Shown here: piece after piece, positions 1 to 64,000 of the stretch
How the letters are laid out: each line of letters opens with the position of its first letter
Numbering within the stretch: the stretch's first letter is position 1
Assembly (NCBI GenBank): GCA_016932965.1
Contig: JAFGBW010000103.1
Span: forward strand, 2,615-66,614
Source of the DNA: Candidatus Auribacterota bacterium
Lineage (GTDB): Bacteria; Auribacterota; JAFGBW01
Length of the DNA stretch: 64,000 bases
Direction: 5' to 3'
Notes under the pieces: model-generated
What the model was told of the DNA's origin: nothing
What the model saw: the letters and a program-made list of their open reading frames with translations, nothing else
The model's database searches: none
Position numbers and translations under genes: made by a program

Positions 1-255
1 ATTGAGAGACAGAGGCAAGAGATGAAAAAACACAATTGAAGTTGTTCTGAATATTTTATTTTGTAGATGCTTGATGGTTTCGGGAACGGTGAATAGGAAA
101 GCCGTCCTGAACGGAAATAAAAACACTGAAAAGAAATAGAATGAATAGATTTATTGAACTCTTATTTTTCATGATATAAACCAGGCTGTTTACCGGAAAG
201 GATTTTTCTTTTCTTATTATACAACATAATAGATAAAATGCGAGGCTTTTAAAAA

Positions 256-1305
256 ATGAAACTCAATCTCTCCGTTTCAAATTTACAACAAATACTGAAA
301 ACAGAATCTCCTTACCGCATCAAACAGGCATGGCATGCTTTTTTTTCTCCGCATTTTAAGGGCTGGGATAGTGTTCTTCCTTTTCCAAAAACCCTCCGTT
401 TGTCCCTGGAAGAAAAATTGAACTCCTCTTCTGTTTCTGAATCTTTTCTTATTAAATCAAAAGACGATACGTCTGTTTGTAAAGCGTTCCTTACCCTGTA
501 TGACCGGCAGAAAATCGAAACCGTTTTGATGATCAATCCAAAAAAACAGTGGACAGTCTGCATTTCAACGCAGGTCGGCTGTCCGATCAACTGCGTGTTC
601 TGCGCCACAGGGAAAATGGGATTTTTCCGGAATCTTGACGCTGTGGAAATGATTGAACAGGTGTGTTTCTGGAAAAAATTTTTGTCATCTCAGTCACAAG
701 ACCAAATTCCTCAAAGAATTTCCAATATAGTACTGATGGGGATGGGCGAACCCTTGCTCAATTATGACCATGTGAAAGAAGCTGTGAGACTCATGGCTGA
801 ATATGCTCTCATTGGCCCCAACCAAATGACTCTCTCTACGGTAGGACTTTTCCCCCAGCTGGATGCACTTCTTATAGATCCGGGCTGGCCGAAGGTCAAA
901 ATAGCCATTTCCCTGCATTCCGCTGACAATGACATCCGAAAAAAGCTGGTACCGTCCCATCATGAGGATTTCTTCGGACATTTAAAAAAATGGGCGTTTC
1001 AATATGAGAAAATGATCGGCTCCAGAACAAGACCTCTCACGTTTGAACTGGTCATGCTCCAGGGTGTGAACGATTCCATCCAGGAAGCTGAAAAACTCAT
1101 TGCTTTCTTGAAAGGGCTCCACAGGATTAAAGTCAATCTCATTCCCTGGAATACAGCCCAATCTGTTTCAGAACCATTTAAGCCTTCCCCGTATCCCAGC
1201 ATCGTGAAATTCCAGGAGGAATTAAACCATAAAGGAATTGTCGCAACCATCCGAAAAAGTCTTGGACAGGATATCAACGCCGCTTGCGGCCAGCTAGCCG
1301 GTTAA
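256..1305 (+). CDS. rlmN: 23S rRNA/tRNA adenine-C2 methyltransferase RlmN (radical SAM)
   Basis: 349 aa; radical-SAM Cys triad in GCPINCVFCATG, the typical RlmN/Cfr signature; further Cys near the C-terminus (CGQ); family-typical length. Confidence 0.85.
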   Translation: MKLNLSVSNLQQILKTESPYRIKQAWHAFFSPHFKGWDSVLPFPKTLRLSLEEKLNSSSVSESFLIKSKDDTSVCKAFLTLYDRQKIETVLMINPKKQWTVCISTQVGCPINCVFCATGKMGFFRNLDAVEMIEQVCFWKKFLSSQSQDQIPQRISNIVLMGMGEPLLNYDHVKEAVRLMAEYALIGPNQMTLSTVGLFPQLDALLIDPGWPKVKIAISLHSADNDIRKKLVPSHHEDFFGHLKKWAFQYEKMIGSRTRPLTFELVMLQGVNDSIQEAEKLIAFLKGLHRIKVNLIPWNTAQSVSEPFKPSPYPSIVKFQEELNHKGIVATIRKSLGQDINAACGQLAG

Positions 1306-1343
1306 TCTCATAACTCCCATCCAGAATCCGGGAGATCAGACCA

Positions 1344-2879
1344 TTAAAAATATAAATCCCTGTCGCCTTTTTTAATGAGGTCGTAGTAGGAATCCAGTTT
1401 TCTACAGATGGCTTTGGAATAAACGGAAGGACAACGATTTTTTATTTCTTCCATTTCTTTTTGAATCACGGTTTCGCCGGCTTTTTTAGTTTCTTCGGAG
1501 GCAAAATCATCCAGCCATTCCCGGAAGGTCAACACCGCGTTTAACTTGCAGAATTGGCCTTCTCTCCCGCTCCTCAACAGGTCCATGATACGCTTTCCAG
1601 TCCTTCCGCATCGATACCCTGCAGTGCAGAAAGAGGTGATGTATCCCATCTGCGCCAGCTCCCTGATCACTTCATCCAGGGACCGGGTGTCCCCGAGAAT
1701 GAATTGCTGACGATGGGCCTCCTGCTTTTCATAAGGATCGCTGTAAGCACCGACTCCGATACGGGAGGAAGCATCTCGTTGTGTACACATGGGAATCATT
1801 TCCCTTATTATTTCCGGAGTCTCTCTGGCAGTGATGATCATTCCGGCATAGGGAATAGAAAGACGAATAACGGTCAATATTTTTTTATAATCTTCATCTG
1901 AAACACGGTAAGGTGTTTTGTCTATAAAGGGGGTATTGATGGCAGCTTCAAGCCTGGGAAAGGAAACCGTATGAGGGCCGACACCCATTTTTTGTTCAAG
2001 ATCACGGGCATGATACAAAAGTCCCATCAATTCGAAACGCCAGTCATAAAGGCCGAACAATACACCGGTGGCCACATCATCAACCCCTGCTTCCTGGGCC
2101 CGGTGCAGAGAATAGAGCCTCCATGCGTAGTTTCCTTTTACCGTATTAACAGGATGGAGTTTTCGGTACGTTTCATGGTGATACGTTTCCTGAAAAACCT
2201 GGTACGTTCCCAAGCCGGACCCGTTCAGCCGGACGAGATCATCGATACTCAATGGAGCCGCATTGACGTTCACCCTCCTTATGTTGCCTGTGCCTTTATA
2301 GGTTTTGACTTTTACATCATAAATAGTCCTGATGGTTTCTATCATGTAATCAAGACCGGTCTTTGGATGCTCTCCATAGACCACAATCAGGCGTTTATGG
2401 CCGATTTCTCCGGCCAGGACTTCGGTCTCTCTTCTCACTTCAGCTTGAGTCAGCATCCTCCTTTGCACGGCCTTGTTTTCTGATCTGAATCCGCAGTAAA
2501 GACAATTGTTGATGCAAAGGTTACTGCAATAAAGCGGGGCAAAAGTCACCACCCGGTTATCATAAACCCGTTTTTTCACCTCAATGGCTGCCCCCCGCAT
2601 TTCCTGCCATAAATCTTTATCCTTCACATTCAGCAATGCGGCTGTTTCATCAGGATTCAGGGTTTGGATTGTCAATGACTTCTGAATGATATCCCTGATC
2701 CGCACAGGATCCGGATTTTTCTGTTTATGAATTTTTTCCCAGATCAGATCATCCTGAATGAAATCCCTTCCATGGTCCATATAACGGTGGATCTGATCAG
2801 AGCGGATGATTGCAGAAGCCCTCACGCTGTGTCTGGTAACATGGGGGGCTGACATTTTTTTTTTCATATCTGTATTCAT
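1344..2879 (-). CDS. hydG: [FeFe]-hydrogenase H-cluster maturase HydG (radical SAM tyrosine lyase, ThiH/HydG family)
   Basis: 511 aa; N-terminal CX3CX2C motif (CINNCLYCGF); C-terminal extra Cys cluster (CTAGYRCGRTG...C), as in HydG rather than the shorter ThiH; directly adjacent to a TM1266-type small regulator, as in Thermotoga. Confidence 0.8.
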   Translation of the reverse strand: MNTDMKKKMSAPHVTRHSVRASAIIRSDQIHRYMDHGRDFIQDDLIWEKIHKQKNPDPVRIRDIIQKSLTIQTLNPDETAALLNVKDKDLWQEMRGAAIEVKKRVYDNRVVTFAPLYCSNLCINNCLYCGFRSENKAVQRRMLTQAEVRRETEVLAGEIGHKRLIVVYGEHPKTGLDYMIETIRTIYDVKVKTYKGTGNIRRVNVNAAPLSIDDLVRLNGSGLGTYQVFQETYHHETYRKLHPVNTVKGNYAWRLYSLHRAQEAGVDDVATGVLFGLYDWRFELMGLLYHARDLEQKMGVGPHTVSFPRLEAAINTPFIDKTPYRVSDEDYKKILTVIRLSIPYAGMIITARETPEIIREMIPMCTQRDASSRIGVGAYSDPYEKQEAHRQQFILGDTRSLDEVIRELAQMGYITSFCTAGYRCGRTGKRIMDLLRSGREGQFCKLNAVLTFREWLDDFASEETKKAGETVIQKEMEEIKNRCPSVYSKAICRKLDSYYDLIKKGDRDLYF

Positions 2880-2904
2880 ATCATGATCCGTAAAGCTTGA
2901 CGCC

Positions 2905-3174
2905 TTATTGAGAACAACAACCTTTTGTTTTATTGACCAAAGTTGACTTCACGAGCACTTCAGGGATGGATCCCAGTTTGCCAGTCATGGCTCCGATTTC
3001 ATCAGTGGTCCCGTCCACAATGATGCTAATGATGTGGGTATTGCGCTGATGATAAGGAATACCCATTCTGCCGATGATCATTTCTCCGTATTGTGATAAA
3101 ACCTCATTCACTTTGCGTGAAGCGCTCATTCTATCCTTGATGATGACAGCCACGACTCCGACCTGCTTTTCCAT
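2905..3174 (-). CDS. putative iron-only hydrogenase system regulator (TM1266-like, NikR-C/ACT-like fold)
   Basis: 89 aa; resembles the small conserved protein found beside hydG (TIGR03959-type); synteny with hydG supports the call. Confidence 0.6.
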   Translation of the reverse strand: MEKQVGVVAVIIKDRMSASRKVNEVLSQYGEMIIGRMGIPYHQRNTHIISIIVDGTTDEIGAMTGKLGSIPEVLVKSTLVNKTKGCCSQ

Positions 3175-3456
3175 ATTTTCTCCTTATTCAAGTTTATGCC
3201 CCCTGAAATAAAAAACCCGGCTGAAACAGGCCGGGTAATGCTGCTATTACCCCTCAGTTTCAGTCCAAACCTTAACCTCAGGTCGCTATTTTCGGCAAAT
3301 TATATCAAGACTCATGGAAAGATACAGCTTAATTTTTTACAGCAAATAGTCTCAGCGTGTGACAATCCAGACTGAATCCATTTGTCTTAATAATAGTTTG
3401 TTATTTTCTGATTCGGAAAAAGTAGAATATTTTTTCGATATCTTGTATTTAGCATC

Positions 3457-4935
3457 ATGATGTCCGGACAAGATGGAATTGTATCAAAAGGATCTTTAAT
3501 AGAAGCAATGAACCGTTTGAAGTCATTATCCTTTCCTTTCATCATTGGCATTTTATTGGGTATCAATGCCTTGTCTGCTTTTTATTACAGCATGTATTGT
3601 GAACCGCTTACAATGACCATGGATGAGCCGCAATATGCGGAGCTGGCTTTTTCACTTTGTCAAAGAGGGTCCTACTCCACCTTAACAGAAAATACTTACT
3701 TTGAATCCGGGAAACCAACCGCCTTCAGACCCCCGCTTTATCCTCTTTTTCTGGCTGGAATCATTCAATTATTCGGAAAAGAAAATTTCATCATCAAAGT
3801 GCGTCTGGTTCAGGCCGTACTCAATCTGGGGATACTTCTGGCCATATTTTATTTCTCCTTTCTCTTATTTTCCAGCCGCGGTATTTCTTTGATTGCCATG
3901 ACCCTGGCCAGTGGTTTCATGCCCTTTATTTACATGAGTTCCCATATCATGACGGAAACATTGAGCTGTCTCCTTGTTCTGGCCACATTCATTTCATCGC
4001 TCTTGGTTCGTATGGCTTCCAGAGTGAATCAATTCTATTGGCGATCATTTTTCATGGGAATGCTTCTGGGACTATCGGTTTTATGCCGCCCCAATAACAT
4101 TGTGCTTCTTTTGTGTACACCTTGTATTTTTTTTAGCCTCATTTTTTCAGCTAGACAAATTTTCACGGCCTTTTTCCTGAGCTTGCTGATTTTTTTATCG
4201 ATACTGGGACCCTGGGCCATGAGGAATTATCTCGTGCTGGGCTCTCCTGTTTTTTTAACGACTAGCGGAGGCATCAATCTTTATTACGGGAATAATCCTC
4301 ATCCGGACAGCACCAAGGGAAATCTGGTTCCGCTTCCGGAATTGCCGGCAGATATCGCGAAGGATGAAGTCAAGAAGGACCATTACTTGACACAAGCGGC
4401 CTTTCAATTTATCAGAAGTAATCCCCAGACATTTTTGAAAAGAATTCCGCTTAAACTGAAATCCGTATTTTCGCCTCATTTGGGATCCGAATACAACAGC
4501 TATAGCGGCAGATTTTTTATCGTATTTTTCCTTCTGGCCTGTTTGTTTCATTCTTACAAAAGAAGAATCGTCCTTTTTTTCACCTTTTTGTTCTGGATTC
4601 CTTTATTTTCAAGGCATTTTTACAGCATTCCCTCTTTTGTCATTTTTTCATTCCATCAGGTCATGTTCGGATTCCCTCAATTGACCGTATTTATCTTTGT
4701 CGGTTCTCTTCTGCTTGTCATGAATAAAAAAGCCGACGCTCTCAGTCATCTTCCATTTTTATGTTATGTTCTCCTGACAATCCTGTTGAACATATTATTC
4801 CTTCCCAAGATGCGGTTGAGATTTGTTTTGGATCCTTATTTCATCATTCTTTCAGCCTATGCCATGCATTGGATATGGTCCCATACCCGAGAATGCGCTG
4901 CTTTCCTGAATCTCCGGCTTAACTTGAAGAAATGA
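3457..4935 (+). CDS. GT-C fold membrane glycosyltransferase (family 39/83, ArnT/PMT-like)
   Basis: 492 aa with more than 10 predicted TM helices; PPLYPLFLAGIIQLFG motif typical of ArnT/PMT family loop 1; no soluble domain. Confidence 0.6.
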   Translation: MMSGQDGIVSKGSLIEAMNRLKSLSFPFIIGILLGINALSAFYYSMYCEPLTMTMDEPQYAELAFSLCQRGSYSTLTENTYFESGKPTAFRPPLYPLFLAGIIQLFGKENFIIKVRLVQAVLNLGILLAIFYFSFLLFSSRGISLIAMTLASGFMPFIYMSSHIMTETLSCLLVLATFISSLLVRMASRVNQFYWRSFFMGMLLGLSVLCRPNNIVLLLCTPCIFFSLIFSARQIFTAFFLSLLIFLSILGPWAMRNYLVLGSPVFLTTSGGINLYYGNNPHPDSTKGNLVPLPELPADIAKDEVKKDHYLTQAAFQFIRSNPQTFLKRIPLKLKSVFSPHLGSEYNSYSGRFFIVFFLLACLFHSYKRRIVLFFTFLFWIPLFSRHFYSIPSFVIFSFHQVMFGFPQLTVFIFVGSLLLVMNKKADALSHLPFLCYVLLTILLNILFLPKMRLRFVLDPYFIILSAYAMHWIWSHTRECAAFLNLRLNLKK

Positions 4936-4958
4936 CGAGAATGATCAATTCAGATGGA

Positions 4959-6278
4959 TTATTTGAACCATCTTTTCAGGATTTTCCCCTCTGAAGGGTG
5001 ATAGGATGTTTTCACATCATCGATTTCCTGTCCCAGTAAGACATCAATCGATGATGATTTTTTCATTGAAAGGATTTGTGAAGGAAAGACACTTCTGTGA
5101 CCTGTGATCAAAAAGCTGATGACAGCCGCAATAGATGCGTAGGGCGCTATGGTCGGGCCGAAAAGTTCAATCGCCATGATGCTGGCTGCTATGGGTGCAT
5201 TGGCGCAACCGGCTAAAACGCTCACCATCCCTATGGCTGCTGCTGTGGCAGGATTCATATGAAGCCAGGGAGCAAAAGCGCTTCCGGCCGTGCTTCCGAT
5301 GAAAAAAATCGGGGTCACGATTCCGCCGCTTCCTCCAAAATTCAATGTCAAAGCAGTAAAGATGATTTTTAGAGGAAAATCCCAAAAATCAGCCCTTTTT
5401 CCCCTGAGACACTGTTCAATAGGAGTCAGTCCCAGACCGAGGTACTTGGAAGAAAATATCAAGGCTAAAATGACCAAAACCACACCGGCCAGCATATTCT
5501 TATAATAAGAATTGATTTTAAAGCGTTCAGATAATTTTTCACCAAATTTCAATGATTCAATAAGACAGAAAGAGCATAATCCGAAAAATAAACCGGCAAT
5601 GATTATTTTAAAAAGATAATTCTCCGTAAAAGGAGGCAATTGCTTTAAAGGATTATAAAAATAAGTGACGCCCAATTTGGAAGCGACCTGGTGGGCCGTG
5701 ATCCCGGCAATAAAAGATGGAAGGAGCACGTCGTAAAGAAGAGTCCCCACAAAAAGGACCTCCACACCGAAGAGGGACCCTGCAATCGGGGTCCCGAAAA
5801 CAGCAGCGAAGCCGGCGCTTATTCCGCAGATAACGAGTTTTTTTCTGTCTTGTCTGTTCAGTTTCAATAAAGAGGCAAACGAAGAAGCTAAAGCAGCGCC
5901 GATCTGCGCACAGGGGCCTTCTTTTCCTGCACTTCCGCCGAAAATCAGGGTCAGAATTGTTGCGATTAGTTTTATCGGAGCTACCAGTGGGGCAATATAT
6001 CCGGATTGTTTATGAAGCGCCTCGATGACTTTCTCGGTTCCATGCCCCTTGGCATTGGGTGCAAATTTCTGAACAAACCAGGTTGATGCCAGGAGAGCCA
6101 CCGGAATCAAAAGATAATAATATGTCCATCCCTCATGGATATAAAGCGTAAATTCATTGAGAGTGATAATAAACAGGGCCGTGGATAAACCAACCAGTGA
6201 GCCAACTATCAGAGACAGGATCACCCATTTCACGATGCTGATAAAAAGTATAGTTTCTTCTTCCAGTTTTTGTTTCAC
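4959..6278 (-). CDS. ClC family voltage-gated chloride channel / H+-Cl- antiporter
   Basis: 439 aa polytopic protein; GSAGKEGP and GGxGG-type selectivity-filter motifs (GKEGPCAQIG, FGGSGGIVTPIFFIG). Confidence 0.85.
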   Translation of the reverse strand: MKQKLEEETILFISIVKWVILSLIVGSLVGLSTALFIITLNEFTLYIHEGWTYYYLLIPVALLASTWFVQKFAPNAKGHGTEKVIEALHKQSGYIAPLVAPIKLIATILTLIFGGSAGKEGPCAQIGAALASSFASLLKLNRQDRKKLVICGISAGFAAVFGTPIAGSLFGVEVLFVGTLLYDVLLPSFIAGITAHQVASKLGVTYFYNPLKQLPPFTENYLFKIIIAGLFFGLCSFCLIESLKFGEKLSERFKINSYYKNMLAGVVLVILALIFSSKYLGLGLTPIEQCLRGKRADFWDFPLKIIFTALTLNFGGSGGIVTPIFFIGSTAGSAFAPWLHMNPATAAAIGMVSVLAGCANAPIAASIMAIELFGPTIAPYASIAAVISFLITGHRSVFPSQILSMKKSSSIDVLLGQEIDDVKTSYHPSEGKILKRWFK

Positions 6279-6655
6279 TTCACCTGCTTTCCGGATGATT
6301 CAATTAATCTTCATGAGCTGCTTATCTTCCTGTTTCAATTTGCATATGTGCAATCTATTAATAACTAATAACCAGATATTTTGAAAAAATCCACCTTTTT
6401 TATTTTATAATATGTCTCATAGCTGTGTCGGGTTTCATTTTTACTCATTATTTGAATTTCCGGTATATTACGGCACAAATGGGAGATTTCCATTCTTTCT
6501 TGGTGAAGAGGAACTACCGAACATTTCCGATGGCGAGGACCCCATGTCCGAATTTTAATCCGGAATCCCCCATGACAGGAGCCATATCAAAGATCTGATT
6601 CATCCGGTTCGTATGGTCAGACAATATCCCCATTGGAGATGGTTTGCATAATGCT

Positions 6656-9592
6656 TTATTTTATGAGATTCGAATCCAGTGTCACTGCATTGCTGGCCAA
6701 AGGCAGTGAAGAGTCGTTGATTTTTAAGCATCGTTTGTCCCTGGAGTCAGGAAGCCAGATTCCAAAATTAACGATGAGATCGTTCAAATTCCTGACATCC
6801 GGAGGAACAGGGATGATTCGGATGATCCGCTGATTTTCGTGAAGGAGCCATTCCAGCGCAGTTTTGTTGTCTTCATTTCTGTCAAAATCACCTTGAAAGA
6901 GGAGTTTTGAATCCCTGTTAAAGTGAAGGAAAAAAGCAGGGGAGTTCGATAAGGGGCCGGTTCTTTCCAGAAGAAAGCAGGCCTGAATGAAGTCTCCCTG
7001 ACGGGTTTTCTTGTTTTTCAGGAAATATCCCTTGAGGAGGATGGAAGATTCAAAGTCGACCCGGCATGGTTTCAAGATTCGCTGATTATTTTCAGACCAT
7101 TTTGTCAGCCGTGAACGGAGATAGGGATCCTGAATCGAAGAGAAGAACTTATCAAGAATGCTGGAGGTCGGAGATAATTCATATATAAGATGGAGAAGTT
7201 GTTGAAGACGAACACTGGGACGAGTGGTTTGCAGAGCTTGAAGCAGATAGTTCAGATGATCTTCCCGGGGAGATTGAACGGTTAGGCCCATTTGATTCCA
7301 GTAGAAGGAGATGGTTTTCGGCCCTCCGGAGAACTGGTAGAAACAGTCGTGTCCTTCCTGATTTATCCGCTGATAGTGAAATCCATAGATATCGAGGAAT
7401 TGCGACAAATCTCGGCTCATGGAAGGAACCGATAGGATCAAGGAGGATTCCTTTTCAGGAGTGAAATGCCCGTCAACAGGCATGGGGTACCACAGAGCAT
7501 CGTTGAAGGGTTGAACTACGACAGTTTTTTTCAGAAGAGATGATTTGATGAGTTTTGCTGAAAGATGTCTTTCAACAAAGACTTTTTCTATTCCCAGCGT
7601 GTTGATCCATTCGGCCAGGGAAGCGACATTTTCTGTTCCCCGAGGAATCAGTGGCAAGGGTTCAAATAAATAGCATTCTGCCATTGAAAACGGGGAGGAA
7701 GAGACAAATTCAACATAAGAGACTCTTTCAGGAGGGAATTCGAATTCATAGCGGGCCTGGATCCAGTTGAAGTAGATTTTATGTGAAGACGTATAAACGG
7801 GCATGATCCGGTTCTGTTTGATTTTCTTTGTCCATGATATTCCATCATCGGAAACATTGATTTGCAGGTCATTTTTTTTGTAAGGAAGAAAGTCAGGAGG
7901 AAAGAAAATGATTTTACCTAGTTGCGTACTCTGTGAGAGTTTGACCAGGATATGATAGCGATTCCGGATTTTCTGAGCCATGGCACAGGTGCGATGGTTC
8001 CGGTCAAAGAGGCCGCCATGATAGTGGAAGGAATAAGAATGAGTGTGTGAGACAGAGAGGGGTAGGGTGCGGTAACAGTACCGGGGCTCATAGCGGATAT
8101 GATTGAGGACCGTGATCTGGTCATTACGGACAGGACAATCGTATTGAACCGGGAGAATATCGGATAGATACCGGTCGTATTCGAATCCGGTGGATGTATA
8201 GAGCAGGAAAGGGTTTTCTGCTGCGTCTGCATTCAATTCGATGGTTTTATTTTTCTCCTGAAAAATGGCGGCAGAGGCCAGTTGGATTTTCCCTTTGGAA
8301 AGAAAATCAATTTGAGGGGCTTTCCGGAATTCCGATGTGGGGGTGACGCCTATAGGTTCATTCAGGGTGGATAAAGGAGTCATGAATTTATCATCTATCA
8401 GATCCGATATCCGCTTGGACTTTTCCAGAATATACCGGCTGCCGGAATAGCCGTGTTCAATTCTGAGAAGGAGAAAAATAACTAAAAGGGTCAGCGCCGT
8501 TTTTTTCCATTTTTCCATGAGCCAGATAAAAGAGGCCGCCATCATGATGGAAATAGGGAAGTAGATGGATAAAACGAACCGCGGAGAAGTCATTCTTCTA
8601 AAACGGTAACAGATAAAAATGACGATGGTGACTGTCACCATGAGAGGGAGTATGAGGGAAAGAAAACGGTTTTCTTTTGCAGGTGAAAAATGAAATTTTT
8701 TGATCACAGGAATGAAATACAGGACCAGCAATAACACTGTGAGCACGAAAATGGTTCCATAGAAGTATAAACGGTAGGGGGGAGGATTCAGCATCGGCTC
8801 TTTGTAGAGGAGTCCCGGCAGGATGTGGTGGAACATGTTCCAAATCCCCGTCTGAAAAGGAGTGTCCGGCTGATCGTGCAGGAGTTGTACTGTGATAAAC
8901 CGGTAATGGATATTCGCAATCCACCAGGGAAGACTGCCGAGCAGAAATGAAGGCAGCGCCCACATATTTTTTTTTGCAAAGAAAAGTGATGGACGGTAGA
9001 ACAGGATGAATAACAGGGAAGTCGCCACTGAAAAGATAATCAGACTGTGGTTCCACCAGCCCAATCCAGCAATGAGCCCCCACAGGAGAATGTCCCCGGT
9101 CCGGTTTTTTTTCAGTATTCGTACGGTGATCCACAATAACAGAACGGAAAACAGCGAGGTTACGGCATAAACGACTCTGGGATAATAGCTGTACACCAGC
9201 GGTTCAAACGAGGGAAACAGGAGGAACAGAAGAGAAAGTCCTGCCACCTTTTCGTTAAAGAGTTCTTTGGCTAACAAATAGGTGGCTCCCATGGTAAAAA
9301 GATACAGAACAACAATGGAGGCATGAAGGGAGGCCTTGGTTTCCCCGAAAAGGAGAATGAAAAACACGGAAAAGAAGGTTTCAAGCGTCCCGCTGTAACC
9401 ATGTCCGTAGAAAAAAGGTTCAAAACGGGCCTGTTTCAGCATGTTTCTGGCCATGACTCCCACCATGCCGGAATCGTACGTGAGATTGCACGGATAGAGG
9501 AGGATGAAAGGCAGTCTGGAGACCAGGGTGACAAGGGCCACGAAGAGAAGATACATTCTGCTGGATAAAAAATTCATTCGGTTTGGCCCCAT
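6656..9592 (-). CDS. large GT-C-like membrane glycosyltransferase paralog with roughly 550-aa C-terminal extracytoplasmic domain
   Basis: 978 aa; N-terminal roughly 420 aa polytopic with YGHGYSGTLETF loop resembling PMT/ArnT-type GT-C; long soluble C-terminal region of unknown fold. Confidence 0.45.
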   Translation of the reverse strand: MGPNRMNFLSSRMYLLFVALVTLVSRLPFILLYPCNLTYDSGMVGVMARNMLKQARFEPFFYGHGYSGTLETFFSVFFILLFGETKASLHASIVVLYLFTMGATYLLAKELFNEKVAGLSLLFLLFPSFEPLVYSYYPRVVYAVTSLFSVLLLWITVRILKKNRTGDILLWGLIAGLGWWNHSLIIFSVATSLLFILFYRPSLFFAKKNMWALPSFLLGSLPWWIANIHYRFITVQLLHDQPDTPFQTGIWNMFHHILPGLLYKEPMLNPPPYRLYFYGTIFVLTVLLLVLYFIPVIKKFHFSPAKENRFLSLILPLMVTVTIVIFICYRFRRMTSPRFVLSIYFPISIMMAASFIWLMEKWKKTALTLLVIFLLLRIEHGYSGSRYILEKSKRISDLIDDKFMTPLSTLNEPIGVTPTSEFRKAPQIDFLSKGKIQLASAAIFQEKNKTIELNADAAENPFLLYTSTGFEYDRYLSDILPVQYDCPVRNDQITVLNHIRYEPRYCYRTLPLSVSHTHSYSFHYHGGLFDRNHRTCAMAQKIRNRYHILVKLSQSTQLGKIIFFPPDFLPYKKNDLQINVSDDGISWTKKIKQNRIMPVYTSSHKIYFNWIQARYEFEFPPERVSYVEFVSSSPFSMAECYLFEPLPLIPRGTENVASLAEWINTLGIEKVFVERHLSAKLIKSSLLKKTVVVQPFNDALWYPMPVDGHFTPEKESSLILSVPSMSRDLSQFLDIYGFHYQRINQEGHDCFYQFSGGPKTISFYWNQMGLTVQSPREDHLNYLLQALQTTRPSVRLQQLLHLIYELSPTSSILDKFFSSIQDPYLRSRLTKWSENNQRILKPCRVDFESSILLKGYFLKNKKTRQGDFIQACFLLERTGPLSNSPAFFLHFNRDSKLLFQGDFDRNEDNKTALEWLLHENQRIIRIIPVPPDVRNLNDLIVNFGIWLPDSRDKRCLKINDSSLPLASNAVTLDSNLIK

Positions 9593-9791
9593 GAGTATTT
9601 TGTTGAAAATCGGTTATATATCGCAGGTGATTTTATATCAGTTTTATCATTGAAATGCATAGAATACATAAAAAAAGGTAATTGGGAATCCGGATTTTTC
9701 AGCAAACGGAGGGTGAATCTTCTTGCCATATCTCAATCGCAGTGCTTCAATTTACACCGTTATCATTCTATGAGATGAGGTATTTTCAGGA

Positions 9792-11543
9792 TTGAATTTC
9801 ACCGTGCGAAAAGTTTTATTTCTTATTCTGCTTTCGTTGTCGCTTCGTTTTATCCATTTGATTGAACTGGATTATTCCGTCCTGGCGAATCATTTAACCG
9901 GGGATGAGATCACGCACAAACAATGGGCCTCTGATGTGCTGCATGGCAGAATAAAGGAACTGGTTCCTTTTTTTCGCGCTCCTCTCTATGGTTTTTTTCT
10001 CGCTTGGATCATCAACATTTCAAACGGAACTTTGTATGCCATCCGTTTTTTTCAACAGGTCATTGGAACAGCAACAGTCGTCATGAGTTTTCTCATCGGA
10101 TTGGAATTGTTCTCCCCTCTTGTTGCTCTGACGGCCGGACTGATTCTGGCCTCATATCCTTTGCTGATGTATTTTGAAGGGTTTTTGTTCCTGGAAAATC
10201 TTTATCTTTTTTTTGTCATGGCAGGGATTTTATTTTTCGTTCGTGCCATCAAGTATAAGCAGTTCAAGTGGACAGGAGGATCGGCTCTTTTTTTAAGTGC
10301 TGCCGCCTTGACCAGGCCCAATATATTATTTTTCATTCCTTTTGTTTTTCTGGCCTTCATCAAGGAGTCTCTGCCAAAAAAACAGATACTGGGTTTTAGC
10401 TTTTTTTTACTCCTCATGATATGTCCGGTGACTCTTGTTAATGACTGGTATGGGAAAGGATTCTGCCTCATTTCCACTCAGGGGGGGATCAATTTTTATG
10501 CGGGGAACAGCCTTGCATCCGATGGAATTATCCCGTGCGTTCCAAATTCGTCACTCTCTGATCAGGAGTTAACAGCCAGATGCTCTTTTTTGAAAAAGAC
10601 CGCATGGAATGTGGATAATCTATGGCAGGTCTCACAAATCATCCCCAATATCGGAAATGATAAACAGCTATCGGAAATCGAAGTATCAGGATGGTGGTAC
10701 AAAAAGACGCTTGAAGAAATCCGGTCCGATATTCCGTTGTTTTTAAAAAGGCTTGCCAGAAAATTCCTGTTTTTGGTCGGTTCCTATGAACCTCCTAATA
10801 ATACGGACCCTGGTTATGCCATGGGCCGGTTTTTCCCTTTATTAAGAGGGTTGAGCCGGGTAATTAATTTTTGTATTCTCTGGGTTTTTTTCCTTCCAGG
10901 CTGCTTTCTTGCATGGAAGCTCTATCCCCGTTCGAGATGGTTGTTGCTCTATCTGATATCCATGAGCGCTGTGATTCTGGCTTTTTTTGTAAACGCAAGA
11001 TTCCGTGTTCAATTGATCCCTGTGATGGCCTTGTTTTCGGCGGTTTTTATTGAATGGCTGATGAAGAAAAAAGGGCTTTTTTCCATTTCAGCCTTGCTGA
11101 TACCGGTCATGGTGGTCACGGCTGTTGTTTTTTCCCAGCTATTCCGGCTTTATCCGGAAACCAGTCAGATCAGGTCATCCAAAGCCTTGTTTCATAATTC
11201 CCTTTCCCTGGCTTATCTGGATCATCAGCAAAGCGATAAGGCTTTGGATGAGATCAATGCTGCTCTGCGCCTTCATACAGGCGAGGAATTTATTTTTCTT
11301 CATACCCTTTCGGTCATTCAGTCGCGGTATCTCAATAAACCAGATGAAGCGATCCGCTCACTAGAAAAATCGGTTGAATTATGCGAGCATCCGGTCTCAC
11401 TTTTTGATCTGGCTTCTCTTTATTATCAGAGAGGCCTAAACGATCCATGCCTGAATGCATTGAATCGGCTGCTGCTTCTGGCACCGGATCATTCGCGTGC
11501 TCGGGAGTTAAAAGAAAAAGTAGTCCGGGAAGATAGGGGGTAG
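9792..11543 (+). CDS. GT-C membrane glycosyltransferase with C-terminal TPR repeats (TMTC-like architecture)
   Basis: 583 aa; more than 10 TM helices followed by a TPR-like helical repeat region (LSLAYLDHQQSDKALDEINAALRL...). Confidence 0.5.
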   Translation: MNFTVRKVLFLILLSLSLRFIHLIELDYSVLANHLTGDEITHKQWASDVLHGRIKELVPFFRAPLYGFFLAWIINISNGTLYAIRFFQQVIGTATVVMSFLIGLELFSPLVALTAGLILASYPLLMYFEGFLFLENLYLFFVMAGILFFVRAIKYKQFKWTGGSALFLSAAALTRPNILFFIPFVFLAFIKESLPKKQILGFSFFLLLMICPVTLVNDWYGKGFCLISTQGGINFYAGNSLASDGIIPCVPNSSLSDQELTARCSFLKKTAWNVDNLWQVSQIIPNIGNDKQLSEIEVSGWWYKKTLEEIRSDIPLFLKRLARKFLFLVGSYEPPNNTDPGYAMGRFFPLLRGLSRVINFCILWVFFLPGCFLAWKLYPRSRWLLLYLISMSAVILAFFVNARFRVQLIPVMALFSAVFIEWLMKKKGLFSISALLIPVMVVTAVVFSQLFRLYPETSQIRSSKALFHNSLSLAYLDHQQSDKALDEINAALRLHTGEEFIFLHTLSVIQSRYLNKPDEAIRSLEKSVELCEHPVSLFDLASLYYQRGLNDPCLNALNRLLLLAPDHSRARELKEKVVREDRG

Positions 11544-11550
11544 AATGGGT

Positions 11551-13149
11551 TCATGCTCTGTCCGGATTTGTATCCCGGCCTGGCTTGTTTTCTTCCATGT
11601 CTTTTATAATCCTTCTGGCAGTCGGAGAAGGGATTTTTTTTACAAAGTCCGCAAAATCCTTCCAGTCTTTTTCGGAAAGGAACCTTTCTCCGTGGCTCCC
11701 CTTATTGGCTTCTTTCAAAGCCTGGTAATAGGACCAGAAATCGTCTTCATTTTTGACCAAACCTGAAACAAGGCAGAGCACATCATAATAATAAGGGATA
11801 TAATTCTCAGTAAGGGTAACAGGCGTCGTTTTGAAGAAATTCAATAAATCCACACTCCTGTTTCCATCCAGAAGGGCGCAGGTCATGTTCCATAACGCGG
11901 TGGGGTGGTTCGTTTTTTCCCATGTTTTCTGCCACAGAAGCGCCGGATCTTTCCATTCCTGATTCCGGTTGAATCCGGTTAAATATATAACGGAAAGCAG
12001 CAGCAAACACAATCGGCGCATGAGAGGGGTTGAAAAAAATATCACAAGGCTTTTTTCCCTGCTGATGATCATGAAGACAGACAGGAGCCCAATGAGGGAG
12101 GGAAAATAAAATAGCCGGTCATTGATAAATGTATTGATGGGAATGAGGTTCACAATCGGCAGGGTTGAAATCAAAAATGCACCCGGGTAAATCCAGGTTT
12201 CGTTTTTCCTGATAAATACCGTGATGGTATAGGCAAGTATCGCGGCAAATAGAGCGAGGCTGATGATCAGTCCCGGCAATCCTTCTTGAGGCAGATATAA
12301 AAGCGACAAGTTCAGCGGAAAAAAGAAATAGAACAGGTAATAAAAAAGTGTCTGCAGGATATAGATGAAATGATCCGGGAGAGAAGTGATCTCTCTTTGT
12401 GCCAGCATGCCGACTGCGGCCTCTCTCTGGATTAAGTAGAGCACGGAAAGCATGAGTAAAGCCAGGGCTTGAAGAGTAGAGAATTTATTTCTGAAAAGAA
12501 TCCATAAAATGACCGGGCATGTGATGAATATTTCCTTGCACAACATCGCAAGATAGCAGGCCAAAAGGATGAAAAACATCCTGCCGTGATGAATGTTTCC
12601 GGAGGTATTTCGGATCTGTCTGAAAGCTAAAAGAAAAAGCAGTGTTCCCATCATGTCGCCGCAGCCGTTGATGGTATTGATGTTTTCGAGATGAATGGGA
12701 TGAAATAAGAAAAGAAAAGAAAAAAAGAAAGACAGAAACAGGCCTTGATTCAATGCAACGGCCTGTTTTCTTAATGTCAGCCAGAAGAAAAAACTCACTG
12801 TAAAATGCCAGATGATGTTGAAAAAGTGGAATGTGATTTCGGATTTTCCGAAAAAATACGTCAGAAGAATGAAGTAGATGGTCCGTAATGGGCGAAAAAT
12901 ATGTTTATCAAATCCCTGTTCAGTGCCGGATGTAATGCCCTGGTCGGTGAAGACGTTGGAAATCTGGCCGCAGTCATTTAAATAAGGATTGTCTTTGATC
13001 AAGTAATAGTCATCCCAGAAATAAGATAAACTAAGAGAAGGGGCAAAAAAGAAGTAAATGGCAGAAGATAAAATAACGATAACACTAAAAGAGAGAGCCC
13101 CTTTTTTTATCCGGTCCGCATGGATTCTTTTCCAATTTTCAATTTTCAA
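11551..13149 (-). CDS. GT-C-like polytopic membrane protein with C-terminal helical (TPR-like) tail
   Basis: 532 aa; polytopic N-terminus and soluble C-terminal tail; start is TTG embedded in a heptamer tandem repeat; convergent with the previous gene (7-bp gap). Confidence 0.4.
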   Translation of the reverse strand: MKIENWKRIHADRIKKGALSFSVIVILSSAIYFFFAPSLSLSYFWDDYYLIKDNPYLNDCGQISNVFTDQGITSGTEQGFDKHIFRPLRTIYFILLTYFFGKSEITFHFFNIIWHFTVSFFFWLTLRKQAVALNQGLFLSFFFSFLFLFHPIHLENINTINGCGDMMGTLLFLLAFRQIRNTSGNIHHGRMFFILLACYLAMLCKEIFITCPVILWILFRNKFSTLQALALLMLSVLYLIQREAAVGMLAQREITSLPDHFIYILQTLFYYLFYFFFPLNLSLLYLPQEGLPGLIISLALFAAILAYTITVFIRKNETWIYPGAFLISTLPIVNLIPINTFINDRLFYFPSLIGLLSVFMIISREKSLVIFFSTPLMRRLCLLLLSVIYLTGFNRNQEWKDPALLWQKTWEKTNHPTALWNMTCALLDGNRSVDLLNFFKTTPVTLTENYIPYYYDVLCLVSGLVKNEDDFWSYYQALKEANKGSHGERFLSEKDWKDFADFVKKIPSPTARRIIKDMEENKPGRDTNPDRA

Positions 13150-13170
13150 TTTTCAGTTCTCGATTAAATT
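13131..13170 (-). repeat. heptanucleotide tandem repeat (AATTGAA/AATCGAG units, minus-strand reading)
   Basis: Plus strand CCAATTTTCAATTTTCAATTTTCAGTTCTCGATTAAATTG; reverse complement is AATCGAG-AACTGAA-AATTGAA-AATTGAA-AATTGG; overlaps the TTG start of the gene ending at 13149. Confidence 0.55.
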
Positions 13171-13203
13171 GTTTGCAATCCGGACTGATCCGCGATTTGC
13201 TTG

Positions 13204-15573
13204 TCAGATTTCTTCCAGGAAGCGGTATATTTCCTGTGCTTCGATTTTAAACATGTTTTTTGCGGCTGAAAATTCCAGGACAGGCAGATCATCGGTGTGA
13301 ATCGGACCCGGCTGAATTTTGGTTTTGATCCTTTCTCCTGTCTGAATACGAAACCGGTTGAATTCCTCGAATGTTCCTGCCCCGATCTGATTCATTTCCT
13401 TTTTGTAATATAAATTCTGCATGATCGAATCGTATTTTTCTCTGATGAGAGGGGATTTTTTCTTTTTCCATCCGACCAGAAAAACGTCTCCGTAATTGAA
13501 TGAACCCCAGATTTCGAATGTCGGAAACACGGAGGAAAAGGTTCTCAGCGCGGTCTGGAAATCATCCAACGAGAGCTTATAAACATGAATCCACTGGACA
13601 AGGACTCCCTTTTCAGTGAGAAGATGCTTGCAATCCTGGAAATATTCTCGTGTGAATAAATGCGCCACTCCTGAAACCCAGATGTTGGAGGGTTCTGCGG
13701 ATATAAAATCATATTTTTCCTTTTGCATCCGTATGTATCTTCTGGCATCTCCCAGAATCAGATGGATATTTTTAGATTGCAGCGCAGATAAATTGAAAGG
13801 TTCAAAAAAAGGCGATGCCTCCATGACGGCTTTTTCTATTTCGAGGCAGTCGAGATGCTGCACATGCCGGCAGAGAATCCCGGCGGTCACCCCGCTGCCG
13901 TAACCTACCACCAGGCCCCTTTCCATGCGGTTGCTCAGCATCAGAGGTAATAATGCAAGAAAAGACTGGGTGGGCATGTCACTTTCGAAAAAATCACCAA
14001 CGGAAGCATCCACTTTTCCGTCAATGACCAAGGCGGTGTTGAGATTGCTTTTAAGCACCGCTACGGAACTGATCAGTCCGTGCTTGCACCATAATGTTTT
14101 GGATGCTGTTTTGCTTTTTTTATTTTTTTTGGCATATTGATAATGAGGATTGTCGCTTAAATATCGGGGATTTTGTTGAACCACGCCTGAGTATGTGCCG
14201 GAATAGAACCCGGTTAAGATATCCTCTTTTTGGGAAAGAGAAAATTGTTTCCATAGAAAGAAAATGCCGAGAATAAAAAGCAGGTGATTGGTTGTGAGTT
14301 TTTTGCCAAAAGGAACGGGGGCAACCAGAATCATGATGACCCAATGTATGGCCGCAGCGATCCATATGGCCTTAAACGGGCCTGTTTTCGCCATGAACCA
14401 AAAACCAGTCGATAGGGCGCCTGCTATAGCTCCCAGGGTATTCACGCAGTATGCCAATCCCACGCTTTTTTCGTCAGGCTCGCCTTTTTTCGGAACCAAA
14501 GAGCAAAGCAATGGAAAAGAAGCTCCGATGAAAAAGGCAGAAGGAGCCATGATCATAAAAAGAAGGATGAATTCAGCCAAAATGACTTTCCAGTAGATGC
14601 CGTGCGTATACTCAAAGAGAGCCTGGGTGATGAGGGGAATACGCAATGCAAAAAAAATGAAAATGGAGGCAGCCAGAAAAATTTTTGTCTGAAGATCGCT
14701 TAAGATCATTTTCTGTTCTACGGTATCAGTGCCGGTTTTACGTTTGATCCATGCGGCCCCCAGTCCAAGCCCCAGAAGAAAAGTGAACAGGATCAGAGAA
14801 AAGGTATAGGTCGAGGAACCGAAAGAAAAATTCAGCGCCCTGCTCCAGGTTATTTCATAAAGCATGGTGCAAAATCCCGCGAGAAAAAGACCGGCGAGGA
14901 TTTTTACGTTGACCGCTTGACTATCTGAAGACCGGGAAATGAGACGTTCGGAAGAGGAGGTGTTTTCCCGTATTTTTAGAAAGAGGAAAAAGAGGAATAA
15001 ATTGACTGAAACAGCTATACCCAGGGTATGCTGCAGGCCTATGCGACTGATTAAAAAATAACCGGAGACAAGGATGCCTGTCACGGCGCCAAACGTGTTG
15101 ATCACGTACAGGTTGGAAAGAATGCGCAAAGGGGGATTTTCTTTCTCATGGAGGAAAGACTTATACAACACAGGGAAAGTGCCTCCCATGGCAACGGTAG
15201 GGGGCAAGATACAGAGAGTGCAGATCAGCAGTTTGAACCCAAAATCCAGAAAGTCGTTTTGAAGACAGAACTGATGAGCAAAAGGGAGAAAGTAGATGGA
15301 AAATAGTCCGAAAAATCCAACCAGACCTTCTAATAATCCATAACAGAACAAGGGCCTTTTGGAGAACGGCATATGGTTTCCAATCCATATTGATCCTGCT
15401 GCCAATCCTCCCATAAACAGTCCCAGAACAATGCTTTGGGCATATACCGTGGCCCCGAAAATGAGTGCAAGCATTCTGGACCAGACGACTTCATAGATGA
15501 GAGCTGCGAATCCGGAAAGGAAAAATGCTGTGAAAATGAGAGGAACACGTTTCATAGTGTCAAACCTTATCAA
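13204..15573 (-). CDS. membrane-anchored spermidine synthase-like protein (MFS-like N-terminal domain fused to polyamine aminopropyltransferase domain)
   Basis: 789 aa; about 12 TM helices N-terminal; C-terminal VGYGSGVTAG...LDCLEIEKAVMEAS resembles the SAM/dcSAM-binding core of spermidine synthase. Confidence 0.6.
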   Translation of the reverse strand: MIRFDTMKRVPLIFTAFFLSGFAALIYEVVWSRMLALIFGATVYAQSIVLGLFMGGLAAGSIWIGNHMPFSKRPLFCYGLLEGLVGFFGLFSIYFLPFAHQFCLQNDFLDFGFKLLICTLCILPPTVAMGGTFPVLYKSFLHEKENPPLRILSNLYVINTFGAVTGILVSGYFLISRIGLQHTLGIAVSVNLFLFFLFLKIRENTSSSERLISRSSDSQAVNVKILAGLFLAGFCTMLYEITWSRALNFSFGSSTYTFSLILFTFLLGLGLGAAWIKRKTGTDTVEQKMILSDLQTKIFLAASIFIFFALRIPLITQALFEYTHGIYWKVILAEFILLFMIMAPSAFFIGASFPLLCSLVPKKGEPDEKSVGLAYCVNTLGAIAGALSTGFWFMAKTGPFKAIWIAAAIHWVIMILVAPVPFGKKLTTNHLLFILGIFFLWKQFSLSQKEDILTGFYSGTYSGVVQQNPRYLSDNPHYQYAKKNKKSKTASKTLWCKHGLISSVAVLKSNLNTALVIDGKVDASVGDFFESDMPTQSFLALLPLMLSNRMERGLVVGYGSGVTAGILCRHVQHLDCLEIEKAVMEASPFFEPFNLSALQSKNIHLILGDARRYIRMQKEKYDFISAEPSNIWVSGVAHLFTREYFQDCKHLLTEKGVLVQWIHVYKLSLDDFQTALRTFSSVFPTFEIWGSFNYGDVFLVGWKKKKSPLIREKYDSIMQNLYYKKEMNQIGAGTFEEFNRFRIQTGERIKTKIQPGPIHTDDLPVLEFSAAKNMFKIEAQEIYRFLEEI

Positions 15574-15690
15574 TTGAGATCATTTCAAACAAGCATGAAG
15601 GAGTTAAAATCACTCGTGTCCGGTTTATTCTTTATCTGGAGATGACATTCATCATCAATGGCTTTAATTCATTTAATGTGTTTTTGAATT

Positions 15691-15716
15691 CAGGATCGAG
15701 AATCGAGAATTGTTCC
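15691..15716 (+). repeat. heptanucleotide tandem repeat (GATCGAG-AATCGAG-AATTG)
   Basis: CAGGATCGAGAATCGAGAATTGTTCC in the divergent intergenic region. Confidence 0.5.
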
Positions 15717-15984
15717 GGCCCTCGGCCTCCATCCCTAACGGGAGTCCGAACGATAAGGGTGAAGCGTGAAGCAATCTTATGTCCGGCTTTGTTTTATTTT
15801 TAATCAGGCCCTATATTTTATAGTTTTTCATGCTATTTCTTTTATTTTAAACCGGACATTGATGAGTTAAAATATAATTATCGTGTCTTTTGTTCTCCAA
15901 ATCAGCTAAAGTCAGTTTTGGACTATTGGCTCATCATACAAAAACCTGCTGACATGCTGGCGGAACGATTTTGTTGCAGTAGAA

Positions 15985-17469
15985 ATGAAAAGAATATCAA
16001 CATGGATTATCTGGATCGTATGCCTGGGATTGGCATGGAGCATTTTTTCTCCATCCAAACACTCTGTTCATTTGCCGAGCCAGACTAACCGATACCTGAT
16101 AGGGGCCTACTATTATCTCTGGTATCCGAAAAATTTTACCAAATACGGTTATCTCAGGAAAATGCTGGATCCTCCCCAGACTCCGCTGTTAGGTGTTTAC
16201 GATTCATCAAAAATCGAGGTGGCGGAACAGCATATTGCATGGTGTTCCCAGTATGGAATTGATTTTTTAGCATTGAACTGGTGGCCAACTCGCCCCGAAC
16301 AAAATCGATGCATTGAGGACAGTTTTTTAAAAGCCAAAAACATTAAGGACATCCGATTCTGTATTTTTTATGAAGCCTGGAATTTAAATTGGGATCCCAA
16401 AACAGCCACCACTGTTTTTACGGACCAGACCATAGAGAAATTGATTCGTGATTTTTCAGACATGGCTGATTCATATTTCTATCATCCGTCTTATTTGAGG
16501 ATCCAGGGTAGGCCGGTTGTGATACTGTATCTCACAAGGACGTTTACAGGGAGATACCATCAAGCCATTGCTCGTCTCAGATCCGAAATAAATAAAAAAG
16601 GATGGAATCTTTTTCTCATAGGAGACGAAGTTTTTTGGGATGCCATTTCGGAGAGGATTTTTCGCCCGCCTTGTCTTTCGGTCAAACCGCAAAGTAACCG
16701 GGTGAGACTTTTTGATGCTGTGACGGCGTACAATATGTATGAACATGGTAAAAAAGAATATGCCGGGTATGGTTCCCAAACGAGGTTTTTAAAGGATGTG
16801 GCGGAAAAATATCGAGAATATTTTTCTTTATTCAGGAATAAAGTCGGTTTCGTTCCCAACGTGATTCCGGGCTACAACGACCGGGGGGTCAGAAGGGTCA
16901 GCGATCATTTTGTTATTCCGAGACAATATGATTTGGGAGGGAAAGAGGCGTCTTTTCTCCTGGAGAATATCGTTCAGACGGTTCTCCCTTACGTGGATCC
17001 TCGTTTGAACATGGTTTTAATCACGTCATGGAATGAATGGAATGAGGACACGGCCATCGAGCCCCTTCTTTTAAGCGGGACGACTTCGAAGGATCAAAGT
17101 CCAAGCGGGACTCTTTTTACCCAGGGTTTTTCTTACAGCGGCCACGGCACCGTTTATCTTGAGATGGTTCGGGACCAGTTTGTGGCTGTCTATGGCCGCG
17201 TGATGGATATCCACGGACAGCCGGTTCCCGGAATTTCGGTCGTTGCCTTCAAGAATCGACGGATCATGGCCAGGGACAGGTCTGATTCAAACGGATATTA
17301 CAGGCTTTCAAGGCTTCATCTACACGAGGGGAACTATCGTGTCTGCCCTGAAAGGTATCCAAAAAAAGACAAACAGGTCGTCATTGTTCCTGAGAAGGCG
17401 GTTTGTCAGGATTTCACTTTAGATTATCAATCTATCCTCTTGAGGGATGCATCCCTGGTGTCAGGCTGA
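15985..17469 (+). CDS. secreted glycoside hydrolase-like protein (GH99/GH71-like TIM barrel) with C-terminal carboxypeptidase-regulatory-like beta-sandwich
   Basis: 494 aa; signal peptide; YYYLWYP...PLLGVYDSS...IDFLALNWWP resembles the GH99 endo-mannosidase N-terminus; C-terminal GRVMDIHGQPVPGISVV...DSNGYYRL is a CarbopepD_reg-like motif. Confidence 0.35.
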   Translation: MKRISTWIIWIVCLGLAWSIFSPSKHSVHLPSQTNRYLIGAYYYLWYPKNFTKYGYLRKMLDPPQTPLLGVYDSSKIEVAEQHIAWCSQYGIDFLALNWWPTRPEQNRCIEDSFLKAKNIKDIRFCIFYEAWNLNWDPKTATTVFTDQTIEKLIRDFSDMADSYFYHPSYLRIQGRPVVILYLTRTFTGRYHQAIARLRSEINKKGWNLFLIGDEVFWDAISERIFRPPCLSVKPQSNRVRLFDAVTAYNMYEHGKKEYAGYGSQTRFLKDVAEKYREYFSLFRNKVGFVPNVIPGYNDRGVRRVSDHFVIPRQYDLGGKEASFLLENIVQTVLPYVDPRLNMVLITSWNEWNEDTAIEPLLLSGTTSKDQSPSGTLFTQGFSYSGHGTVYLEMVRDQFVAVYGRVMDIHGQPVPGISVVAFKNRRIMARDRSDSNGYYRLSRLHLHEGNYRVCPERYPKKDKQVVIVPEKAVCQDFTLDYQSILLRDASLVSG

Positions 17470-17661
17470 CAAATCCGTCATTTTTATATTTTGCTGTACA
17501 TCTTTGAACAGTATTTTTCCCATGGGGGAATGACTTGGATTCCGAGTTATCCCTTTATCATTCAAGATGATACGGATTCATTTCAATGAAATAATCAGTT
17601 GGCATCTGTTGTGCGTTTCTTTCCCTTCACTAATGAATCAATTCACCAGGAGGAAAAAGAA

Positions 17662-18021
17662 ATGCCGGATAAATTATCGAAAAAAATCGAATTGGAAATC
17701 GAACACGAACCCCGTATCATTGATCTCATCAGGTTGTATCATCAGATCAAAGAACAGTTTGAACTTCCTTTGATCACCTTGGAATCGATTTTTTACATTC
17801 TATTCGTAGAAAAGTATTCTTTGATACAGAAAATGATAGAAATCGCAAAATTACTGATCGTCTCCAAGGAAGAAGAAATGAATTTGAAGCTGGTCAACAA
17901 AACACAGCAAACGATTTGTGAAATTGTGAGTCATACCAATCTGCACAGATTGAATTGTATCCGCGTGCTCCATTATTTTTCCGATCATACTCACGGTTTG
18001 ACTCAGATGATTTTTGTCTAA
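17662..18021 (+). CDS. hypothetical protein
   Basis: ORF 17599..18021; ATG at 17662 is preferred because it follows a strong RBS (caggaggaaaaagaaATG); no recognisable domain. Confidence 0.35.
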   Translation: MPDKLSKKIELEIEHEPRIIDLIRLYHQIKEQFELPLITLESIFYILFVEKYSLIQKMIEIAKLLIVSKEEEMNLKLVNKTQQTICEIVSHTNLHRLNCIRVLHYFSDHTHGLTQMIFV

Positions 18022-18196
18022 TCCTGAATGGTGAAGGGTTGATGGTTGCTAGTGGGTGGCTGTTAGTGAATAGTGAGGGGAATATATCTTGATTTATTAA
18101 CGCCTTAGAAAGAATTTAATACGGCTCCGGCAAATGAATACATGCATTTTAAAGGTCATTAGCCTGCGGGTATAACTGGAGCATATTTAAATATTT

Positions 18197-18540
18197 AATT
18201 AATCCGGTATATCACCGCCACAGGATTTGGACTAGCAAAGTTTGACAATTCCGTGAATGCTAAGAGGAATAATATCACCACAGAGAGGACACGGAGAGCA
18301 CGGAGAAATCATCATTGTGAGTTTTGAGGGTTTAGTTATGAATTGAATTGATCGAATTTCATTTGAATTTTGAAATTCAACACCTATAACTTTTTTTACC
18401 CTCCGTGCTCTCCGTGTCCTCTGTGGCAGAAAAAAAATGGAAATATTTTATACAGTATATTTCATTAAAATTGATCGCTTTGAGAGGTTCACATTTCAAG
18501 CCACCGGCTCTGCCGGTGGTAGTTGACTGCCCCAGTAATA
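18197..18540 (+). repeat. composite intergenic repeat element, copy A (5' module + 30-bp inverted-repeat hairpin + 3' module)
   Basis: 5' module TTAATTAATCCGGTA...GGATTTGGACTAGCAAAGTTTGACAAT (18197-18275). IR-L CACCACAGAGAGGACACGGAGAGCACGGAGA (18276-18306) and IR-R CCTCCGTGCTCTCCGTGTCCTCTGTGG (18399-18426) are near-perfect reverse complements around a roughly 93-bp loop. 3' module GCTTTGAGAGG...CCACCGGCTCTGCCGGTGG...AGTTGACTG is shared with copies B, C and E. Confidence 0.65.
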
Positions 18541-18852
18541 ATTTATCCTGTCTAAAAAATTTATATTCCCATTCCTCTGCGCCTCAGCGTCTCTGCGGGA
18601 GTCCTTCTTTATCTTGCGGGCGTATGCGACCAGTTCCTTTCTCCGTGTTCTGTCGTGAAAAATAGATATAAATCCAATGAGTCAGTAGAAATGTTTGCTC
18701 TTTATTATGATCTCATGAAATGCTTAGATGAGGAGGGGGGTAATTTTATTTTTGCGTTACGGGAAAAATTTTGCTTTTTATATCAGCAAATGGATTCATT
18801 TTTAGTGATAGGTTAATAAATTCAAGAGACATTAACCCGGAAGGATCAGAAC

Positions 18853-19395
18853 ATGGTACCTAAAAAAATTTTTTTGACCAAAGGAGTTGGAGCACATAAG
18901 CATAAACTTCGGAGTTTCGAGCAGGCATTGAGGATGGCAGGTATTCAAGCGTGCAATTTAGTGCAGGTGTCCAGTATTTTTCCCCCGAAATGTAAACTCA
19001 TCACCAGAAAAGTAGGATTAACCTGTCTCAAAGCTGGTGCTATCCAGCATGTGGTCATGGCCAGAAACGAAACCAATGAAGCCAACCGCATGATTGCGGC
19101 ATCGGTGGGGCTGTCCAAGCCCATTAAAAATAATGCGTACGGATATCTGAGCGAATACCATTCATTTGGGGAAAATGCCAAGATTGCAGGAGATTATGCT
19201 GAGGATCTGGCTGCAAGCATGCTGGCTGAAACATTGGGGCTTACCGGTTTTGACGCGGATATTGCCTGGGATTCCCGTAAGGAATTATATAAAACCACAA
19301 AGGGATTTTTTACTTCCCGTAATGTCACGCAAACGGCGCGGGGTATCACAGGAAAATGGATTACGGTCATTGCGGCAGCGGTGCTGGTTATCTGA
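18853..19395 (+). CDS. pdaD: pyruvoyl-dependent arginine decarboxylase
   Basis: 180 aa; LRSFEQALRMAGIQACNLVQVSSIFPP closely matches archaeal PdaD ([27 protein letters not shown]), including the Ser-Ser self-cleavage site. Confidence 0.85.
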   Translation: MVPKKIFLTKGVGAHKHKLRSFEQALRMAGIQACNLVQVSSIFPPKCKLITRKVGLTCLKAGAIQHVVMARNETNEANRMIAASVGLSKPIKNNAYGYLSEYHSFGENAKIAGDYAEDLAASMLAETLGLTGFDADIAWDSRKELYKTTKGFFTSRNVTQTARGITGKWITVIAAAVLVI

Positions 19396-19440
19396 TTTGA
19401 TAGAGTCAGGAAAAAGAACTGCCTCATTGGGGATGATGAA

Positions 19441-19514
19441 CACGCCCGACAGGATTTGAACCTGTGACCCACGGATTAGAAATCCGTTGCTCTATCCAAC
19501 TGAGCTACGGGCGC
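19441..19514 (-). tRNA. tRNA-Arg (anticodon UCU)
   Basis: Reverse complement reads GCGCCCGTAGCTCAGTTGGATAGAGCAACGGATTTCTAATCCGTGGGTCACAGGTTCAAATCCTGTCGGGCGTG. It has a 7-bp acceptor stem with one G-U pair, D-loop AGTTGGATAG, anticodon stem ACGGA/TCCGT with loop TTTCTAA (anticodon TCT), and T-loop GGTTCAAATCC. CCA is not encoded. Confidence 0.85.
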
Positions 19515-19579
19515 AAGAGCTACATATACTGGCTGTATATTGAAATTGATGCAAGAATTTTTTTAATAAAGGAGAGAGT

Positions 19580-20908
19580 ATGTTCGGATGTCATCTGGGA
19601 AGAGTATTTCAATTAACGGTTGGCGGCGGATCTTATCAGGAGGGATTGACATCGGTGGTCATGGGATGCCCTCCCGGCATCATCTTGACAGAACAGGAAA
19701 TCTATGGAGACTTGTTATTGAGGAAACCGGGTGCGGATGAGCTGTCTTCTCCAAGAAAAGAGCCGGATTTACCCGTGATTTATACAGGTTTGAATGCTGC
19801 TGACACCATCGAACATGCTGGAAATAAGCACCATACCAACGGAACGCCTGTTACCATTCTGATCCCGAATCTGGACCGTCATTTTATTCACATCAAACAA
19901 TATCAGGACACCAATCGGACACCTAGGCCTGGACATGCCTCTTATGCTTCTTTTATGAAGTACGGGCCAGATGATGACGCGGTGGGTGCCGGTATTTTCA
20001 GCGGGCGATACACCTCCACGATCGTTGCAGGGGGGTATGTGGCGAAAAAAATACTTGAGAAATGCGGCATCAGGGTTTTTGCCTATATAAAAGAAGCAGC
20101 CGGTGTCAAGGCAGATGATCTGGACATGGAAATGTCGTGGAAAAGGAACGCCGCGTATAAAGAGATGCGCCGTGATTTTGACCCGTTTTACCAGGAGATT
20201 TATGTTAAAACAAGGATCCATCCGGACATGCATTTCCTTGAGAAGATGAAGGTCTTTGCTGAAATAGAAAAGGAAATTGATGATATCCGGGCTAAAACAC
20301 CGCTGTTTGATCCTAAAAAAGTGGAAGAACAATATGGGATCAATCCGCTTCTGAACTGTCCTGATCTGGCTGCTGCAAAGGAAATGGTCAAAGCCATCAA
20401 TAAAATCACGCATACCGGGGATTCAAGCGGAGGGGTCGTGGAAGTCATTGCTTTGGGAGTGCCGCCGGGTCTTGGCGAACCTGTTTTTGATAAATTGGAT
20501 GCGGAATTAGGCAGGATGCTGGGTATTGGCGCTGTTAAAGCCGTAGAAGTGGGTGCCGGCCTTTCAGTCAAAGACTTGACCGGGATTCAAAGTAATGATC
20601 AGATGCGTTCTGAAAAGGGGAAAGTCCTGTTTGATTCGAATAATGCCGGCGGAATCACAGGCGGTCTTGCCACAGGACAACCGATTTTAGTGCGTTTGGC
20701 AGTCAAACCGACTCCGACCATTGCCAAAAAACAGCACACCATTGATAAATATACCCTGGAAAACGTCGAATTGGCCGCTATCACACGCCGGGACCCCACC
20801 ATTGTTGCCCGTATCTGGCCAGTGGCGGAAAATTATACGGCACTGGTGCTTTTAGATCATCTGATGCTTCATTTTGGTTTCCAGAAAATCAAAGAAATGA
20901 TCCGGTAG
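19580..20908 (+). CDS. aroC: chorismate synthase (atypical, with internal insertion)
   Basis: 442 aa; strong matches to AroC motifs: [65 protein letters not shown]. Good RBS (aaggagagagtATG). Confidence 0.8.
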
Positions 20909-20912
20909 AAGA

Positions 20913-22343
20913 ATGTCCCCTCTTCATTCCATCAGCCAGGAAAAATACGGTTTTATTACTGACGTGGAATCCGATGAAGCTCCAAAAGGGTTGAATGAAG
21001 ATATCATCCGTCTGATTTCTGTGAAAAAGAACGAGCCTCAATTCATGCTGGATTTCAGGCTCGATGCATTTCAAAAGTGGCTGTCCCTGCCGCTTCCCCA
21101 GTGGGCTAAAGTGAGCCATCCTGAAATAGATTTTCAATCTATCAAGTATTATTCAGCTCCCAGACAAAAAAACCAAAATCCTAAAGATTTGACCGAAGTG
21201 GATAAGGAGATCCTTGAAACATTCGAGAAACTGGGGATCCCCTTGAGAGAACAGAAAAGACTTGCCGGAGTGGCAGTGGATGCAGTCTTTGACAGTATTT
21301 CTGTGGGGACAACCCATCAGGAAATGCTGGCAGAATATGGCATTATTTTTTGTTCCATCTCGGAAGCAGTCCATAAATATCCGGACCTCATTAAAAAATA
21401 TCTCGGCTCTGTTGTTCCGGTTACGGATAATTTTTACGCGGCATTGAACAGCGCCGTGTTCAGTGACGGATCGTTTTGCTATATCCCCAAAGGGGTTCGC
21501 TGCCCTGTGGATTTATCGACGTATTTCCGTATCAATGCATCGGAAACAGGACAATTTGAGAGAACGCTCATCATTGCCGAGGAAGGAAGCTACGTGAATT
21601 ATCTGGAGGGGTGTACGGCTCCTATCCGGCATGAAAACCAGCTCCATGCGGCTGTTGTGGAACTCATCGCCATGGACCATGCGGAAATCAAGTATTCCAC
21701 GGTACAGAACTGGTATGCGGGCGATAAAAACGGTGTAGGAGGGATCTATAATTTTGTCACTAAGCGCGGTAAATGCGCAGGCAACTATTCTAAAATTTCC
21801 TGGACCCAGGTGGAAGCCGGATCGGCCATTACCTGGAAATATCCGGGCTGCATCCTTTTGGGGGATCATTCGGTCGGTGCCTTTTATTCGGTTGCTCTGA
21901 CCAACAACCGGATGCAGGCTGATACAGGAACCAAGATGATCCATATCGGGAAGAACACCAAAAGCACCATCATTTCCAAGGGGATTTCAGCGGATGAATC
22001 ATCAAACACCTATCGGGGCCTGATCAAGGTGCTTCCTTCTGCCGAAGGCGCCAGAGCTTATTCACAGTGCGATTCTCTGCTTGTGGGAGACCGATGCAGA
22101 GCCAATACATTTCCCTGCCTGGAAGTGGAAAATGATACGGGTGTGGTGGAGCATGAAGCCACGACCAGCCGCATGAATGAAGAGCAGATTTTTTATCTGC
22201 GGTCACGGGGAATTGATTCAGAAGGAGCGATTTCCCTTTTGGTGAACGGGTTTTGCAAGGAGGTGTTCCAGGAACTGCCTCTGGAATTTTCCGTGGAAGC
22301 AGTGCGTCTTCTGGAAATGAAGCTGGAAGGCAGTATCGGGTGA
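20913..22343 (+). CDS. sufB: Fe-S cluster assembly protein SufB
   Basis: 476 aa; typical SufB core ([47 protein letters not shown]) and C-terminal beta-helix region. Confidence 0.9.
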
Positions 22344-22347
22344 AGTT

Positions 22348-22660
22348 TTAATTAATCCGGTAAACCACCACCATTGGTTTTGGACTAGTCAAGTTTGACA
22401 GATGAGTAAGTATTTTTAAAAAATTTTCACCACGAAGGGTAAAAAGAGTTATTGGTGTTGAGTTTACATTTTATTTATTAACTCATGACTCAAAATTTTT
22501 CTCATTTTTTCGTGCTCTTCGTGTCCTTAGTGGTAAAATAAAAATATTTAACTAGAGAATAATATGAATGTTATGCCATATTCAGTGGCTTAATATGAGG
22601 AGGCTTTGAGCCGGGAATATTTTCAAGTCTTCACCTCTGGTGGAGATAACTGACTCAAAG
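22348..22660 (+). repeat. composite intergenic repeat element, copy B (between sufB and sufC)
   Basis: Starts 4 bp after the sufB stop with TTAATTAATCCGGTAAACCACC...GGTTTTGGACTAGTCAAGTTTGACAG. Degenerate IR arms CACCACGAAGG (22427) and CGTGCTCTTCGTGTCCTTAGTGG (22511-22538). 3' module ATGCCATATTCAGTGGC...GGCTTTGAGCCGGGAATATTTTCAAG...CACCTCTGGTGGAGATAACTGACTCAAAG. Confidence 0.6.
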
Positions 22661-22722
22661 CATAGGCCAGTACTTTCGGTAGGGCATCCGAGGAGAGGAA
22701 TTCGATAAGAAGGATCATCAAT

Positions 22723-23490
22723 ATGCTTGTCATAAATAATTTGAAAGTGAGTGTGAATGAAAAGCCGATTCTGGATTCCATCCGTCTTTCTGTCGGGAAA
22801 GGGGAGATTCACGCGATCATGGGCCCGAATGGTTCCGGCAAGAGCACACTGGCCAAGGTCATTGTGGGGCATCCGTTATGCAAGGTGACGGAAGGAAGCA
22901 TGGAATATAACATCAATGGGCAAAGGATCAATTTATTGCCCCTGTCTCCGGAGGAAAGGGCGAGAGAAGGTATATTTCTGGCATTTCAGTATCCAATGGA
23001 AATACCGGGTGTGAGCAATGCCGTTTTCTTAAGGGCGGCGTATAATGAGATTCTCAAAAAAACAGGCCGTGAGGAAATGGATCCCATGGATTTCAATATT
23101 TTCATAAAACAAAAAATGAAGGAATTGGATCTGGATGAATCTTTTATCAACCGTTTTGTGAATGTGGATTTTTCAGGGGGAGAAAAGAAGAGAAATGAGA
23201 TACTTCAGATGGCGGTTCTTTCCCCCAGGCTTGTTTTTCTGGATGAAGTCGATTCCGGATTGGATGTGGATTCACTCAGGACAGTGGCTGACCGGATCAA
23301 CCGTTTGAAAACCAAAGACAATGCATTAGTTCTGGTCACCCATTATCAACGGATACTCAATTACGTGGTTCCGGATTATGTTCATGTTCTCTCCAACGGC
23401 AGAATCATTAAAACGGGCGGAAAAGACCTGGCTTTATATATTGAGGAAAATGGATACGATACCATCAAAGAGGAGAAGAAAAGGGTATGA
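22723..23490 (+). CDS. sufC: Fe-S cluster assembly ATPase SufC
   Basis: 255 aa; Walker A GPNGSGKS, ABC signature FSGGEKKR, Walker B LVFLDEVDSGLD; SufC-typical length. Confidence 0.9.
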   Translation: MLVINNLKVSVNEKPILDSIRLSVGKGEIHAIMGPNGSGKSTLAKVIVGHPLCKVTEGSMEYNINGQRINLLPLSPEERAREGIFLAFQYPMEIPGVSNAVFLRAAYNEILKKTGREEMDPMDFNIFIKQKMKELDLDESFINRFVNVDFSGGEKKRNEILQMAVLSPRLVFLDEVDSGLDVDSLRTVADRINRLKTKDNALVLVTHYQRILNYVVPDYVHVLSNGRIIKTGGKDLALYIEENGYDTIKEEKKRV

Positions 23491-24002
23491 AAAAAACGGT
23501 ATTATTTATTTTAACTGTTTTGATTGGATCGGCTGTCTCCACTTTTTCTTATTCAGAGGAGACGGTCGCCCAGTTGAAAGAAAAAATCATTGATATCCAG
23601 AATGCGGGAGAACTGGGATTTCGCAATTTCACTCTCTGCACCAATATCATCGGATACGGCCAGTATGTGGCCGCTCCTGATAACAAGGTCAAAGCAGGAT
23701 CGGAGATTTATTTTTACTACGAGCCGGTGAATTTGTTTACCAACCGCCTGAATCAATCCTATCAGATTTGGTATACACAGGATATGATCATCCTTTCCCA
23801 GGACGGCAAGGAATTGTACCGGGCTTCCGATGCTTTGAATTTTAATTATCAGAGTCTGGCTCCTGTCATGGATATATATGCTTCGAATACATTGAATCTG
23901 AAGGAAGTGCCTCCTGGAATATATCAGTTCCAGGCAGTCATTCATGATAAATTGAAAAAAAGGGATGCCACGTATTCTTTTGTTTTTGAAGTGGTTCCAT
24001 GA
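23487..24002 (+). CDS. hypothetical secreted protein inserted between sufC and sufD
   Basis: 171 aa; N-terminal signal peptide (MKKTVLFILTVLIGSAVSTFS); start overlaps the sufC stop (ATGA) and its 3' end overlaps sufD; no recognisable domain. Confidence 0.45.
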   Translation: MKKTVLFILTVLIGSAVSTFSYSEETVAQLKEKIIDIQNAGELGFRNFTLCTNIIGYGQYVAAPDNKVKAGSEIYFYYEPVNLFTNRLNQSYQIWYTQDMIILSQDGKELYRASDALNFNYQSLAPVMDIYASNTLNLKEVPPGIYQFQAVIHDKLKKRDATYSFVFEVVP

Positions 24003-24015
24003 TGTTTCAGTGCCG

Positions 24016-25356
24016 ATGAATAAACAGGCTCATTCTTTGGGGATACCGGATGACTTTATCCGGTCTTATGAGGCAACCTGGCAGGAAGTTCTGGTTCCTG
24101 AATGGGTTCGTTCCTGCCGCTCTGAATCCCTGGAGCGTTTGAAAATGATGGGATTCCCTTCCAAGAAGTCTGAGGACTGGAAGTATACGGACCTGACCCC
24201 AATCGTGAACGGGGCCTTTCATTTTTCAAAAGAGCACAGTCTGCCTCAGAATTGCTGTTATAACAGGTTTCACGGTCTATCAGGCCAGGAAATCGAGCTG
24301 GTATTCATCAATGGTGTTTTTTCAAAAGAGATTTCCACCACGGCGAGATCTTTTCCCGGGATAAGAATACGAACGCTCAGGCAAGCAATGCTGGAAAACG
24401 ACGGCATGCTGAAACAGTGTCTTGAAAGAATAAACCAGACCGGCGATTCTTTCAGCCTCCTCAATCAGGCTTTTTTTCAGGACGGGATTTTCTTGGAAGT
24501 TGAAGCGGATTGCCGGTTTCAACCCTGGATTCATCTGGTCTTTTTTTCGACATCCAGTGATAATTTTTTTGCTTCTTTTCCTGCCAATTTCCTCGTTGTC
24601 GGCCAGGGTGCATCAGTCAGGATTTTTGAAAGCTATGTTTCTTTTTCTCAGAATCAGTATTTCACGAACAGCATGACCTCCGTTTTTCTTGAGGAAGGCG
24701 CCTCATTGATGCTAGGCATTATTCAGGCGGAAAGTTTCCATTCCTTTCATATCTGTTCCACCAGAGTGATCCAGGAAAAACGATCCCGTTTTGATTCATT
24801 TTCTTTTCTGTTTGGAGGGGATATTGTCAGGCATAATCTGGATATCCTTCAGCAGGGCGAGCAAGCCCAGAGCTATTTAAACGGACTTTACGCCCTGAAA
24901 GGACGGCAGCATTTTGATACGAAAGTCGTGATTGATCACCAGCGCACAGGCGGCATCAGCAGGCAGTTGTATAAAGGTATCCTGGGAGAAACGGCGCGGT
25001 CCGTTTTTAACGGACAAATTCATGTGCGTAAATCAGCCCAGAAAACGGATGCTTTTCAGTTGAATAAAAATTTGCTTTTGAACACCCGATGCCGTGTGGA
25101 TACTAAGCCGCAGCTTGAAATTGAAACGGACGATGTCAAATGCAGCCATGGTGCTGCCGTCGGCCAATTAAATGAGGAAGAGTTGTTTTATTTGTTGAGC
25201 CGCGGAATATCCAGGTCTCAGGCAGTGGAGATCCTTCTTCATGGATTCGCCGACGAGGTTATCAGCAGACTTGAAAATGAGACCCAGCGTGAGATGATCC
25301 GAAATTTGCTGTCCGGGAATATTTTTTCAAAAATCAAAGTGGATTTGTTAAACTGA
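24016..25356 (+). CDS. sufD: Fe-S cluster assembly protein SufD
   Basis: ORF 23965..25356; ATG at 24016 (MNKQAHSLG) is preferred because it minimises overlap; C-terminal SufB/D beta-helix region with KCSHGAAVGQLNEEELFYLLSRGISRSQA. Confidence 0.8.
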   Translation: MNKQAHSLGIPDDFIRSYEATWQEVLVPEWVRSCRSESLERLKMMGFPSKKSEDWKYTDLTPIVNGAFHFSKEHSLPQNCCYNRFHGLSGQEIELVFINGVFSKEISTTARSFPGIRIRTLRQAMLENDGMLKQCLERINQTGDSFSLLNQAFFQDGIFLEVEADCRFQPWIHLVFFSTSSDNFFASFPANFLVVGQGASVRIFESYVSFSQNQYFTNSMTSVFLEEGASLMLGIIQAESFHSFHICSTRVIQEKRSRFDSFSFLFGGDIVRHNLDILQQGEQAQSYLNGLYALKGRQHFDTKVVIDHQRTGGISRQLYKGILGETARSVFNGQIHVRKSAQKTDAFQLNKNLLLNTRCRVDTKPQLEIETDDVKCSHGAAVGQLNEEELFYLLSRGISRSQAVEILLHGFADEVISRLENETQREMIRNLLSGNIFSKIKVDLLN

Positions 25357-25429
25357 ATCGGGCATCATTTTTTGATTTATATTATGGACCCATTTAGAAC
25401 AAGAATAGCTGCGATAGGATAGAGATCTC

Positions 25430-26647
25430 ATGCTGGATATCAATAAAATCAAAAATGACTTTCCTATTTTGAAAAGAGAGATTCACGGGAAACCTCTTGT
25501 TTATCTGGATAATGCGGCGACCACTTTAAAACCCGTATCCGTTGTCGAAAGGATCCGTCAGTATTATCTCATGGAAACTTCCAATATCCATAGAGGGGTC
25601 TATTATCTGAGTGAACAGGGCACGCTTGCCTTCGAAGCAGTCAGGAAAAAAATCAAGGATTTCATCGGAGCTGGAGATACCAGCGAGATTATTTTCACCA
25701 AAAGCGCCACGGAATCCATTAATCTGGTCGCACACAGCTTCGGCAGGACTTATATCAAAGAAGGAGACGAAATTCTTATTACTGAAATGGAGCATCATTC
25801 CAATATCGTTCCCTGGCAGATGCTTTGTCAGGAAATAGGCTGTTTGATAAAAGTGATCCCGATTGATGATGAGGGCTCTATTCGTTTTGATCAATATGAG
25901 GAAATGTTAAATCCGAAAGTCAAATTAGTTTCACTCCTGCATGTGTCCAATGCACTCGGCTCGATCAATCCTGTTAAGAAGATCATTGACTCCGCGCATA
26001 GACTGAATATTCCCGTTCTGATTGACGGCACTCAGGCTGTCAGTAATACTCATGTCAATGTCAGGGAACTGGATTGCGATTTTTATGTTTTTTCAGGTCA
26101 TAAGATCTTTGGCCCGACAGGGATTGGCGTTTTGTACGGAAAAGCATCCTGGCTGGAAGCCATGCCGCCCTTTTTAGGCGGCGGAGACATGATCCTATCC
26201 GTCACTTTTGAAAAAACCATTTACAATCATATTCCTTATAAGTTCGAGGCTGGTACTCCTCCGATCGCGGAAGTGATTGGATTGGGATCAGCCATTGATT
26301 ATATCCTTTCTATCGGCTTACCTTTGATCACGTCACATGCTGAGGAATTGGCCCTTTATGGAACACAGGCATTACAAACGGTCCCGGGAATCCGGCTCAT
26401 TGGAACTGCTGCGAACAAAAGGCCGATATTTTCGTTTGTTTTTGAGGAGATCCATCCTCATGATATCGGGACGCTTTTGGACCGGCAAGGTATTGCCGTG
26501 AGGACCGGACATCATTGCACTCAGCCTGTCATGCATCGTTATCAAGTGCCGGCCACGACTCGTGCCTCTTTTTCCATTTATAACTCTAAAGAGGATATGG
26601 ACAAGCTGATACAAGTCCTTATGAGTGTGAAGGATAGATTCAAATGA
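25430..26647 (+). CDS. sufS: cysteine desulfurase SufS (class II aminotransferase V)
   Basis: 405 aa; N-terminus VYLDNAATTLKP, PLP-Lys region SGHKIFGPTGIGVLYGK, catalytic Cys loop HHCTQP. Confidence 0.9.
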   Translation: MLDINKIKNDFPILKREIHGKPLVYLDNAATTLKPVSVVERIRQYYLMETSNIHRGVYYLSEQGTLAFEAVRKKIKDFIGAGDTSEIIFTKSATESINLVAHSFGRTYIKEGDEILITEMEHHSNIVPWQMLCQEIGCLIKVIPIDDEGSIRFDQYEEMLNPKVKLVSLLHVSNALGSINPVKKIIDSAHRLNIPVLIDGTQAVSNTHVNVRELDCDFYVFSGHKIFGPTGIGVLYGKASWLEAMPPFLGGGDMILSVTFEKTIYNHIPYKFEAGTPPIAEVIGLGSAIDYILSIGLPLITSHAEELALYGTQALQTVPGIRLIGTAANKRPIFSFVFEEIHPHDIGTLLDRQGIAVRTGHHCTQPVMHRYQVPATTRASFSIYNSKEDMDKLIQVLMSVKDRFK

Positions 26648-27105
26648 ATGCATCTGAAAGAGACGAGCTGTATCAGGAACTGATCCTGGAACACAATAAG
26701 AAGCCGAGAAATTACAGAAAAATCGACAATCCGAGTCATGCTGTTGAAGGGTACAATCCCATTTGCGGTGATCATATCTACCTGTATCTTAAAATGGATG
26801 AAAATAAAATCATCGAGGACATTGCCTTTGAAGGTTCCGGATGCGCCATTTCGAAATCTTCTGCATCGCTGTTGACCATGACATTGAAAGGGAAGACAGA
26901 ACAGGAGGCCAGACAGTTATTTGCTGAATTCCATGATCTTTTGACCGGAAAAATGGACCTTCAGAAGAGCGGACATCATTTGGGGAAATTGGCGGTCTTT
27001 TCCGGCATATGGCAGTATCCTTCCCGTATTAAATGCGCTAGTTTAGCCTGGCATGCACTTGAAAGCGCTTTGAAGGACGGGAAGAAACAAGTTTCGACAG
27101 AATAA
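26644..27105 (+). CDS. sufU: Fe-S cluster scaffold / sulfur transferase SufU (IscU-like)
   Basis: 153 aa; LYQELILEHNKKPRN, NPICGDHIYLYL, EGSGCAISKSSAS conserved Cys/Asp ligands; 4-bp overlap with sufS. Confidence 0.85.
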   Translation: MNASERDELYQELILEHNKKPRNYRKIDNPSHAVEGYNPICGDHIYLYLKMDENKIIEDIAFEGSGCAISKSSASLLTMTLKGKTEQEARQLFAEFHDLLTGKMDLQKSGHHLGKLAVFSGIWQYPSRIKCASLAWHALESALKDGKKQVSTE

Positions 27106-27136
27106 AAAAACCCGATCAATGATCGGGTTTTTTTAT
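27104..27136. terminator. bidirectional rho-independent terminator between sufU (+) and coiled-coil gene (-)
   Basis: AAAAAAACCCGATCAATGATCGGGTTTTTTT: perfect 9-bp stem flanked by an A-run and a T-run. Confidence 0.65.
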
Positions 27137-27173
27137 TCAAACGGATTAAATCTGTCCGGGATGGGACAATAAA

Positions 27174-27833
27174 TTATATTTTTGCCAGCTCTTTTTGTTT
27201 TGCGTCGATGCTCTTACGGATTTCATCCCGGCTTTGTTTCAGGTCTGTCACTTTAGAGCTTGCTTTTTCCAGGTCGCCCTTTTTATTCTGGACCTTTTTT
27301 GTAAGGCTGGCATTCTTGGATTGAAGTGCATTTAAGCTTTTCTTATCCGCGTCTAATTCATTTTGGACTTTTTTCAATTCAGTGGTTTTTTCAGAAATCA
27401 ATTTTTCCAGGGAGGCTTTTTCCGCCATCTTGGCATTGATACTGTCACTCAAGGGCTTTTGGCCTTCACTCTCCTTGGCCAATTCTTTTTCAAGCTCATT
27501 GTACTCGTTTTCGTTTCCTTTTTCTACCTCTTCCGCATCCTTGATTTGCTTATTGAGACTTTCTTCCTGAATTTTCAGATCGTCAATTTGTTTCTGGAGT
27601 TCATTCTGTTTTTCAAGTCGTTCCTGAGCCTGTTTTTTCTTCTGTTGAGCCTGCATGAGCAGGGCCTGTAATTGGGCTTCTTCCTTTGCAGCCTGATCAA
27701 AGGTCGTCTGCGGGGTGACGCCTTGACCCGGTTTTGCACTTTTCTCTTTTTGAGGGGCAGTTTCTTCTGCAGCCATCACCTGCATACTTGTGCCCAGAAA
27801 TAGAACCAATAATAGAGTCATCATGTATCTCAT
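27174..27833 (-). CDS. secreted coiled-coil protein (Skp/OmpH-like or structural)
   Basis: 219 aa; signal peptide, then K/E/Q-rich heptad-like sequence throughout. Confidence 0.45.
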   Translation of the reverse strand: MRYMMTLLLVLFLGTSMQVMAAEETAPQKEKSAKPGQGVTPQTTFDQAAKEEAQLQALLMQAQQKKKQAQERLEKQNELQKQIDDLKIQEESLNKQIKDAEEVEKGNENEYNELEKELAKESEGQKPLSDSINAKMAEKASLEKLISEKTTELKKVQNELDADKKSLNALQSKNASLTKKVQNKKGDLEKASSKVTDLKQSRDEIRKSIDAKQKELAKI

Positions 27834-27973
27834 GGTTCAAACCTTTCTTGATATTTTAAAGTTCCCGATTGTTTCATTTTGTGATCTATACTTTATCTAA
27901 TAAAAAATTATTCTTTTGTCCAAATAAAAAAAAGTTATTTATTATTATCTTAACACAAGGAGAACAGGTCATC

Positions 27974-29107
27974 ATGAAGATACTCATAGATGCGCAATCG
28001 ATTGTTGAGAACAGAACAGGTGTCGGCCGCTATACTCTGAATCTTCTGCTTGCCATGGCGCAGCTTAAGAATCCGCATGAATATATCCCGGTATATTTCA
28101 ATTTCAGACGCCGTTTTAAGGAACAGTTTTTATGGGAAAAATATTCCAGCATCAGACCTTGTGAAATCAGGTGTGTCCCGGGCTTTGTCATGCACCGTCT
28201 TTGGAGGTATTTTTCCTTTTTGCCGCTGGATTATTTTTCAGGCAGAGCGGACGTCGTTTTGTTTCCTAATTATACGATTGAACCCCTATCCTCAGGGAAG
28301 ACGGTCATGACAGTACATGACCTGTGTTTCCTGCGTTTTCCTGACACACTGATGCCTAAAAATTTAAGGAGATTGAAACGAGCCTTTGAAAAAAGTCTCA
28401 GTTCTTCGGATGCGGTTCTGACGGTGTCCGAGTTTTCAAGGAGCGAATTTTTTCATTATTATCCCAGTTATCAAAAGCCGGTTGTGGTGACTCCCAACGG
28501 AATAGATGAATTTCTTGGTTTCATTCCGGATGAGGAGCAGCAGAAGAGGGTGAAACTCACTCATTCTCTTCCGGAAGATTTCCTTCTTTACGTGGGAGCC
28601 GTTGAACCCAGAAAAAATCTCATTCTTTTATTGAAGGCCTTTTCCATTTTGAGAAAAAAATATCCTGATCTCAAACTGGTGATGGCCGGAACCAAAGGAT
28701 GGCTGAGCGGGGAATTTCATGAGACAGTGCATCAACTGGATCTGAAAGAATGGATCCTGTTTCCTGGTTTTATATCCGACGAGGACCTGAAGCTGATCTA
28801 TTCGCTGGCTAAATTATTCGTCTTTCCCAGTATTTATGAAGGATTTGGACTGCCTCCCCTGGAAGCCATGGCCTGCGGAGCGCCGGTTCTGGCTTCCTCC
28901 ATCCCGGTACACCGGGAAATATTGGGGAACGCCGCCTGTTTCTGTTCTCCTGACGCATCCCCCCATGAATGGGCAGAGACGATCAGCCGTATCATCAGTT
29001 CGACTGAAACGGTTTCGGACATGGTGCAGAAAGGCAGAACAACAGCCGCCGCTTTCACCTGGAAGAAAACGGCAGAACTCACCTTGAATTTATTTGAAAA
29101 ATTATGA
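27974..29107 (+). CDS. glycosyltransferase family 4 (GT-B, GT1 superfamily)
   Basis: ORF 27869..29107; start at ATG 27974 (MKILIDAQ) is preferred; EGFGLPPLEAMACGAPVLAS retaining-GT motif. Confidence 0.75.
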   Translation: MKILIDAQSIVENRTGVGRYTLNLLLAMAQLKNPHEYIPVYFNFRRRFKEQFLWEKYSSIRPCEIRCVPGFVMHRLWRYFSFLPLDYFSGRADVVLFPNYTIEPLSSGKTVMTVHDLCFLRFPDTLMPKNLRRLKRAFEKSLSSSDAVLTVSEFSRSEFFHYYPSYQKPVVVTPNGIDEFLGFIPDEEQQKRVKLTHSLPEDFLLYVGAVEPRKNLILLLKAFSILRKKYPDLKLVMAGTKGWLSGEFHETVHQLDLKEWILFPGFISDEDLKLIYSLAKLFVFPSIYEGFGLPPLEAMACGAPVLASSIPVHREILGNAACFCSPDASPHEWAETISRIISSTETVSDMVQKGRTTAAAFTWKKTAELTLNLFEKL

Positions 29108-29124
29108 ATCTGGAAGAATCAATA

Positions 29125-29147
29125 AAATTAAGAATTAAGAATTGGGG
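29125..29147 (+). repeat. heptanucleotide tandem repeat (AATTAAG-AATTAAG-AATTGGG)
   Basis: Immediately after the GT4 gene stop. Confidence 0.5.
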
Positions 29148-29255
29148 AAGAAAAGGGATGCTTGGAAAACAGATGCCTTTCTATCTTTACTATCCATTGA
29201 CCCTGATACTCCGAATATACATATTTGTTGATTCTCAATGCTTTATTTACCTCAT

Positions 29256-29879
29256 TCAGTGCCGGACCAGGGCTTGAATTAGAAAGGAAAGCCATTCCAG
29301 ACTCTTGAAATAGAGCCAGTCAATGAAACGGGTTTGAAGCAGCAGAATAATCAGGATAAAACCCACGCCGGCAAGTCTGTTGTAGCGTTCTGCCACCTCG
29401 CGGGGTAGCAGCCCTGAAACAATCCTGGATCCGTCAAGGGGAGGAATCGGGAGAAGATTGAAAATGGCCAGCAGCCAGTTTAGATTGAAGATATGCATGA
29501 ACACGATTTCCCATTGGTCAGCCGGATGGAAAAAAACAAGGAACAGGACAGACAGAAAAGCCAATCCAAGGTTGGATAAGGGGCCGGCGGACGAGACGAC
29601 AGCCAGACCGATTTTTTGACGGCGGAAGCGATGGTGGTTGACCGGTACGGGTTTGGCATAACCGAAAACAGGAACATGACCCCCTGACAGATAAGAAACT
29701 GCAAGGAGCAATAACGGCAGGAGGATGGTTCCGAATGGATCAATGTGTTTAAGAGGATTCAAAGTGAGTCTTCCCTGTTCTTTGGCCGTGGGGTCTCCCA
29801 TCATCAAAGCGCTCCAGCCATGAGCAAATTCATGGACAGAAAGAGAAAACAGAACGATCAGGAATATAAGGATTATCAT
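29256..29879 (-). CDS. site-2 protease family zinc metalloprotease (peptidase M50)
   Basis: 207 aa polytopic; HEFAH zinc motif in TM1 and LNLLPIPPLDG motif typical of M50/S2P. Confidence 0.7.
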   Translation of the reverse strand: MIILIFLIVLFSLSVHEFAHGWSALMMGDPTAKEQGRLTLNPLKHIDPFGTILLPLLLLAVSYLSGGHVPVFGYAKPVPVNHHRFRRQKIGLAVVSSAGPLSNLGLAFLSVLFLVFFHPADQWEIVFMHIFNLNWLLAIFNLLPIPPLDGSRIVSGLLPREVAERYNRLAGVGFILIILLLQTRFIDWLYFKSLEWLSFLIQALVRH

Positions 29880-30015
29880 AACGGGAGATTCCGGTTCATT
29901 GTCTTAATGGACGTTTGTCTGATGTAGATATAATTCATTTCTTTTTTTCTGGCTACGAGTTCTTTTATTTTGTAAGTTTTTTTCTTAAAAATACAACATT
30001 TTAGGGAAAAATCTT

Positions 30016-31260
30016 ATGAAAAACCTGTTTATTTATCTAAAGAATATTTTATTGATATCAGTGGTTTTATGTCTTTCCTTGTATGCGGAGGAGCCAGGAG
30101 ACGAAACCATGGGACCCGAACCTGTTCGGTATAAAAATTCATTTGAAATCAATCCCACCAGTGAGAGTTGTTATCTGGGATACGAAAGACTGATGACCCT
30201 GGGCGATCATGCCATATTGATTTTTGATATAAAAAACACATGCAAACAGGGGGATGATTTCGGTTTGTCAGGGTTCACCTGGCGTTTGAGTATGAATGAC
30301 AAGTCTCTTTTTTCAGCCAGAGTGCAGACATCCTGGATGGATGGGCTTCATAATATCGGTTTAAGACTGGGTTATGACAACCGATTTTTCGGCTGTGTTC
30401 TGACAGGAGTGAAAAGCTTGAGTGATCCTGAGACGATTCACGCAGAGGAATCCATTCTGGATGAGGCATCTACTTATGACGATACTTTTGTCGAAACACG
30501 GGGACAAAATGATGTGTATGACCGTGCGATAACCACGACCAGAGATGTTCTCATTTCCGAGACGCGTCTTGCCACTCCTGACGGTCTGTTACTGGACATG
30601 AATGTCAATTGTTTTAATCGGTTCAATTTTAATTTTGGCGGTTCTTACTGGGAGGCAGAAGACTGGGATGAAACCGGATTCCACGGCAGTTGTTCCTGGC
30701 AACTTACAGGCGCGGATGTGCTTGGCGGTCATTATGCAAAGGTGGGTGATAACGAGGAGGGCGGGATTTTTTATAAAAAGCGGTTTAATTCGCTCAAAGA
30801 TATCTTTAAAAAGGGTCCCAAATTCACTCCCGGAGAAGATATCCCTCTTTTGCACCGGTTTTCATCCATCCCCTTTTCTTTGCCGCCTATTAGGATTTTA
30901 GCTGCCCAGACTTACAGGAAAGAAATAAGAGAAACCCGGACCGAAGTCAATCATGAAGAAGTTTTGATCCGGAGAGAGGAGCCGACTAACAATCCTCCTG
31001 TGATCACGGCGTTCACCTGTGCCCCTGAAACAGCCGGGCAGTTTCGTGTCACTGCAGCCTCTGCCACAGATTCCGATGGGACCATTGTTTCGTGGATAAT
31101 AACCAGCGATATTGACGGAGACTTAGACGACGGGATTTGGCCCATCACCATTCCCTCTATCATCTCGACTCCTACCACTGATATTCATACGATCACCCTA
31201 ACTGTCACGGATGACAAGGGCGCCACCGCCACTGCATCAACGACAGTGAGCACCATGTAA
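30016..31260 (+). CDS. secreted hypothetical protein with C-terminal PKD/Ig-like domain
   Basis: 414 aa; signal peptide; C-terminal PPVITAFTCAPE...VTAASATDSDGTIVSW...TLTVTDDKGATATAS resembles a PKD repeat. Confidence 0.4.
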   Translation: MKNLFIYLKNILLISVVLCLSLYAEEPGDETMGPEPVRYKNSFEINPTSESCYLGYERLMTLGDHAILIFDIKNTCKQGDDFGLSGFTWRLSMNDKSLFSARVQTSWMDGLHNIGLRLGYDNRFFGCVLTGVKSLSDPETIHAEESILDEASTYDDTFVETRGQNDVYDRAITTTRDVLISETRLATPDGLLLDMNVNCFNRFNFNFGGSYWEAEDWDETGFHGSCSWQLTGADVLGGHYAKVGDNEEGGIFYKKRFNSLKDIFKKGPKFTPGEDIPLLHRFSSIPFSLPPIRILAAQTYRKEIRETRTEVNHEEVLIRREEPTNNPPVITAFTCAPETAGQFRVTAASATDSDGTIVSWIITSDIDGDLDDGIWPITIPSIISTPTTDIHTITLTVTDDKGATATASTTVSTM

Positions 31261-31331
31261 AATTGAGTGTAGATGGTTATATAATTAAAAAGTCGAGACT
31301 CTACCGACATTAATGAACCTGATGGGATTTC

Positions 31332-32465
31332 ATGATGAATCCTTTTTTTCCGATCCTGCGGGCATCCCTGATCACATTTGTCTTGTTGTTATTTGTTTTT
31401 TTCTTCCAGGGATGCGGCAAGAAAATAGACTATGGATCTGAAATCAATGCCATTTTATCTGAATTGAACCGTTCTCCCCAGTCCGAAGAGTGGACCAAAA
31501 AAGCCGTCAATAAATTCATTGAATACAAATATCATGAGGAGGCCCGGGACCAGATTCGTCGTTTGCGTTCCCTGGCTTATGCGAATTTTGAGAATTATGT
31601 ATATATTGGTGAATCCTATGAAAAAATACACGATTTCACCTCTGCAAAGAGCCATTATGAGAGTTATATCTCATCCAAGGAATTTGCTCCTGTGCGGAAT
31701 TTTTTTATCGCTCAGCTTCACTACCGATCCGGTGAGCTTGATCAGGCCTTGACATTCATCCAATACTCATTGAATGAAAGTAAAGATTCTTTTTTTCTAA
31801 AGATCGAAGCCCTCAATCTGGAAGCCCGGATACACCAACTGCGGAGAGAGGATGAAGCGTGTATTGAGACCTGTAATGCGATTTTAACTCTGGATGATAA
31901 AAATGATGAGGCGCTCATACGGCTTGGAAACATGGCTTACCGGAAATCCGATTTCTCTTCAGCCATGATTCATTATAACCGGATTCTTGAAAAAGACCCC
32001 CTGCATTACGAGGCCAATTATAAAATGGGCCTGATCCATTATTTTAAAAACGATATTCCCCAGGCTCAGGTTTATCTTGGCAAAGCGGCTTCACAGGATT
32101 CGTCGCTCATGAATTTGATGAAGCTGCTGGAGGTAAAAAAATTTTATGATACCCATGATGCAGTGAATACAGCGCTGGTCAAAGTGAGTGAAACCTATTG
32201 GTGGCAAAATGAAAATGCTTTGTCCTGTTTCACGGTTGCTGAATCCATGGGGCTTCAAAAGGCGACCGATGTCAGGATTTACATCCAGACTTATGCTGAA
32301 GACGGAAAGATGACAGACCAGATCGTTGAGAAATCATCCCCGGCTAACCTTTTTCCCGGCCAAACCTATCATTTCAGAAGGGAACTGCCGATTTCCCAGC
32401 CTGTTAAGGATGTCAGTGTCACCGTTTCCTGGAATAGAGGGAATGCTTCTTTATCTTATGAATAA
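31332..32465 (+). CDS. TPR-repeat lipoprotein
   Basis: 377 aa; signal peptide with lipobox-like FFQGC; multiple TPR-like helical repeats. Confidence 0.5.
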   Translation: MMNPFFPILRASLITFVLLLFVFFFQGCGKKIDYGSEINAILSELNRSPQSEEWTKKAVNKFIEYKYHEEARDQIRRLRSLAYANFENYVYIGESYEKIHDFTSAKSHYESYISSKEFAPVRNFFIAQLHYRSGELDQALTFIQYSLNESKDSFFLKIEALNLEARIHQLRREDEACIETCNAILTLDDKNDEALIRLGNMAYRKSDFSSAMIHYNRILEKDPLHYEANYKMGLIHYFKNDIPQAQVYLGKAASQDSSLMNLMKLLEVKKFYDTHDAVNTALVKVSETYWWQNENALSCFTVAESMGLQKATDVRIYIQTYAEDGKMTDQIVEKSSPANLFPGQTYHFRRELPISQPVKDVSVTVSWNRGNASLSYE

Positions 32466-32834
32466 GGTGTATCACTCCTGTCCGGTCTTCATTCATAACT
32501 CGATTCTTGCTTCTTACTCAGCAGTTGTGATTTTTTAACGCGTCATGTTTAACTCATGATTCAATCCTGGAAGCAGTAATTGTATAAACGCATATTTGAC
32601 ATTAACTTAATCATGGGGGTAAATAATTCGTATGTGAAATGATTCATGAATGCAGATGAAATATTAAAGATGAAATAATTCCACAAATTTTTTTTACTCC
32701 CTGTTGTAGTTCTTATTTTATCCGTTAAGATAGTAGGCGGTTCAGAAACTTTTGTCCCTTCTCTTAGCGGCCTGCTTTTCCTTGCCCCGCATTCTGCAGT
32801 CGAGGATTTAAGTTATGATTTCCTGTTTAAGCAT

Positions 32835-33575
32835 GTGACCAGGAAATTATTTATCCCGGGAGATAAGAATCCGGTGAAAAACAGTTTTTTTTGCCATTTG
32901 CTTCATGTTTTTTATGACTTAGTTGCATCAAGATTCAGAGATCCGGTTGTTTATTATTTTGGAATAGGCGGGGGAAAGGCTGTGTCTGCTGAAGGATATC
33001 AGCCTATTGATATTTTATCGCCGCTCATCGCCTCGGATTTCAGTTTGCTGATAGGCAGTGATATTTCCAAAGGGAATTTCCGGGCATTCGTATCCCTGGT
33101 TAAAAGAGAATTAGGACAGCTCCCTGGGATCGAGATGGGAGATGTCTCCTTCAGTGAGCTTACGAAGGATGCAGAGTTTCAAGTTGATTTCATGTTCATG
33201 GGAAAATCAAGAACCATCAGGATATATTATAACGTGGATTCGACAAAAGAGGGGCCTTCAGCTCTTAACAAATCATTGAGGAAGGGTTTTCAGGTATTAT
33301 TTTCAAGAGGGATTCCAGGCATCATTCCGGACATGGTCAGGGGAAAGACCATGGAGAAACTGCTGGGAAATCTTTCTGATGGTGGTTTGTTGTTTCTTGA
33401 GATGCCGGAAAATTTCACTCTGCCCGGCCCTGGTTTGAGACAAGAGGAACATACGGTTGTTTCTGATTTTTCTATATTCAAACGGATTCGTTTATATTCG
33501 CTGGAACAGCCATCCAGGATGTGGCCGTTGTTAATACTAGGAAAGATTTTTTCAACTTTTCGGAGAGCAGCTTAG
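32835..33575 (+). CDS. hypothetical protein
   Basis: 246 aa; no recognisable motifs; start uncertain. Confidence 0.3.
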   Translation: MTRKLFIPGDKNPVKNSFFCHLLHVFYDLVASRFRDPVVYYFGIGGGKAVSAEGYQPIDILSPLIASDFSLLIGSDISKGNFRAFVSLVKRELGQLPGIEMGDVSFSELTKDAEFQVDFMFMGKSRTIRIYYNVDSTKEGPSALNKSLRKGFQVLFSRGIPGIIPDMVRGKTMEKLLGNLSDGGLLFLEMPENFTLPGPGLRQEEHTVVSDFSIFKRIRLYSLEQPSRMWPLLILGKIFSTFRRAA

Positions 33576-33724
33576 TCTATCCGGAGTTGAGAATCTTATG
33601 GATACTTTTTAATCTCTTGATTTTCTTGAAACAGGAAAATCAAGGGATTACGTTGTTTTTTTGAAAGGAAGCGAAAAGTATTCCTCCGCATTTTCTCTTC
33701 TGTCCTTCGGACGGATGGTCTCCT

Positions 33725-36625
33725 TTATTTTTCACTGAAATTTTTTTCAATGAAATCATCCAGAAACACGAGCCGGTTGCGGATCCATTCCTTGGTTTGA
33801 CTCATGACTTCGTCGTGAAGAGGGCCTTCTTTGACCGGCCATGTTCTGAAATTGCGGATGCAGGCCTGTCTCATCTGTGCATCCAGATGGTCGATGTTTT
33901 TTAGAAGCGTTTCTTCGGACAACTGGTTTGATCTGAGTTCCTTCCATCTTGTTTTGAACAGGGAATTGTAACCCGGATAATCCGCGCTCATGCGCCGGAA
34001 CAGGTGGTTGTTCAGCCAGCCGGTGTGTTCCAGTCCCAGACTTTTATCATAATCCCAGGGGACAATGAAGAAGGGGGCATCCGGGTGTTTGTTTCTGGCC
34101 AGGAAGAGGTTATGGCGGTTTCCGTCCTTGTTGTAAGTGACATTAAGAAAAATTTCAAAATCAATGACATTGCCGATATCGATATTCATTGAAACATTCC
34201 TGATGAATTCCTCCCTGGGAGATGATCCCAGAAAACGGATGAGTGATTCATAGGGCTCCCAGTATTCAAGAACCTCAGGAGGAGGCTCTGTCTGCAGGTA
34301 AGCCCCGCGTGCGGATACCTGGAAATTAGCCTGGGTGTCTTCAGCCTTGTAAATCACGCTGTGGGCCGGATCTTTTTCCGAATAAGGGGCAAAACCCAGT
34401 GTGGCGGCGTTGATTTTTTCTGATAAGGAATAAACCCCCTGATATTCGTGGTTGAGAATCACTTCGACCAGACGGATTTTAGGGGTGATTCTCGGGGCTG
34501 CTTCCTTTGAAAAATTTCTGAACAGGTCATAGTTGATCACATTTTTCATGAGTGTCCGGTCAGGATAGTTCCCCATCAGGGCGAAACGGCTGTTGCAGTT
34601 GAAATCAAAAAAACTCCGGCTGTTTTTCAGACTCAGGGCATATGATTTTTTCGGATAGAGCAGGCAGGTATTGCCCCTGTATTTGATTTGGCCTTCCATC
34701 CAGCCGCTGTTTTTATCCGGCTCGTATAGTTTCACCAGGCAGGGGGTTTTATTTTCCTTTCGGACCGGGTTCGGAATTTGAAGCTGTAAAACACAAATGG
34801 GATTACAAAGGGGCATGACCGTAATCAAATATTTTCTTTCCACACTCCGGAAAGTGTCTGAAATGACCGCTGTCAGCGTCACGAATGCGGGCTCCTCTCC
34901 TTTTGGCCGTGTGATCTTACCGTCTTTTGTGAGGACTGTTTCATCCGAACTTTTCCATGAAAGGGAAGCTCCGGAGCATCCGGGCAGTTTTAAATCCCCC
35001 GTCACGCAATCCAGTGAAGGATTTTCATTCAGGATGAGTATATCACCGAGACATCTTCTTATTTTATTGAGCTTTTGAAGGCGGGGAGAGTCCCGCATTC
35101 TTTCCATTTCTTTTCTGAGCAATTCCTCCTCTTTTTTGAAGAAATATTTTATGGCCCGGACATTCAACTGCAGACTCCGGTCATTTTTAAACAGGGGGAT
35201 CCATTTTTTGACCAATTCCCGGTATTGTGACAGCACTTCCTCTTCTGAGAAAGGAAACCATTTCAATACATTTAAAATGGAACTGTGATCCGAATAACTG
35301 CGGTATCCGTTCAATTTGAATTCTTCAAAGTAATACAAGCCCTGGTTGATGCCATTGATCCTGACAAGGCAAATGCCGTTTGGAGTATAGGGCAGGTGAT
35401 GGCTCCGGCATAATTCTTTCAAAAGTAACGGACGGAGATAGCCTTTGATATGAAGCGGAAGCAGAACCATTTTTTTCATCCCCATGAAGGATTTGTTTTC
35501 TAGATCCAGATAATAGGCTTTCTTGGGCATGGGCCAATATTCGGAAGAAGGACCATACAGCCCCATTCTTACCTTGAAAAACCGGTTTGGGCCGGCAGTC
35601 ATGTCCACCCGTCTTTTTTTATAGGCCTTTTTCAAGGCACAGCCGTGTTGAAGACAGAGATTCTGGTTTTGGTTGAAAAAACGGAGATCTTTTTTAGACA
35701 GGGCGAAATCAAGTATGCAGATATCCTCCTGTTGATAGAGATGACTTTCATGATAAAACAGATTGAAATAATCCTCGAAGTCGAGAAGCGACCGGATCGT
35801 TTTGTTCAGGTTTTCCCAGAATTTGATTTTTAGATAAAATTTGGAAGAAACCTGGTAGGGCAGAGCGGTTTTCCCGCGGTATATTTCCCTCACTTCCCTT
35901 CTGGAGAGAGAACGGTTATAGAGGATCACTTCATCGAGAATGCCGTTTAATGGGTAGAGCACATGATATTCCCGGTATTTCCCGAATTCAATATTTGCAC
36001 ATATTGGGTGGACGGCGGATATCGGAACAGAACCTTTTAGTTCGCCGTTTTCATAAAGACTGGCCTTTTGACCGGCCAGATCCACTACGCCGGTGAGATT
36101 CACAAATTCGTCATACTTGTTAAAAATGTAACCTGCCTTCTGGATTTCCTTGTCGTTCGGAACGAAGAATTTCATTTCTCCGTTTTCTAAAACCAGTCCC
36201 GAATAGAGCCGGCCTGAATTTCTGGCCACAATCGTCTGGTTTTTTGAATGGCGGCTCAATTTAACCCGGCAGGAAATCGTGTATTGGAATCCCAGCTCGC
36301 TCCACGGGAGGCCCGTTTCAATATGATTGTTTTTCCTTCCGTTGAATAATCGGCCCTGCCCAAACCGGGCCTGGCTTAAAACCGTTTGATAATTCACGGT
36401 GTCCCATCTGTCGAAGTATTCTTTAGGGTCGATCTCATCCATGGACCAGTAAGCCAGAACCCCTTTTTTTGTCATGCGTCTTGCTAATTTTTTTTTTGCA
36501 GTACAAACAGCTCTGTCAGGCAGTTCAAAGACAATGTGATCAGAGAAATAGGACAGAAAAAAAAGGATTGCTATGAAGCTGAATAAAATCCGCTGTTTTC
36601 TTTTCATGAATCGGTCTGATTGCAC
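33725..36625 (-). CDS. secreted LamG (concanavalin-like) + CotH-like atypical-kinase domain protein
   Basis: 966 aa; signal peptide; LamG_3-type motif GILDEVILYNRSLSRREVREIY; C-terminal region with CotH-family signature (FFIVPWDYDKSLG). Confidence 0.45.
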   Translation of the reverse strand: MQSDRFMKRKQRILFSFIAILFFLSYFSDHIVFELPDRAVCTAKKKLARRMTKKGVLAYWSMDEIDPKEYFDRWDTVNYQTVLSQARFGQGRLFNGRKNNHIETGLPWSELGFQYTISCRVKLSRHSKNQTIVARNSGRLYSGLVLENGEMKFFVPNDKEIQKAGYIFNKYDEFVNLTGVVDLAGQKASLYENGELKGSVPISAVHPICANIEFGKYREYHVLYPLNGILDEVILYNRSLSRREVREIYRGKTALPYQVSSKFYLKIKFWENLNKTIRSLLDFEDYFNLFYHESHLYQQEDICILDFALSKKDLRFFNQNQNLCLQHGCALKKAYKKRRVDMTAGPNRFFKVRMGLYGPSSEYWPMPKKAYYLDLENKSFMGMKKMVLLPLHIKGYLRPLLLKELCRSHHLPYTPNGICLVRINGINQGLYYFEEFKLNGYRSYSDHSSILNVLKWFPFSEEEVLSQYRELVKKWIPLFKNDRSLQLNVRAIKYFFKKEEELLRKEMERMRDSPRLQKLNKIRRCLGDILILNENPSLDCVTGDLKLPGCSGASLSWKSSDETVLTKDGKITRPKGEEPAFVTLTAVISDTFRSVERKYLITVMPLCNPICVLQLQIPNPVRKENKTPCLVKLYEPDKNSGWMEGQIKYRGNTCLLYPKKSYALSLKNSRSFFDFNCNSRFALMGNYPDRTLMKNVINYDLFRNFSKEAAPRITPKIRLVEVILNHEYQGVYSLSEKINAATLGFAPYSEKDPAHSVIYKAEDTQANFQVSARGAYLQTEPPPEVLEYWEPYESLIRFLGSSPREEFIRNVSMNIDIGNVIDFEIFLNVTYNKDGNRHNLFLARNKHPDAPFFIVPWDYDKSLGLEHTGWLNNHLFRRMSADYPGYNSLFKTRWKELRSNQLSEETLLKNIDHLDAQMRQACIRNFRTWPVKEGPLHDEVMSQTKEWIRNRLVFLDDFIEKNFSEK

Positions 36626-36922
36626 TTTCTATCCGGATGATTCCTGGTTTGAGCATGATCCGACGCCGGGGCGGGATTGAATCCTACTATAATTGTAGCT
36701 GTGGAAGCGAAGGAAATATTTCTAAAAAAAATGGCCATCCAAGCTTGAAATACACGGAACGGCCTTCTCTTTCAGAAGACTTGTTTCTGGAAAACAAACA
36801 TTTTATAAAAAAAATGTAAAGTATTTTTCTTTTTCATTTTCCTGTTTATTTATGATAAGATGACATATAATTTCAATTCACCTGTTTACTATTAATCCAT
36901 TTTTATCGGGAACCGAAATCGA

Positions 36923-39511
36923 ATGAAACAAATGGTGTTATTCATTCTGCTTTTGTCTTTTCCTTGTTTAGCACAAGAAGAATTCAGGTTGAATCCCCAT
37001 TTGTCTGTTTATGAACTTAAAAACGGCCTGAAAGTCATCCTATCGCCGCGGAATCAGGGTGAATTGATTGCAGTAAGGCTTTTTGTCAAGGCAGGTTCCA
37101 TGACGGAGAATCCCTATTTAGGAAGCGGAATCTCGCATTTTGTGGAACACCTGTGTTTTAAAGGGAGCGAAAGGGGACGGACCACTTCGCTTACGCAGGA
37201 GGTCAGAAAAAAAGGCGGGACCGTCAATGCCCACACCTCTTTTTTGAATACGGTCTATGAAGTGACTTTTCCCTCAATTTATCTTGAAGACGCACTGAAG
37301 ATCGTTTCAGATCTCGTGCTCCACCTTCGTTTCAGCCAAGAGGACTTCGATAAGGAGAAATCGGTGATCGAAAGGGAGATGGACATGATCGAAGATGATC
37401 ATGACCGCTACTTGTCCGAAACATTCTGGCATCTGGCGTATTGCTATTCACCGGTCCGGTACCGGGTGATCGGTGAACGCTCCTTATTTAGAAAACTCAC
37501 TCCTGATCATGTCAGAGAATATTACGAAGCCCATTATGTGCCCGGTAATATGATTTTATCGGTTACTGGAAATTTTTTCCCAACTTCGGTGAAGCCTCTT
37601 ATCGAAAAATACTATCAATTCGAGTCCAGACAATTTTATCCCGCTGCAGGGGTCTGGAATGAGCCCCCTCCCTCTGCTGAAAAGTACCTGGAAGTCGAAC
37701 GCGAGCGTCTTCCTTTATACAAGGCCATCATTGGCTGGCAGACTACGGATATTCACAGCATTGACGTGGCAACATTGGATGTCCTTTCCATGATTCTGGG
37801 CGAAATGAAATCCTCGCTTCTTCCTTATTATCTGATTCCCACAGGAGAAATTTTAGGAATCTCCAGTTGGTCCTTTACGCCTGAATTTCCCGGTTTTCTA
37901 GGGATAGGTTTTTCCTGGCAGGACGGGTCTCCTGAGGATAAATCAGTCCTGGTTGAAAAAGTGATTGACAAGGTCAAAGCGGGAGATTTCAGCAATGCTT
38001 TGTTGAAAACCGCTCTCCAGCAGGTCCGGCTCGGCCTTTTTTTGAAAATGGAAAGCGTAGAGGGAGAGGCTGAAATATTAGGGAGTAATCTGCAGACCAC
38101 AGGCAATGTGCGTTACATTGAAACCTGGTTGAAAGATCTGGAACGTATCACGAAGGCCGATATTCAGGAAGCTGCGAAAAAATATCTTATTCCTGTCAGG
38201 AAAACCACCCTTGTTCTCACGCCGGCTTCCAAACGGCCTTCACCCCCTCCCAAGAAACTGGAAAAAATCATTCTTCGTCCGGTTTTATTGAAACTGCCTT
38301 CCGGTTTAAGAGTGATTTTATTGAATGACGACCGGCTTCCCTTGACTTACGTTCAATGGGTTGGTCTGGGCGGCACCATGGCGGAACCAGATCACAAAGA
38401 AGGAGTGGGAGCCTTGCTTGGTAATATACTCGGAACAGCCAGCCGTAAACTGGACCGCTTCAGCCTCGACAGGAAAATGGATTCTCTTGGCAGTGAAGTG
38501 AGAGGATTCTCAGGAAGAAACAGTTTTGGACTTTCCGGTACCGTTGTATCTGAAAACCTGCCTGCCATTCTGCCTGATTTTTTTAATCTTCTATTGACGC
38601 CGCGGTGGATAAAAAGTGACGTGGAAAGGGAAAAGAAGATTTTGAAAGTGGAAATGAATACCTCCATGGAGGACCCGTTTGACCGCGCCGCCATTGAAAT
38701 GCGCAAGGCGCTATACGGTAGTCACCCTTATGGGCGCATGATCAAGGGGACTGTAGAATCTATTTCACAAATGACGACGGAGGATATTGAATCTTTCTAC
38801 AGACAGATTTTTTGTCTTGAGAGAGGCGTGCTTTCTATCATGGGAAAATTCGATCTCCCCTGGGTCATGGACTGGCTCCATAAGATGGACAGAAAAAAAA
38901 CACCGCAAATACCCCCATGGAAAAGCACACTTTTGCCGGTTTTTCAGCCTTGTGAAAAACTGATCCCTCTTGAGAACGTGGAACAGACCATTCTCATGCT
39001 GGGTTATCCTACTGTTTCCATGCATCATGAGGACGCGCTGGCTCTGGATTTTCTTTCTGCGCATCTTTCGGAACAAAATTCTCCGCTTTTTAAAAGAATC
39101 AGGGAGGAAAAGGGGTGGGCTTATATTACCGGGGCTGAGAGTTCCTGTAACTTGGCAGGAGGCCATTTTATTGTTTATGCCGCCTTCAAGGAAGATGTGA
39201 TGGAAGAGATAGACGGGATCATCCAGGATATTTTTTTCAATCTGGCAAAAGAGGACATGCCCCTGGATATATTTGAAGAAACCAGATCATTTCTTCTTGG
39301 GCAGGATTTAAGAAGGATGGCTAATACCAGTGATCTTGGCCTGCGAAGCGCCCTTGAAGAGCTTTATGGCCTGGGTTATGATCATTATTCGAAAAGGGCG
39401 GAGAAGATTAAAACCTTGACTCCGATTCAGGTCCGTGAAACAGTCAAAAAATATTTCCATAACAAATCCCATGTCAAACTCGTTGTAGGAAAGCGCGCCG
39501 TGTGCAAATGA
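36923..39511 (+). CDS. secreted double-M16 zinc peptidase (pitrilysin/insulinase family)
   Basis: 862 aa; signal peptide; inverted zinc motif HFVEHLCF (HxxEH) in the first M16 half; second, degenerate M16 half in the C-terminal 430 aa. Confidence 0.75.
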   Translation: MKQMVLFILLLSFPCLAQEEFRLNPHLSVYELKNGLKVILSPRNQGELIAVRLFVKAGSMTENPYLGSGISHFVEHLCFKGSERGRTTSLTQEVRKKGGTVNAHTSFLNTVYEVTFPSIYLEDALKIVSDLVLHLRFSQEDFDKEKSVIEREMDMIEDDHDRYLSETFWHLAYCYSPVRYRVIGERSLFRKLTPDHVREYYEAHYVPGNMILSVTGNFFPTSVKPLIEKYYQFESRQFYPAAGVWNEPPPSAEKYLEVERERLPLYKAIIGWQTTDIHSIDVATLDVLSMILGEMKSSLLPYYLIPTGEILGISSWSFTPEFPGFLGIGFSWQDGSPEDKSVLVEKVIDKVKAGDFSNALLKTALQQVRLGLFLKMESVEGEAEILGSNLQTTGNVRYIETWLKDLERITKADIQEAAKKYLIPVRKTTLVLTPASKRPSPPPKKLEKIILRPVLLKLPSGLRVILLNDDRLPLTYVQWVGLGGTMAEPDHKEGVGALLGNILGTASRKLDRFSLDRKMDSLGSEVRGFSGRNSFGLSGTVVSENLPAILPDFFNLLLTPRWIKSDVEREKKILKVEMNTSMEDPFDRAAIEMRKALYGSHPYGRMIKGTVESISQMTTEDIESFYRQIFCLERGVLSIMGKFDLPWVMDWLHKMDRKKTPQIPPWKSTLLPVFQPCEKLIPLENVEQTILMLGYPTVSMHHEDALALDFLSAHLSEQNSPLFKRIREEKGWAYITGAESSCNLAGGHFIVYAAFKEDVMEEIDGIIQDIFFNLAKEDMPLDIFEETRSFLLGQDLRRMANTSDLGLRSALEELYGLGYDHYSKRAEKIKTLTPIQVRETVKKYFHNKSHVKLVVGKRAVCK

Positions 39512-41991
39512 ACATGAATGAAAACGATAGTGCTTTATCCATGGAAGACACGACCGTTCAGGAGGGAACAGAAGAAGTTTTTTTTTCAAAAAAGAATCAT
39601 CTCAGATTCAATGATTTGAAGCAGGATCTGGAAATGTATGATGTGCTTTCTGAAATCGGAGAGGGGGCCACGGGTATTGTATATGAAGCCGTTCATAAAA
39701 AATTAGGACGGCCCGTAGCCATCAAAATGCTGCGTCCCGAATACTTTAAAGATCATGATATCTTAAAAAATTTTCGCAGGGAGGCTCAAATCATCTCCCG
39801 CATCAAGCACGAGAATATCGCCTCTGTTTATGATTTCATCGAAGCCAATAAACACTATTACATCATCATGGAAAAAGTGTATGGAAAGAGCCTGTCTGAT
39901 ATCATCAAGACGAAACGGATGACGGAGGAGGAAATTCTCCATGTCATGCTGGGGCTTTTGGAAGGGGTGCGCTATTCCCATAATAAAAAGATCCTGCACC
40001 TGGATATCAAGCCATCCAATATCTTAATAAACGAGTATGGTGAACCTGTGATCGTTGACTTCGGAATTTCCCGGTTTCAATTCTCTAACACTGAAAAGAA
40101 CAGGATCGTGGGTACGCCGCACTACATGGCTCCTGAACAGTATTCCCGGTCCCAGTCCTGTCTGGATGTGCGTACTGACATTTATGCCCTCGGCATTTTA
40201 TTTTATCAGCTTGTAAGCGGTCAGCTGCCTTTTAACGGGAATTCTTTCTCCGAGATCAGGGAAAAAGTGATGAATCATGATCCCTTGAGGTTATCTTCCA
40301 TCTGCCCTGATATTTCCCCCGGCCTGGAAGCCATTATTTTAAAAATGATCCGTCAGTCTCCTTCTGAGAGATATCCCGATGCCCAATTGGTCATTGATGA
40401 CATCAAAAGATATTTGAATAATGAACCGGTCAAGGCTTATCAATATAAGCGGCTTTCTCTTGTGTGGAATTGGATGATCAGAAATATGGCTGTGACCGTA
40501 TTATCTCTTTTGACTCTGGCCGTGACGTTTGCCTTTATCGTATATTTTCACAATAAGGTCATCGAACAAACCCCCCAATGGAAACAGGCCTTTTCCGAAG
40601 ATTTTAACCAGGATTTTTTGGGTAAGTGGGAAGGGTATTCCGGATTCGTCAACGGGTGTCTTACTCCTGTCAAAGCTGAAGATTTTATGAAGATTTTCAG
40701 CCGGAAAATCAAGGTATGCGGTTTTAAAAAAGAATACGATTCTTTACTGCTTTCTAACCAGTCGTTTAATGAAAACGTTAAATTGCTTTTTGAATGCACG
40801 GTCAATCCCAATCCTTTGAAAGGTTCGCATTTCGGTTTTTTTGTCAATGGATCTCCTTCAGAGAATGAGTGGGGATATTTGATTGATTGCCAGGATAGTA
40901 AAATGTCCCTCATCCGGGACAATATTAACAGCACTCCGTTATGGACCGGTGACTATGTGTTTAAATCGGATCAGATTTATCAGATTGCTCTTGAAGTCAT
41001 CAATGGACATATTCATCTCTTCATCAATAACAAACTCATTTTTGATTTTCAGGATATCGTGACCTGGTTTTCGAAAAACGATAACCGGATTGGTTTTTAC
41101 GCAACCAATGTGGATATGGAGGTGGATAATGTGGTTCTTTTCCAGCAGAATACAGCCCTCCTGATCACTCCTTTGGATATCGGACACCGTTTTTTCCAGT
41201 TGGGACGATTCGACGAAGCCATTCATGAATACGCGAGTGTCATTGAAAAATATCCCGCACATAAAATGACTTTAGATGCTTATTATTTCAAGGGTCTGGC
41301 TCTCATTAAAAACAATCATCCTGTGAAAGCACTGCGTGATTTCGATCGGCTCATTTCGCTCACCAAGGAAGACAGCGTCAAAGGGAAATGTTACTATCAA
41401 AAGGGAGTTTGTCTTTTAGAATTGAACGAATTGCCTAATGCCTGCAAGTCCTTTGACTATGCTCTCAGCGTTTATGATATTGCCTCCCTGCGGTCCAATG
41501 TAATCAATGTTGTTGTTGATACGGCCTTGAAAAAAGTAGCTGAAGCGACGATGGGGAGTGTTTCTGACGCTGAATATCTGTTTCAATATCTGATTAAGCT
41601 GAATTCCCCCTGGAAACTGTCTTATGTGGAGGTCCCTAAAAAGATCATCTTATATTATTTTGACCGCGGATATTATGAGAAATGCCTGCAAAGCCTGGAT
41701 CTCCTCATAAGGCATTATACTCCCAAAAAAGATTTACTGGCTTTTGCCACGTGGAAAAAAGCAAGGGCCTATTCAGAGATGGCCAGACTGCAGAAAGAGG
41801 AAGCGGCTACTCGTTCTTATAATGAAAAGGCGATTGATTGCTATAATACTATTTTGACTCGATATCCTGAAATTGAGATATATTGTTCTTTTGCGCATGA
41901 AGAACTCGCTAAGATTTACCGTTCCATGGGAGAGTTTGTTTTGGCCAATACCCATGAGAAGCAGGTGAAAAGAGAATGGATGGAGAATTAA
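39502..41991 (+). CDS. Hanks-type Ser/Thr protein kinase with TM segment, LamG-like domain and TPR repeats
   Basis: 829 aa; kinase motifs AIKML, HLDIKPSNILI, DFGIS, GTPHYMAPE; one TM (MAVTVLSLLTLAVTFAFIVYF); LamG-like YQIALEVINGHIHLFINNKLIFDF; C-terminal TPR-like repeats. Confidence 0.8.
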   Translation: MQMNMNENDSALSMEDTTVQEGTEEVFFSKKNHLRFNDLKQDLEMYDVLSEIGEGATGIVYEAVHKKLGRPVAIKMLRPEYFKDHDILKNFRREAQIISRIKHENIASVYDFIEANKHYYIIMEKVYGKSLSDIIKTKRMTEEEILHVMLGLLEGVRYSHNKKILHLDIKPSNILINEYGEPVIVDFGISRFQFSNTEKNRIVGTPHYMAPEQYSRSQSCLDVRTDIYALGILFYQLVSGQLPFNGNSFSEIREKVMNHDPLRLSSICPDISPGLEAIILKMIRQSPSERYPDAQLVIDDIKRYLNNEPVKAYQYKRLSLVWNWMIRNMAVTVLSLLTLAVTFAFIVYFHNKVIEQTPQWKQAFSEDFNQDFLGKWEGYSGFVNGCLTPVKAEDFMKIFSRKIKVCGFKKEYDSLLLSNQSFNENVKLLFECTVNPNPLKGSHFGFFVNGSPSENEWGYLIDCQDSKMSLIRDNINSTPLWTGDYVFKSDQIYQIALEVINGHIHLFINNKLIFDFQDIVTWFSKNDNRIGFYATNVDMEVDNVVLFQQNTALLITPLDIGHRFFQLGRFDEAIHEYASVIEKYPAHKMTLDAYYFKGLALIKNNHPVKALRDFDRLISLTKEDSVKGKCYYQKGVCLLELNELPNACKSFDYALSVYDIASLRSNVINVVVDTALKKVAEATMGSVSDAEYLFQYLIKLNSPWKLSYVEVPKKIILYYFDRGYYEKCLQSLDLLIRHYTPKKDLLAFATWKKARAYSEMARLQKEEAATRSYNEKAIDCYNTILTRYPEIEIYCSFAHEELAKIYRSMGEFVLANTHEKQVKREWMEN

Positions 41992-42135
41992 GGGCGGATC
42001 ATTCATCAAATCGAGAATGGTGCCCCGAAATCCTATTTGTATAAAAAAAGGAACCAATCCCTTTTGAGGGGGATATAAAATCCAAGCCTCGCTATATGTG
42101 TGGCACCGGGCTAAACTTCAGATGGTTAGACACAT

Positions 42136-42903
42136 ATGTCGTATTTTTCCGTGATGCTTTTAGGTTTATTGCAGGGTCTGTTTGAATTCCTTCCTGTGAG
42201 CAGTTCTGGTCATCTGGTCATGGCTAGATCGCTTTTGGGGATCAGGGATAACGGAATGGCCATTGATATTGCCCTGCATGCAGGAACTCTGTTTTCCATT
42301 CTTTATTATTATAGAAAAGACCTGATAAAAATATGGAAGACCAAAACAGAACCACAGACAGCCAATTTTTTGGTTTTGATAGTCTTGGGGATATTGCCGG
42401 CTGCTGTAACCGGTTTATTTTTAGCGGATTTGTTCGATTCCTGGTTCATGGATCCGAGGAGAGTCCTCGTCACATTTCCTGTCACAGGATTGATCCTTTT
42501 TTCAACCCGATATGTCCATCCTGAGTCGCTGTTACCGATCAATCTTAAGAGGGCTTTTCTGATAGGGTTATGCCAGATAGGAGCGCTGTTCCCGGGTATC
42601 TCAAGATCAGGAGTCACGATTTCAGCCGGCATTCATCTGAAAATTTCAAGGAAGGAGGCGGCGGATTTTTCTTTTCTGATGTTCATCCCTCTTCTTATCG
42701 GAGCTTTGGTTCTTCATGTAAGGGATTTTACCGCCCTTTCTTTCAATGATTTGACTATCCTCATGACAGGCGTGCTGACGGCATTTTTATCAGGATTGGC
42801 GGCGATCCATCTGGTTCATATTTTGTTGATTAAGGAAAAGTTTCATTTTTTCGCCTGGTATTTATGGCTGGTGACGCTGGCTGGATGGTTTGTTTTCCGT
42901 TGA
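42136..42903 (+). CDS. uppP: undecaprenyl-diphosphate phosphatase
   Basis: 255 aa; N-terminus LLGLLQGLFEFLPVSSSGHLV and PGISRSGVTISAG motif typical of BacA/UppP. Confidence 0.85.
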   Translation: MSYFSVMLLGLLQGLFEFLPVSSSGHLVMARSLLGIRDNGMAIDIALHAGTLFSILYYYRKDLIKIWKTKTEPQTANFLVLIVLGILPAAVTGLFLADLFDSWFMDPRRVLVTFPVTGLILFSTRYVHPESLLPINLKRAFLIGLCQIGALFPGISRSGVTISAGIHLKISRKEAADFSFLMFIPLLIGALVLHVRDFTALSFNDLTILMTGVLTAFLSGLAAIHLVHILLIKEKFHFFAWYLWLVTLAGWFVFR

Positions 42904-43039
42904 TCCGTGAAACCTTCCTGATCTGGAGAAACTGCTCCATAAACGTGCGGATGATCAGCCAGTCACTTGCGTGATGCAGAGGATGAGAGTGATATTTTTT
43001 CTTTTTTGAAATGATATTTCGTGCCATATTCAGATCCAT

Positions 43040-43936
43040 ATGGAAATAAAAATGCAAAAGTTTAAAACGCTGCTTTTTCAAAAAAAAGAGCTGGTGGAGA
43101 AGGAACTGAAAAAGATGATGATCTCCTTTTCTTCCTCCCCCCCTGTGTTAAGGGAGGCTGTTGCCTATTCCCTTTTGGCTTCTGCAAAACGGATTCGTCC
43201 TGTGTTATGCCTTATGACGGCGGAATTATTCGGTCCTGTTTCCCCTGCTGTTCTCCGGTGTTCAACAGCACTGGAATTGCTTCATACCTACACCCTCATC
43301 CATGATGATCTTCCCTGCATGGATGACGATGATTTAAGACGGGGAAGACCGACGCTTCATCGGGTTTATCCGGAGGGGATCGCTTTGTTAGCCGGGGATG
43401 CCCTTTTAACTCATGCTTTTTTGATTTTGGCTGAAAATGCACCTGATGCTGAAAAGGGTGTCCGCGTGATTGCTGATTTTGCCCAATTGACAGGAGGCGC
43501 AGGAACCATTGGTGGTCAGGTCCTGGATCTCATTTCAGAGGATCAGGATCTTTCCTTGAACCAATTGCAGCAGATTCATTTATGTAAAACAGGAAAATTG
43601 ATCATGGCTTCGGTACGGATTGGCTGTATTCTGGGAGGGGGTGATGAGGATGACCTGAAAGCATTGACTCAATACGGGAAAAACATCGGGCTGGCGTTTC
43701 AGATTGCAGATGACCTTCTGGATGAAACCGGAGACATCGTTCAGATGGGTAAGAGGACCCGTAAGGACGCCGGCAGAAAAAAAGCAACTTATCCCAGGCT
43801 TCTTGGACTGGAAAAATCAAGGGGAATCCTTGAAAAGACCCTTCATTCGGCCGTGGGGAATTTGAAATGTTTTTCAGAAGAAAAAGCATTTTCATTACGC
43901 CAGATGGCTTTTTATATCGGCAACCGTGAAAAGTAA
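43040..43936 (+). CDS. polyprenyl diphosphate synthase (FPP/GGPP synthase, trans-IPPS)
   Basis: 298 aa; first aspartate-rich motif LIHDDLPCMDDDDLRRG and second FQIADDLLD. Confidence 0.85.
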   Translation: MEIKMQKFKTLLFQKKELVEKELKKMMISFSSSPPVLREAVAYSLLASAKRIRPVLCLMTAELFGPVSPAVLRCSTALELLHTYTLIHDDLPCMDDDDLRRGRPTLHRVYPEGIALLAGDALLTHAFLILAENAPDAEKGVRVIADFAQLTGGAGTIGGQVLDLISEDQDLSLNQLQQIHLCKTGKLIMASVRIGCILGGGDEDDLKALTQYGKNIGLAFQIADDLLDETGDIVQMGKRTRKDAGRKKATYPRLLGLEKSRGILEKTLHSAVGNLKCFSEEKAFSLRQMAFYIGNREK

Positions 43937-44348
43937 CCCGCTTAAGGATAACCTTTTTTTTTTGATATCAGGAGTGGTTATTTTTTTTCTTGCCAGGTTT
44001 TGGTGGCCGTTTTCCGAATGGATCAACGGCTGGATACCCGGTTTGTTGAAATGCCGGTTTTATGAAATGACCGGTTTTCCCTGTATCACCTGCGGTGGTG
44101 TCCGCTCAGCCTATCATTTTGTCCGCGGATCCTGGCTGGATTCGTTCAATCAAAATGCCGGAGTTTTTTTTACGCTTTTCATGGTGTTCTTTGTCATGAT
44201 CCAGTCCATTTACGGCCTGATCAGAAAAGTACCTGTTAGAACAGGGTTATTTTTAAATAATACCCTTTTATTTTGTCTGGCCTGTGTTTTTTTGATTCAT
44301 TGGATAATTAAAATCGTTCAGTCTATTTTTTTTAGTCTTTCGGGTTAA
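43926..44348 (+). CDS. DUF2752-family small membrane protein
   Basis: 140 aa; CITCGGVRSAYHF matches the DUF2752 CxxCGxTR motif; 3-4 TM helices. Confidence 0.5.
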   Translation: MKSNPLKDNLFFLISGVVIFFLARFWWPFSEWINGWIPGLLKCRFYEMTGFPCITCGGVRSAYHFVRGSWLDSFNQNAGVFFTLFMVFFVMIQSIYGLIRKVPVRTGLFLNNTLLFCLACVFLIHWIIKIVQSIFFSLSG

Positions 44349-44351
44349 TTT

Positions 44352-44362
44352 TCACCACGAAG
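44352..44362 (+). repeat. fragment of repeat IR-arm (TTTTCACCACGAAGG), copy G
   Basis: 18-mer nearly identical to the left-arm variant of copy B (ttttcaccacgaaggGta vs ttttcaccacgaaggAta); lies between the DUF2752 gene stop and the lplA-like start. Confidence 0.35.
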
Positions 44363-44369
44363 GATAGGG

Positions 44370-45071
44370 ATGAGTGTCATGCAGGCAAACAGAATTTATT
44401 TTTACCCTTATGAAACGCAAGAATTGAATTTCAACATGGCTCTGGATGAAGTTCTTCTGGATGAATCCATTGAAAAAGGCACGGCTTTTTTCCGTTGTTA
44501 CGGTTTTTCTTTTCGGTCCTGTTCCATCGGGTATTTTCAGGCTCATTCATTCCTTGATCCTCATGATGAAAGCTGGACGAGAAGACTCACAGGCGGAGGC
44601 AGAGTGGATCATGGCGAGGACATGGTCATTTCCCTGAGTTTTCACCGGCTTTCAGGCAATAGAAGCATTTTAGTTTTATATCGTGACATTCATGCTGCCA
44701 TCAGGGCCGTGCTGATAAAAGCAGGTATTCCGGCTGAAGTGTTTAAAGAGAGATCCCAGCCTTTGGTTTCCAGGAATTATAGGTGTTTCGATGCTCCTGT
44801 TGAACAGGATCTGGGCATAGAGGGAAGAAAAATAGCGGGAGGTGCGCTTTATCGCAGAAAGGATTGGTTTTTATATCAGGGGTCCATTCAGACGGATCAT
44901 GACATGATTTCTGTATTGTCCGGCAATGAAATGAAGAGACAATTTGTAGACAAGATAGGGGGCTTGTCAGACAGGCTTTCAGAAGAAGTTTTGATTCCTG
45001 AAAAACTGAAAGACAGGGCCCGGATTTTAGCAGGAGAAAAATACAAATCCATCCACTGGAAAATAAAATAA
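44370..45071 (+). CDS. lipoate/octanoyl protein ligase family protein (BPL_LplA_LipB catalytic domain only)
   Basis: 233 aa; NMALDEVLL and RRLTGGGRVDHGEDM align to LplA NLAVEE and RRSSGGGAVFHDLGN; the lysine-containing region KIAGGALYRR follows. Confidence 0.55.
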   Translation: MSVMQANRIYFYPYETQELNFNMALDEVLLDESIEKGTAFFRCYGFSFRSCSIGYFQAHSFLDPHDESWTRRLTGGGRVDHGEDMVISLSFHRLSGNRSILVLYRDIHAAIRAVLIKAGIPAEVFKERSQPLVSRNYRCFDAPVEQDLGIEGRKIAGGALYRRKDWFLYQGSIQTDHDMISVLSGNEMKRQFVDKIGGLSDRLSEEVLIPEKLKDRARILAGEKYKSIHWKIK

Positions 45072-45080
45072 AACGGGATT

Positions 45081-45430
45081 TAATCCATTAAAATACCGGC
45101 ATAGCTTTTGGACTGGTGAAGTATGACAGTGGGAGGAAATTGTTAAAAAAATTGTTCACCACGGACACGGAAAGCACGGAGGATGAGAGTAAATTTTGGG
45201 TTGTGAGTTTTATGTTATGAGTTGAAATGATGAAATCATATTTTCTCTCATGATTTAATACTGAACACTTATCAGTCTTATTCTCCGTGCTTTCCGTGGT
45301 GAAAAAATAAATGATCAAATATGCACAACAATCATGCCACTTTAAGTGGCTTTATATAAGGCTTTGAGCCGAAACCGGTTAAACTTTTCACCTTTGATAG
45401 GGTGATTGTCCAACTTTAGTGAATCTCAGG
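45081..45430 (+). repeat. composite intergenic repeat element, copy C
   Basis: 5' module TAATCCATTAAAATACCGGCATAGCTTTTGGACTGGTGAAGTATGACAG. IR-L CACCACGGACACGGAAAGCACGGAGGA (45167-45193) and IR-R TCTCCGTGCTTTCCGTGGTG (45281-45300). 3' module ATGCCACTTTAAGTGGC...GGCTTTGAGCCG...TTTTCACC. Confidence 0.6.
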
Positions 45431-45503
45431 ATTTGCTGGTTTCTGTTGCGAAGATGCAGATGAATCCTTAATATTCTTTTCAAGGAGTGATAAATACTCA
45501 ATC

Positions 45504-48359
45504 ATGCGCAGATGGATTTATATTGTACTGCTTTTATTCTGTCTGTCCGGAGTCGCTTTTTTTTATCCTTCACTTGAAAAAGCCTGGTTCTATGTCCGGC
45601 TGGAATATCTGGATACTCCTCCGGAATGGTTCAAGGGAAAAGGGGATGGCGCGGTCAGCCTTGCTGAAGACTTTCTGAGTTCTTCCGAGAATGTTCAGAA
45701 CATCAAGGGACTTGAATTATCGGTCCATCTTTCTTCCCCCCGGCTGGCTCCCCTGGTGATTCCTCTCATTAAGTCCGAAGACCGGGCGGTTTCAGAACTG
45801 GCTTTGACATCCTTAGGGAACATGGCATCGGCGGACCTTATCCCTCCTTTGTCCGCGATGGCTAAAACAACGGATATCCGGACCCGTCTGGGTGTATTAC
45901 AGGCTTTGTCCCAAATCAAAACAGGAAAAGACCTCTCCGCGGTTCTGGCTGCATTTATGAATGACCATAGCTGGATTGTCCGCCTGGTTCTGTCTGATGA
46001 AATATTCTTTCATAAGGGAAAGGATACAGTCAGGGTGTTGAGGAGCCTGGTTTCCGATGATTATTTCGAAGTGGCTTTCAATGCGGCTTTAAATCTGGCT
46101 GAGATGGGTGAAGATAAGATTTTTTCCGATATTTTTTCCCATCTCAAAACTGATCAAAGCTGGATCGACCAGTTTAAAGCCATCCGGCTGATCACCCTTT
46201 TTCCGGAAAAACTGGTGAGTTACCTTGTGGCCCGTTATGTCGGAAACACCTATCCTTTTTTGGCCGTGGCAGCTCTTGAATGGATGATGGTCAAAGGGGA
46301 TGAAAGGGATTTTGCCCTGATTGTCAGGGAAACCAATGATAAACCGGAAGGGGTCGTCAAATCGGTTTCCCTGAAAGCATTGGCACGACTGGCCCCCCTC
46401 ACGACTAAAAAGGACCAGGTGATACTGACGCTCATGAAATTTTTACGTGTCAAGAATCAGGAAACCGTTGCAGCCGCATTGGAGGGCCTGAGGATATTGA
46501 AAGCCTCCATTGCCGGAACTGAAATATTGCCTTTCACGGAGAATGATTTTTTGGAATTGAGCGCTGAGGCCATTTTGACTCTGGGCTCTTTTGCAGATCC
46601 GAAATACCTTCCTGTTTTGATCAAGCAGATATTTAGCGAGCATTCGGTTCGCAGAAAGGCCGCCTATCTGGGATTATTGTATTATAACGAATTGCCTTCT
46701 TCCCTGGACCTGAAGCAAATAAAAAACTGCGCCAATTGTGATGAGGTTGAATCGCTTGGACTGTTTTTATTGTTTCATGCCCCTTTAAAAGGAGGCGAGA
46801 TTTTATTGAGCCAATACCGCTCTGCTGAAAATCAGGAAGTGAAAATAACAATTCTGGAACTCTTGTCCGTATTCAATGACAAGGTTACCAATCTGGATCT
46901 GTTGAAATTGCTTTCCGCTCCTGAGATAACGAGCTGGGAAAAAGCCAAAAATATCATGGACCGTTCCCTCTTTAAACTGGATACTTCCGCTGTCATCGAG
47001 GGATTTTCCTTCTACCGAGGCCGTCAGGTTAAAGACGTTCAGTATTCGGTCTTTTCCTTTCAATCCGCTTCCGAATCCATCTGGAATCAGAAGGATGTTC
47101 TCTATTTGAAAGGAGCTCAGGGGTCACAAGGGAAGGTGGAAGGTGTTCTATTGCATGAAGATGCGGGCTCTTACTACGTTTCAACTACGATTGAAGAAGT
47201 GATCCAACTGGAAAAAAATCTTGTTTCGTCAACGCGTTTTTCCCTTTTATACGAATTATGGAAACTGAAGAAGAAACTGATTTTTTATCAGGAATGGTTT
47301 GACGAGGCTTTGGAAAGAAAATTTTTTGATGCAGCGGGCTATCTTCTGCAGAAGGCGCTGGTCCGGATTGAAATATTGAACGCGGAAACTGCTCATCATC
47401 CTGTGACACGGGAGGCTTTGACTGAGATGCAGGAAGTCTGGAAAACCAATGCCCTCCGGTTCGAACAGCTTTTAAAGGAAACCAATCAGGTCAGGTTTGC
47501 CGGCCGATATCTCACGCAAAATGAGGCGGTTGCCAGGGAACTAGAGGAGAAATTCAAAGGAGAGGCTGAAAAGAGGAAAAAACAGGCGGAAGAAATTTTC
47601 AGCCGGGGCCAGACACTCATGGAGTCGCAGGAATGGGAAAAAGCCATATCGAAATATAAACAAACGCTGGAGATATGGCCTTTTCATTCTGAAGCCATGA
47701 AACAGATCGGAATCGCTTACGCCACTCTTGGGGAATATGACAAGGCGCTTTCATTTTATATGGAAATGAAAAAGAAATTTCCCAGTGATGTGAACGTCAT
47801 GAACAGCATGTCACTTGTGTATCGTCTCAAGGAAGACAATGAAAACGCGTTGAAGTGTCTGACGCAGGAAATCGAGATTGACCCGTCTCTTTACCGGGGA
47901 TATGAAGATGCATCAGATGTCCTGGTTAAAATGGACCGTCTTGACGATGCGGAAGAGCTTCTGGAAGCTGGGGTGAAAACCGTGAAGGATTCCCATTCCC
48001 TGTATTTCAAACTGGCTAAACTGGTTTTTAAGCAAAAGGAAATCGATAAGGCCTTGGAGTATCTTCAGATATGCCTGAAATTCAAACCGGATTGGGTCGA
48101 AGCACTGACTTATCAGGGATATGTCTATTTTGCTGCCGGAAAAAATGAGGCGGCTGTTTCCATACTTAAAAAAGCCATAGCGTATGATCTGGCCAATATC
48201 CCGGCACGTCTCACTCTCGCAGATGTTTATCAGAGCCTGGGTAAGACAAGGGAAGCTACGATGGAGTTAACCAAAGTGCTGGCAATAGATCCCAATAATG
48301 AAGAGGCAAAAAGTATTCTCGATTCGATCTCGAACGAAGACAAGAGGAAAGGAAGATAG
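45504..48359 (+). CDS. membrane-anchored HEAT-repeat + TPR-repeat protein
   Basis: 951 aa; N-terminal TM/signal; PBS-lyase HEAT-like repeats in the first roughly 450 aa; canonical TPR repeats at the C-terminus (AMKQIGIAYATLGEYDKALSFY...). Confidence 0.5.
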   Translation: MRRWIYIVLLLFCLSGVAFFYPSLEKAWFYVRLEYLDTPPEWFKGKGDGAVSLAEDFLSSSENVQNIKGLELSVHLSSPRLAPLVIPLIKSEDRAVSELALTSLGNMASADLIPPLSAMAKTTDIRTRLGVLQALSQIKTGKDLSAVLAAFMNDHSWIVRLVLSDEIFFHKGKDTVRVLRSLVSDDYFEVAFNAALNLAEMGEDKIFSDIFSHLKTDQSWIDQFKAIRLITLFPEKLVSYLVARYVGNTYPFLAVAALEWMMVKGDERDFALIVRETNDKPEGVVKSVSLKALARLAPLTTKKDQVILTLMKFLRVKNQETVAAALEGLRILKASIAGTEILPFTENDFLELSAEAILTLGSFADPKYLPVLIKQIFSEHSVRRKAAYLGLLYYNELPSSLDLKQIKNCANCDEVESLGLFLLFHAPLKGGEILLSQYRSAENQEVKITILELLSVFNDKVTNLDLLKLLSAPEITSWEKAKNIMDRSLFKLDTSAVIEGFSFYRGRQVKDVQYSVFSFQSASESIWNQKDVLYLKGAQGSQGKVEGVLLHEDAGSYYVSTTIEEVIQLEKNLVSSTRFSLLYELWKLKKKLIFYQEWFDEALERKFFDAAGYLLQKALVRIEILNAETAHHPVTREALTEMQEVWKTNALRFEQLLKETNQVRFAGRYLTQNEAVARELEEKFKGEAEKRKKQAEEIFSRGQTLMESQEWEKAISKYKQTLEIWPFHSEAMKQIGIAYATLGEYDKALSFYMEMKKKFPSDVNVMNSMSLVYRLKEDNENALKCLTQEIEIDPSLYRGYEDASDVLVKMDRLDDAEELLEAGVKTVKDSHSLYFKLAKLVFKQKEIDKALEYLQICLKFKPDWVEALTYQGYVYFAAGKNEAAVSILKKAIAYDLANIPARLTLADVYQSLGKTREATMELTKVLAIDPNNEEAKSILDSISNEDKRKGR

Positions 48360-48368
48360 GGGGATAAC

Positions 48369-48405
48369 AATTGAGAATTAAGAATTTAGAATTATGAATT
48401 GAGAG
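48369..48405 (+). repeat. heptanucleotide tandem repeat (AATTGAG-AATTAAG-AATTTAG-AATTATG-AATTGAG)
   Basis: Five consecutive AATTNNG heptamers between the HEAT/TPR gene stop and the znuA-like start. Confidence 0.6.
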
Positions 48406-49331
48406 CGGGGGAGGTATGTTCTTTCATGAAACTATTTGACGGAGCCGTATTTAATAGCAATGGCATGAAGAGATTTTTTTATTTTTTTTTATTCTATTTG
48501 TTCAGTTTTATTGTGACAGCGGATGAGGCTGTTTGTGTTTTTGTCAGTATTTTGCCGCAGAAATATTTCGTGGAAAAAATCGGTCAAAAAAGGGTCAAAG
48601 TTTCCGTTCTGGTTCAACCGGGTTATGAGCCGCATTCATATGAGCCAAAGCCAAGGCAGATGATGGAACTGGCTGCTGCCAGGATCTATTTTGCTATTGG
48701 TTTTCCTTTCGAGCAGACCTGGCTGTCCAAGTTTCGGTCAGTCAATCCTTCCATGCTCATTGTACAAACAGATGAAGGGATCCGGAAAGTCCCTTCTGTC
48801 CATCACGAACAAGCAGGCGAAAAGGGGGAAAATGAAGTGTTGGATCCCCATATCTGGCTTTCTCCGGTTTTGGTCCGGAAACAGGCCTTAACGATCAAAA
48901 ATGCGCTGATCAGAGCCGATCCTATGCATCAGGATCAATATGAATCCAATTTCAGACAATTTGACAATGAATTGAGCGGTTTACACCAGGAATTCAAAAG
49001 GATTTTCAGCGAGGGTACATTAAAGAACAGGGCTTTTCTGGTCTATCATCCGTCATGGGGATATTTTGCCAGGGATTATCATTTGGATCAGATCCCCATT
49101 GAACAGGAAGGCAAAGAGCCCAAGCCTCAATATCTGGAACAGCTGATCATCCGTTCCAGAACGCTCGGAATCAAGGTTGTTTTGATCCAGCCTGAATATT
49201 CCGTGAAGATGGCGCAGACCATTGCTTCCGCGACCGGGGCGAAAGTGATTACAGCAGATGTCATGAGCGAAAATTGGGGTGAAAATCTGAAAAAAGTGTC
49301 CCGGGAGTTACAAGCTGCTATGCAGGAATAA
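48399..49331 (+). CDS. metal (Zn/Mn) ABC transporter substrate-binding protein, ZnuA/TroA family
   Basis: 310 aa; a likely true start lies near 48463 (MKRFFYFF signal); DPHIWLSP metal-site motif; no cognate ATPase or permease nearby. Confidence 0.7.
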   Translation: MRAGEVCSFMKLFDGAVFNSNGMKRFFYFFLFYLFSFIVTADEAVCVFVSILPQKYFVEKIGQKRVKVSVLVQPGYEPHSYEPKPRQMMELAAARIYFAIGFPFEQTWLSKFRSVNPSMLIVQTDEGIRKVPSVHHEQAGEKGENEVLDPHIWLSPVLVRKQALTIKNALIRADPMHQDQYESNFRQFDNELSGLHQEFKRIFSEGTLKNRAFLVYHPSWGYFARDYHLDQIPIEQEGKEPKPQYLEQLIIRSRTLGIKVVLIQPEYSVKMAQTIASATGAKVITADVMSENWGENLKKVSRELQAAMQE

Positions 49332-49369
49332 GCTCCCGCTGATGAATCCAAGGACTAGGGAATGAGGGA

Positions 49370-49412
49370 TGAACTCGCCGGCTTCATCCCCCTTTGTTTG
49401 CAGCGGCGGAAG
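49370..49412 (+). terminator. possible intrinsic terminator after znuA-like gene
   Basis: GGGATGAACTCGCCGGCTTCATCCCC hairpin (8-bp stem) followed by CTTTGTTTG; the U-tract is weak. Confidence 0.3.
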
Positions 49413-49476
49413 GGCTGAAAAAACAGTCCGGATGCATCTCAATTTTTATTGGTTTGTACACCCCGCCACGGATTTT

Positions 49477-50121
49477 TCATCCTGGACCGCCTCGTGAGAT
49501 ACGCAGCAGATGGTTTTTCCATGAAATCCGTTTTTCCTTAGTCAGGCGATGGAGAAGCCGCGATAAGGTTTCAGGATTGGTGCCGATGGCAGAGGACAGG
49601 TCTTTCTTGGAAATGGGAATGGAGTACAGGTCTTTCTTCCCGTATTGTTCCTCCAGGAAGCTGAAAAATCTGCCTTCCACGTCCCGGGCAGTCAGGTAAA
49701 GGATCCGTCTTGTCAGATAACGCTGTTTTTCCATAAGCATCCGGATGAATTCATTCCGGAATTTTTCCTGGTTCAACAGATGCCGGAATTTCATTTTAGG
49801 CAGGAAAAAGACAAAGCTTTCCTTCAGACATACAGCACTCACCGGATAATTTTCCTTTTCAAACAAGGTCACTTCGGCAAAGATTTCTCCGGGCTGGATC
49901 ATCTTGATAACAGCCTCTTTTCCATCGGGTGTAGTTTTGTAAAGGCGGATGCTTCCTGAGGCCAGAAGAAACGCCCCGTTTCCTGAATCCTCCTCCAGGA
50001 AAAGATGTCCGTTTTTTCTGAATTTTTTACCCATGCAGATGGAACTGAGCAATTGTTTGCTTTGTTCAGAAAGCCCGTCGAATAACTCGACTTTTTTTAA
50101 TATTTCATAGGCATTCATCAA
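49477..50121 (-). CDS. Crp/Fnr family transcriptional regulator
   Basis: 214 aa; N-terminal cNMP-binding beta-roll (LFLEEDSGNGAFLLASGSIRLYK); C-terminal HTH (ISKKDLSSAIGTNPETLSRLLHRL). Confidence 0.8.
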   Translation of the reverse strand: MMNAYEILKKVELFDGLSEQSKQLLSSICMGKKFRKNGHLFLEEDSGNGAFLLASGSIRLYKTTPDGKEAVIKMIQPGEIFAEVTLFEKENYPVSAVCLKESFVFFLPKMKFRHLLNQEKFRNEFIRMLMEKQRYLTRRILYLTARDVEGRFFSFLEEQYGKKDLYSIPISKKDLSSAIGTNPETLSRLLHRLTKEKRISWKNHLLRISRGGPG

Positions 50122-50199
50122 TCTTCGCTTTCTTGACCTGCATCAAGGTTTATTCAATACCCGTTGTTATTATATAGAAATAGAATGAGGAGAGAAATC

Positions 50200-51048
50200 A
50201 TGAAAAGAAAAATTATCCACATCGATGAAAACAAATGCACCGGATGCGGCGAATGTATTCCGGCTTGTCCTGAAGGAGCCATTCAGATTATTGACGGTAA
50301 GGCCATTTTGGTCAGCGACCTTTTTTGCGACGGACTGGGTTCGTGCCTGGGCCATTGTCCTGAAGGAGCGATTCATGTTGAAGAACGGGAGGCGGAAGCT
50401 TATGACGAGGAAAAAACCATGTCCAATATCGTCAAACAGGGAAAATCAGTCGTTCATGCCCATATCCAACATCTTAAAGAGCATGGTGATGAGGTCCATT
50501 TCCAGGAAGCGCTGAATTTTCTTAAACAGAATAAAATGGAGATTCCCCATGAGGAAAACATCCAGTTACAATCCCATTCGCATTCAGGCTGCCCCGGTTC
50601 CATGATGAAGGATTATTCCCAAAAGAAGGATGAAAGGCTCAAGGAAGATGGAAAACGAGGATCTCATTTGCTGCAATGGCCGGTTCAGATGCATCTGATC
50701 TCTCCTGCAGCGCCGTATTTTAAAAGGAAAGACCTCTTACTCGCCGCGGATTGTACCGCTTTTACCGTGGGTGATTTTCATAAGGATTGCCTTCAGGGAA
50801 AGAGCCTCTGTATTGCCTGTCCTAAACTGGATTCCGGCCGGGAAATCTATATTGGAAAAATCCGGGAACTCATTGATGAGGCACAAATCAATACCCTGAC
50901 CGTCATGATCATGGAGGTTCCCTGCTGCGGAGGACTTCTTCAACTGGCCTTGGAAGCGGTCTCCAAGGCAAAAAGAAAGATTCCCATTAAAGAAATCGTG
51001 GTTGGAATTCAGGGGGACATTCTGTCTGAAGACTGGGTGGGTACATGA
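50200..51048 (+). CDS. 4Fe-4S dicluster ferredoxin-domain protein with C-terminal Cys-rich domain
   Basis: ORF 50164..51048; ATG at 50200 follows the RBS gaggagagaaatcATG; CTGCGECIPACP and CDGLGSCLGHCP cluster motifs; further C-terminal Cys (CIACP, CCGG). Confidence 0.6.
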   Translation: MKRKIIHIDENKCTGCGECIPACPEGAIQIIDGKAILVSDLFCDGLGSCLGHCPEGAIHVEEREAEAYDEEKTMSNIVKQGKSVVHAHIQHLKEHGDEVHFQEALNFLKQNKMEIPHEENIQLQSHSHSGCPGSMMKDYSQKKDERLKEDGKRGSHLLQWPVQMHLISPAAPYFKRKDLLLAADCTAFTVGDFHKDCLQGKSLCIACPKLDSGREIYIGKIRELIDEAQINTLTVMIMEVPCCGGLLQLALEAVSKAKRKIPIKEIVVGIQGDILSEDWVGT

Positions 51049-51056
51049 AAACAATG

Positions 51057-51161
51057 AATTAATCCGGTAAACCACCCCAAGAGGATTTGAACCAGCCAAG
51101 TTGTTTGACAATTCCGGAAATTTTAAAAAAGAAATAATTTCATCACAGAGAACACAGAGAT
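51057..51161 (+). repeat. composite repeat element, copy D (5' module + degenerate left arm only)
   Basis: AATTAATCCGGTAAACCACCCCAAGAGGATTTGAACCAGCCAAGTTGTTTGACAATTCCGG...TCATCACAGAGAACACAGAGA; begins 8 bp after the ferredoxin gene stop. Confidence 0.55.
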
Positions 51162-51355
51162 TTATAAAACAAATCTTCTGATTCCTTTAATTGCCTTCAG
51201 TATATTTACTTCTTATCCGTTTGAGGCTTTCATTTATCATGGCGGTATTTTATTCTCATGGCCCCATTTTTTCTCAATAAAGAACAGCTTCTTTTGATCT
51301 GGAATGAAATTGTGCTTGAATCTTTCTTCTGCGCAGGTTAAATTCTCTTTAAATC

Positions 51356-51787
51356 ATGAATCTTGGAAGAAGCATGAAACAAAAAATTTTAATCCTGGAA
51401 GAGGATCCGTCGCTTCGCTATCTGTTGAAGATGCATCTGGAAGCCGCTGAATATGAAGTCACGGTTGCGTCTCATTTGTCTGAATGCCTGAATGTATGCA
51501 AAAGTATCAAACCCGTGCTGATATTAATGGAACTGCGGAGTACGGATAAATCTTTTTCAGCTTTTTTCCCCGAAATCAAAAACAATCCTTCCATCTATGG
51601 AATCCCTGTTATCGTGGGTATTACCACGAATGAGGAAAGTGAGTTCATCGCCTCTTATTTGAAGGTAAAAGGAGAAATTGATTCCGTATTTAGAAAACCT
51701 TTTGAGTTTGAAGATCTGAACCGGGAGGTAACAAAGCTTCTTACAGGTGTCAGGGGTAGGACACAAACGGGCACAGGTAAAAAATAG
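51356..51787 (+). CDS. stand-alone receiver (REC) domain protein with Glu at the phospho-acceptor position
   Basis: 143 aa; ILILEEDPS acidic pocket, conserved T (GITT) and K (FRKPF), but the canonical Asp position reads LILMEL, a D to E substitution; no output domain. Confidence 0.5.
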   Translation: MNLGRSMKQKILILEEDPSLRYLLKMHLEAAEYEVTVASHLSECLNVCKSIKPVLILMELRSTDKSFSAFFPEIKNNPSIYGIPVIVGITTNEESEFIASYLKVKGEIDSVFRKPFEFEDLNREVTKLLTGVRGRTQTGTGKK

Positions 51788-51855
51788 TCAGATAGCTTAA
51801 CCGGAAAAGATATATTCTCCACATAACGATACGCCGGATAAGGGGTCAGGAAGAC

Positions 51856-52707
51856 ATGGATATTAAATTTTTCGGCCAGTATTTATTGGAAAAAAACATC
51901 ATTACTAAAGTCCAGCTTCTGGAGGCAATCACACTCCAGACCAATACCAATATTTCTTTGCCCATTCTCGCTGTCAAATTGGGTTATATCGACAAGTCCG
52001 CTCATGATAAGATCCAGCAATATCAGATCAGAAATAATCTGAGCTTCATCGAGGCAGCCAAACAACTGCAACTTATCTCTTCTGAAAAACTCGAACATCT
52101 CATTGCGAGACAAGTTTCCAATAATATCCTTCTGGGAGAAGCCCTTGTCAGAAAAAATATTCTTTCCCAGGAACAGGTTGACGAGCATTTCCGCCGTTTC
52201 AGGACAGAACAGTCTGCACTGGAACTGGAAATATTGAGTTCCATCTCATCCCACCACTATGGAGATATCATCGGTGCGTCGCTGCAGTCTTCCGTGAATC
52301 TGTTCCGTTACGCCATGGATGTTCAGCCCAGGATCGGGGCTTTTTATACCCATACTAGCAGCAGCTCTGATCAATACCCCTGGGTTGCTTTTCAGTCTCT
52401 GCAGGGAGATTATAATTTCACCTTTCATCTTTATGTGACTGAACCGCTTATATGTCAGATAGCTTCCTCACTGGTTCAAAGAAGGGTGGATGATATCAAT
52501 GAATTGTCTCTGGATGCCATGAAGGAATTTGTCAATACCATTGTCGGATATATCTGCACCACGCTTTCCATTAAAAATATAAAGGAAGAACCGACGCTGC
52601 CTGAAATCGAACGAACGGAAAAAATGATCAAAACGAATGAAATGGTAAAATTGGTGCTGCGTTTTCCTGAAGAAGTCGTTGAAATAGGGATCATCTTTCA
52701 CGAGTAA
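51856..52707 (+). CDS. tandem T2SSE_N/MshEN-like domains + CheX/CheC-like C-terminal domain protein
   Basis: 283 aa; two copies of a GspE-N-like motif (FGQYLLEKNIITKVQLLEAI; LGEALVRKNILSQEQVDEHF); C-terminus SLDAMKEFVNTIVGYICTTLS resembles CheX. Confidence 0.4.
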   Translation: MDIKFFGQYLLEKNIITKVQLLEAITLQTNTNISLPILAVKLGYIDKSAHDKIQQYQIRNNLSFIEAAKQLQLISSEKLEHLIARQVSNNILLGEALVRKNILSQEQVDEHFRRFRTEQSALELEILSSISSHHYGDIIGASLQSSVNLFRYAMDVQPRIGAFYTHTSSSSDQYPWVAFQSLQGDYNFTFHLYVTEPLICQIASSLVQRRVDDINELSLDAMKEFVNTIVGYICTTLSIKNIKEEPTLPEIERTEKMIKTNEMVKLVLRFPEEVVEIGIIFHE

Positions 52708-52725
52708 TTGAGTGTCAAATAAAAA

Positions 52726-52944
52726 AGTTTATCACGGAGGACACGAAGGAATTTAAGTTATGAGTTGGAATGATGAGATTTTAACTCACAACTGACACTC
52801 AAAACTCTTTTTATCCTCTGTGGTAAAAAATTTTATCAACAGAATTTATCATTGATCATGCCACTTTGAGTGGTGTTATCCATGTGGTTTGAGCTGATAA
52901 CTATTTTCAATCCTCTGGCTCTGGCGGAAGTAACTGACTTGAGA
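52726..52944 (+). repeat. composite repeat element, copy E (IR hairpin + 3' module)
   Basis: IR-L ATCACGGAGGACACGAAGGA (52731-52750) and IR-R TCCTCTGTGGTAAAA (about 52813-52827). Loop shares GTTATGAGTTGGAATGATGAG with copy C. 3' module ATGCCACTTTGAGTGG...GGTTTGAGCTG...ATTTTCAATCCTCTGGCTCTGGCGGAAGTAACTGACTTGAG ends 8 bp before the TTG start of the rSAM gene. Confidence 0.6.
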
Positions 52945-52952
52945 TCTGTAAG

Positions 52953-53924
52953 TTGATATTTGAAGATTATTATAGCAATCTCCTTCATCATTGCGCTCTT
53001 TGTCCCAGGCAGTGCCACGCTGATCGGTTTTCTTCAAAATTGGGTTATTGCAACACGGGGGCGGTCTTTCCTGTTTCCTCGATCTGCCTTCATCATGGTG
53101 AAGAACCGGTCATTTCCGGAAAAAGAGGCATCTGTAATATTTTTTTCAGTCATTGCAATCTCCAGTGCCGTTATTGCCAGAATTATCAGATCAGCAGCAA
53201 TGTCATTGGGGTTGGCCCAATAGTGTTGGAATTGGAGGAAATCATTACGCAACTGGAGGTGCATTTAAAAAATAAGATTACCCGAATCGGGTTTGTTTCG
53301 CCGTCCCATGTTCTGCCTCAGGTGGAAATCATCATGAAGAGGCTGCGTGAAAGGAATTGGAATCCCGTTTTTGTCTATAATACGAACGGCTATGACAGGA
53401 GTGAACAGATACGGTCCCTGGAAGGGCGGATCCAGGTTTATCTGCCTGACCTCAAATATACGGATGGATCTGTCTCCAAAGCCTATTCGGATGCAGCCGA
53501 TTATCCTTTTTATGCGAAAGAGGCCATTAAAGAGATGTTTCGTCAAAAAGGGAGTGAAATCATTCTGGATGAACAAGGAGAAATTTTATCAGGCTTGATC
53601 ATTCGCCATCTGGTTATTCCCGGGCAGGTTGAAAACAGTATAGCCTGCCTTCGTTTCATTGCAGAGGAACTTTCCCCTGATGTGTCAGTTTCCCTCATGT
53701 CCCAGTATCATCCGGTGCCGGCCACGATCAAACACAGATGTCTTGGAAGGACTCTCAACAAAGAAGAATATGCCCAAGTCAGGCATGAGCTTGAAAAACT
53801 GGGAATGCAAAACGGCTGGATCCAGGAATTGGAAAGTTCCGCCTATTATTTTCCTGATTTCAACCGGCCCCATCCGTTTGAAGAAAAAAATCACCACGGA
53901 GGACGCGGAGAGCACGGAGAATAA
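52953..53924 (+). CDS. radical SAM protein, PflX/YjjW-like (pyruvate formate-lyase activating enzyme-related)
   Basis: 323 aa; CALCPRQCHADR...GYC...HHGEEPVISG...FFSHCNLQCRYCQN matches the PflX-family N-terminus and CX3CX2C; TTG start; the last 12 codons and stop are contributed by repeat fragment F. Confidence 0.65.
   Translation: MIFEDYYSNLLHHCALCPRQCHADRFSSKLGYCNTGAVFPVSSICLHHGEEPVISGKRGICNIFFSHCNLQCRYCQNYQISSNVIGVGPIVLELEEIITQLEVHLKNKITRIGFVSPSHVLPQVEIIMKRLRERNWNPVFVYNTNGYDRSEQIRSLEGRIQVYLPDLKYTDGSVSKAYSDAADYPFYAKEAIKEMFRQKGSEIILDEQGEILSGLIIRHLVIPGQVENSIACLRFIAEELSPDVSVSLMSQYHPVPATIKHRCLGRTLNKEEYAQVRHELEKLGMQNGWIQELESSAYYFPDFNRPHPFEEKNHHGGRGEHGE
53892..53920 (+). repeat. repeat IR-arm fragment, copy F (embedded in the 3' end of the rSAM CDS)
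   Basis: CACCACGGAGGACGCGGAGAGCACGGAGA is 26/29 identical to the IR-L consensus; it encodes the HHGGRGEHGE-stop tail of the rSAM protein. Confidence 0.6.
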
Positions 53925-53927
53925 GAG

Positions 53928-55580
53928 TTATTCCTCGAATTCATCTGATATTTTTGTGATATAATCAACGATGAATCTTCCGGCAAGATCATGGGGGGAA
54001 ACGACGGCATCGGCTCCGGCATGGATGAGTATTTCTTCCTGTTCCTCTCCGTCTCCCGTGGCGATCACTCTTGCCTTTGGATTCAGGGTTTTACAATTCC
54101 TGACTAGGCTGTAATTATTCGTGCCTTTGAGCAGAACATCCGGGATGGATGAAATGATGATTTGCGCATTGGCTATGTCCGCATGCTGGAGTGTATCGGT
54201 ATGGCTGATATCCCCGAATACGGCTTCGATATGACGGGTTTTGAGCTCGCGGATCAATTCCATGTTGAAATCAATCACTCGGATTTTTTTCAGAAGCTCA
54301 GGACAGGTGTCCTCCAGGATATTGATAATAGCCCTGCCGCCCCGGTGCATACCCAGTAACAGAATCGGACAGGATTCTTTTTGGGGTTTGATATGATGTT
54401 CCTCCAGAAACTTGATCCATTTGTTTTTTTTCAAGAAGGATTCAACCCATCCGTAAATCGTATAATTATATTTGATGAAATAGGAGGAAAGAATCGAACT
54501 GGCCGCCATGGTATAGATGAGAATGTCCAGGATTTTCTGATCGATATGCTTCAATTGGATACCGATGAGCGCAATGACGAGTGAAAATTCGCTGATCTGG
54601 GAAAGATTAAGCGATGTGATGAAGGCCGTTCTGGGTCCTGAACCTTGCATCATCATGATGGGAATGAGACTTATAAAACGGGTAGTCATGATGAAAAGCG
54701 TCAGGAGGAGACTGTAATAGATGATGGTTTCATCAGGACGGGTGATTTTCATGCCTAGTGAGACAAAGAAAAGAACCAGGAAAAAGTCCCTCAATGGCTG
54801 GGTTTTGGCCGTGATGTGAATGCTGTAGGGGAAGGAGGAAATGGAGATGCCAGCGATCAAGGCTCCCATCTCAATAGAGAGCCCTAAAAGGCCCGCAAGC
54901 CAGGAGACCAGTGCGCACCAGCCGATGGAAATGGACAAAACCATTTCCGGCGAATGGTGAACGGAAGCGCAGATTTTTTTCAGTACGTATTTGCTGAAAA
55001 AAAAGGCAAAGGTCACGAGCAGGGTGCTCTTGATGACAGCGAGTCCAATGATCCGGAAGTCGAAATGGTTGAAATTGGGCTGGAAGGCTAATATCAGGAT
55101 GGCCCATAAGTCCTGAATGATCAGGATGCCAACAGAAAATTGCCCGTGGAGCGTATCCAGCTCAAACTTGTCGTTTAAAGCCTTGACCACAATGGCAGTG
55201 CTGCTGAGGGCGCATAAAAGGGAAAGATACAGAATATTCATCGTGTTATTTTTCCCGAACAGGACAAGGAAAAAAGGAATCCCGAGTAGCACACACAGGA
55301 CAAACTGACCGATTCCCGCTGTCAGCAGTCGTTTCCCGGCACGAATGAGAGAGGCGATATGAAGTTCCAATCCTGTGATGAAAAGAAGCAGAATAAGGCC
55401 GATTTCAGAAATGATTTCAATGTTGACCTGATTTTCTATCAATTTGCATCCGATCGGGCCGACAATGACTCCGGTGATCAGGTAACCGAGGAGGATAGGC
55501 TGTTTGAACCGGAAACTGATGAGGCCGACTGCAGCAGCGATGATGATGATGGTTCCGATGTCTTCGATAATGTGGTGCAT
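53928..55580 (-). CDS. Kef-type cation:proton antiporter with C-terminal RCK/TrkA-N domain
   Basis: 550 aa; about 12 TM Na+/H+ exchanger-like core; C-terminal Rossmann ILLLGMHRGGRAIINIL...FGDISHTDTLQHADIANAQIII. Confidence 0.8.
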   Translation of the reverse strand: MHHIIEDIGTIIIIAAAVGLISFRFKQPILLGYLITGVIVGPIGCKLIENQVNIEIISEIGLILLLFITGLELHIASLIRAGKRLLTAGIGQFVLCVLLGIPFFLVLFGKNNTMNILYLSLLCALSSTAIVVKALNDKFELDTLHGQFSVGILIIQDLWAILILAFQPNFNHFDFRIIGLAVIKSTLLVTFAFFFSKYVLKKICASVHHSPEMVLSISIGWCALVSWLAGLLGLSIEMGALIAGISISSFPYSIHITAKTQPLRDFFLVLFFVSLGMKITRPDETIIYYSLLLTLFIMTTRFISLIPIMMMQGSGPRTAFITSLNLSQISEFSLVIALIGIQLKHIDQKILDILIYTMAASSILSSYFIKYNYTIYGWVESFLKKNKWIKFLEEHHIKPQKESCPILLLGMHRGGRAIINILEDTCPELLKKIRVIDFNMELIRELKTRHIEAVFGDISHTDTLQHADIANAQIIISSIPDVLLKGTNNYSLVRNCKTLNPKARVIATGDGEEQEEILIHAGADAVVSPHDLAGRFIVDYITKISDEFEE

Positions 55581-55646
55581 GTGATCGGGTCTTCTGTTGG
55601 TTTAGTGGGAGCAGGAAAAATGATTAACTAGCATTCCTTTACCGGG

Positions 55647-56912
55647 TTATGGCCTGAATTCATCCAGTTTTTTAAAATCGAGCGTCCTAAAATAATCCTG
55701 GACGTTTTCGGCCCGGCGTATGGGGATGACCTGGCCGTTTTTCCTGAGTAGTAATTCCGCGGAACGGAGTTTGCCGTTGTAATTGAATCCCATGGCATGA
55801 CCGTGCGCTCCTGTGTCATGGATCACGATGATATCGCCTATTTTGATCTTTGGCAGTTTCCGGTCAATCGCAAATTTGTCGTTGTTTTCGCACAGTGAAC
55901 CTGTGACATCCACGGTTTCTTCAGGAGTATTTCGCTTTTTATTCAAAACCGTGATATGATGATAAGCTTTATACAAGGCCGGCCGCATGAGGTTCGCCAT
56001 GCAGGCATCCAGACCGATGTATTTTTTATAGATATCTTTGATATGCAGAACCCGGGACACAAGGTATCCATAAGGCCCTGTGATCATGCGTCCGCATTCC
56101 ATGAATATTTTTAGCGGTGCCAGGCCTGCTGTTGCGATTTTTTTCCTGTAAAGACGCTCGATTCCTTTGCCGATGCAAACGAGATCCACGGGTTTATCTT
56201 CAGGACGGTAAGGGATCCCGATTCCTCCGCTTAAATTGACGAATTCCAGTTTTATTCCGAGCGTATTTTGTAATTCGATGGCCAGATCAAAGAGCATATT
56301 CGCCGTATCAATGAAATATTGGGCGTGCAGTTCATTGGATGCAACAAAGGTATGCAACCCGAAACGCTTAGCCCCTTTCTGACGGACCATTTTGAAACCT
56401 TCAAAGAGCTGGGCCTTGGTGAAACCGTATTTGGATTCTTCGGGGTGTCCGATGATGAAATTGCCTTTCCGCAGCTTGCCGGGATTATAACGGAAGGAAA
56501 TCACTTTTGGAATGCCGGTGATTTTTTCCAGAAAGGGGATGTGGCTGATGTCATCCAGGTTGATGATGGCACCCAATTCCGCGGCTTTTTTATATTCCGC
56601 TGCCGGGGTGTCATTGGAGGTGAACATGATCTCTTCACCGGTGATGCCCGCTTTTTCCGACAGCATCAGTTCAGGCAGGGAACTGCAGTCCGTTCCGAAT
56701 CCTTCCTTGTGCAGAAGTTTCAGGATATATGGATTGGGAGTGGCCTTGACGGCAAAGTATTCCTTAAAACCCTTGTTCCAGGAAAAAGCCTTTTTAAAAT
56801 TCCGGACATTTTCAAGCATGGATTTTTCATCATAAATATGAAAAGGGGTCGGATATCGTTCAATGATTTTTAATAATTGTTCATAAGTAAATGGGATGGT
56901 TTTATTAACCAT
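55647..56912 (-). CDS. lysA: PLP-dependent decarboxylase, diaminopimelate decarboxylase family (fold-type III)
   Basis: 421 aa; YFAVKATPN (PLP Lys); C-terminal GLDACMANLMRPALYKAYHHI, VDVTGSLCENNDKF and HDTGAHGHAMGFNYN closely parallel LysA motifs; EPGR is ECGR here. Confidence 0.6.
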   Translation of the reverse strand: MVNKTIPFTYEQLLKIIERYPTPFHIYDEKSMLENVRNFKKAFSWNKGFKEYFAVKATPNPYILKLLHKEGFGTDCSSLPELMLSEKAGITGEEIMFTSNDTPAAEYKKAAELGAIINLDDISHIPFLEKITGIPKVISFRYNPGKLRKGNFIIGHPEESKYGFTKAQLFEGFKMVRQKGAKRFGLHTFVASNELHAQYFIDTANMLFDLAIELQNTLGIKLEFVNLSGGIGIPYRPEDKPVDLVCIGKGIERLYRKKIATAGLAPLKIFMECGRMITGPYGYLVSRVLHIKDIYKKYIGLDACMANLMRPALYKAYHHITVLNKKRNTPEETVDVTGSLCENNDKFAIDRKLPKIKIGDIIVIHDTGAHGHAMGFNYNGKLRSAELLLRKNGQVIPIRRAENVQDYFRTLDFKKLDEFRP

Positions 56913-57296
56913 GTGGGCTCCTCAATAATCTGCTTGTGATGTAATGGGTTCTGGTTTCCCTGCAGTTTCTTCTGCTGTCTGCAAAAATAATGATGAAAAA
57001 TAATAAAGCCTTTCAGGAGATTCAAGATAAATCCTTTAACTAACCTGCATCTTTCTTAACATCATGCTATTACAGCCTGCAATTTCTTGCTGCAAGCCTC
57101 GTTTCTCGAAATTATTTAGGCATAATATGTCCAATATTGCTTCCTCGTGAAATCGTTTCAGCTTAAGCTTTCACGGCGGATTGAGATGCTTCATTACGAA
57201 GATATCATGTGATGTGTGGATTACATACCTCAGATTCCGGGACAGTATGGATATAAATGGCAATCGCCAGTCGGGTTTTCTTATCCTTTTATTGTT

Positions 57297-57926
57297 TTAC
57301 CATTGACTGGGACGAATATTGATAAGAATAAAAAAGAATAAATAGGAAAGGAGTTCGTAGAGTTCAGTATAATAATAGGCAACATAGCTTTTTTCATACA
57401 GAATAAGAGAGAGACAGTTTCCGAGATTAATTCCAAAAAATATGCAGATTTTAACCATGTCAAGAGGGGGAATCCCTGCTATTCTCAACATGTTGCGATC
57501 ATACAGGTTAAATAATGCGTAGAGTATAAATACTGCTATCATTATTCTTTCAAGCTGTTTTTTTACTATGTTGTGAATATTTATTTCGTGATAGACATTA
57601 TATTTAATAAAGAATGCCGGACTTTGAATGTGAAATATGCTTTGTCCATAATTTATTTCTTCGAGGAAAATGAAGACAAATCCAATACCTGCACCGAGGA
57701 AGAAGAGACGATACTGTCTCCAGCCGATTTGTCGGCTTCTTATAAAACAGGAAAGGGCAGTCAGCAGCAATAATACTGCCTGCAGGTTTTCTACAAGATG
57801 ATGTTCTCGAAAGCAATCCGGATTGAAAAAATACAGGACGTGCAGAAGTAAAAAACCGGACCCCAGTATAACTCCCAGAGAAATGTTCTTTTTTTTTAAG
57901 GCGTTTTGCGCCATTTCAGTTTTCAT
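57297..57926 (-). CDS. hypothetical polytopic membrane protein
   Basis: 209 aa; 5-6 hydrophobic segments; no motif. Confidence 0.35.
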   Translation of the reverse strand: MKTEMAQNALKKKNISLGVILGSGFLLLHVLYFFNPDCFREHHLVENLQAVLLLLTALSCFIRSRQIGWRQYRLFFLGAGIGFVFIFLEEINYGQSIFHIQSPAFFIKYNVYHEINIHNIVKKQLERIMIAVFILYALFNLYDRNMLRIAGIPPLDMVKICIFFGINLGNCLSLILYEKSYVAYYYTELYELLSYLFFFILINIRPSQW

Positions 57927-58233
57927 GAGGTCTAATTTGGTAAATGGTTTTGATTTTCCTTTATACAGGGAATGAATTCAGCGGTTTTTTCACCCTTGTC
58001 TGGGTGGGGTGTTGATAAGGATCACCAAGAATAAATAATAAAGAAATCCTGTGATTTCAAAATAAAAATCTCCGACTACATTCATACTATATGCCAAAGC
58101 ACAGATAGTATCATGATAAATGTTGTTTCCGATTAGATTAATGAGGTCTCAGGAAATATGACAGAGAATTTATAAACATCTAAAAATGATGGTTGGTGCG
58201 TGATTCAACCGTTTTCTCAGTATCTGTTTCCAT

Positions 58234-59685
58234 TTATCGGCATGCTTCCGGCTTTTTAATATACAGGTCATAAAGATTTTTCAGTATCAGAAGAAAACCA
58301 TTCCAGTATTCCCTTGGACGAATATTTCTGATTGTAAAAAGATGCCGATAAATCATGATGGGTCTGAAATAAAATTGTAAAAAAGCTTTTTTTTGGGAAC
58401 GGATGAGTTTCTGCGGAGTCATTCCATCCGGAGTGAAGACCACTTTCTCCGCTGAAGGAGGATAGGATGAAAAACAGATCCAGGGTAGTCCATTTGTTTT
58501 TTTTCTGATTTTTTGATCTTCATACGCTGCCGTTCCAGGAAAGGGAACAAACAAATTGAATTTGGCATAATCCAATCCCATTTTTTTTGACGCCTCTATC
58601 GTTGCCATGATTTCTTCTTCTGTTTCTGTCGGGTTTCCGATGATAAAAAGACCATATAAAAAGATTCCGCATTTTTTTACCATGTCCGCGGCCTTGATTG
58701 AATCCTGAACGGTAAATCGTTTGTTTAAAATTTTTAATATCCTGTCTGAACCGGACTCAAAACCGATCTGGATTTTGGTGCATCCAGCTTTTTTCATGAG
58801 TTCAAGAAGCTCTTCATCCAAGAGATCAGGTCTGGTTTCTGTTGTCCAGACGATTTTAGACGGAACATCTAAGCGGATGAGTTCGTTACAGAATTCAATG
58901 GCCTGGTCCCTGTATACGGGGAAATTAGCATCTGAGAAGACAAAACCATCCACTCCGAACCGGTCGTGACACCATAACATTTCAGAAATAACGTTTTCAA
59001 CAGAACGTCTTCTCACCTGATTGCCCAATTCCTGATTGCAGAAAATACAATGGAAAGGGCAGCCCCGGTTGAACAAAAGAGGAAGATTCAGCCGGCCTCC
59101 TGGGGTCACTTCAGGCCGGGGTTTGTATTTTTCCAGGGGCAGAATATCCCATGCGGGAAAAGGAATGGAATCCAGATCCTGAATCAGGGGCCTTTCCGGA
59201 TTTCGAATGGGGTTGCCTTTATCCTGATAAGTAATCCCTTTCACATCATCAAGGCTTTGTTTGTTTTCAAAATGGCATACCAGATCCAGCAGGGTTTTCT
59301 CCCCTTCCCCGTGTACAATCACATCCGCAATGCCCTTAGAAATAAAATCCTTTGCAAAATAATCCGCGTGTCTATGCCCCAGGACGATTTTTATTTCAGG
59401 AAAATGTTTCCGGATTTCTTTTGTTAGAAAAACAGTCTGATCCGCCAAAGGTGTCAGACACGATATTCCGATCATTTCCGGAGAATAACTGCGGATGTTT
59501 TCCATGATTCCCTTTAAGCCGAGTTTTTCGACGTAATCATCAATGATTTTGACTTCATGTCCGTATTTTTTCAGGTAGGAAGCAAGATAAGCAAGGCCGA
59601 TGACAGGAACCGGGGCAAAAAATTTTTCATAATAGGTAAATTCGGATATGGAATAGTAAAAATGATTGATGAGGAGTATTTTCAT
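58234..59685 (-). CDS. class B radical SAM enzyme (N-terminal cobalamin-binding domain + rSAM core)
   Basis: 483 aa; B12-binding-like Rossmann (VIGLAYLASYLKKYGHEVKIID); CX3CX2C in NRGCPFHCIFCNQ. Confidence 0.75.
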   Translation of the reverse strand: MKILLINHFYYSISEFTYYEKFFAPVPVIGLAYLASYLKKYGHEVKIIDDYVEKLGLKGIMENIRSYSPEMIGISCLTPLADQTVFLTKEIRKHFPEIKIVLGHRHADYFAKDFISKGIADVIVHGEGEKTLLDLVCHFENKQSLDDVKGITYQDKGNPIRNPERPLIQDLDSIPFPAWDILPLEKYKPRPEVTPGGRLNLPLLFNRGCPFHCIFCNQELGNQVRRRSVENVISEMLWCHDRFGVDGFVFSDANFPVYRDQAIEFCNELIRLDVPSKIVWTTETRPDLLDEELLELMKKAGCTKIQIGFESGSDRILKILNKRFTVQDSIKAADMVKKCGIFLYGLFIIGNPTETEEEIMATIEASKKMGLDYAKFNLFVPFPGTAAYEDQKIRKKTNGLPWICFSSYPPSAEKVVFTPDGMTPQKLIRSQKKAFLQFYFRPIMIYRHLFTIRNIRPREYWNGFLLILKNLYDLYIKKPEACR

Positions 59686-59780
59686 GGTCTCAATATCATT
59701 GTTTTGATTTCATTTTTTTCTATTAAAGGATAAAATTACATCATGTTAATTCAATTTCAGGTTATTTTCAACAGCCAACC

Positions 59781-61217
59781 ATGAAAAAAATGTCAACTGT
59801 TCTCATGATGGCGCCCTGCAGACGCATGCGATACAACATAAGCGATTTGTATCCTCTGCCGCGTCTGGGAATCGGATCTATCTCGGCTTTTTTAAAAGAG
59901 GCGGGATACAATCAGACAAAGATCTGGGATATCATCGCGGAAAAAAAGTGGATACCGGAAATATTAGAAGCTTTTAAAAACGGGGTATGTCCGGATCTGT
60001 TGGGAATCAGTGCGACGCTTTTAAGCATGAAGGAGGCTTTTGAAATTGCTGAATCAGTCAAAAATCAATTTCCTCATATCCATATTGTGTTAGGCGGGCC
60101 CGGAGTCAGTTTTCCCGCTGAAGTTTTATTTGAATACGGCAAAGGTGTGGATTTTTATATCCGGGGGGAAGGCGAAGAATCGTTTGTGCAATTAATCCGA
60201 TGCCTGGATACCATGGCGTCGGATTTATCCTCAGTCCCCGGGCTTATCTGGAAAAATCAGCAGGGGAAAATCATAGAAAATCCATCAGGTAAATTCAGGG
60301 ATCTTGATGACGGAATCATGAGCGATTATTCATCCATGCCCATGCAGAAATATCAGCTTCATCCCCCTATGGGGATATATCCTCCTGCAGTCATATTGGA
60401 AACAGCCCGGGGGTGTTCTTATTCATGCACATTCTGCTGTATTCCCAGGAAGGTTCGTTTTAAGAATCCTGTACTGGTGGAAAAAGAAATCATCCGGCTG
60501 AAGAAACAATTTGGAATCAATGAAATACATTTTGTGGATCCCACGTTTACTCTTGATTCTGCAAGGACTGAAGAGATGACCGGAAGAATACAGAAGTTAG
60601 ACATCAAATGGTCATGCAAGACCCGGGTGGATTTGACGGATTTCTCTCTTTTAAAAAAAATGGCTGATTCAGGCTGTTATCTTATTTCCTTTGGCGTGGA
60701 ATCAGCCGCTGAATCCATTCTGAATGATCTGGATAAGAAAATCATGATCAGCCAGACAAATGAGACATTCATGAATTGCCGTTCATTGAGAATACGCACC
60801 GCGGCCTATCTGATGATTGGAAATCCGGGCGAGACGGATGATACGGTTAAATTGAATATTCAATTCGTCAGACAACTTCAGCCGGACTATGTCTTATATG
60901 GAATCCTTCAACCTGATCCGGCCAGTCAATTGACCCATGACATGATCAGAAAAGGATTTTTTTCAGAAAAGGATTTATACCGGTATTATTTATCGGACGA
61001 AGACAATTATTTCCAGGATCACACGGTTTGCGGGCTTCCGCTCAAGACGGTTCAGGATTGGATCAGGAAGGCAAGCAGGGGTTTTTATCTTCGTCCGGGA
61101 TATGTTGTTAGGAGGCTTACTGATTTGAGAAGTATTCAGGACCTTATAAATCTGGGAGCAGGCGGTCTGACATTCATGAAAGATTTTATGGGATTGGGAC
61201 GCCTTTGGAAACAATGA
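59781..61217 (+). CDS. class B radical SAM enzyme (cobalamin-binding domain + rSAM core)
   Basis: 478 aa; B12-like N-terminal domain (LLGISATLLSMKEAFEIAESVKNQFPHIHIVLGGPGVS); TARGCSYSCTFCCIP motif. Confidence 0.75.
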   Translation: MKKMSTVLMMAPCRRMRYNISDLYPLPRLGIGSISAFLKEAGYNQTKIWDIIAEKKWIPEILEAFKNGVCPDLLGISATLLSMKEAFEIAESVKNQFPHIHIVLGGPGVSFPAEVLFEYGKGVDFYIRGEGEESFVQLIRCLDTMASDLSSVPGLIWKNQQGKIIENPSGKFRDLDDGIMSDYSSMPMQKYQLHPPMGIYPPAVILETARGCSYSCTFCCIPRKVRFKNPVLVEKEIIRLKKQFGINEIHFVDPTFTLDSARTEEMTGRIQKLDIKWSCKTRVDLTDFSLLKKMADSGCYLISFGVESAAESILNDLDKKIMISQTNETFMNCRSLRIRTAAYLMIGNPGETDDTVKLNIQFVRQLQPDYVLYGILQPDPASQLTHDMIRKGFFSEKDLYRYYLSDEDNYFQDHTVCGLPLKTVQDWIRKASRGFYLRPGYVVRRLTDLRSIQDLINLGAGGLTFMKDFMGLGRLWKQ

Positions 61218-62506
61218 ATTCAAAACCGAAAATTCTTCTGCTTCATCCTCCTGCCTCAAAAAAGAGGCGATATCAGCTGGACGGGTACTGCAGCCAGCCG
61301 CAAAAAGGCCCTTTCCGATGGCATCCGCTTGACTTCTGCGCCTTTGCTTCTAAGTTATCCCGGGAAGCGGACCTGGAAATCCTGGATTTGGGTATTTCTT
61401 CCTGTCATGATTTTAATGCCAGGCCCTTGGCGTATGATTTTATCATAGGTCTTATCGGTGCCTATGGGTGGGATGACCAGCTGCTTTTCTGGAAAGAGAT
61501 CTTGAAAAAAGGGGTCCCTGTCTTTTTAAGCGGTGATATCGCCAGGTACGAACCGCAGTTTGTCTTTGAACATCTCCCTAATCTTGGCGGGATCATTCCT
61601 GAACTGTCTTTGCCTCCCGCTCTATCTGATTTATCTGACACTAACAGTTCATTCATCTGGCGTCCTGGTAGAAAGGAATATTCCTTGCCTTCACTCAAAG
61701 AACCTTTTTCAATCGGGATTCAGAATTTTAATTTGTGGAAGCATTCTTTGTATCATCTGCCTTTCAATACAGGTCATCCTTTTGCAAGCATCATCACCCA
61801 GGTTGGGTGTCCGTATCATTGTGATTATTGCATCCTGAGCACTTATCCGTCTGCCAAAAGGGATTTAAATGAAGTTGAAGAGGAGCTTGAATCACTCAAA
61901 AAACAGGGAGCAAAGCATGTCTATATCAGGGACGCGACATTGAACAGTTCACAAAAACACCTGGAAGCGGTTTGTGATCTGATGAAAAAAACAGGACTTC
62001 CATGGAATGCCTTTGTTCATACCCGCGGAATAGGGAAATTTTCAAAAATATTGAAAGAATCCGGCTGCATAGTTCTGCAGCTGGGAATCGATTCGCCTGA
62101 TCAGGAAACCCTGAGAAGAAAAAACAAAATACCAGCAAATGCAGAAGAAGAAATTCATTTACTTCAGAAGGAAAAGATTTCCACGGCAGGACACTTCATT
62201 TACAGATTGGAAGATAATCCTTTACCCCCTCAATCTATTGCAAGGTACGCGGACGAAATCGGGTTGAATTGGTTCACGCTTACTCCCTTCATGATCAGAC
62301 CCGGAATGACATCATGGGATCGAAAAGAACTATCAGTCATCAGTACGATGGATTCATCTATCGAAAGACTGATTCTGAAGACTAGTCTGTGGTTTTATAG
62401 TCGTCCTTCCCGTGTATTCAGACTCATCCGGATCTTTTTCAGACATCCGATATTTTCTTTTTTAAGTTTAATGAATTTATTGATGAAGGATAAATACTTG
62501 AAATAA
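61205..62506 (+). CDS. radical SAM enzyme (class B-like, degenerate N-terminal domain)
   Basis: 433 aa; overlaps the upstream gene by 13 nt (translational coupling); ITQVGCPYHCDYCILS CX3CX2C. Confidence 0.65.
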   Translation: METMNSKPKILLLHPPASKKRRYQLDGYCSQPQKGPFRWHPLDFCAFASKLSREADLEILDLGISSCHDFNARPLAYDFIIGLIGAYGWDDQLLFWKEILKKGVPVFLSGDIARYEPQFVFEHLPNLGGIIPELSLPPALSDLSDTNSSFIWRPGRKEYSLPSLKEPFSIGIQNFNLWKHSLYHLPFNTGHPFASIITQVGCPYHCDYCILSTYPSAKRDLNEVEEELESLKKQGAKHVYIRDATLNSSQKHLEAVCDLMKKTGLPWNAFVHTRGIGKFSKILKESGCIVLQLGIDSPDQETLRRKNKIPANAEEEIHLLQKEKISTAGHFIYRLEDNPLPPQSIARYADEIGLNWFTLTPFMIRPGMTSWDRKELSVISTMDSSIERLILKTSLWFYSRPSRVFRLIRIFFRHPIFSFLSLMNLLMKDKYLK

Positions 62507-62657
62507 TAAGTTATCTTTTCAGCATGAATAAATGGATGGGAGCTTAAAATGAGAGCCGTTTGTCGGAAATAAGTTTTATGCATCTGTTATATTCAATTCA
62601 AGTTGTATGACATGATTATTTGACGGAATCGAAATCATCAATTTCAGGCAGGGTTAA

Positions 62658-63398
62658 ATGAGTAAGCCAGAATATAATTTTTTTTGTTATGTCTTCAATC
62701 TGTTTCCATTACCCCTGATTGTAATTAATGTCATCATGGCTGCGTGGCTGGTTTTTAATTTCTATATTCTTTTCCGGTGGTCCCGATATCTTATCATGGA
62801 AAGAACCAGTCGAAAAACCGGAATGCATTTGCTGGGTTACGCCTGTCTTTTTGGAATTCTTTCAAAAGTATTTTCATGCCGCTATGGTATGCTGGGTTTT
62901 CATTTATATGAACTGATTTTTTATTACTTATCGCTTGGATTCCATGTGGCAGCTTTTTATTTCCTGATTAAGAGTTCATGGCATTCCTTAAAACCGTGGC
63001 TTTTAACATTAGGGAATTATTTTTTCGTATATCATTTCTTATTTTTTCCTATTGTGTTCTGGATGATGTTTACATGGATCATTCCTTCAGTTGATTTTCA
63101 CCGGTTAAACGACGGGGTCTATCGTGGTAAAAGCAACAGCATTGCAAATCATACTATTTCTGAAGTGACGGTCAAGGAAGGCACTCTTGTTTCGATAAGA
63201 TGGATACAAAAAGGTTGTTCTGAGTATGGCATGGAAGCCTATGAGCAATTGCCCGGGCGTATTCTCAGACTTCAGTCATTGGATGTTGATGGAATCAGCG
63301 GGGCTACGCGTACATCTAACCTGATAAAAAGTTCCGTTGGAGATGCCTTGCAGAATAGCACTCATCATCTCGATCAAAGTGAAAATAGAAAAGACTAG
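62658..63398 (+). CDS. membrane protein with C-terminal FMN-binding (FMN_bind) domain
   Basis: 246 aa; 4-5 TM; C-terminal DVDGISGATRTSNLIKSSVGDAL matches the FMN_bind S/T-G-A-T motif (flavin attachment Thr). Confidence 0.5.
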   Translation: MSKPEYNFFCYVFNLFPLPLIVINVIMAAWLVFNFYILFRWSRYLIMERTSRKTGMHLLGYACLFGILSKVFSCRYGMLGFHLYELIFYYLSLGFHVAAFYFLIKSSWHSLKPWLLTLGNYFFVYHFLFFPIVFWMMFTWIIPSVDFHRLNDGVYRGKSNSIANHTISEVTVKEGTLVSIRWIQKGCSEYGMEAYEQLPGRILRLQSLDVDGISGATRTSNLIKSSVGDALQNSTHHLDQSENRKD

Positions 63399-63435
63399 CG
63401 GAAGAATATTGGGAAGGTCAGGAAGAAGACTATAG

Positions 63436-64000
63436 ATGAAAAGAATATTCAATATATTTTTTATATACCCGGTTCTTTCAGTACTTGCCTGTTTTTTGAT
63501 TCTCCCGTTTTTCTTTTCAAGAAATGTAGCTTTTCTCTTTTTTATATGGGCAATTATTATATTTGTATTTCTTTTATTTTCATCGATTTCATCCTTACGA
63601 AGGATTCTGTTCGATTACGCGAAATTCAGAATCCTTTTAAAATTCAATATTTTTTTATCTATTTTATCTGTTCCCTTTTTTTTATATTCATTTTTATTTA
63701 TATCTAGATTTTTCTTTGTATGGCCCTGCACATTGGGTATCTATGTATCACTTTTTCTGTTTCTGCTTTGGATTCAATTGGGCTCAAAAAAGTTTAAATC
63801 ATATTTTTTTCTTTTTCTTACACTCATTCAACTTCTTTTTAATTTGGCAATGGGTGTCTATTTGCCAGAATATTTCTGGCCAGACTATAGATGCATCTAT
63901 CATCCCTCGTTTTTATCTACGAAGCCGGTTTTTTGTCAGAAGGGCCTGAAAAAAATATTTTACGTTTTGGATTTTTTATCTGCAGATAAACAATTTTATC
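63436..64000 (+). CDS. hypothetical polytopic membrane protein (3' partial; runs off the window end)
   Basis: Frame-1 ORF from ATG 63436 is open to the window end (more than 188 codons, no stop) and is absent from the ORF track because no stop is present; very hydrophobic F/L/I-rich product; the listed ORF 63716..63949 is in another frame. Confidence 0.35.
   Translation, partial: MKRIFNIFFIYPVLSVLACFLILPFFFSRNVAFLFFIWAIIIFVFLLFSSISSLRRILFDYAKFRILLKFNIFLSILSVPFFLYSFLFISRFFFVWPCTLGIYVSLFLFLLWIQLGSKKFKSYFFLFLTLIQLLFNLAMGVYLPEYFWPDYRCIYHPSFLSTKPVFCQKGLKKIFYVLDFLSADKQFY

Follow-up and report, generated by a model that had tools for sequence, protein, structure and literature searches.

The window, a 64-kb stretch of DNA from a Candidatus Aureabacteria MAG, contains an intergenic repeat made up of 5' and 3' modules, four of each, and at least 11 arm motifs. 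It is tentatively suggested that this is a REP/BIME-like extragenic mosaic, carrying a palindrome that is recognised as sequence and whose effect as RNA is conjectural. With the same reserve, the hairpins of the window may be regarded as ORF-less versions of a palindrome that is found across many phyla.

Modules and copies in the window

Profile searches (nhmmer) of the window identified four 5' modules (E 7e-14 to 1.5e-16), at 18194-18250 in copy A (E 2.3e-16), 22347-22403 in copy B (1.5e-16), 45075-45131 in copy C (3.7e-14) and 51054-51113 in copy D (7e-14), and four 3' modules (E 1e-16 to 2e-20), at 18455-18540 in copy A (E 1.2e-16), 22565-22662 in copy B (1.8e-20), 45325-45430 in copy C (8.2e-20) and 52850-52946 in copy E (4.3e-20), all on the + strand, with no further match to either module in the 64 kb. 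The double-heptamer arm pattern matched the window 11 times, against 0.94 in shuffled sequence (shuffle maximum 4), and CACCACRGAG with at most one mismatch was found 10 times against 3.3 expected. These module matches and the excess of arms over shuffles bear out the original prediction of a real, ordered, mosaic intergenic repeat, and each of its seven claimed copies, A to G, is present where it was placed. The copies are mutually 69-85% identical with many indels and, judged by their sequences, are old and diverged. All are intergenic, except F at a gene end, and the arms are paired in A, B, C and E, 60-100 nt apart, and unpaired in D, F and G. Neither arms nor modules were found in the other long spacers, at 32466-32834, 56913-57296 and 57927-58233.

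Copy A shows the full arrangement. Its 5' module reads TTAATTAATCCGG..., followed by a small hairpin (AATCC/GGATT), the box GACTAGCAAAGTTTGACA and TTGACA at 18242-18247. The purine-rich left arm, TCACCACAGAGAGGACACGGAGAGCACGGAGAA (18275-18307, +), was located by the arm pattern and has AATAAT ahead of it at 18268-18273; the interior (18308-18399, +) contains heptamer-periodic runs (GTTATGA ATTGAAT TGATCGA) and its own sub-hairpins; and the pyrimidine-rich right arm, CCTCCGTGCTCTCCGTGTCCTCTGTGG (18400-18426, +), which can be divided into the three units CTCCGTGCT CTCCGTGTC CTCTGTGG, is complementary to the left arm in the fold, giving a hairpin of 25-nt arms that are 96% complementary. The 3' module holds the GCTTTGAG box, the hairpin P3 (CCACCGGC-TCT-GCCGGTGG, 18501-18519, its pairs counted) and TAGTTGACTG. 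Two solo pyrimidine-type arm relics on the + strand, both recognised by eye, lie beyond it: CCTCTGCGCCTCAGCGTCTCTGCGGG (18574-18599), a CGCAGAG variant that falls short of the strict arm pattern and whose variant units also occur at loci L120, L181 and L198, and, more conjecturally, TTTCTCCGTGTTCTGTCGTGAAAAA (18638-18662).

Copies B and C each begin 3 nt after a stop codon, that of sufB (22343) for B and one at 45071 for C. In B, TTGACA (22395-22400, +) is followed after 18 nt by AAAAAT (promoter-like match 10/12), and the hairpin (22424-22537, +) is inverted, with the short arm TTTTCACCACGAAGG on the left and the full arm TTCGTGCTCTTCGTGTCCTTAGTGGTAAA on the right; it aligns better inverted than in the same orientation with A (117 vs 95.5), C (114.5 vs 94.5) and E (111.5 vs 87), relative to all of which it is degenerate as well as inverted. 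The 3' module of B, which ends 61 nt before the sufC ATG (22723), contains P1 (GCCAT-ATTCA-GTGGC, 22575-22589), GGCTTTGAGCC, P3 (TCTTCACC-TCT-GGTGGAGA, 22628-22646) and TAACTGACT, on the + strand. In C, ATGACA (45123-45128, +) is again followed after 18 nt by AAAAAT (match 9/12), the hairpin (45155-45303, +) has its left arm at 45155-45183 and its right arm at 45281-45303, with the derived unit CACGGAAAG common to both, and the 3' module comprises P1 (GCCAC-TTTAA-GTGGC), GGCTTTGAGCC and P3 (CACC.../...GGTG). Fold energies are -67.8 kcal/mol for A (z -8.6), -64.7 for C (z -9.2, against -44.9 on the - strand), -35.0 for E (z -5.5) and -25.9 for B (z -2.6).

Copies D and E are complementary halves. 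D (51054-51160, +) consists of a 5' module, with TTGACA at 51105-51110, and the left arm TTCATCACAGAGAACACAGAGA (51139-51160), and both profile and arm pattern searches found its right arm and 3' module absent. E has a hairpin (52728-52827, +) of left arm TTTATCACGGAGGACACGAAGGAA (52728-52751) and short right arm TATCCTCTGTGGTAAA (52812-52827), followed by a 3' module that stops a few nt before the ORF at 52953-53924 (Pfam Radical_SAM); the profile search of the window found no 5' module for it. Between the halves lies a 1.56-kb CheY-like and CheX-like gene pair, encoding a receiver-domain protein (51356-51787, +; Pfam Response_reg 3.4e-08) and a CheX-like protein (51856-52707, +; Pfam CheX 1.4e-07). 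This raises the possibility that the pair (51356-52707) is the cargo of one split composite. Fragment F (53890-53921, +), identified by the arm pattern and by reading of the sequence, is a solo canonical arm, ATCACCACGGAGGACGCGGAGAGCACGGAGAA, whose reverse complement divides into the three units TTCTCCGTG CTCTCCGCG TCCTCCGTG; it encodes the final codons of the radical-SAM ORF (..NHHGGRGEHGE*) and fills the 3-nt convergent gap between that ORF and a Na+/H+ exchanger gene. Fragment G (44349-44363, +) is an outer half-arm (TTTTCACCACGAAGG) identical to the short arm of B, with 17/17 identity to 22422-22438; it lies 6 nt ahead of the ATG of an LplA-like gene, and its AAGGA is likely to be the ribosome-binding site of that gene.

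Several features attributed to the family apply to some of its copies only. The modules predicted to occur in a common order of three are real, but D and E each hold only half of them. A start next to a + strand stop codon is seen in B, C and D (3-6 nt after it), but not in E (about 15 nt) or in A (~170 nt from the nearest ORF end). Likewise, the oriented copies do share the orientation of the + strand genes, but the hairpin of B is inverted with respect to A, C and E. The proposal that the three modules form one unit fails for two reasons: first, the hairpin of B is flipped, and second, a distant relative (L192) carries both outer modules with the arms absent.

An arm motif shared by many phyla

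The arm consists of TT[A/C]ACCAC and three tandem 9-nt units (CACGGAGRR; CAC[G/A]GAG plus 2 nt). A 19-nt arm pattern matched 72 stretches in IMG/VR and at least 118 stretches of species-representative genomes, where about 17 were calculated to occur by chance in 596 Gb. The arm is often letter for letter the same between phyla (27-30 nt, at least 12 phyla), and the 8-11 nt upstream of the pattern, which were not selected for, show 59-89% conservation at each position, and the outer edge is sharp. Its hosts include Verrucomicrobiota, Planctomycetota, Lentisphaerota, Kiritimatiellota, Acidobacteriota, Desulfobacterota, Myxococcota, Beta- and Gammaproteobacteria, Spirochaetota, Chloroflexota, Gemmatimonadota, Armatimonadota, Bacteroidota including Bacteroides, and a cyanobacterium, with GC contents of 38-71%. 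The hairpin is no private family of this genome: it is conserved in viral contigs and across 12 or more phyla. Several of the arm matches lie at contig ends.

Across phyla the distance from arm to arm ranges from 10 to >400 nt, and most arm pairs enclose just 10-200 nt; the elements measure 60-450 bp, and up to four hairpins occur in one 8-kb block (L141). With GC3-aware gene calls, 72 of the 76 cross-phylum hairpins are intergenic; the flanking genes are co-directional for 37, convergent for 15 and divergent for 9, the distance from hairpin to gene is typically 5-40 nt on both sides, and the spacers are usually filled by the hairpin elements. Heptamer-periodic runs accompany the arms, within or beside them, as GTTATGA GTTGAAA TGATGAA in the window and as GAATGCA or AGTAGCC in other phyla. 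They resemble the short tandemly repeated repetitive (STRR) heptamers of heterocystous cyanobacteria, whose sequences differ from those of the window.

The family had been called undescribed. For the hairpin this is incorrect: the arms are the same as the 'class 2 predicted global regulator binding sites' reported for G. metallireducens in 2009 as three copies of TCTCCGTS[Y] (PMC2700814). Those sites, some of them unpaired, include 21 opposite-strand pairs whose spacing varies, and lie between adjacent genes as well as inside operons, such as that of pdh E1 alpha/beta (Gmet_I209, in the pdhA-pdhB spacer); they were published as a supplement alignment (Additional file 8), were called unique to that genome and were guessed by the authors to bind IHF/HU (PMC2700814). 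By comparison with the published consensus only, TCTCCGTS[Y] is the reverse complement of the arm units (G/A)CACGGAGA, and the window shows the same three tandem repeats, opposite-strand pairs beside unpaired sites, and position between genes. Beyond that description, the motif is here found in at least 12 phyla and in phages, brackets GxxExxY genes and is nested in 5' and 3' modules. Literature searches with the arm sequences on both strands returned nothing relevant. As the original prediction had anticipated, Rfam 15 holds no family for the window or for a Bacteroides copy: only a tRNA passes in the window, and relaxed matches are to generic long-hairpin miRNA models far below cut-off.

The arms behave as conserved sequence. 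Complementarity of an arm to its own partner (15.0) exceeds that to partners from other genomes (10.7; reached in 0/2000 permutations), whereas against other partners from the same genome the difference is not significant (13.8 vs 11.8, p 0.18), and this is therefore no evidence of a pairing constraint. On inspection the arms of B. ovatus tolerate A-C mismatches, and foreign short elements are found inserted in arms between the first and second 9-mer. The comparison between genomes shows an arm that is conserved as a sequence, not merely as a stem. Orientation is less fixed: the hairpin of B is inverted within unchanged outer modules, and the hairpin in the gmd-fcl spacer has opposite orientations in B. 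ovatus and B. finegoldii (NZ_CP081918.1 near 96.3 kb; NZ_OY725937.1 near 31.35 kb). No gain or loss of a hairpin was seen at orthologous sites, and mobility is consequently inferred.

The likeness to REP, REPIN and BIME elements is extensive. Like them, the repeats here are short and extragenic, lie in spacers and at gene 3' ends and occur in tens to hundreds of copies; inverted doublets form a long hairpin, as in REPINs, and mosaics with other short motifs are formed, as in BIMEs; and there are no target-site duplications, while a putative cognate gene is flanked by inverted copies, as for REPs. There are three differences. A REP unit is an imperfect palindrome of 20-40 nt, whereas the arm is purine-rich and not self-complementary, so that only paired arms form a stem. 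REP sequences are confined to a species or genus, whereas that of the arm is close to identical in 12 or more phyla. Finally, RAYT is a Y1 (HUH) transposase, whereas the gene flanked here encodes a PD-(D/E)XK protein of ~120 aa, a putative partner. Such an intergenic motif of 30 nt, almost unchanged over at least 12 phyla, phages and gut Bacteroides, contrasts with the usually genus-private REP/BIME elements. A further possible parallel is offered by the intervening sequences (IVS) of 23S rRNA, in which a small selfish-looking ORF lies within inverted repeats that give a long stem in a host transcript, and insertion is tolerated inside essential transcription units. The IVS carry small ORFs and are excised by RNase III; they lie in rRNA, whereas the window copies lie in mRNA spacers.

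GxxExxY genes and the proposed recognition of the arms

The genes found between arms point to a possible reader of the motif. A TIGR04256 ORF (E 2.9e-46) lies between arms at L113, L180 and L178, another adjoins an arm at L091, and arms also enclose a decayed copy at L135. In several phyla these arm-bracketed GxxExxY mini-genes (PD-(D/E)XK, PF13366) sit between same-strand housekeeping genes. In the reverse test, which started from eight GxxExxY genes of cultured bacteria, the strict arm pattern was present in the flanks of three, where ~0.04 were expected, on both sides at L199 and downstream only at L198 and L202; a fourth gene (L200) has CACAGAG arms by eye. One GxxExxY gene framed by canonical arms is that of B. 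finegoldii (WP_032839887.1). All seven of the eight records that are annotated have same-strand flanking genes, for example fabD-(cassette)-fabG. Furthermore, when the 120 proteins closest to that of L113 are considered, 79 of these homologues, about two thirds, have a translated arm (MLTTEDTESTE or a variant) in their first 70 residues. PF13366 has been described as a family of unknown function with multiple transfers between divisions (PMC3424549).

It is possible, though doubtful, that the arms serve as sites recognised by a cassette system that spreads horizontally, REP/RAYT-like or homing-type, in which the ~120-aa GxxExxY nuclease, an enzyme of another fold, is the active gene. GxxExxY genes occur in only about 3 of the ~120 loci selected by their arms, and none is present in the 64-kb window; other genes between arms are Trm112-like, TA-like or of phage type. 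Viral contigs, in which single arms are common, contain no GxxExxY gene or relative. The arm motif could equally well be read by some factor of the host. If the cassette reading were true, such a system would be present in more than 10 phyla and its traces, ORF-less palindromes in phage genomes and in the spacers of operons, would number thousands, and the near-identity of a 30-nt motif from 38% to 71% GC would reflect constraint by one nuclease family. If the arms and GxxExxY belong together, they would form a new kind of nuclease-and-repeat partnership. Because these genes are repeatedly framed by arms, the motif offers a handle on PF13366, a large uncharacterised family.

Under the favoured reading of a sequence-recognised mosaic repeat, a trans-acting protein would recognise the arms sequence-specifically, the arm-flanked GxxExxY nuclease being the obvious candidate by analogy with REP/RAYT, and it would be through this recognition that the arms spread and become homogenised as DNA. 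Where the spacer is transcribed, the 25-60-bp stem could serve, in the leader of the gene that follows, as a signal for RNA processing or stability, and the 5' modules of copies B and C may also supply a sigma-70-like promoter from which transcription would start at the foot of the hairpin.

Outer modules and alternative explanations

The 5' module carries a small hairpin and the box AGYCAAAGTTTGACA; in the 3' module the GCTTTGAG box is accompanied by a conserved hairpin of 8 bp. On the sequence evidence, both are separate from the palindrome and lineage-restricted, and the hairpin is embedded between them in either orientation. In a relative, L196, a related box (CCAGTCAAAGTTTTTTG) occurs in the same suf operon, in palindromic spacers that are different. 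A metagenome scan for more outer modules gave 2 matches and viral scans gave 0. Pairing at long range of the 5' with the 3' module is not supported, the minimum-energy folds pairing different bases in each copy.

A role of the composite at the RNA level, not expected from a model of purely selfish DNA, is hinted at by two observations: the oriented composites all share the sense of the + strand genes beside them (only 4-5 independent observations, with p about 0.03-0.06, in a window of 33 + and 13 - strand genes), and the + strand folds somewhat more stably than the - strand in 4/4 window copies. In P3, four of the eight pairs are kept through changes on both sides among five sequences, and P3 is 87% paired against 29-51% in controls in which the whole structure was slid; its covariation score was reached by 19 of 500 shuffles.

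These signals could also be accommodated by a promoter-plus-leader cassette, or 'mobile promoter', in which the 5' module supplies a -35 and an A-rich -10, the hairpin guards the 5' end and the 3' module controls the gene. TTGACA or ATGACA is present in 4/4 5' modules, an AAWAAT hexamer lies 4-5 nt ahead of every left arm, the 18-nt spaced pairs of B and C score 10/12 and 9/12, the composites are all upstream of a + strand gene and in its sense, and to these are added the more stable + strand folds and the two-sided changes in P3. Nevertheless, this explanation is rather unlikely. The spacer from TTGACA to the hexamer is 18 nt in B and C; for A a hand count gives about 20 nt and for D 22 nt, too long for a -35/-10 pair, so that the internal TTGACA promoter of the original prediction is plausible for B and C only, and promoter-like matches are no commoner than in shuffles (4 vs 9.0; 14 vs 16.3). 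Moreover, E lacks a 5' module, B lies inside the suf operon, just five sequences stand behind P3, and the hairpin of B is flipped, therefore its exact strand sequence cannot matter. Finally, the 37 cross-phylum hairpins between co-directional genes show no signal of greater sense stability (sense:antisense 18:18), and orienting hairpins by their A-rich flanks gave no strand signal either (20:16). The terminator part of the proposed terminator-promoter cassette fails because the stem is followed on the sense strand by an A-tract, not a U-tract; a terminator scan reported no big hairpin, only P1 of C (45336-45350) and a - strand stem in F (53908-53894).

Somewhat less likely still is that the arms are double-stranded DNA sites for a conserved chromosomal protein, with tandem units binding a multimer and paired arms looping, as in the IHF/HU-type proposal of 2009 (PMC2700814). 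Such sites would fit the cross-phylum conservation of sequence with a tandem 9-bp period, the abundance of single arms, above all in phages, the pair distances of 10 to >400 nt and the lack of significant arm covariation within genomes. However, a 9-bp period places successive sites on different faces of the helix, and neither the bracketing of GxxExxY genes nor the avoidance of coding sequence and filling of every type of spacer is explained. The arm is also unlike the IHF consensus, WATCAANNNNTTR, and no protein is known to have the specificity of the arm.

A MITE/SINE-like element was the nearest of the three interpretations first offered, but the features of a strict MITE fail, and a classical MITE, the non-autonomous derivative of a DDE-transposase insertion sequence, is very improbable. 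Its small size, inverted arms of ~30 bp, short interior, many copies per genome and sharp outer boundary agree with such an element; the target-site duplications and transposase parent do not appear. The longest direct matches between the flanks of 82 hairpins average 4.57 nt against 4.47 nt in controls, which answers the check for target-site duplications in the negative, and none of about 200 fetched loci has a transposase between the arms. Furthermore, the window copies are old (69-85% identical), single arms are frequent, and the same termini recur across phyla, in genomes of 38-71% GC.

An inverton, in which the arms are recombination sites of an invertase and flipping of the interior alters downstream expression, is an equally remote reading: both orientations do occur, among the window copies and between Bacteroides species at one orthologous site, and the elements lie upstream of genes, but the loops can be as short as 10 nt, as in Bacteroides, and carry no promoter, no invertase gene is nearby, and recombination between the arms of any palindrome is expected to produce interspecies flips. 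CRISPR is excluded, as predicted, by copies kilobases apart, inverted pairs and position in the spacers of housekeeping genes. Integron attC sites were rejected: only the TTTAACC-type arm ends fit RYYYAAC, the TTCACC ends do not, and the copies form no arrays, have no integrase and are scattered among core genes. A Shine-Dalgarno or CsrA (A(N)GGA) decoy is suggested by GGAG and ACGGA in the units, but GGA in the hairpins lies inside the stem and the motif is equally present in Bacteroides, which are not known to rely on Shine-Dalgarno pairing; as a general reading it was set aside. By-eye comparison with DnaA boxes, sigma-54 (-24/-12) and ECF promoters, CIRCE and parS showed misfits in spacing or key bases.

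The arms also have practical consequences. Their palindromes break metagenome assemblies, and the arms yield spurious N- or C-terminal extensions of gene calls, seen as MLTTEDTESTE... starts and, in the window, as the tail of the radical-SAM ORF. The palindromes mark operon junctions at which RNA processing is now testable in culturable hosts.

The composite repeat in the window

Direct reading of the window confirmed that the composite repeat is real, with the described sequences present at all seven places (copies A to E and fragments F and G). Mechanical repeat finding recovered the 5' module as a four-copy family with 69-85% identity to the copy A reference (100%), the arm (TT[A/C]ACCAC and three tandem 9-nt units) as several families, and hairpin A as an inverted repeat of 25 nt that is 96% complementary. 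Profiles built from the copies matched the window at four 5' modules (E 7e-14 to 1.5e-16), at four 3' modules (E 1e-16 to 2e-20) and nowhere else, and a two-arm-heptamer pattern gave 11 window matches vs 0.94 in shuffles. Folding energies of the window hairpins run from -26 to -68 kcal/mol (z-scores -2.6 to -9.2). Judged by their 69-85% identity and many indels, the window copies are old. The flanking genes are those named in the original prediction (pdaD, sufB and sufC, LplA-like, HEAT/TPR, ferredoxin-like, receiver-domain, CheX-like and radical-SAM); its statement that copies start close to a stop codon holds for B, C and D, at 3-6 nt after one, and for E, at about 15 nt, but not for A.

Hairpin B aligns better when reverse-complemented, scoring 117 vs 95.5 against A, 114.5 vs 94.5 against C and 111.5 vs 87 against E, indicating that the central hairpin occupies the outer modules in either orientation. 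The composite is most likely a REP/BIME-like mosaic with an ORF-less member of the arm family at its core, and extragenic mosaic palindromes are an already known kind of element. Copy D consists of the 5' module and left arm only, copy E of the hairpin and 3' module only, and the two flank a CheY-like and CheX-like gene pair; we infer that D and E are one composite split by this cargo. Fragment G, an outer half-arm, makes up the ribosome-binding region of the LplA-like gene. Fragment F is a solo arm encoding the last codons of the radical-SAM ORF (53890-53924), a His/Gly-rich tail NHHGGRGEHGE, and between copy A and pdaD there are two additional arm relics. A convergent Na+/H+ exchanger gene ends 3 nt beyond the stop of the radical-SAM ORF, and gene calls give many GxxExxY proteins a similar arm-encoded extension, MLTTEDTESTE, at the N-terminus.

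Elsewhere in the window, a tRNA gene (19441-19514, - strand; Rfam 72.3 bits) lies between pdaD and chorismate synthase, and a 171-aa ORF without a Pfam match (23487-24002) lies between sufC and a second SufB/D-family gene, an arrangement called likewise on Logan contig L001. An 85-nt direct repeat of 71% identity (57292-57376 and 57985-58069), with no relation to either the arms or the outer modules, occupies neighbouring spacers between - strand genes and may represent duplicated promoter regions.

Outer modules and their relatives

The 5' module comprises a variable small hairpin and, after it, the box (T)AGYCAAAGTTTGACA; the 3' module has a box, GCTTTGAG, that does not vary, and P3, a hairpin of 8 bp. 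It is possible that the composite serves as a promoter or leader, given that the outer modules always lie in the sense direction and that P3 is present. In P3, four of eight pairs are maintained despite two-sided changes, and the hairpin is 87% paired, compared with 29-51% in slid controls for the whole structure. The observed P3 score was reached by 19 of 500 shuffles, and conserved pairing, drawn from five sequences, is suggestive only. The proposed TTGACA promoter is plausible only in B and C, where TTGACA-18 nt-AAAAAT is a fair sigma-70-like match; A and D have longer spacers, of about 20 nt and 22 nt respectively, and matches of this kind are no commoner than in shuffles. A promoter or leader function is, overall, unlikely to account for the composite, and the REP/BIME-like mosaic remains the preferred reading.

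Profile searches found neither outer module in about 190 fetched loci, and a scan of 241 million metagenome records found them at two places. The first (L192, 35% GC) lacks arms but has the 5' module and a still recognisable 3' module around a heptamer-rich middle; the second (L193) matches just the first 25 nt. In a relative of the source organism (L196; GCA_973632765.1, contig CCYMUM010000171.1; SufB 78% identical), the sufB-sufC, sufC-sufD and sufD-sufS spacers are filled by different composite palindromes, and giant imperfect palindromes of this different family lie at 2137-2400, 3151-3325, 4682-4992, 9066-9221 and 10197-10591. Purine-rich 9-mers (GGAGAGGAT GGAGAAGAT...) directly follow the stop codon and their pyrimidine mirror directly precedes the start codon, where a Shine-Dalgarno sequence is not obvious; inner hairpins CTGGGAAAAC...GTTTTCCCAG are present, as is a shared box (CCAGTCAAAGTTTTTTG / CCAGTCAAAGTTTTTTGAAAGGG) related to that of the 5' module. 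Mosaic palindromic spacers are thus a habit of the group, with the box shared.

The arm family in other genomes

The window arms belong to a broad family and, on sequence matches, are not private to this genome. The 19-nt arm pattern GGACRCGGARAGCACGGAG matched 72 IMG/VR stretches (54-64% GC) and more than 118 stretches of species-representative genomes, the chance expectation being, by our arithmetic, about 17 matches in 596 Gb. Among the matches listed, about nine genome matches look like chance, since they fall inside coding sequence and have no upstream part (Streptomyces, Nocardioides, Arthrobacter, Deinococcus and two Firmicutes); in the remainder the unselected upstream bases are conserved too, giving a full motif, TT[A/C]ACCACGGAGGACACGGAGAGCACGGAG, that is sharply bounded on the outside and purine-rich towards the inside. 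Hosts among the matches listed, of 38-71% GC, include Verrucomicrobiota, Planctomycetota, Lentisphaerales, Kiritimatiellae, Acidobacteriota, Desulfobacterota, Myxococcales, Beta- and Gammaproteobacteria, Spirochaetota, Chloroflexota, Gemmatimonadota, Armatimonadota, Prevotellaceae and a cyanobacterium. Further hosts came from annotated collections: Bacteroides finegoldii, B. ovatus and Gemmatirosa kalamazoonensis, the last having two megaplasmids that bear 10 and 5 places. No match turned up in 5,426 E. coli genomes. A relaxed scan of the fetched genome blocks found 85 hairpins, up to four per 8 kb, with the unit variants CACAGAG, CACGAAG, CGCGGAG and CGCAAAG. Some arm matches lie at the very ends of contigs (L078 5-23, L015 13-31, L070 84-102, L176 start), which suggests that the palindromes break short-read metagenome assemblies.

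The hairpin, at least, is not undescribed as had been claimed, since the motif is listed, without function, in the supplement of the G. metallireducens genome paper (PMC2700814). Its class 2 sites comprise 47 sequences, which make up 21 opposite-strand pairs of variable spacing; they lie in the gaps between neighbouring genes, for example those of the pdh E1 alpha and beta subunits, and each consists of three tandem repeats whose consensus, TCTCCGTS[Y], is the reverse complement of the window arm units (PMC2700814). The authors guessed at IHF/HU binding and called the site classes unique to that genome (PMC2700814); the breadth of the arms across phyla contradicts this uniqueness. The 2009 idea that the arms are DNA-binding sites for a conserved chromosomal protein of this type is rather unlikely. 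Literature searches with arm sequence strings gave no match, and no Rfam 15 family was found for the element in the window or for a Bacteroides copy. The cross-phylum spread, the link to a GxxExxY cassette and the composite form appear to be unreported in searchable sources.

GC3-aware gene calling puts 72 of 76 hairpins between genes, including 37 with co-directional, 15 with convergent and 9 with divergent neighbours, and they usually lie 5-40 nt from both genes, so that the spacer is filled; no flanking target-site duplication was found. In the gmd-fcl spacer of B. ovatus (L194 2505-2580) and B. finegoldii (L195 2503-2576), a hairpin occupies the same orthologous site but is flipped, the left arm of one species being the reverse complement of the other's right arm and the loops likewise, and these two cultured gut Bacteroides offer a handy experimental system. 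Arm-arm mismatches include A-C as well as G-T, the complementarity of an arm to its own partner is not significantly above that to other partners in the same genome, and hairpin stability has no strand bias (sense vs antisense 18:18); together these indicate that the 9-mer sequence is conserved, not just the ability to pair. Other short elements are nested in the arm between its first and second 9-mer. One of about 60 nt (TGGCCCGAAGGGCGAG...GCGAGCGAGTCAAA), read by gene callers as ...ADRRETDCRRQPLWGEQSESK..., recurs there (L007, L010, L027, L036, L050, L070, L076, L096, L108 and L178; proteins P0121-P0125 and others), and L081 has a different small hairpin at this position.

Genes enclosed by arms

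A gene for a GxxExxY protein (TIGR04256, E 2.9e-46), a small protein of the PD-(D/E)XK nuclease kind, lies between arms in one Verrucomicrobia locus (L113, L180 and L178), terminates at an arm in an acidobacterial locus (L091) and is decayed between arms in Desulfobacterota (L135). Of the 120 homologues closest to the L113 protein, 79 (about two thirds) have the translated arm MLTTEDTESTE, or a variant, among their first 70 residues, and in some of them it is split by an extra 60-nt insertion. In the reverse direction, among eight GxxExxY genes from cultured bacteria in a plasmid collection, the strict arm pattern occurs in the flanks of three, with about 0.04 expected, and on both sides only in B. 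finegoldii, where the arms are canonical. The Sphingomonas gene has CGCGAAG-type arms, its cassette lying between fabD and fabG, that of Gemmatirosa a full CGCAGAG hairpin downstream, that of Bernardetia CACAGAG arms (by eye) and that of Treponema a different inverted repeat; the others have direct repeats (two) or nothing (one). Neighbours are co-stranded with the cassette in all seven annotated records. A published survey gives PF13366, the GxxExxY family, as of unknown function, with multiple transfers between divisions (PMC3424549).

Under the REP/BIME-like reading, a sequence-specific reader would spread and homogenise the arms, and by analogy with REP and RAYT the best candidate reader would be the GxxExxY nuclease; no GxxExxY gene is present in the window. 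Once transcribed, the stem could serve within the leader as a signal for processing or stability.

Wider arm pairs enclose a Trm112-like ORF, a phage baseplate gene and ORFs that by eye resemble toxin-antitoxin genes, without confirmation by Pfam. The small Trm112-like (DUF343) ORF lies upstream of thrS in two Verrucomicrobia (L156 1058-1389, L187 5720-6051), and a G. metallireducens class 2 pair adjoins a DUF343 gene (Gmet_I210, Gmet_2572; PMC2700814 Table S4), which may be coincidence or recurrent cargo. Two Desulfobacterota MAGs (Desulfatiglans sp. and Deltaproteobacteria bacterium) have in common a conserved arm-enclosed insert of about 220 nt with no ORF (L133 6768-6981, L138, L191), which may be a small RNA or decayed cargo.

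Follow-up and report, generated by a model that had tools for sequence, protein, structure and literature searches.

The stretch of DNA analyzed here (the window) comprises 64 kb and holds three adjacent genes, encoding a protein with laminin-G (LamG) and CotH kinase domains, a double M16 metallopeptidase, and a receptor Hanks Ser/Thr kinase (STK). All three open reading frames (ORFs) were present and carried the domains first seen in them. The CotH gene is divergent from the M16 and STK genes (Table 1). No promoter-like matches were found within the spacer between the CotH and M16 genes, and over the 10-kb region scanned the frequency of such matches was no higher than chance. A scan for terminators was also at chance level except for one long hairpin, located between a convergent 246-aa ORF (ending at 33575) and the CotH stop codon; judged by its pattern, this hairpin is likely a terminator. 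Since the CotH and M16 genes diverge from a common 297-bp spacer, they may be co-regulated in this one genome.

Table 1. Features of the locus, in positions of the window
Feature	Position	Strand	Basis
Hairpin, 19-bp stem	33610..33650	.	Terminator-like scan, pattern match only
LamG-CotH gene, 966 aa	33725..36625	-	ORF; Pfam; co-linear family alignment; GenBank
CotH atypical kinase domain, aa 647-955	33761..34687	-	Pfam; 5JD9 by sequence and fold
Catalytic core, D834-x4-N839 ... P856-W-D858-Y-D860	34046..34126	-	5JD9 alignment; family conservation
aBig_2 Ig-like domain, aa 534-604	34814..35026	-	Pfam E 1.6e-12; 27/33 family members
CotH N-lobe-like subdomain, aa ~338-435	35321..35614	-	hhalign; model
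Laminin-G/ConA-like β-sandwich, aa ~56-245	35891..36460	-	Pfam; family; Foldseek
Probable N-terminal membrane anchor, aa 13-35	36521..36589	-	Hydropathy; family alignment; model
Divergent spacer CotH/M16, 297 bp, AT-rich	36626..36922	.	Sequence
Double M16 metallopeptidase gene, 862 aa, secreted, PqqL-like architecture	36923..39511	+	Pfam; motif; N terminus
Receptor Hanks Ser/Thr kinase gene, 829 aa from GTG	39502..41991	+	Pfam; NCBIfam; alignment
Single TM helix, aa 325-354	40474..40563	+	Hydropathy 2.45; model helix aa 329-356
Predicted periplasmic β-sandwich, aa 360-549	40579..41148	+	Model (13 strands); sub-threshold Pfam
Predicted periplasmic all-helical TPR-like domain, aa 557-828	41170..41985	+	Pfam TPR_2 and related families; model

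The preliminary description had assigned the first of these products to the CotH-like kinases, and this assignment was borne out. The Pfam match to CotH (PF08757) covered profile positions 1 to 322 of 322 with an E value of 4.9e-48 and 164.7 bits against a cutoff of 23.8, and the PWDYD motif was located at residues 856 to 860. GenBank holds the protein as MBN2143946.1, "CotH kinase family protein," with a start at M7 and a length of 960 aa. The ORF is intact, and the same protein occurs in an independent assembly. By sequence, the protein matched Bacillus cereus CotH in the PDB (5JD9; E 2e-9). An AlphaFold model of the protein (pLDDT 89.1; pTM 0.80) had 5JDA/5JD9 as its best PDB match in Foldseek (E 5.7e-18; target-normalized TM score 0.80; rmsd 3.4 Å), and the kinase domain, which was modeled with high confidence, superposed on AMP-bound CotH. 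Structural examination of the catalytic residues likewise favored the assignment, in that the similarity to B. cereus CotH was accompanied by the presence of the catalytic Asp and Asn motifs.

In the alignment with 5JD9, D834 was paired with B. cereus D224 and D858 with D247. With the numbering mapped by an identical 23-residue spacing, D834 and D858 would be the equivalents of B. subtilis D228 and D251; B. subtilis CotH mutants at D228 and D251 are reported to be inactive (PMC7821199). Conservation of the catalytic core was high among 33 aligned family members, with D858 present in all 33, D860 in 31, N839 in 29, and D or E at position 834 in 30; across the family, position 834 is D, E, or N. 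The protein encoded in the window keeps D834, N839, D858, D860, and K660, all of which are conserved in the family.

The kinase domain is preceded by several additional modules. Laminin_G_3 was matched by Pfam at residues 114 to 245 (E 2.1e-10), and the LamG region was matched by Foldseek to clostridial neurotoxin Hc fragments (E ~4e-10). Comparison of family region 255-520 with region 610-966 gave an hhalign probability of 91% (E 9.5e-7), and in the model residues ~338 to 435 follow the same β-β-β-β-α-β-β order as residues 627 to 736. This N-lobe-like subdomain is a partial internal duplication of CotH that is degenerate and lacks a WDYD-type catalytic motif.

The CotH protein had been described as fully extracytoplasmic. 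This view was upheld for the bulk of the protein, which is predicted to lie outside, and requires amendment for residues 13 to 35, a probable membrane anchor. MKRKQR precedes this segment and an acidic "SD..F..P" motif follows it, giving a basic-then-hydrophobic arrangement, and the model contains helices over residues 2 to 53. All 33 aligned family members combined CotH and Laminin_G_3 with a conserved N-terminal anchor segment. By the positive-inside rule, the protein is most likely membrane anchored, with its N terminus inside and its bulk and C terminus outside. M51, the start given by the Logan gene call (916 aa), was rejected as the true start: the anchor is conserved in the family, and the GenBank start is M7. 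As a separate observation, there is no obvious ATP supply for a periplasmic kinase.

The second gene was found to encode a secreted double M16 peptidase, as had been described. Peptidase_M16 and Peptidase_M16_C each matched two stretches of the protein above threshold (119.5 and 153.2 bits), and residues 1 to 17 form a signal-like sequence, MKQMVLFILLLSFPCLA/QEE. The sole HxxEH motif is HFVEH at residues 72 to 76 (nt 37136-37150), with acidic residues ~77 residues downstream; the second half of the protein contains no HxxEH. None of the NCBIfam equivalog thresholds was reached by the M16 protein, with YfmH, YfmF, PqqF, and pitrilysin far below their cutoffs, and an exact look-up of the protein found no record.

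The third gene encodes a canonical Hanks kinase, in agreement with the preliminary description. The Pkinase domain was matched at residues 46 to 292 (E 9e-58; 196.1 bits against a cutoff of 31.7), and the catalytic motifs G53xG55xxG58, K75, E94, H166xD168xxxxN173, D186FG, and P211E212 were invariant in 13 STK orthologues. The best NCBIfam match was PknB_PASTA_kin, which covered the kinase domain only and scored 268 bits against an equivalog cutoff of 450. In GenBank, the protein is named "protein kinase" and starts at the ATG at 39514 (825 aa); a 100% match to the STK (P0004), labeled as originating in a Ca. Aureabacteria MAG, was also found. The description of a single transmembrane (TM) helix with TPR modules outside was sustained by one hydrophobic span, by Pfam matches to TPR from about residue 558, and by the model.

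Both kinase proteins had been said to contain LamG modules. This was correct for the CotH protein; in the STK, no Pfam threshold was reached by the β-sandwich, and Laminin_G_3 gave no match. The best Pfam match of the STK sandwich was 3keto-disac_hyd/DUF1080, for which the whole profile was spanned at E 0.0016 to 0.038 with 19 bits, below the cutoff of 26.8. Other sub-threshold matches were to DUF6250, Gal-bind_lectin, and Polysacc_lyase, all of them β-sandwich families. These three families and 3keto-disac_hyd belong to the ConA-like clan, and on the model the STK sandwich is probably ConA-like/DUF1080-like. Searching the PDB with a profile of the aligned STK ectodomains found nothing even at E ≤ 10, and only kinases came back when the complete STK model was compared by fold with a viral library, so that this comparison gave no class for the ectodomain. 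When the STK ectodomain was compared with the LamG of the CotH family, hhalign gave a probability of 6.4%. At this level of profile similarity, the idea of a LamG module shared by the two kinase proteins is unsupported.

An exhaustive HMMER search with the CotH protein gave 5952 matches at E ≤ 1e-3; among the best 150 of these, ~100 were co-linear over the full length. Word-indexed homologue searches with the single sequence and with a 33-sequence profile recovered, besides the identical protein, only one relative at 27% and matches confined to LamG, and a metagenome scan added loci but no nearer neighbors, with no relative closer than 33%. The resulting family of ~950-aa LamG-CotH proteins has its center in the PVC group: most members come from Verrucomicrobiota and Kiritimatiellia, and others from Lentisphaerota, Auribacterota, and a small number of further phyla. 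Of 20 informative GTDB species genomes, 18 have the CotH-family gene next to a gene for a VTC polyphosphate-polymerase-like product and one for a membrane protein of the DUF4956 type, and DUF4956 adjoins it in all 10 full-length metagenome loci. The same context was found at locus L002 and in an Auribacterota genome (L011), and the closest relative of the window protein (P0124; 41% identical) has DUF4956 directly upstream. These triad operons often lie among envelope-glycan genes, with PMT_2, GT2, LPG_synthase_TM, DUF2079, epimerase, and GT4-like genes flanking the triad, the last being GT4-like by sequence only. Searches of the 64-kb window by tblastn with both partners, VTC (PF09359) and DUF4956 (PF16316), gave nothing better than E ~1. 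The window copy of the CotH gene is separated from its usual VTC and DUF4956 partners.

The STK gene starts at 39502, in tight coupling with the M16 stop codon at 39511, and the two genes overlap or abut. Full-length STK orthologues were found in eight lineages, including that of the window, and an M16 gene lies upstream of the STK in three of these. In L006/L007 and in L170, the upstream M16 gene overlaps the STK gene by 11 nt. Over its full length, the window M16 protein shares 39.6% identity with the M16 protein upstream of the L170 STK orthologue; its identity to that of L006 is 26.6%. The remaining five lineages have no adjacent M16, and the upstream neighbor there is PP2C or Lactamase_B; a PP2C phosphatase is the divergent neighbor in five orthologous STK loci. 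Thus, because M16 is missing in five of eight lineages, the M16-STK pairing is not obligatory. None of the other STK neighbors of the relatives (PP2C, HATPase_c, Amidase_3, AccB, AccC, and ThrRS) was found in the 64-kb window, and the M16-STK pair was relocated to its present site as a unit. Of the three genes, M16 and STK alone stand next to each other repeatedly and in tight coupling, in three of the eight lineages.

Collectively, the domain content, catalytic motifs, folds, and synteny statistics suggest, with a probability that we place at about 70%, that two independent units stand back to back in the Candidatus Auribacterota (Aureabacteria) chromosome: a CotH protein without its usual partners and an M16-STK operon. 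The first unit, on the minus strand, would be an inner-membrane-anchored, outward-facing protein composed of a TM segment, LamG, the degenerate N-lobe-like repeat, aBig_2, and the CotH kinase. It would act as a catalytically competent extracytoplasmic phosphotransferase, which its LamG and Ig modules may position on an envelope glycan or glycoprotein substrate. The second unit, on the plus strand, would be a two-gene operon. Its products would be a Sec-exported peptidase of the double M16 type and a Hanks kinase receptor, the latter with its kinase domain in the cytoplasm, a single TM helix, and a sensor in the periplasm made of the β-sandwich and the TPR domain. This kinase may sense an envelope or periplasmic cue, possibly a peptide that the M16 peptidase produces or clears, by which the two proteins may be in cross-talk.

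The preliminary description had treated the CotH kinase, the M16 peptidase, and the Hanks kinase as one secreted signaling/processing module whose two kinases bind the same carbohydrate or protein ligand by means of LamG domains present in both. The three genes are indeed physically adjacent, with CotH and M16 divergent from a common intergenic region, and their products all have extracytoplasmic parts, with β-sandwich modules in both kinase proteins. However, CotH adjoins the STK only in the window (it is near the STK in none of the seven other lineages), and among the 33 full-length CotH-family loci M16 is present in none and an STK in one, 5 kb away and on the opposite strand. The CotH gene is divergent, its family keeps the different, conserved VTC/DUF4956 context, and no second locus combining CotH, M16, and STK was found. 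The sandwiches, moreover, have a profile similarity probability of 6%, and that of the STK fails the Laminin_G_3 model. The single-block reading fails because the synteny is not conserved, which had been set beforehand as the finding that counts against it, and we regard it as highly improbable. A less sweeping view is that M16 and the Hanks kinase are mere neighbors, as are all three genes, and that their adjacency is gene order inherited within a narrow clade. The five lineages with PP2C or Lactamase_B in place of M16 fit this view, as does the origin of all STK orthologues in a narrow set of uncultured lineages. It is countered by a start/stop overlap that is kept where the STKs are only 39 to 50% identical, and by a pair that stayed together in the window while every other neighbor changed; on balance, it is possible but unlikely.

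A further alternative concerns the CotH protein itself, which might be nonenzymatic in this genome and serve as a surface lectin, adhesin, or structural envelope protein, the loss of VTC and DUF4956 marking the loss of a phosphotransfer role. CotH-family proteins of Mucorales are host-binding invasins. A separate paper deals with the part that Mucorales CotH proteins play in virulence (PMC9973265). Such a function would suit the LamG and Ig-like binding modules, the catalytically dead CotH-like repeat, the absence of VTC and DUF4956 from the 64-kb window, and the variation at position 834 (D, E, or N) across the family. Against this, the window protein retains D834, N839, D858, D860, and K660, its high-confidence kinase-domain model superposes on AMP-bound CotH, and its ORF is intact, with an identical copy in an independent assembly. 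We consider a nonenzymatic CotH protein quite improbable. An extension of the phosphotransferase reading, which we rate as improbable, is that LamG-CotH, the VTC-type polyphosphate polymerase, and DUF4956 constitute a three-part system that phosphorylates envelope glycans or proteins outside the cytoplasm. The yeast VTC complex makes polyphosphate and passes it across a membrane. In the proposed system, which would be widespread in the PVC group and also attached to Gram-positive pel loci, VTC and DUF4956 would likewise produce polyphosphate and export it through the membrane, and the outward-facing CotH kinase, located in a compartment devoid of ATP, would use polyphosphate or an equivalent exported donor; the window copy would then have its partners elsewhere or a changed donor.

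As first framed, the locus is of little importance: its products fall within annotated families as ordinary members, and the adjacency of the three genes is lineage specific. The VTC-DUF4956-CotH triad is a more interesting lead than the three-gene adjacency. Reports of this triad had been confined to the vicinity of Gram-positive pel operons, and according to one paper it does not occur elsewhere; here, VTC and DUF4956 are the nearly invariant partners of a large family of LamG-CotH proteins predicted to face outward. The association with VTC and DUF4956 opens to testing the question of how a kinase might operate outside the cytoplasm of bacteria. Recurrent translational coupling of M16 to a non-PASTA receptor STK in Auribacterota, to our knowledge a phylum without cultured members, suggests a protease-linked envelope-sensing pathway.

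Like Bacillus CotH (PF08757; 5JD9/5JDA), the window protein has the atypical kinase fold, a full Pfam profile, equivalents of the catalytic Asp residues, and the PWDYD metal-binding motif. However, the two are 19% identical, and the window protein exceeds Bacillus CotH in length by ~600 residues and carries a probable anchor, LamG, an Ig domain, and a CotH-like repeat that is dead. Bacillus CotH acts in the mother-cell cytoplasm, whereas the window protein is predicted to face outward, and we know of no spore formation in the Auribacterota host. In Gram-positive pel loci (such as Streptococcus intermedius SIR_1592-1594), a secreted CotH, a VTC domain, and DUF4956 are adjacent, as in most relatives of the window protein. 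The cotH, VTC, and DUF4956 genes of these loci have polysaccharide genes nearby (PMC7112168, PMC12345266), and glycan or polysaccharide genes thus lie near both the pel loci and the relatives of the window protein. In contrast, streptococcal CotH carries FN3 and no LamG, and it is attached to the pel operon. The layout of LamG, N-lobe repeat, aBig_2, and CotH is that of PVC-type proteins, from which the window differs in having neither partner gene.

The STK has the overall plan of PASTA-type PknB/Stk1: a cytoplasmic Hanks kinase at the N terminus, followed by one TM helix and an extracytoplasmic sensor. Unlike these kinases, it has no PASTA repeats, and its sensor is a β-sandwich with a ~270-aa TPR-like solenoid. 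For E. coli PqqL, a fused double M16 peptidase, we know of no coupling to a Hanks kinase gene. In the window M16 protein, as in PqqL and pitrilysin-family M16 peptidases, M16 and M16_C occur twice per chain, a single HxxEH lies in the first half, and a signal peptide is present.

Three adjoining genes of the window encode the domains noted in a preliminary description: CotH with a laminin-G (LamG) module, a doubled M16 peptidase, and a Hanks kinase (STK) with one transmembrane helix and a TPR ectodomain. The CotH gene is divergent from the other two, with an AT-rich spacer of 297 bp between them. The M16 and kinase genes overlap by 10 nt if the kinase starts at GTG, or are 2 nt apart with the ATG start given in GenBank. 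The window derives from a metagenome-assembled genome of Candidatus Aureabacteria (Auribacterota), and a deposited protein of that organism is 100% identical to the kinase. Each of the three is a new member of a family that is already known and annotated, and the CotH protein is deposited as MBN2143946.1, a 'CotH kinase family protein' of 960 aa. The preliminary description had joined these genes in one secreted signalling and processing block. Comparison with their relatives suggests, with a probability of about 0.7, two units in this region that are unrelated to each other. The observation is confirmed, but the single-block interpretation is only partly supported and fails the synteny check set for it.

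Features of the window and their coordinates
Feature	Position	Strand	Product	Basis
CotH gene	33725-36625	-	966 aa	long ORF
M16 gene	36923-39511	+	862 aa	long ORF
Hanks kinase gene	39502-41991	+	829 aa	long ORF
Degenerate CotH N-lobe copy	35321-35614	-	aa ~338-435 of CotH protein	profile and model
Unmatched ORF	23487-24002	+		
Unmatched ORF	27174-27833	-		
Unmatched ORF	30016-31260	+	414 aa	
Unmatched ORF	32835-33575	+	246 aa	
Hairpin, probable terminator	33610-33650			19-bp stem, T-run
Spermine/spermidine-synthase-like gene	13204-15573	-	~790 aa	
Chorismate synthase ORF	19580-20908	+	442 aa	Pfam
B12-binding radical SAM genes, then ORF	58234-61217		483, 478 and 433 aa	
Low-GC window end	62001-64000			GC 0.356

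The CotH protein matched Laminin_G_3 at aa 114-245, aBig_2 at aa 534-604, and a complete CotH domain at aa 647-955 (Pfam, E 4.9e-48). A PDB sequence search matched B. cereus CotH (5JD9) and aligned D834 (NKDG) and D858 (PWDYD) with D224 and D247 of that protein. Substitution of either D228 or D251 inactivates B. subtilis CotH (PMC7821199); these residues share an identical 23-residue spacing with D224 and D247, and we infer that they are the counterparts of D834 and D858. In an alignment of 33 full-length family members, G651, D689, G730, D858, R893 and D956 were invariant, K660, N839 and D860 were near-invariant, and position 834 was D or E in 30. CotH and Laminin_G_3 were present in all 33 members and aBig_2 in 27. 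An AlphaFold model built from this alignment was confident (pLDDT 89.1, pTM 0.80), and its best PDB matches were the CotH structures 5JDA and 5JD9 (E 5.7e-18, target TM 0.80), followed by clostridial neurotoxin Hc fragments, which matched the LamG sandwich. The C-terminal CotH assignment was confirmed by both profile and fold.

The N-terminus of the family (n=33) contains a conserved basic segment, a hydrophobic stretch and an acidic 'SD..F..P' motif; by the positive-inside rule, the CotH protein would be membrane-anchored with its N-terminus inside and the remainder outside. Profile-profile comparison (hhalign) of the unannotated middle of the protein (aa ~348-435) with aa ~641-736 gave a probability of 91% (E 9.5e-7), and in the model the middle region and the CotH N-lobe have their strands and helices in the same order. 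This middle region, which is conserved across the family, is a degenerate copy of the N-lobe without catalytic motifs.

Relatives of the CotH protein were nearly absent from a word-indexed search; an exhaustive HMMER search returned 5952 hits; of the 150 best, about 100 were co-linear proteins of 920-1050 aa. The family alignment was scanned against GTDB genomes, one for each species, and a collection of metagenomes, and all flanks were compared with the window M16, STK and other neighbours, and with the VTC (PF09359) and DUF4956 (PF16316) proteins first met beside P0002, a 27% relative of the CotH protein. VTC and DUF4956 directly adjoined the LamG-CotH gene in 18 of the 23 species genomes with a full-length member; almost without exception, the three genes shared a strand and ran VTC-DUF4956-CotH. 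Of the other five, three were contigs without upstream DNA, leaving L020 and L084 as true exceptions. Among full-length metagenome loci, DUF4956 was present in 10/10. It also lies immediately upstream of the closest relative, P0124 (41% identity), where the contig ends, and the Auribacterota genome L011 has the order VTC-CotH-DUF4956. Across Verrucomicrobiota, Kiritimatiellia, Victivallales, Auribacterota and Rokubacteria (L010-L031, L090-L099, L002, L172), the triad forms an almost invariant operon of three genes, and genes for envelope glycans often lie around it (PMT_2, GT2, LPG_synthase_TM, DUF2079, a fused oxidoreductase-epimerase, and a GT4-like gene assigned by sequence only). Neither VTC nor DUF4956 occurred in 120 loci of short, kinase-domain-only CotH relatives; thus, only the LamG-CotH architecture goes with the triad. 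No homologue of either was found in the 64-kb window, which makes the window CotH gene an orphan member of its family. In both exceptional Verrucomicrobiota loci (L020 1216-4832, L084 10001-13533), the next gene is a convergent DUF4230 gene, and this may be a second type of neighbourhood in which orphan copies occur.

The proposed conservation of CotH, M16 and STK as a block was not borne out. None of the full-length CotH-family loci contained M16, and one contained a Hanks kinase, 5 kb away on the opposite strand. Full-length orthologues of the window kinase were found in seven other lineages (39-52% identity), and CotH lay beside none of them; its slot is occupied in these relatives by PP2C or amidase genes. 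AccB-AccC lay downstream of the kinase in 7/7, a divergent PP2C phosphatase and a HATPase_c protein of ~350 aa accompanied it in five (L003/L004, L005, L008, L170, L171), and a Lactamase_B gene was upstream in L009. M16 was immediately upstream of the kinase, with an 11-nt overlap, in L006/L007 and L170, and the L170 peptidase was 39.6% identical to that of the window over its full length. PP2C, HATPase_c, Amidase_3, AccB, AccC and ThrRS, all neighbours in relatives, were absent from the window. Since these other neighbours are gone, M16 and STK were moved as a pair, which argues for a real unit.

The M16 protein contains M16 and M16_C twice each (Pfam), a single HFVEH motif (aa 72) and a signal-like N-terminus; no NCBIfam equivalog threshold was reached. 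The Hanks motifs of the kinase are complete and invariant over 13 orthologues. Beyond its membrane helix (aa 325-354), the ectodomain was modelled as a 13-strand beta-sandwich (aa 360-549) followed by a TPR-like solenoid of ~270 residues (pLDDT 82.7). This sandwich had been described as a LamG module shared with the CotH protein, suggesting a common carbohydrate or protein ligand. Comparison with the CotH-family LamG profile gave a probability of 6% (hhalign), and the PDB profile search gave no match. The ectodomain spanned the whole 3keto-disac_hyd/DUF1080 profile below threshold (E 0.0016, 19 bits, cut-off 26.8), with further sub-threshold matches to DUF6250, Gal-bind_lectin and Polysacc_lyase, all of which we take to be ConA-like clan beta-sandwich families. 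The two sandwiches have at most a very common superfold in common, and these comparisons provide no support for a common ligand.

The genes around these three are housekeeping and envelope genes, including GT4, an M50 peptidase, TPR proteins, UppP, FPP synthase, DUF2752, a lipoate-ligase-like gene and a SUF cluster. Four ORFs of 171-414 aa had no match in Pfam, nor, for the 414-aa and 246-aa ORFs, in NCBIfam; these two directly adjoin the CotH gene and have no counterparts in any of the relatives' loci that were compared. Between the CotH stop codon and the convergent 246-aa ORF lies a perfect-looking hairpin, probably a bidirectional terminator. The ~790-aa protein whose C-terminal domain resembles spermine/spermidine synthases lies within ~25 kb of the kinase and recurs ~6 kb from it in L009 (16790-19189), there adjoining a PMT_2 glycosyltransferase. 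The 327-position chorismate synthase profile is stretched across aa 10-429, indicating an insertion of ~100 residues. The two radical SAM genes are divergent and adjoining, and GC outside the window end is 0.40-0.47.

We are less sure of the function of either unit than of the two-unit reading. The intact catalytic core, extracytoplasmic domain types and glycan-gene context of relatives suggest that the CotH protein would most likely act as an outward-facing phosphotransferase, with LamG and Ig modules targeting an envelope glycan or glycoprotein. The phosphate donor is an obvious problem for such an enzyme. Exported polyphosphate is suggested by the almost constant presence of VTC and DUF4956 beside relatives, and by the analogous yeast VTC complex; this is a speculation that we consider unlikely to be correct. 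The kinase would most likely serve as a receptor whose sandwich and TPR domains sense a signal from the periplasm or envelope, and the co-translated M16 might produce, trim or remove a peptide ligand. Amidase_3, PP2C and AccBC in relatives, and UppP and FPP synthase in the window, point to envelope biogenesis as a candidate role for this pair.

The three-gene neighbourhood is in itself of modest interest, and the conserved VTC-DUF4956-LamG/CotH triad is more worth following up. In the reachable literature, the cotH, polyphosphate-polymerase and DUF4956 set appears solely as an accessory of Gram-positive pel operons (PMC7112168, PMC12345266), and a 2025 S. intermedius paper states that the arrangement was not found outside pel loci (PMC12345266). 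S. intermedius showed less Pel-dependent aggregation when either the DUF4956 gene or the CotH gene was deleted (PMC7112168, PMC12345266).

Follow-up and report, generated by a model that had tools for sequence, protein, structure and literature searches.

The radical SAM gene studied here, which lies in a window of 64,000 nucleotides from a Candidatus Auribacterota contig (the whole stretch of DNA that was analysed), has probably been remodelled at its C-terminus only. A solo arm that belongs to a dispersed hairpin repeat is situated at the position where the relatives of the encoded protein have their stop codon, the reading frame continues into it for 12 codons, and the N-terminus is intact. 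The gene is probably a complete PFL-activase-like ('PflX'/COG1313-type) radical SAM gene that is predicted to be functional and was rebuilt at its extreme 3' end only. The first-pass annotation of this locus had proposed that repeat insertion remodelled the gene at both termini; the C-terminal part of this proposal was upheld by our analysis, and the N-terminal part was not.

Identity and predicted structure of the radical SAM protein

A search of 5.8 billion proteins returned thousands of relatives of the window protein. The best of them, the protein itself excluded, were 301-385 aa long and 53-61% identical to it over 93-97% of the length, which places the protein among those of the COG1313/'PflX' type. 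The NCBI protein P0001 (from a Candidatus Aureabacteria MAG) is the same protein and also carries the tail, but its record starts one codon later, at ATA (MFED...). From the thousands of relatives 119 were aligned, and all C-terminal and N-terminal length statistics given below refer to this alignment. Every invariant family column is present in the window protein. The N-terminal Cys motif is formed by C14, C17, C21 and C33, and these four residues together with P18 are invariant in the alignment; a second motif, CxxxCxxC at C68/C72/C75 (C68-N-L-Q-C72-R-Y-C75), is invariant in 120 sequences.

The Pfam model PF04055 (Radical_SAM) matched the protein with 30.9 bits, just above its gathering cut-off of 29.5, which assigns the protein to the superfamily. 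The two curated models of glycyl-radical activases remained far below their cut-offs (TIGR02493 PFLA, 17.9 vs 231.75; TIGR02494 PFLE_PFLC, 21.4 vs 174.35), and therefore we call the protein 'PFL-AE-like' and not a demonstrated PFL activase. Since the libraries searched gave no dedicated model, the 'PflX'/COG1313 label derives solely from the names in the source records ('putative pyruvate formate lyase activating enzyme'). Judged from its sequence, the protein would be a radical SAM enzyme that resembles PFL activases and has four additional Cys in an N-terminal motif, and 'PflX-like' is a fair label for it.

The AlphaFold model, built from the alignment of 120 sequences, had a mean pLDDT of 92.8 and a pTM of 0.91, and the pLDDT exceeded 85 for almost the whole chain. 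In the fold search the top PDB matches were PFL-AE, followed by SkfB, viperin and LIAS, as is consistent with a partial TIM barrel. E. coli PflA (PDB 3c8f, 8fo0) was the best structural match to the body of the protein (Foldseek E = 3e-9, TM 0.58/0.74) and also the sole solved relative detected by sequence (E ~3e-4). Both proteins have the partial barrel typical of radical SAM enzymes, and CxxxCxxC is the cluster motif in each; however, they are just 13-16% identical, and the window protein has the added N-terminal four-Cys motif and is ~70 residues longer.

The G+C content of the gene is the same as that of its neighbours. Hence there is no sign that the gene was mobilised, and a foreign origin of the gene was rejected.

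The C-terminal tail is derived from a repeat arm

The homology to the family ends at ...HPFEE (E311, base 53885), precisely at the point where the relatives stop: after the invariant F309 (...P-x-F) the 119 homologues have a median of 2 residues (range 1-11), whereas the window protein has 14 and its predicted C-terminus reads ...FEEKNHHGGRGEHGE. A HGG/HGE-like tail was absent from all 119 homologues. The 12 extra codons are made up of an A7 run (53884-53890) and the repeat arm, designated fragment F. In the reading frame of the gene, positions 53892-53921 are CAC CAC GGA GGA CGC GGA GAG CAC GGA GAA, encoding HHGGRGEHGE, and are followed by TAA, just as the first-pass annotation had read them.

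The tail DNA clearly belongs to the repeat. A 16-mer pattern (at most 2 mismatches) was matched 7 times in the window, while 0.06 matches were expected. Fragment F is like the arm of the best-preserved copy, c1, at 22/23 and 27/31 positions, and it differs at a single position from the consensus that was built from 205 arms; the variant, GGACGCGG, is common and occurs in other genomes too. In four other window arms a TAA stands in the same register after the last nonamer, and past the stop fragment F still resembles the repeat (TAA---GAGTTATT vs TAAAAAGAGTTATTGG in c2, to ~53932), even if this stretch is no longer than 8 nt and is separated by a gap of 3 nt. Taken together, these two observations imply that the TAA stop is repeat-derived as well. 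Thus, the remodelling of the C-terminus by the repeat, as suggested in the first-pass annotation, is supported both by a tail that exceeds the family maximum of 11 residues and by the origin of the extra codons and the stop.

When the A7 run is lengthened or shortened by one base, an ORF still reads through the arm (the 53659-53964 frame is visible among the ORFs), and so the read-through conclusion is independent of the homopolymer length. The pLDDT fell below 50 in residues 313-323 only. According to this model, the 12-residue His/Gly/Glu tail is most likely a neutral, predicted disordered appendage outside the fold. For the gene itself the effect would be small, namely an intact-looking enzyme with a short disordered extension.

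No orthologous locus lacking the repeat was found in the searched collections, where the best radical SAM homologue was 61% identical. In a relative whose antiporter is 67% identical (L193 contig), the convergent neighbour is another gene and the arm is missing, and the contig of P0003 showed no synteny with the locus. The ancestral state was therefore deduced from distant homologues only.

The N-terminus is ordinary and intact

Upstream of the gene lies c5, the composite copy that the first-pass annotation called repeat E. Its hairpin arms are located at 52731-52751 and 52812-52825, and its fold has a free energy of -35 kcal/mol (z = -5.1). Module C of this copy ends at 52940, which is 12 nt before the TTG codon and not 8 bp as had been reported. 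The start is unusually near the repeat, given that the distance from the other copies to the next start is 77-340 nt. This proximity, together with a TTG start that is not preceded by a Shine-Dalgarno sequence, is what favours the proposal that the upstream insertion truncated the N-terminus while the 3' fragment replaced the C-terminus. The family alignment, however, argues against it. The number of residues before the first Cys is 13 in the window protein (the annotation had counted 14), and among the 119 homologues both the median and the mode are 15 (range 3-87), with 13 or fewer in 11 of them. The window protein is thus two residues under the mode and within the family range, and the assumption that members of the family usually have a longer N-terminus did not hold. 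Moreover, the alignment with the family reaches residue 1, L11 occupies a nearly invariant column, and residues 2-12 are modelled as a confident helix. The in-frame TGA at 52935-52937 would leave room for at most 5 further N-terminal codons. The start itself is unremarkable, because a Shine-Dalgarno sequence is absent in 28 of the 42 crude gene calls of the window and TTG is used in 9 of the 42. We therefore consider remodelling of both termini very unlikely. The only effect of c5 is to shorten the 5' untranslated spacer to 12 nt, and the coding sequence is untouched. The gene is indeed bracketed by repeats, c5 upstream and fragment F at its 3' end, as the first-pass annotation had noted; with 5 copies in 35 kb this is weak evidence. 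The same annotation had named two features that would speak for an origin independent of the repeat, and in the alignment of 119 homologues a short N-terminus does occur in the family, but a HHGGRGEHGE-like tail occurs in none.

Table. Positions of the genes, gene parts and repeat copies in the window.
Feature	Position	Strand	Description and basis
Radical SAM ORF	52953 (TTG) to 53922-53924 (TAA)	+	323 aa; read from sequence
Family-homologous body M1-E311	52953..53885	+	Ends ...HPFEE; 119-homologue alignment, PF04055, AlphaFold
In-frame stop TGA (52935-52937) and sole canonical start TTG (52953-52955)	52935..52955	+	Sequence
Repeat-derived C-terminal extension K312-E323 (KNHHGGRGEHGE) and TAA (53922-53924)	53886..53924	+	Homologue lengths, pLDDT, arm match
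Fragment F, solo arm	53884..53932	+	A7 (53884-53890), TCACCAC, nonamers CACGGAGGA/CGCGGAGAG/CACGGAGAA to 53921, interior TAA-GAGTTATT 53922-53932
CPA2/KefB-type cation:proton antiporter gene	53928..55580	-	Pfam Na_H_Exchanger and TrkA_N
Weak terminator-like site (suggestive only)	53884..53908	-	CCGCG-TCCTC-CGTGG then TGATTTTTTT; arm and A-run; consensus scan
c1, best-preserved full copy	18194..18510	+	Module A, arms 18281-18305 and 18401-18425, module C; hairpin -67 kcal/mol, z = -9.8
c2	22347-22645		Hairpin ~22419-22534
c3	45075-45405		Hairpin 45161-45298; -63 kcal/mol, z = -8.0
c4, half copy	51054-51160		Arm near 51144
c5, upstream composite copy ('repeat E')	52728..52940	+	Degenerate hairpin ~52728-52827, module C 52855-52940, module A absent

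The composite repeat and fragment F

The repeat is present in the window as 5 composite copies within 35 kb of mostly co-directional genes, and all five copies lie between plus-strand genes. Three modules were distinguished: module A (~54 nt; TTTAATTAATCCGG...GTTTGACA), which begins 3-5 nt past the stop of the upstream gene, the hairpin of module B, and module C (ATGCCACTTTAAGTGGC...TTTGAGCC..., then a small hairpin and GTAACTGACT). The hairpin arms consist of tandem CACGGAGRR nonamers, three of which form fragment F. No partner arm of fragment F is present, and the region around it (-24.9 kcal/mol, z = -0.5) folds no better than shuffled sequences, whereas the full copies give z = -5 to -10. 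Fragment F is therefore a solo arm.

The convergent antiporter gene has its stop at 53928-53930, that is, 3 nt from the stop of the radical SAM gene and within the repeat-derived stretch. As the similarity of fragment F extends to ~53932, the fragment also covers the antiporter stop. The C-terminal length of the antiporter is normal, with 16 residues after G534 in comparison to 12-31 in its homologues. Just downstream of the antiporter stop the arm and the A-run form a minus-strand terminator-like site. This is suggestive only, as its stem has just 5 bp, and the site may be fortuitous. With respect to intrinsic terminators, it is an A-run that follows the full copies on the plus (gene) strand, and in fragment F the 5-bp stem with TGATTTTTTT is found on the minus strand only.

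Origin of the tail

In the scenario that we propose, a solo arm of the dispersed hairpin repeat came to lie exactly at the stop site of the relatives, right after ...HPFEE. The outer edge of fragment F is ATCACC and not TTAACC/TTGAACC as elsewhere, and thus it offers no in-frame stop. Because of this edge, and because all forward frames of the arm are free of stop codons, translation would continue through the A-run and the arm (KN-HHGGRGEHGE) up to the TAA just inside the repeat. The arm could have been inserted or recombined onto the native stop. Alternatively, the arm may already have abutted the gene when the stop was lost by a point mutation (e.g., GAA GAA TAA AAT to GAA GAA AAA AAT). The arrangement that the second route presupposes can be seen in c1, which reads GAG GAA TAA TAT CACCAC where fragment F reads GAA GAA AAA AAT CACCAC. 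We rate the two routes as about equally likely. Since no forward frame is closed within the arm, a gene that abuts the arm and lacks its own stop would gain ~10-14 residues.

Two further explanations of the tail were weighed against capture of a solo arm. The window comes from a MAG contig, and inverted repeats are classic break points of assemblies; in addition, fragment F is the sole solo near-consensus arm in the window and the 3-nt convergent gap is unusually tight. Hence a true full hairpin might have been collapsed or mis-joined, in which case the 3-nt spacing and the exact stop would be unreal. However, the junction between the gene and the arm lies in unique sequence and no stop precedes the arm, so that the tail would exist even then and only the stop and the spacing would change. 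Solo arms are also common elsewhere, including complete genomes and viral contigs, and most assemblers finish with k-mers longer than a repeat of 31 nt. We regard such an artefact as improbable. It could also be speculated that the tail is ancestral or selected, e.g., as a metal-binding extension of an Fe-S enzyme, whose 10 residues include 3 His and 2 Glu as possible ligands, and that the likeness to the repeat is secondary. This appears extremely unlikely: none of the 119 homologues has such a tail, arms matching its DNA lie in non-coding intergenic sequence here and in numerous further genomes, the frame in which the arm is read differs in other genes, and the tail is predicted to be disordered. 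Capture of a solo arm at the 3' end thus remains our preferred reading of the locus, with translation of the tail, its neutrality and the route of its origin being what the sequences suggest.

The same arm occurs in many phyla

Genomes of at least 8 phyla carry the same arm of ~30 nt (TTnACCACGGAGGACACGGAGAGCACGGAG), at more than 100 loci in total. In a scan for GGACRCGGAGAGCACGGAG in one genome per GTDB species, at least 118 loci were detected, compared with ~9 exact 19-mer matches expected by chance according to our own estimate. The extended 27-mer (at most 4 mismatches) was present in 100 of the 118 loci listed and absent in 18. Some of the scan matches were dismissed as chance, among them several exact matches that lie in long ORFs and lack the ACCAC extension, e.g., in records of Actinomycetota, Deinococcus and Clostridia. 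The record titles among the loci listed include Verrucomicrobiota, Planctomycetota, Acidobacteriota, Beta-, Gamma- and Deltaproteobacteria, Spirochaetota, Bacteroidota, Gemmatimonadota, Armatimonadota, Chloroflexota, Lentisphaerota and Kiritimatiellota, and the isolate Chitiniphilus shinanonensis is among the arm carriers listed. BLAST of the arm against plasmids and phages revealed copies in plasmid records of cultured Bacteroides finegoldii, B. ovatus and Gemmatirosa kalamazoonensis, the last with 14 and 8 arm places on two replicons; two weak matches internal to genes for a response regulator and a TonB receptor (H8, H9) are probably due to chance. The exact 19-mer was also found in 70 IMG/VR viral contigs.

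The consensus of the 205 arms is TT[C/A/GA]ACCACGGAGGACACGGAGAGCACGGAG[G/A]A, and the conservation breaks off sharply at both ends. The outer edge occurs in the variants TTAACC, TTGAACC and TTCACC. Two facing arms around a non-conserved loop of 17-391 nt were seen in 46 of the 118 loci listed, and the arms at the remaining listed loci are solo, with direct arrays as a rare exception (L107, L099). No orientation bias of solo arms relative to the flanking genes was apparent in a manual tally of co-directional bacterial cases (~11 same vs ~11 opposite). By sequence comparison, the arm appears to be among the most conserved non-coding elements that were traced across phyla in this analysis.

The Rfam 15 covariance scan of the window detected tRNA only and no family for the repeat at the gathering threshold. 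At E up to 10 the long hairpins matched only plant miRNA-precursor models, far below the gathering scores, and we consider these matches spurious. Searches with arm DNA strings, with the peptides of all frames and with keywords retrieved no relevant paper on the arm from the literature collection that was searched. It is conceivable, though on balance somewhat doubtful, that the arm belongs to an undescribed pan-bacterial hairpin family next to stop codons and represents a mobile or horizontally spread 3'-end element. If the arm is indeed undescribed, it would merit study how it spreads and what it does at 3' ends, where it could act in termination, in mRNA stability or in the coupling of translation.

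Comparison with known repeats

Rickettsia palindromic elements (RPE), which Ogata and colleagues are said to have described in 2000, are reportedly inserted in frame in protein-coding genes. The case described here is similar in that a dispersed palindromic repeat joins an ORF in frame, leaves it intact and contributes a short peptide outside the conserved fold. However, RPEs are whole, internal and confined to one genus, whereas here half a palindrome replaces the stop at the 3' end and the arm is found in many phyla. A whole-element internal insertion of the RPE kind was not observed in the window gene, which contains one arm only, restricted to the last 12 codons and forming no hairpin (z = -0.5).

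REP/BIME/REPIN, ERIC, Correia (NEMIS) and bacterial MITEs are short non-autonomous hairpin repeats near gene 3' ends, and repeats of these types sometimes supply stop codons or alter C-termini. They resemble the repeat studied here as hairpin-forming intergenic sequences near gene 3' ends, but they are species- or genus-specific, whereas in the present repeat the arm is an array of nonamers whose number varies, and the loop of 17-391 nt is not conserved. As in REP/REPIN sequences, the position is near the stop; the restriction to a single lineage fails, because the same arm is present in at least 8 phyla. With regard to MITEs, inverted arms are present. The outer flanks are themselves inverted (in L042, GATTAATCTAG...CTAGATTAATC) or palindromic (TTAA), and for this reason no direct target-site duplication could be called. 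No partner transposase was seen at the arm loci inspected. In-frame capture of palindromic repeats is already known, from RPEs and from elements of these types at gene ends, and what is less ordinary is the cross-phylum conservation of the arm, its nonamer architecture and its placement near stops.

Integron attC sites were considered as well, since some outer edges fit RYYYAAC/GTTRRRY; however, the TTCACC variants do not, there are no cassette arrays, and the conservation across phyla speaks against this identity. Readings of the arm as a CsrA sponge, as a means of Shine-Dalgarno sequestration or as an Illumina adapter received no support.

The arm at the ends of other genes

The position of the arm relative to genes was surveyed in 112 arms into which an open frame of 120 codons or more leads. 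The stop of this frame lies 0-32 nt upstream of the arm in 58 of them, and in 13 of those 58 it falls inside the arm's own outer edge (TTAA/TTGA/TAG; e.g., L021, L038, L041). An S4-domain gene of B. finegoldii, for instance, has its stop in the arm edge (...GAA GAA TAG TTCACCAC). In another 13 of the 112, the window gene included, the arm is read through and the stop follows at most 18 nt after it.

If the pan-bacterial family is real, short C-terminal extensions would arise from the arm time and again and in different phyla, because none of its forward frames is closed and the stop of the upstream gene is often next to it or part of it. For annotation, the window gene illustrates how the repeat inflates or alters ORF ends. 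Besides the His/Gly/Glu tail of the radical SAM enzyme, such extensions would include the peptide TEDTESTE, which is found in LysRS and in the portal protein of a phage, whose genes read the arm in another frame than the window gene. The product of lysS in a Terriglobia MAG (L075) has 521 residues; the TIGR00499 profile reaches residue 509, and the tail reads TSTTEDTESTEG. On five viral contigs, a portal gene of the lambda family (PF05136) ends with ...SLTTENTESTEGKK and shares an ATGA overlap with the next gene.

The arm of the hairpin repeat, a run of CACGGAGRR nonamers about 30 nt long (TTnACCACGGAGGACACGGAGAGCACGGAG), was found in near-identical sequence in at least eight bacterial phyla, with at least 118 genome loci (L001-L118) in the scan of one genome per GTDB species, and on 70 viral contigs from IMG/VR (L123-L192). 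Its cultured carriers include Bacteroides, Gemmatirosa and Chitiniphilus. The loop between the hairpin arms measured 17-391 nt and its sequence was not conserved. Direct tandem arrays of arms exist besides the inverted pairs (loci L107 and L099). Rfam has no family for the hairpin arm, and nothing matching it was found in the literature searched.

Genes running into the arm

In a Terriglobia MAG (L075, 3902-5467, minus strand) an arm without a partner is read through by a lysine-tRNA ligase gene, the C-terminus of which is ...LLRPEKTSTTEDTESTEG*, leaving 12 residues beyond the end of the TIGR00499 profile. On the viral contig L130 (1711-3429) the arm contains the 3' end of a lambda-family phage portal gene (PF05136; ...SLTTENTESTEGKK*), and the portal gene ends within the arm in the same way on L134, L151, L161 and L182. 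On all of these portal-gene contigs the TGA of the portal gene shares bases with the ATG of the next gene, and all arms have one common orientation.

The rSAM gene and the composite repeat

In the NCBI record of the rSAM protein (P0001, 322 aa) the annotated start codon is ATA 52956 and not the TTG immediately before it (both codons in 52953-52958). The protein of the preceding gene (51856-52707) has a C-terminal CheX phosphatase domain and, within residues 6-47, a cyclic-di-GMP-binding motif of the MshE type (NF053729) in two stretches. On the minus strand, a terminator-like 5-bp stem with a T-run (53884-53908), composed of the arm and an A-run, lies within the rSAM tail codons, just beyond the stop of the antiporter gene.

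In the composite repeat copies c2-c4 the stop of the upstream gene is followed after 3-5 nt by the start of module A, which has a -35-like TTGACA at its 3' end. The small hairpins of module C vary in stem sequence among the four copies with the pairing kept (e.g., CCACCGGC/GCCGGTGG in c1 vs CACC/GGTG in c3); module C could be a structured leader RNA. Two more arm-like stretches lie downstream of c1 in reverse orientation, and the GAAGGA of a degenerate arm could serve as the ribosome-binding site for the ATG at 44370.

Coordinates of the repeat features (in the window unless a locus is named)
Feature	Position	Orientation	Sequence or remark
Arm	18281-18425 and 45161-45298 (whole hairpins), 53891-53921 (solo arm)		
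Module A	18194-18247, 22347-22400, 45075-45128, 51054-51107		TTTAATTAATCCGGTAAACCACC...GGACTAG.AAGTTTGACA
Module C	52855-52940, 45330-45405, 22572-22645, 18470-18510		
Degenerate one-unit arm	44345-44369		TTTTCACCACGAAGGATAGGG; immediately 5' of the ATG
Arm-like stretch	18574-18603	reverse	CTCTGCGCCTCAGCGTCTCTGCGG; CGCAGAG-type variant
Arm-like stretch	18640-18662	reverse	TTCTCCGTGTTCTGTCGTGAAAAA
Direct arm array	L107, 4450-5350	-	unit ~165 nt
Direct arm array	L099, 1-700		unit ~310 nt
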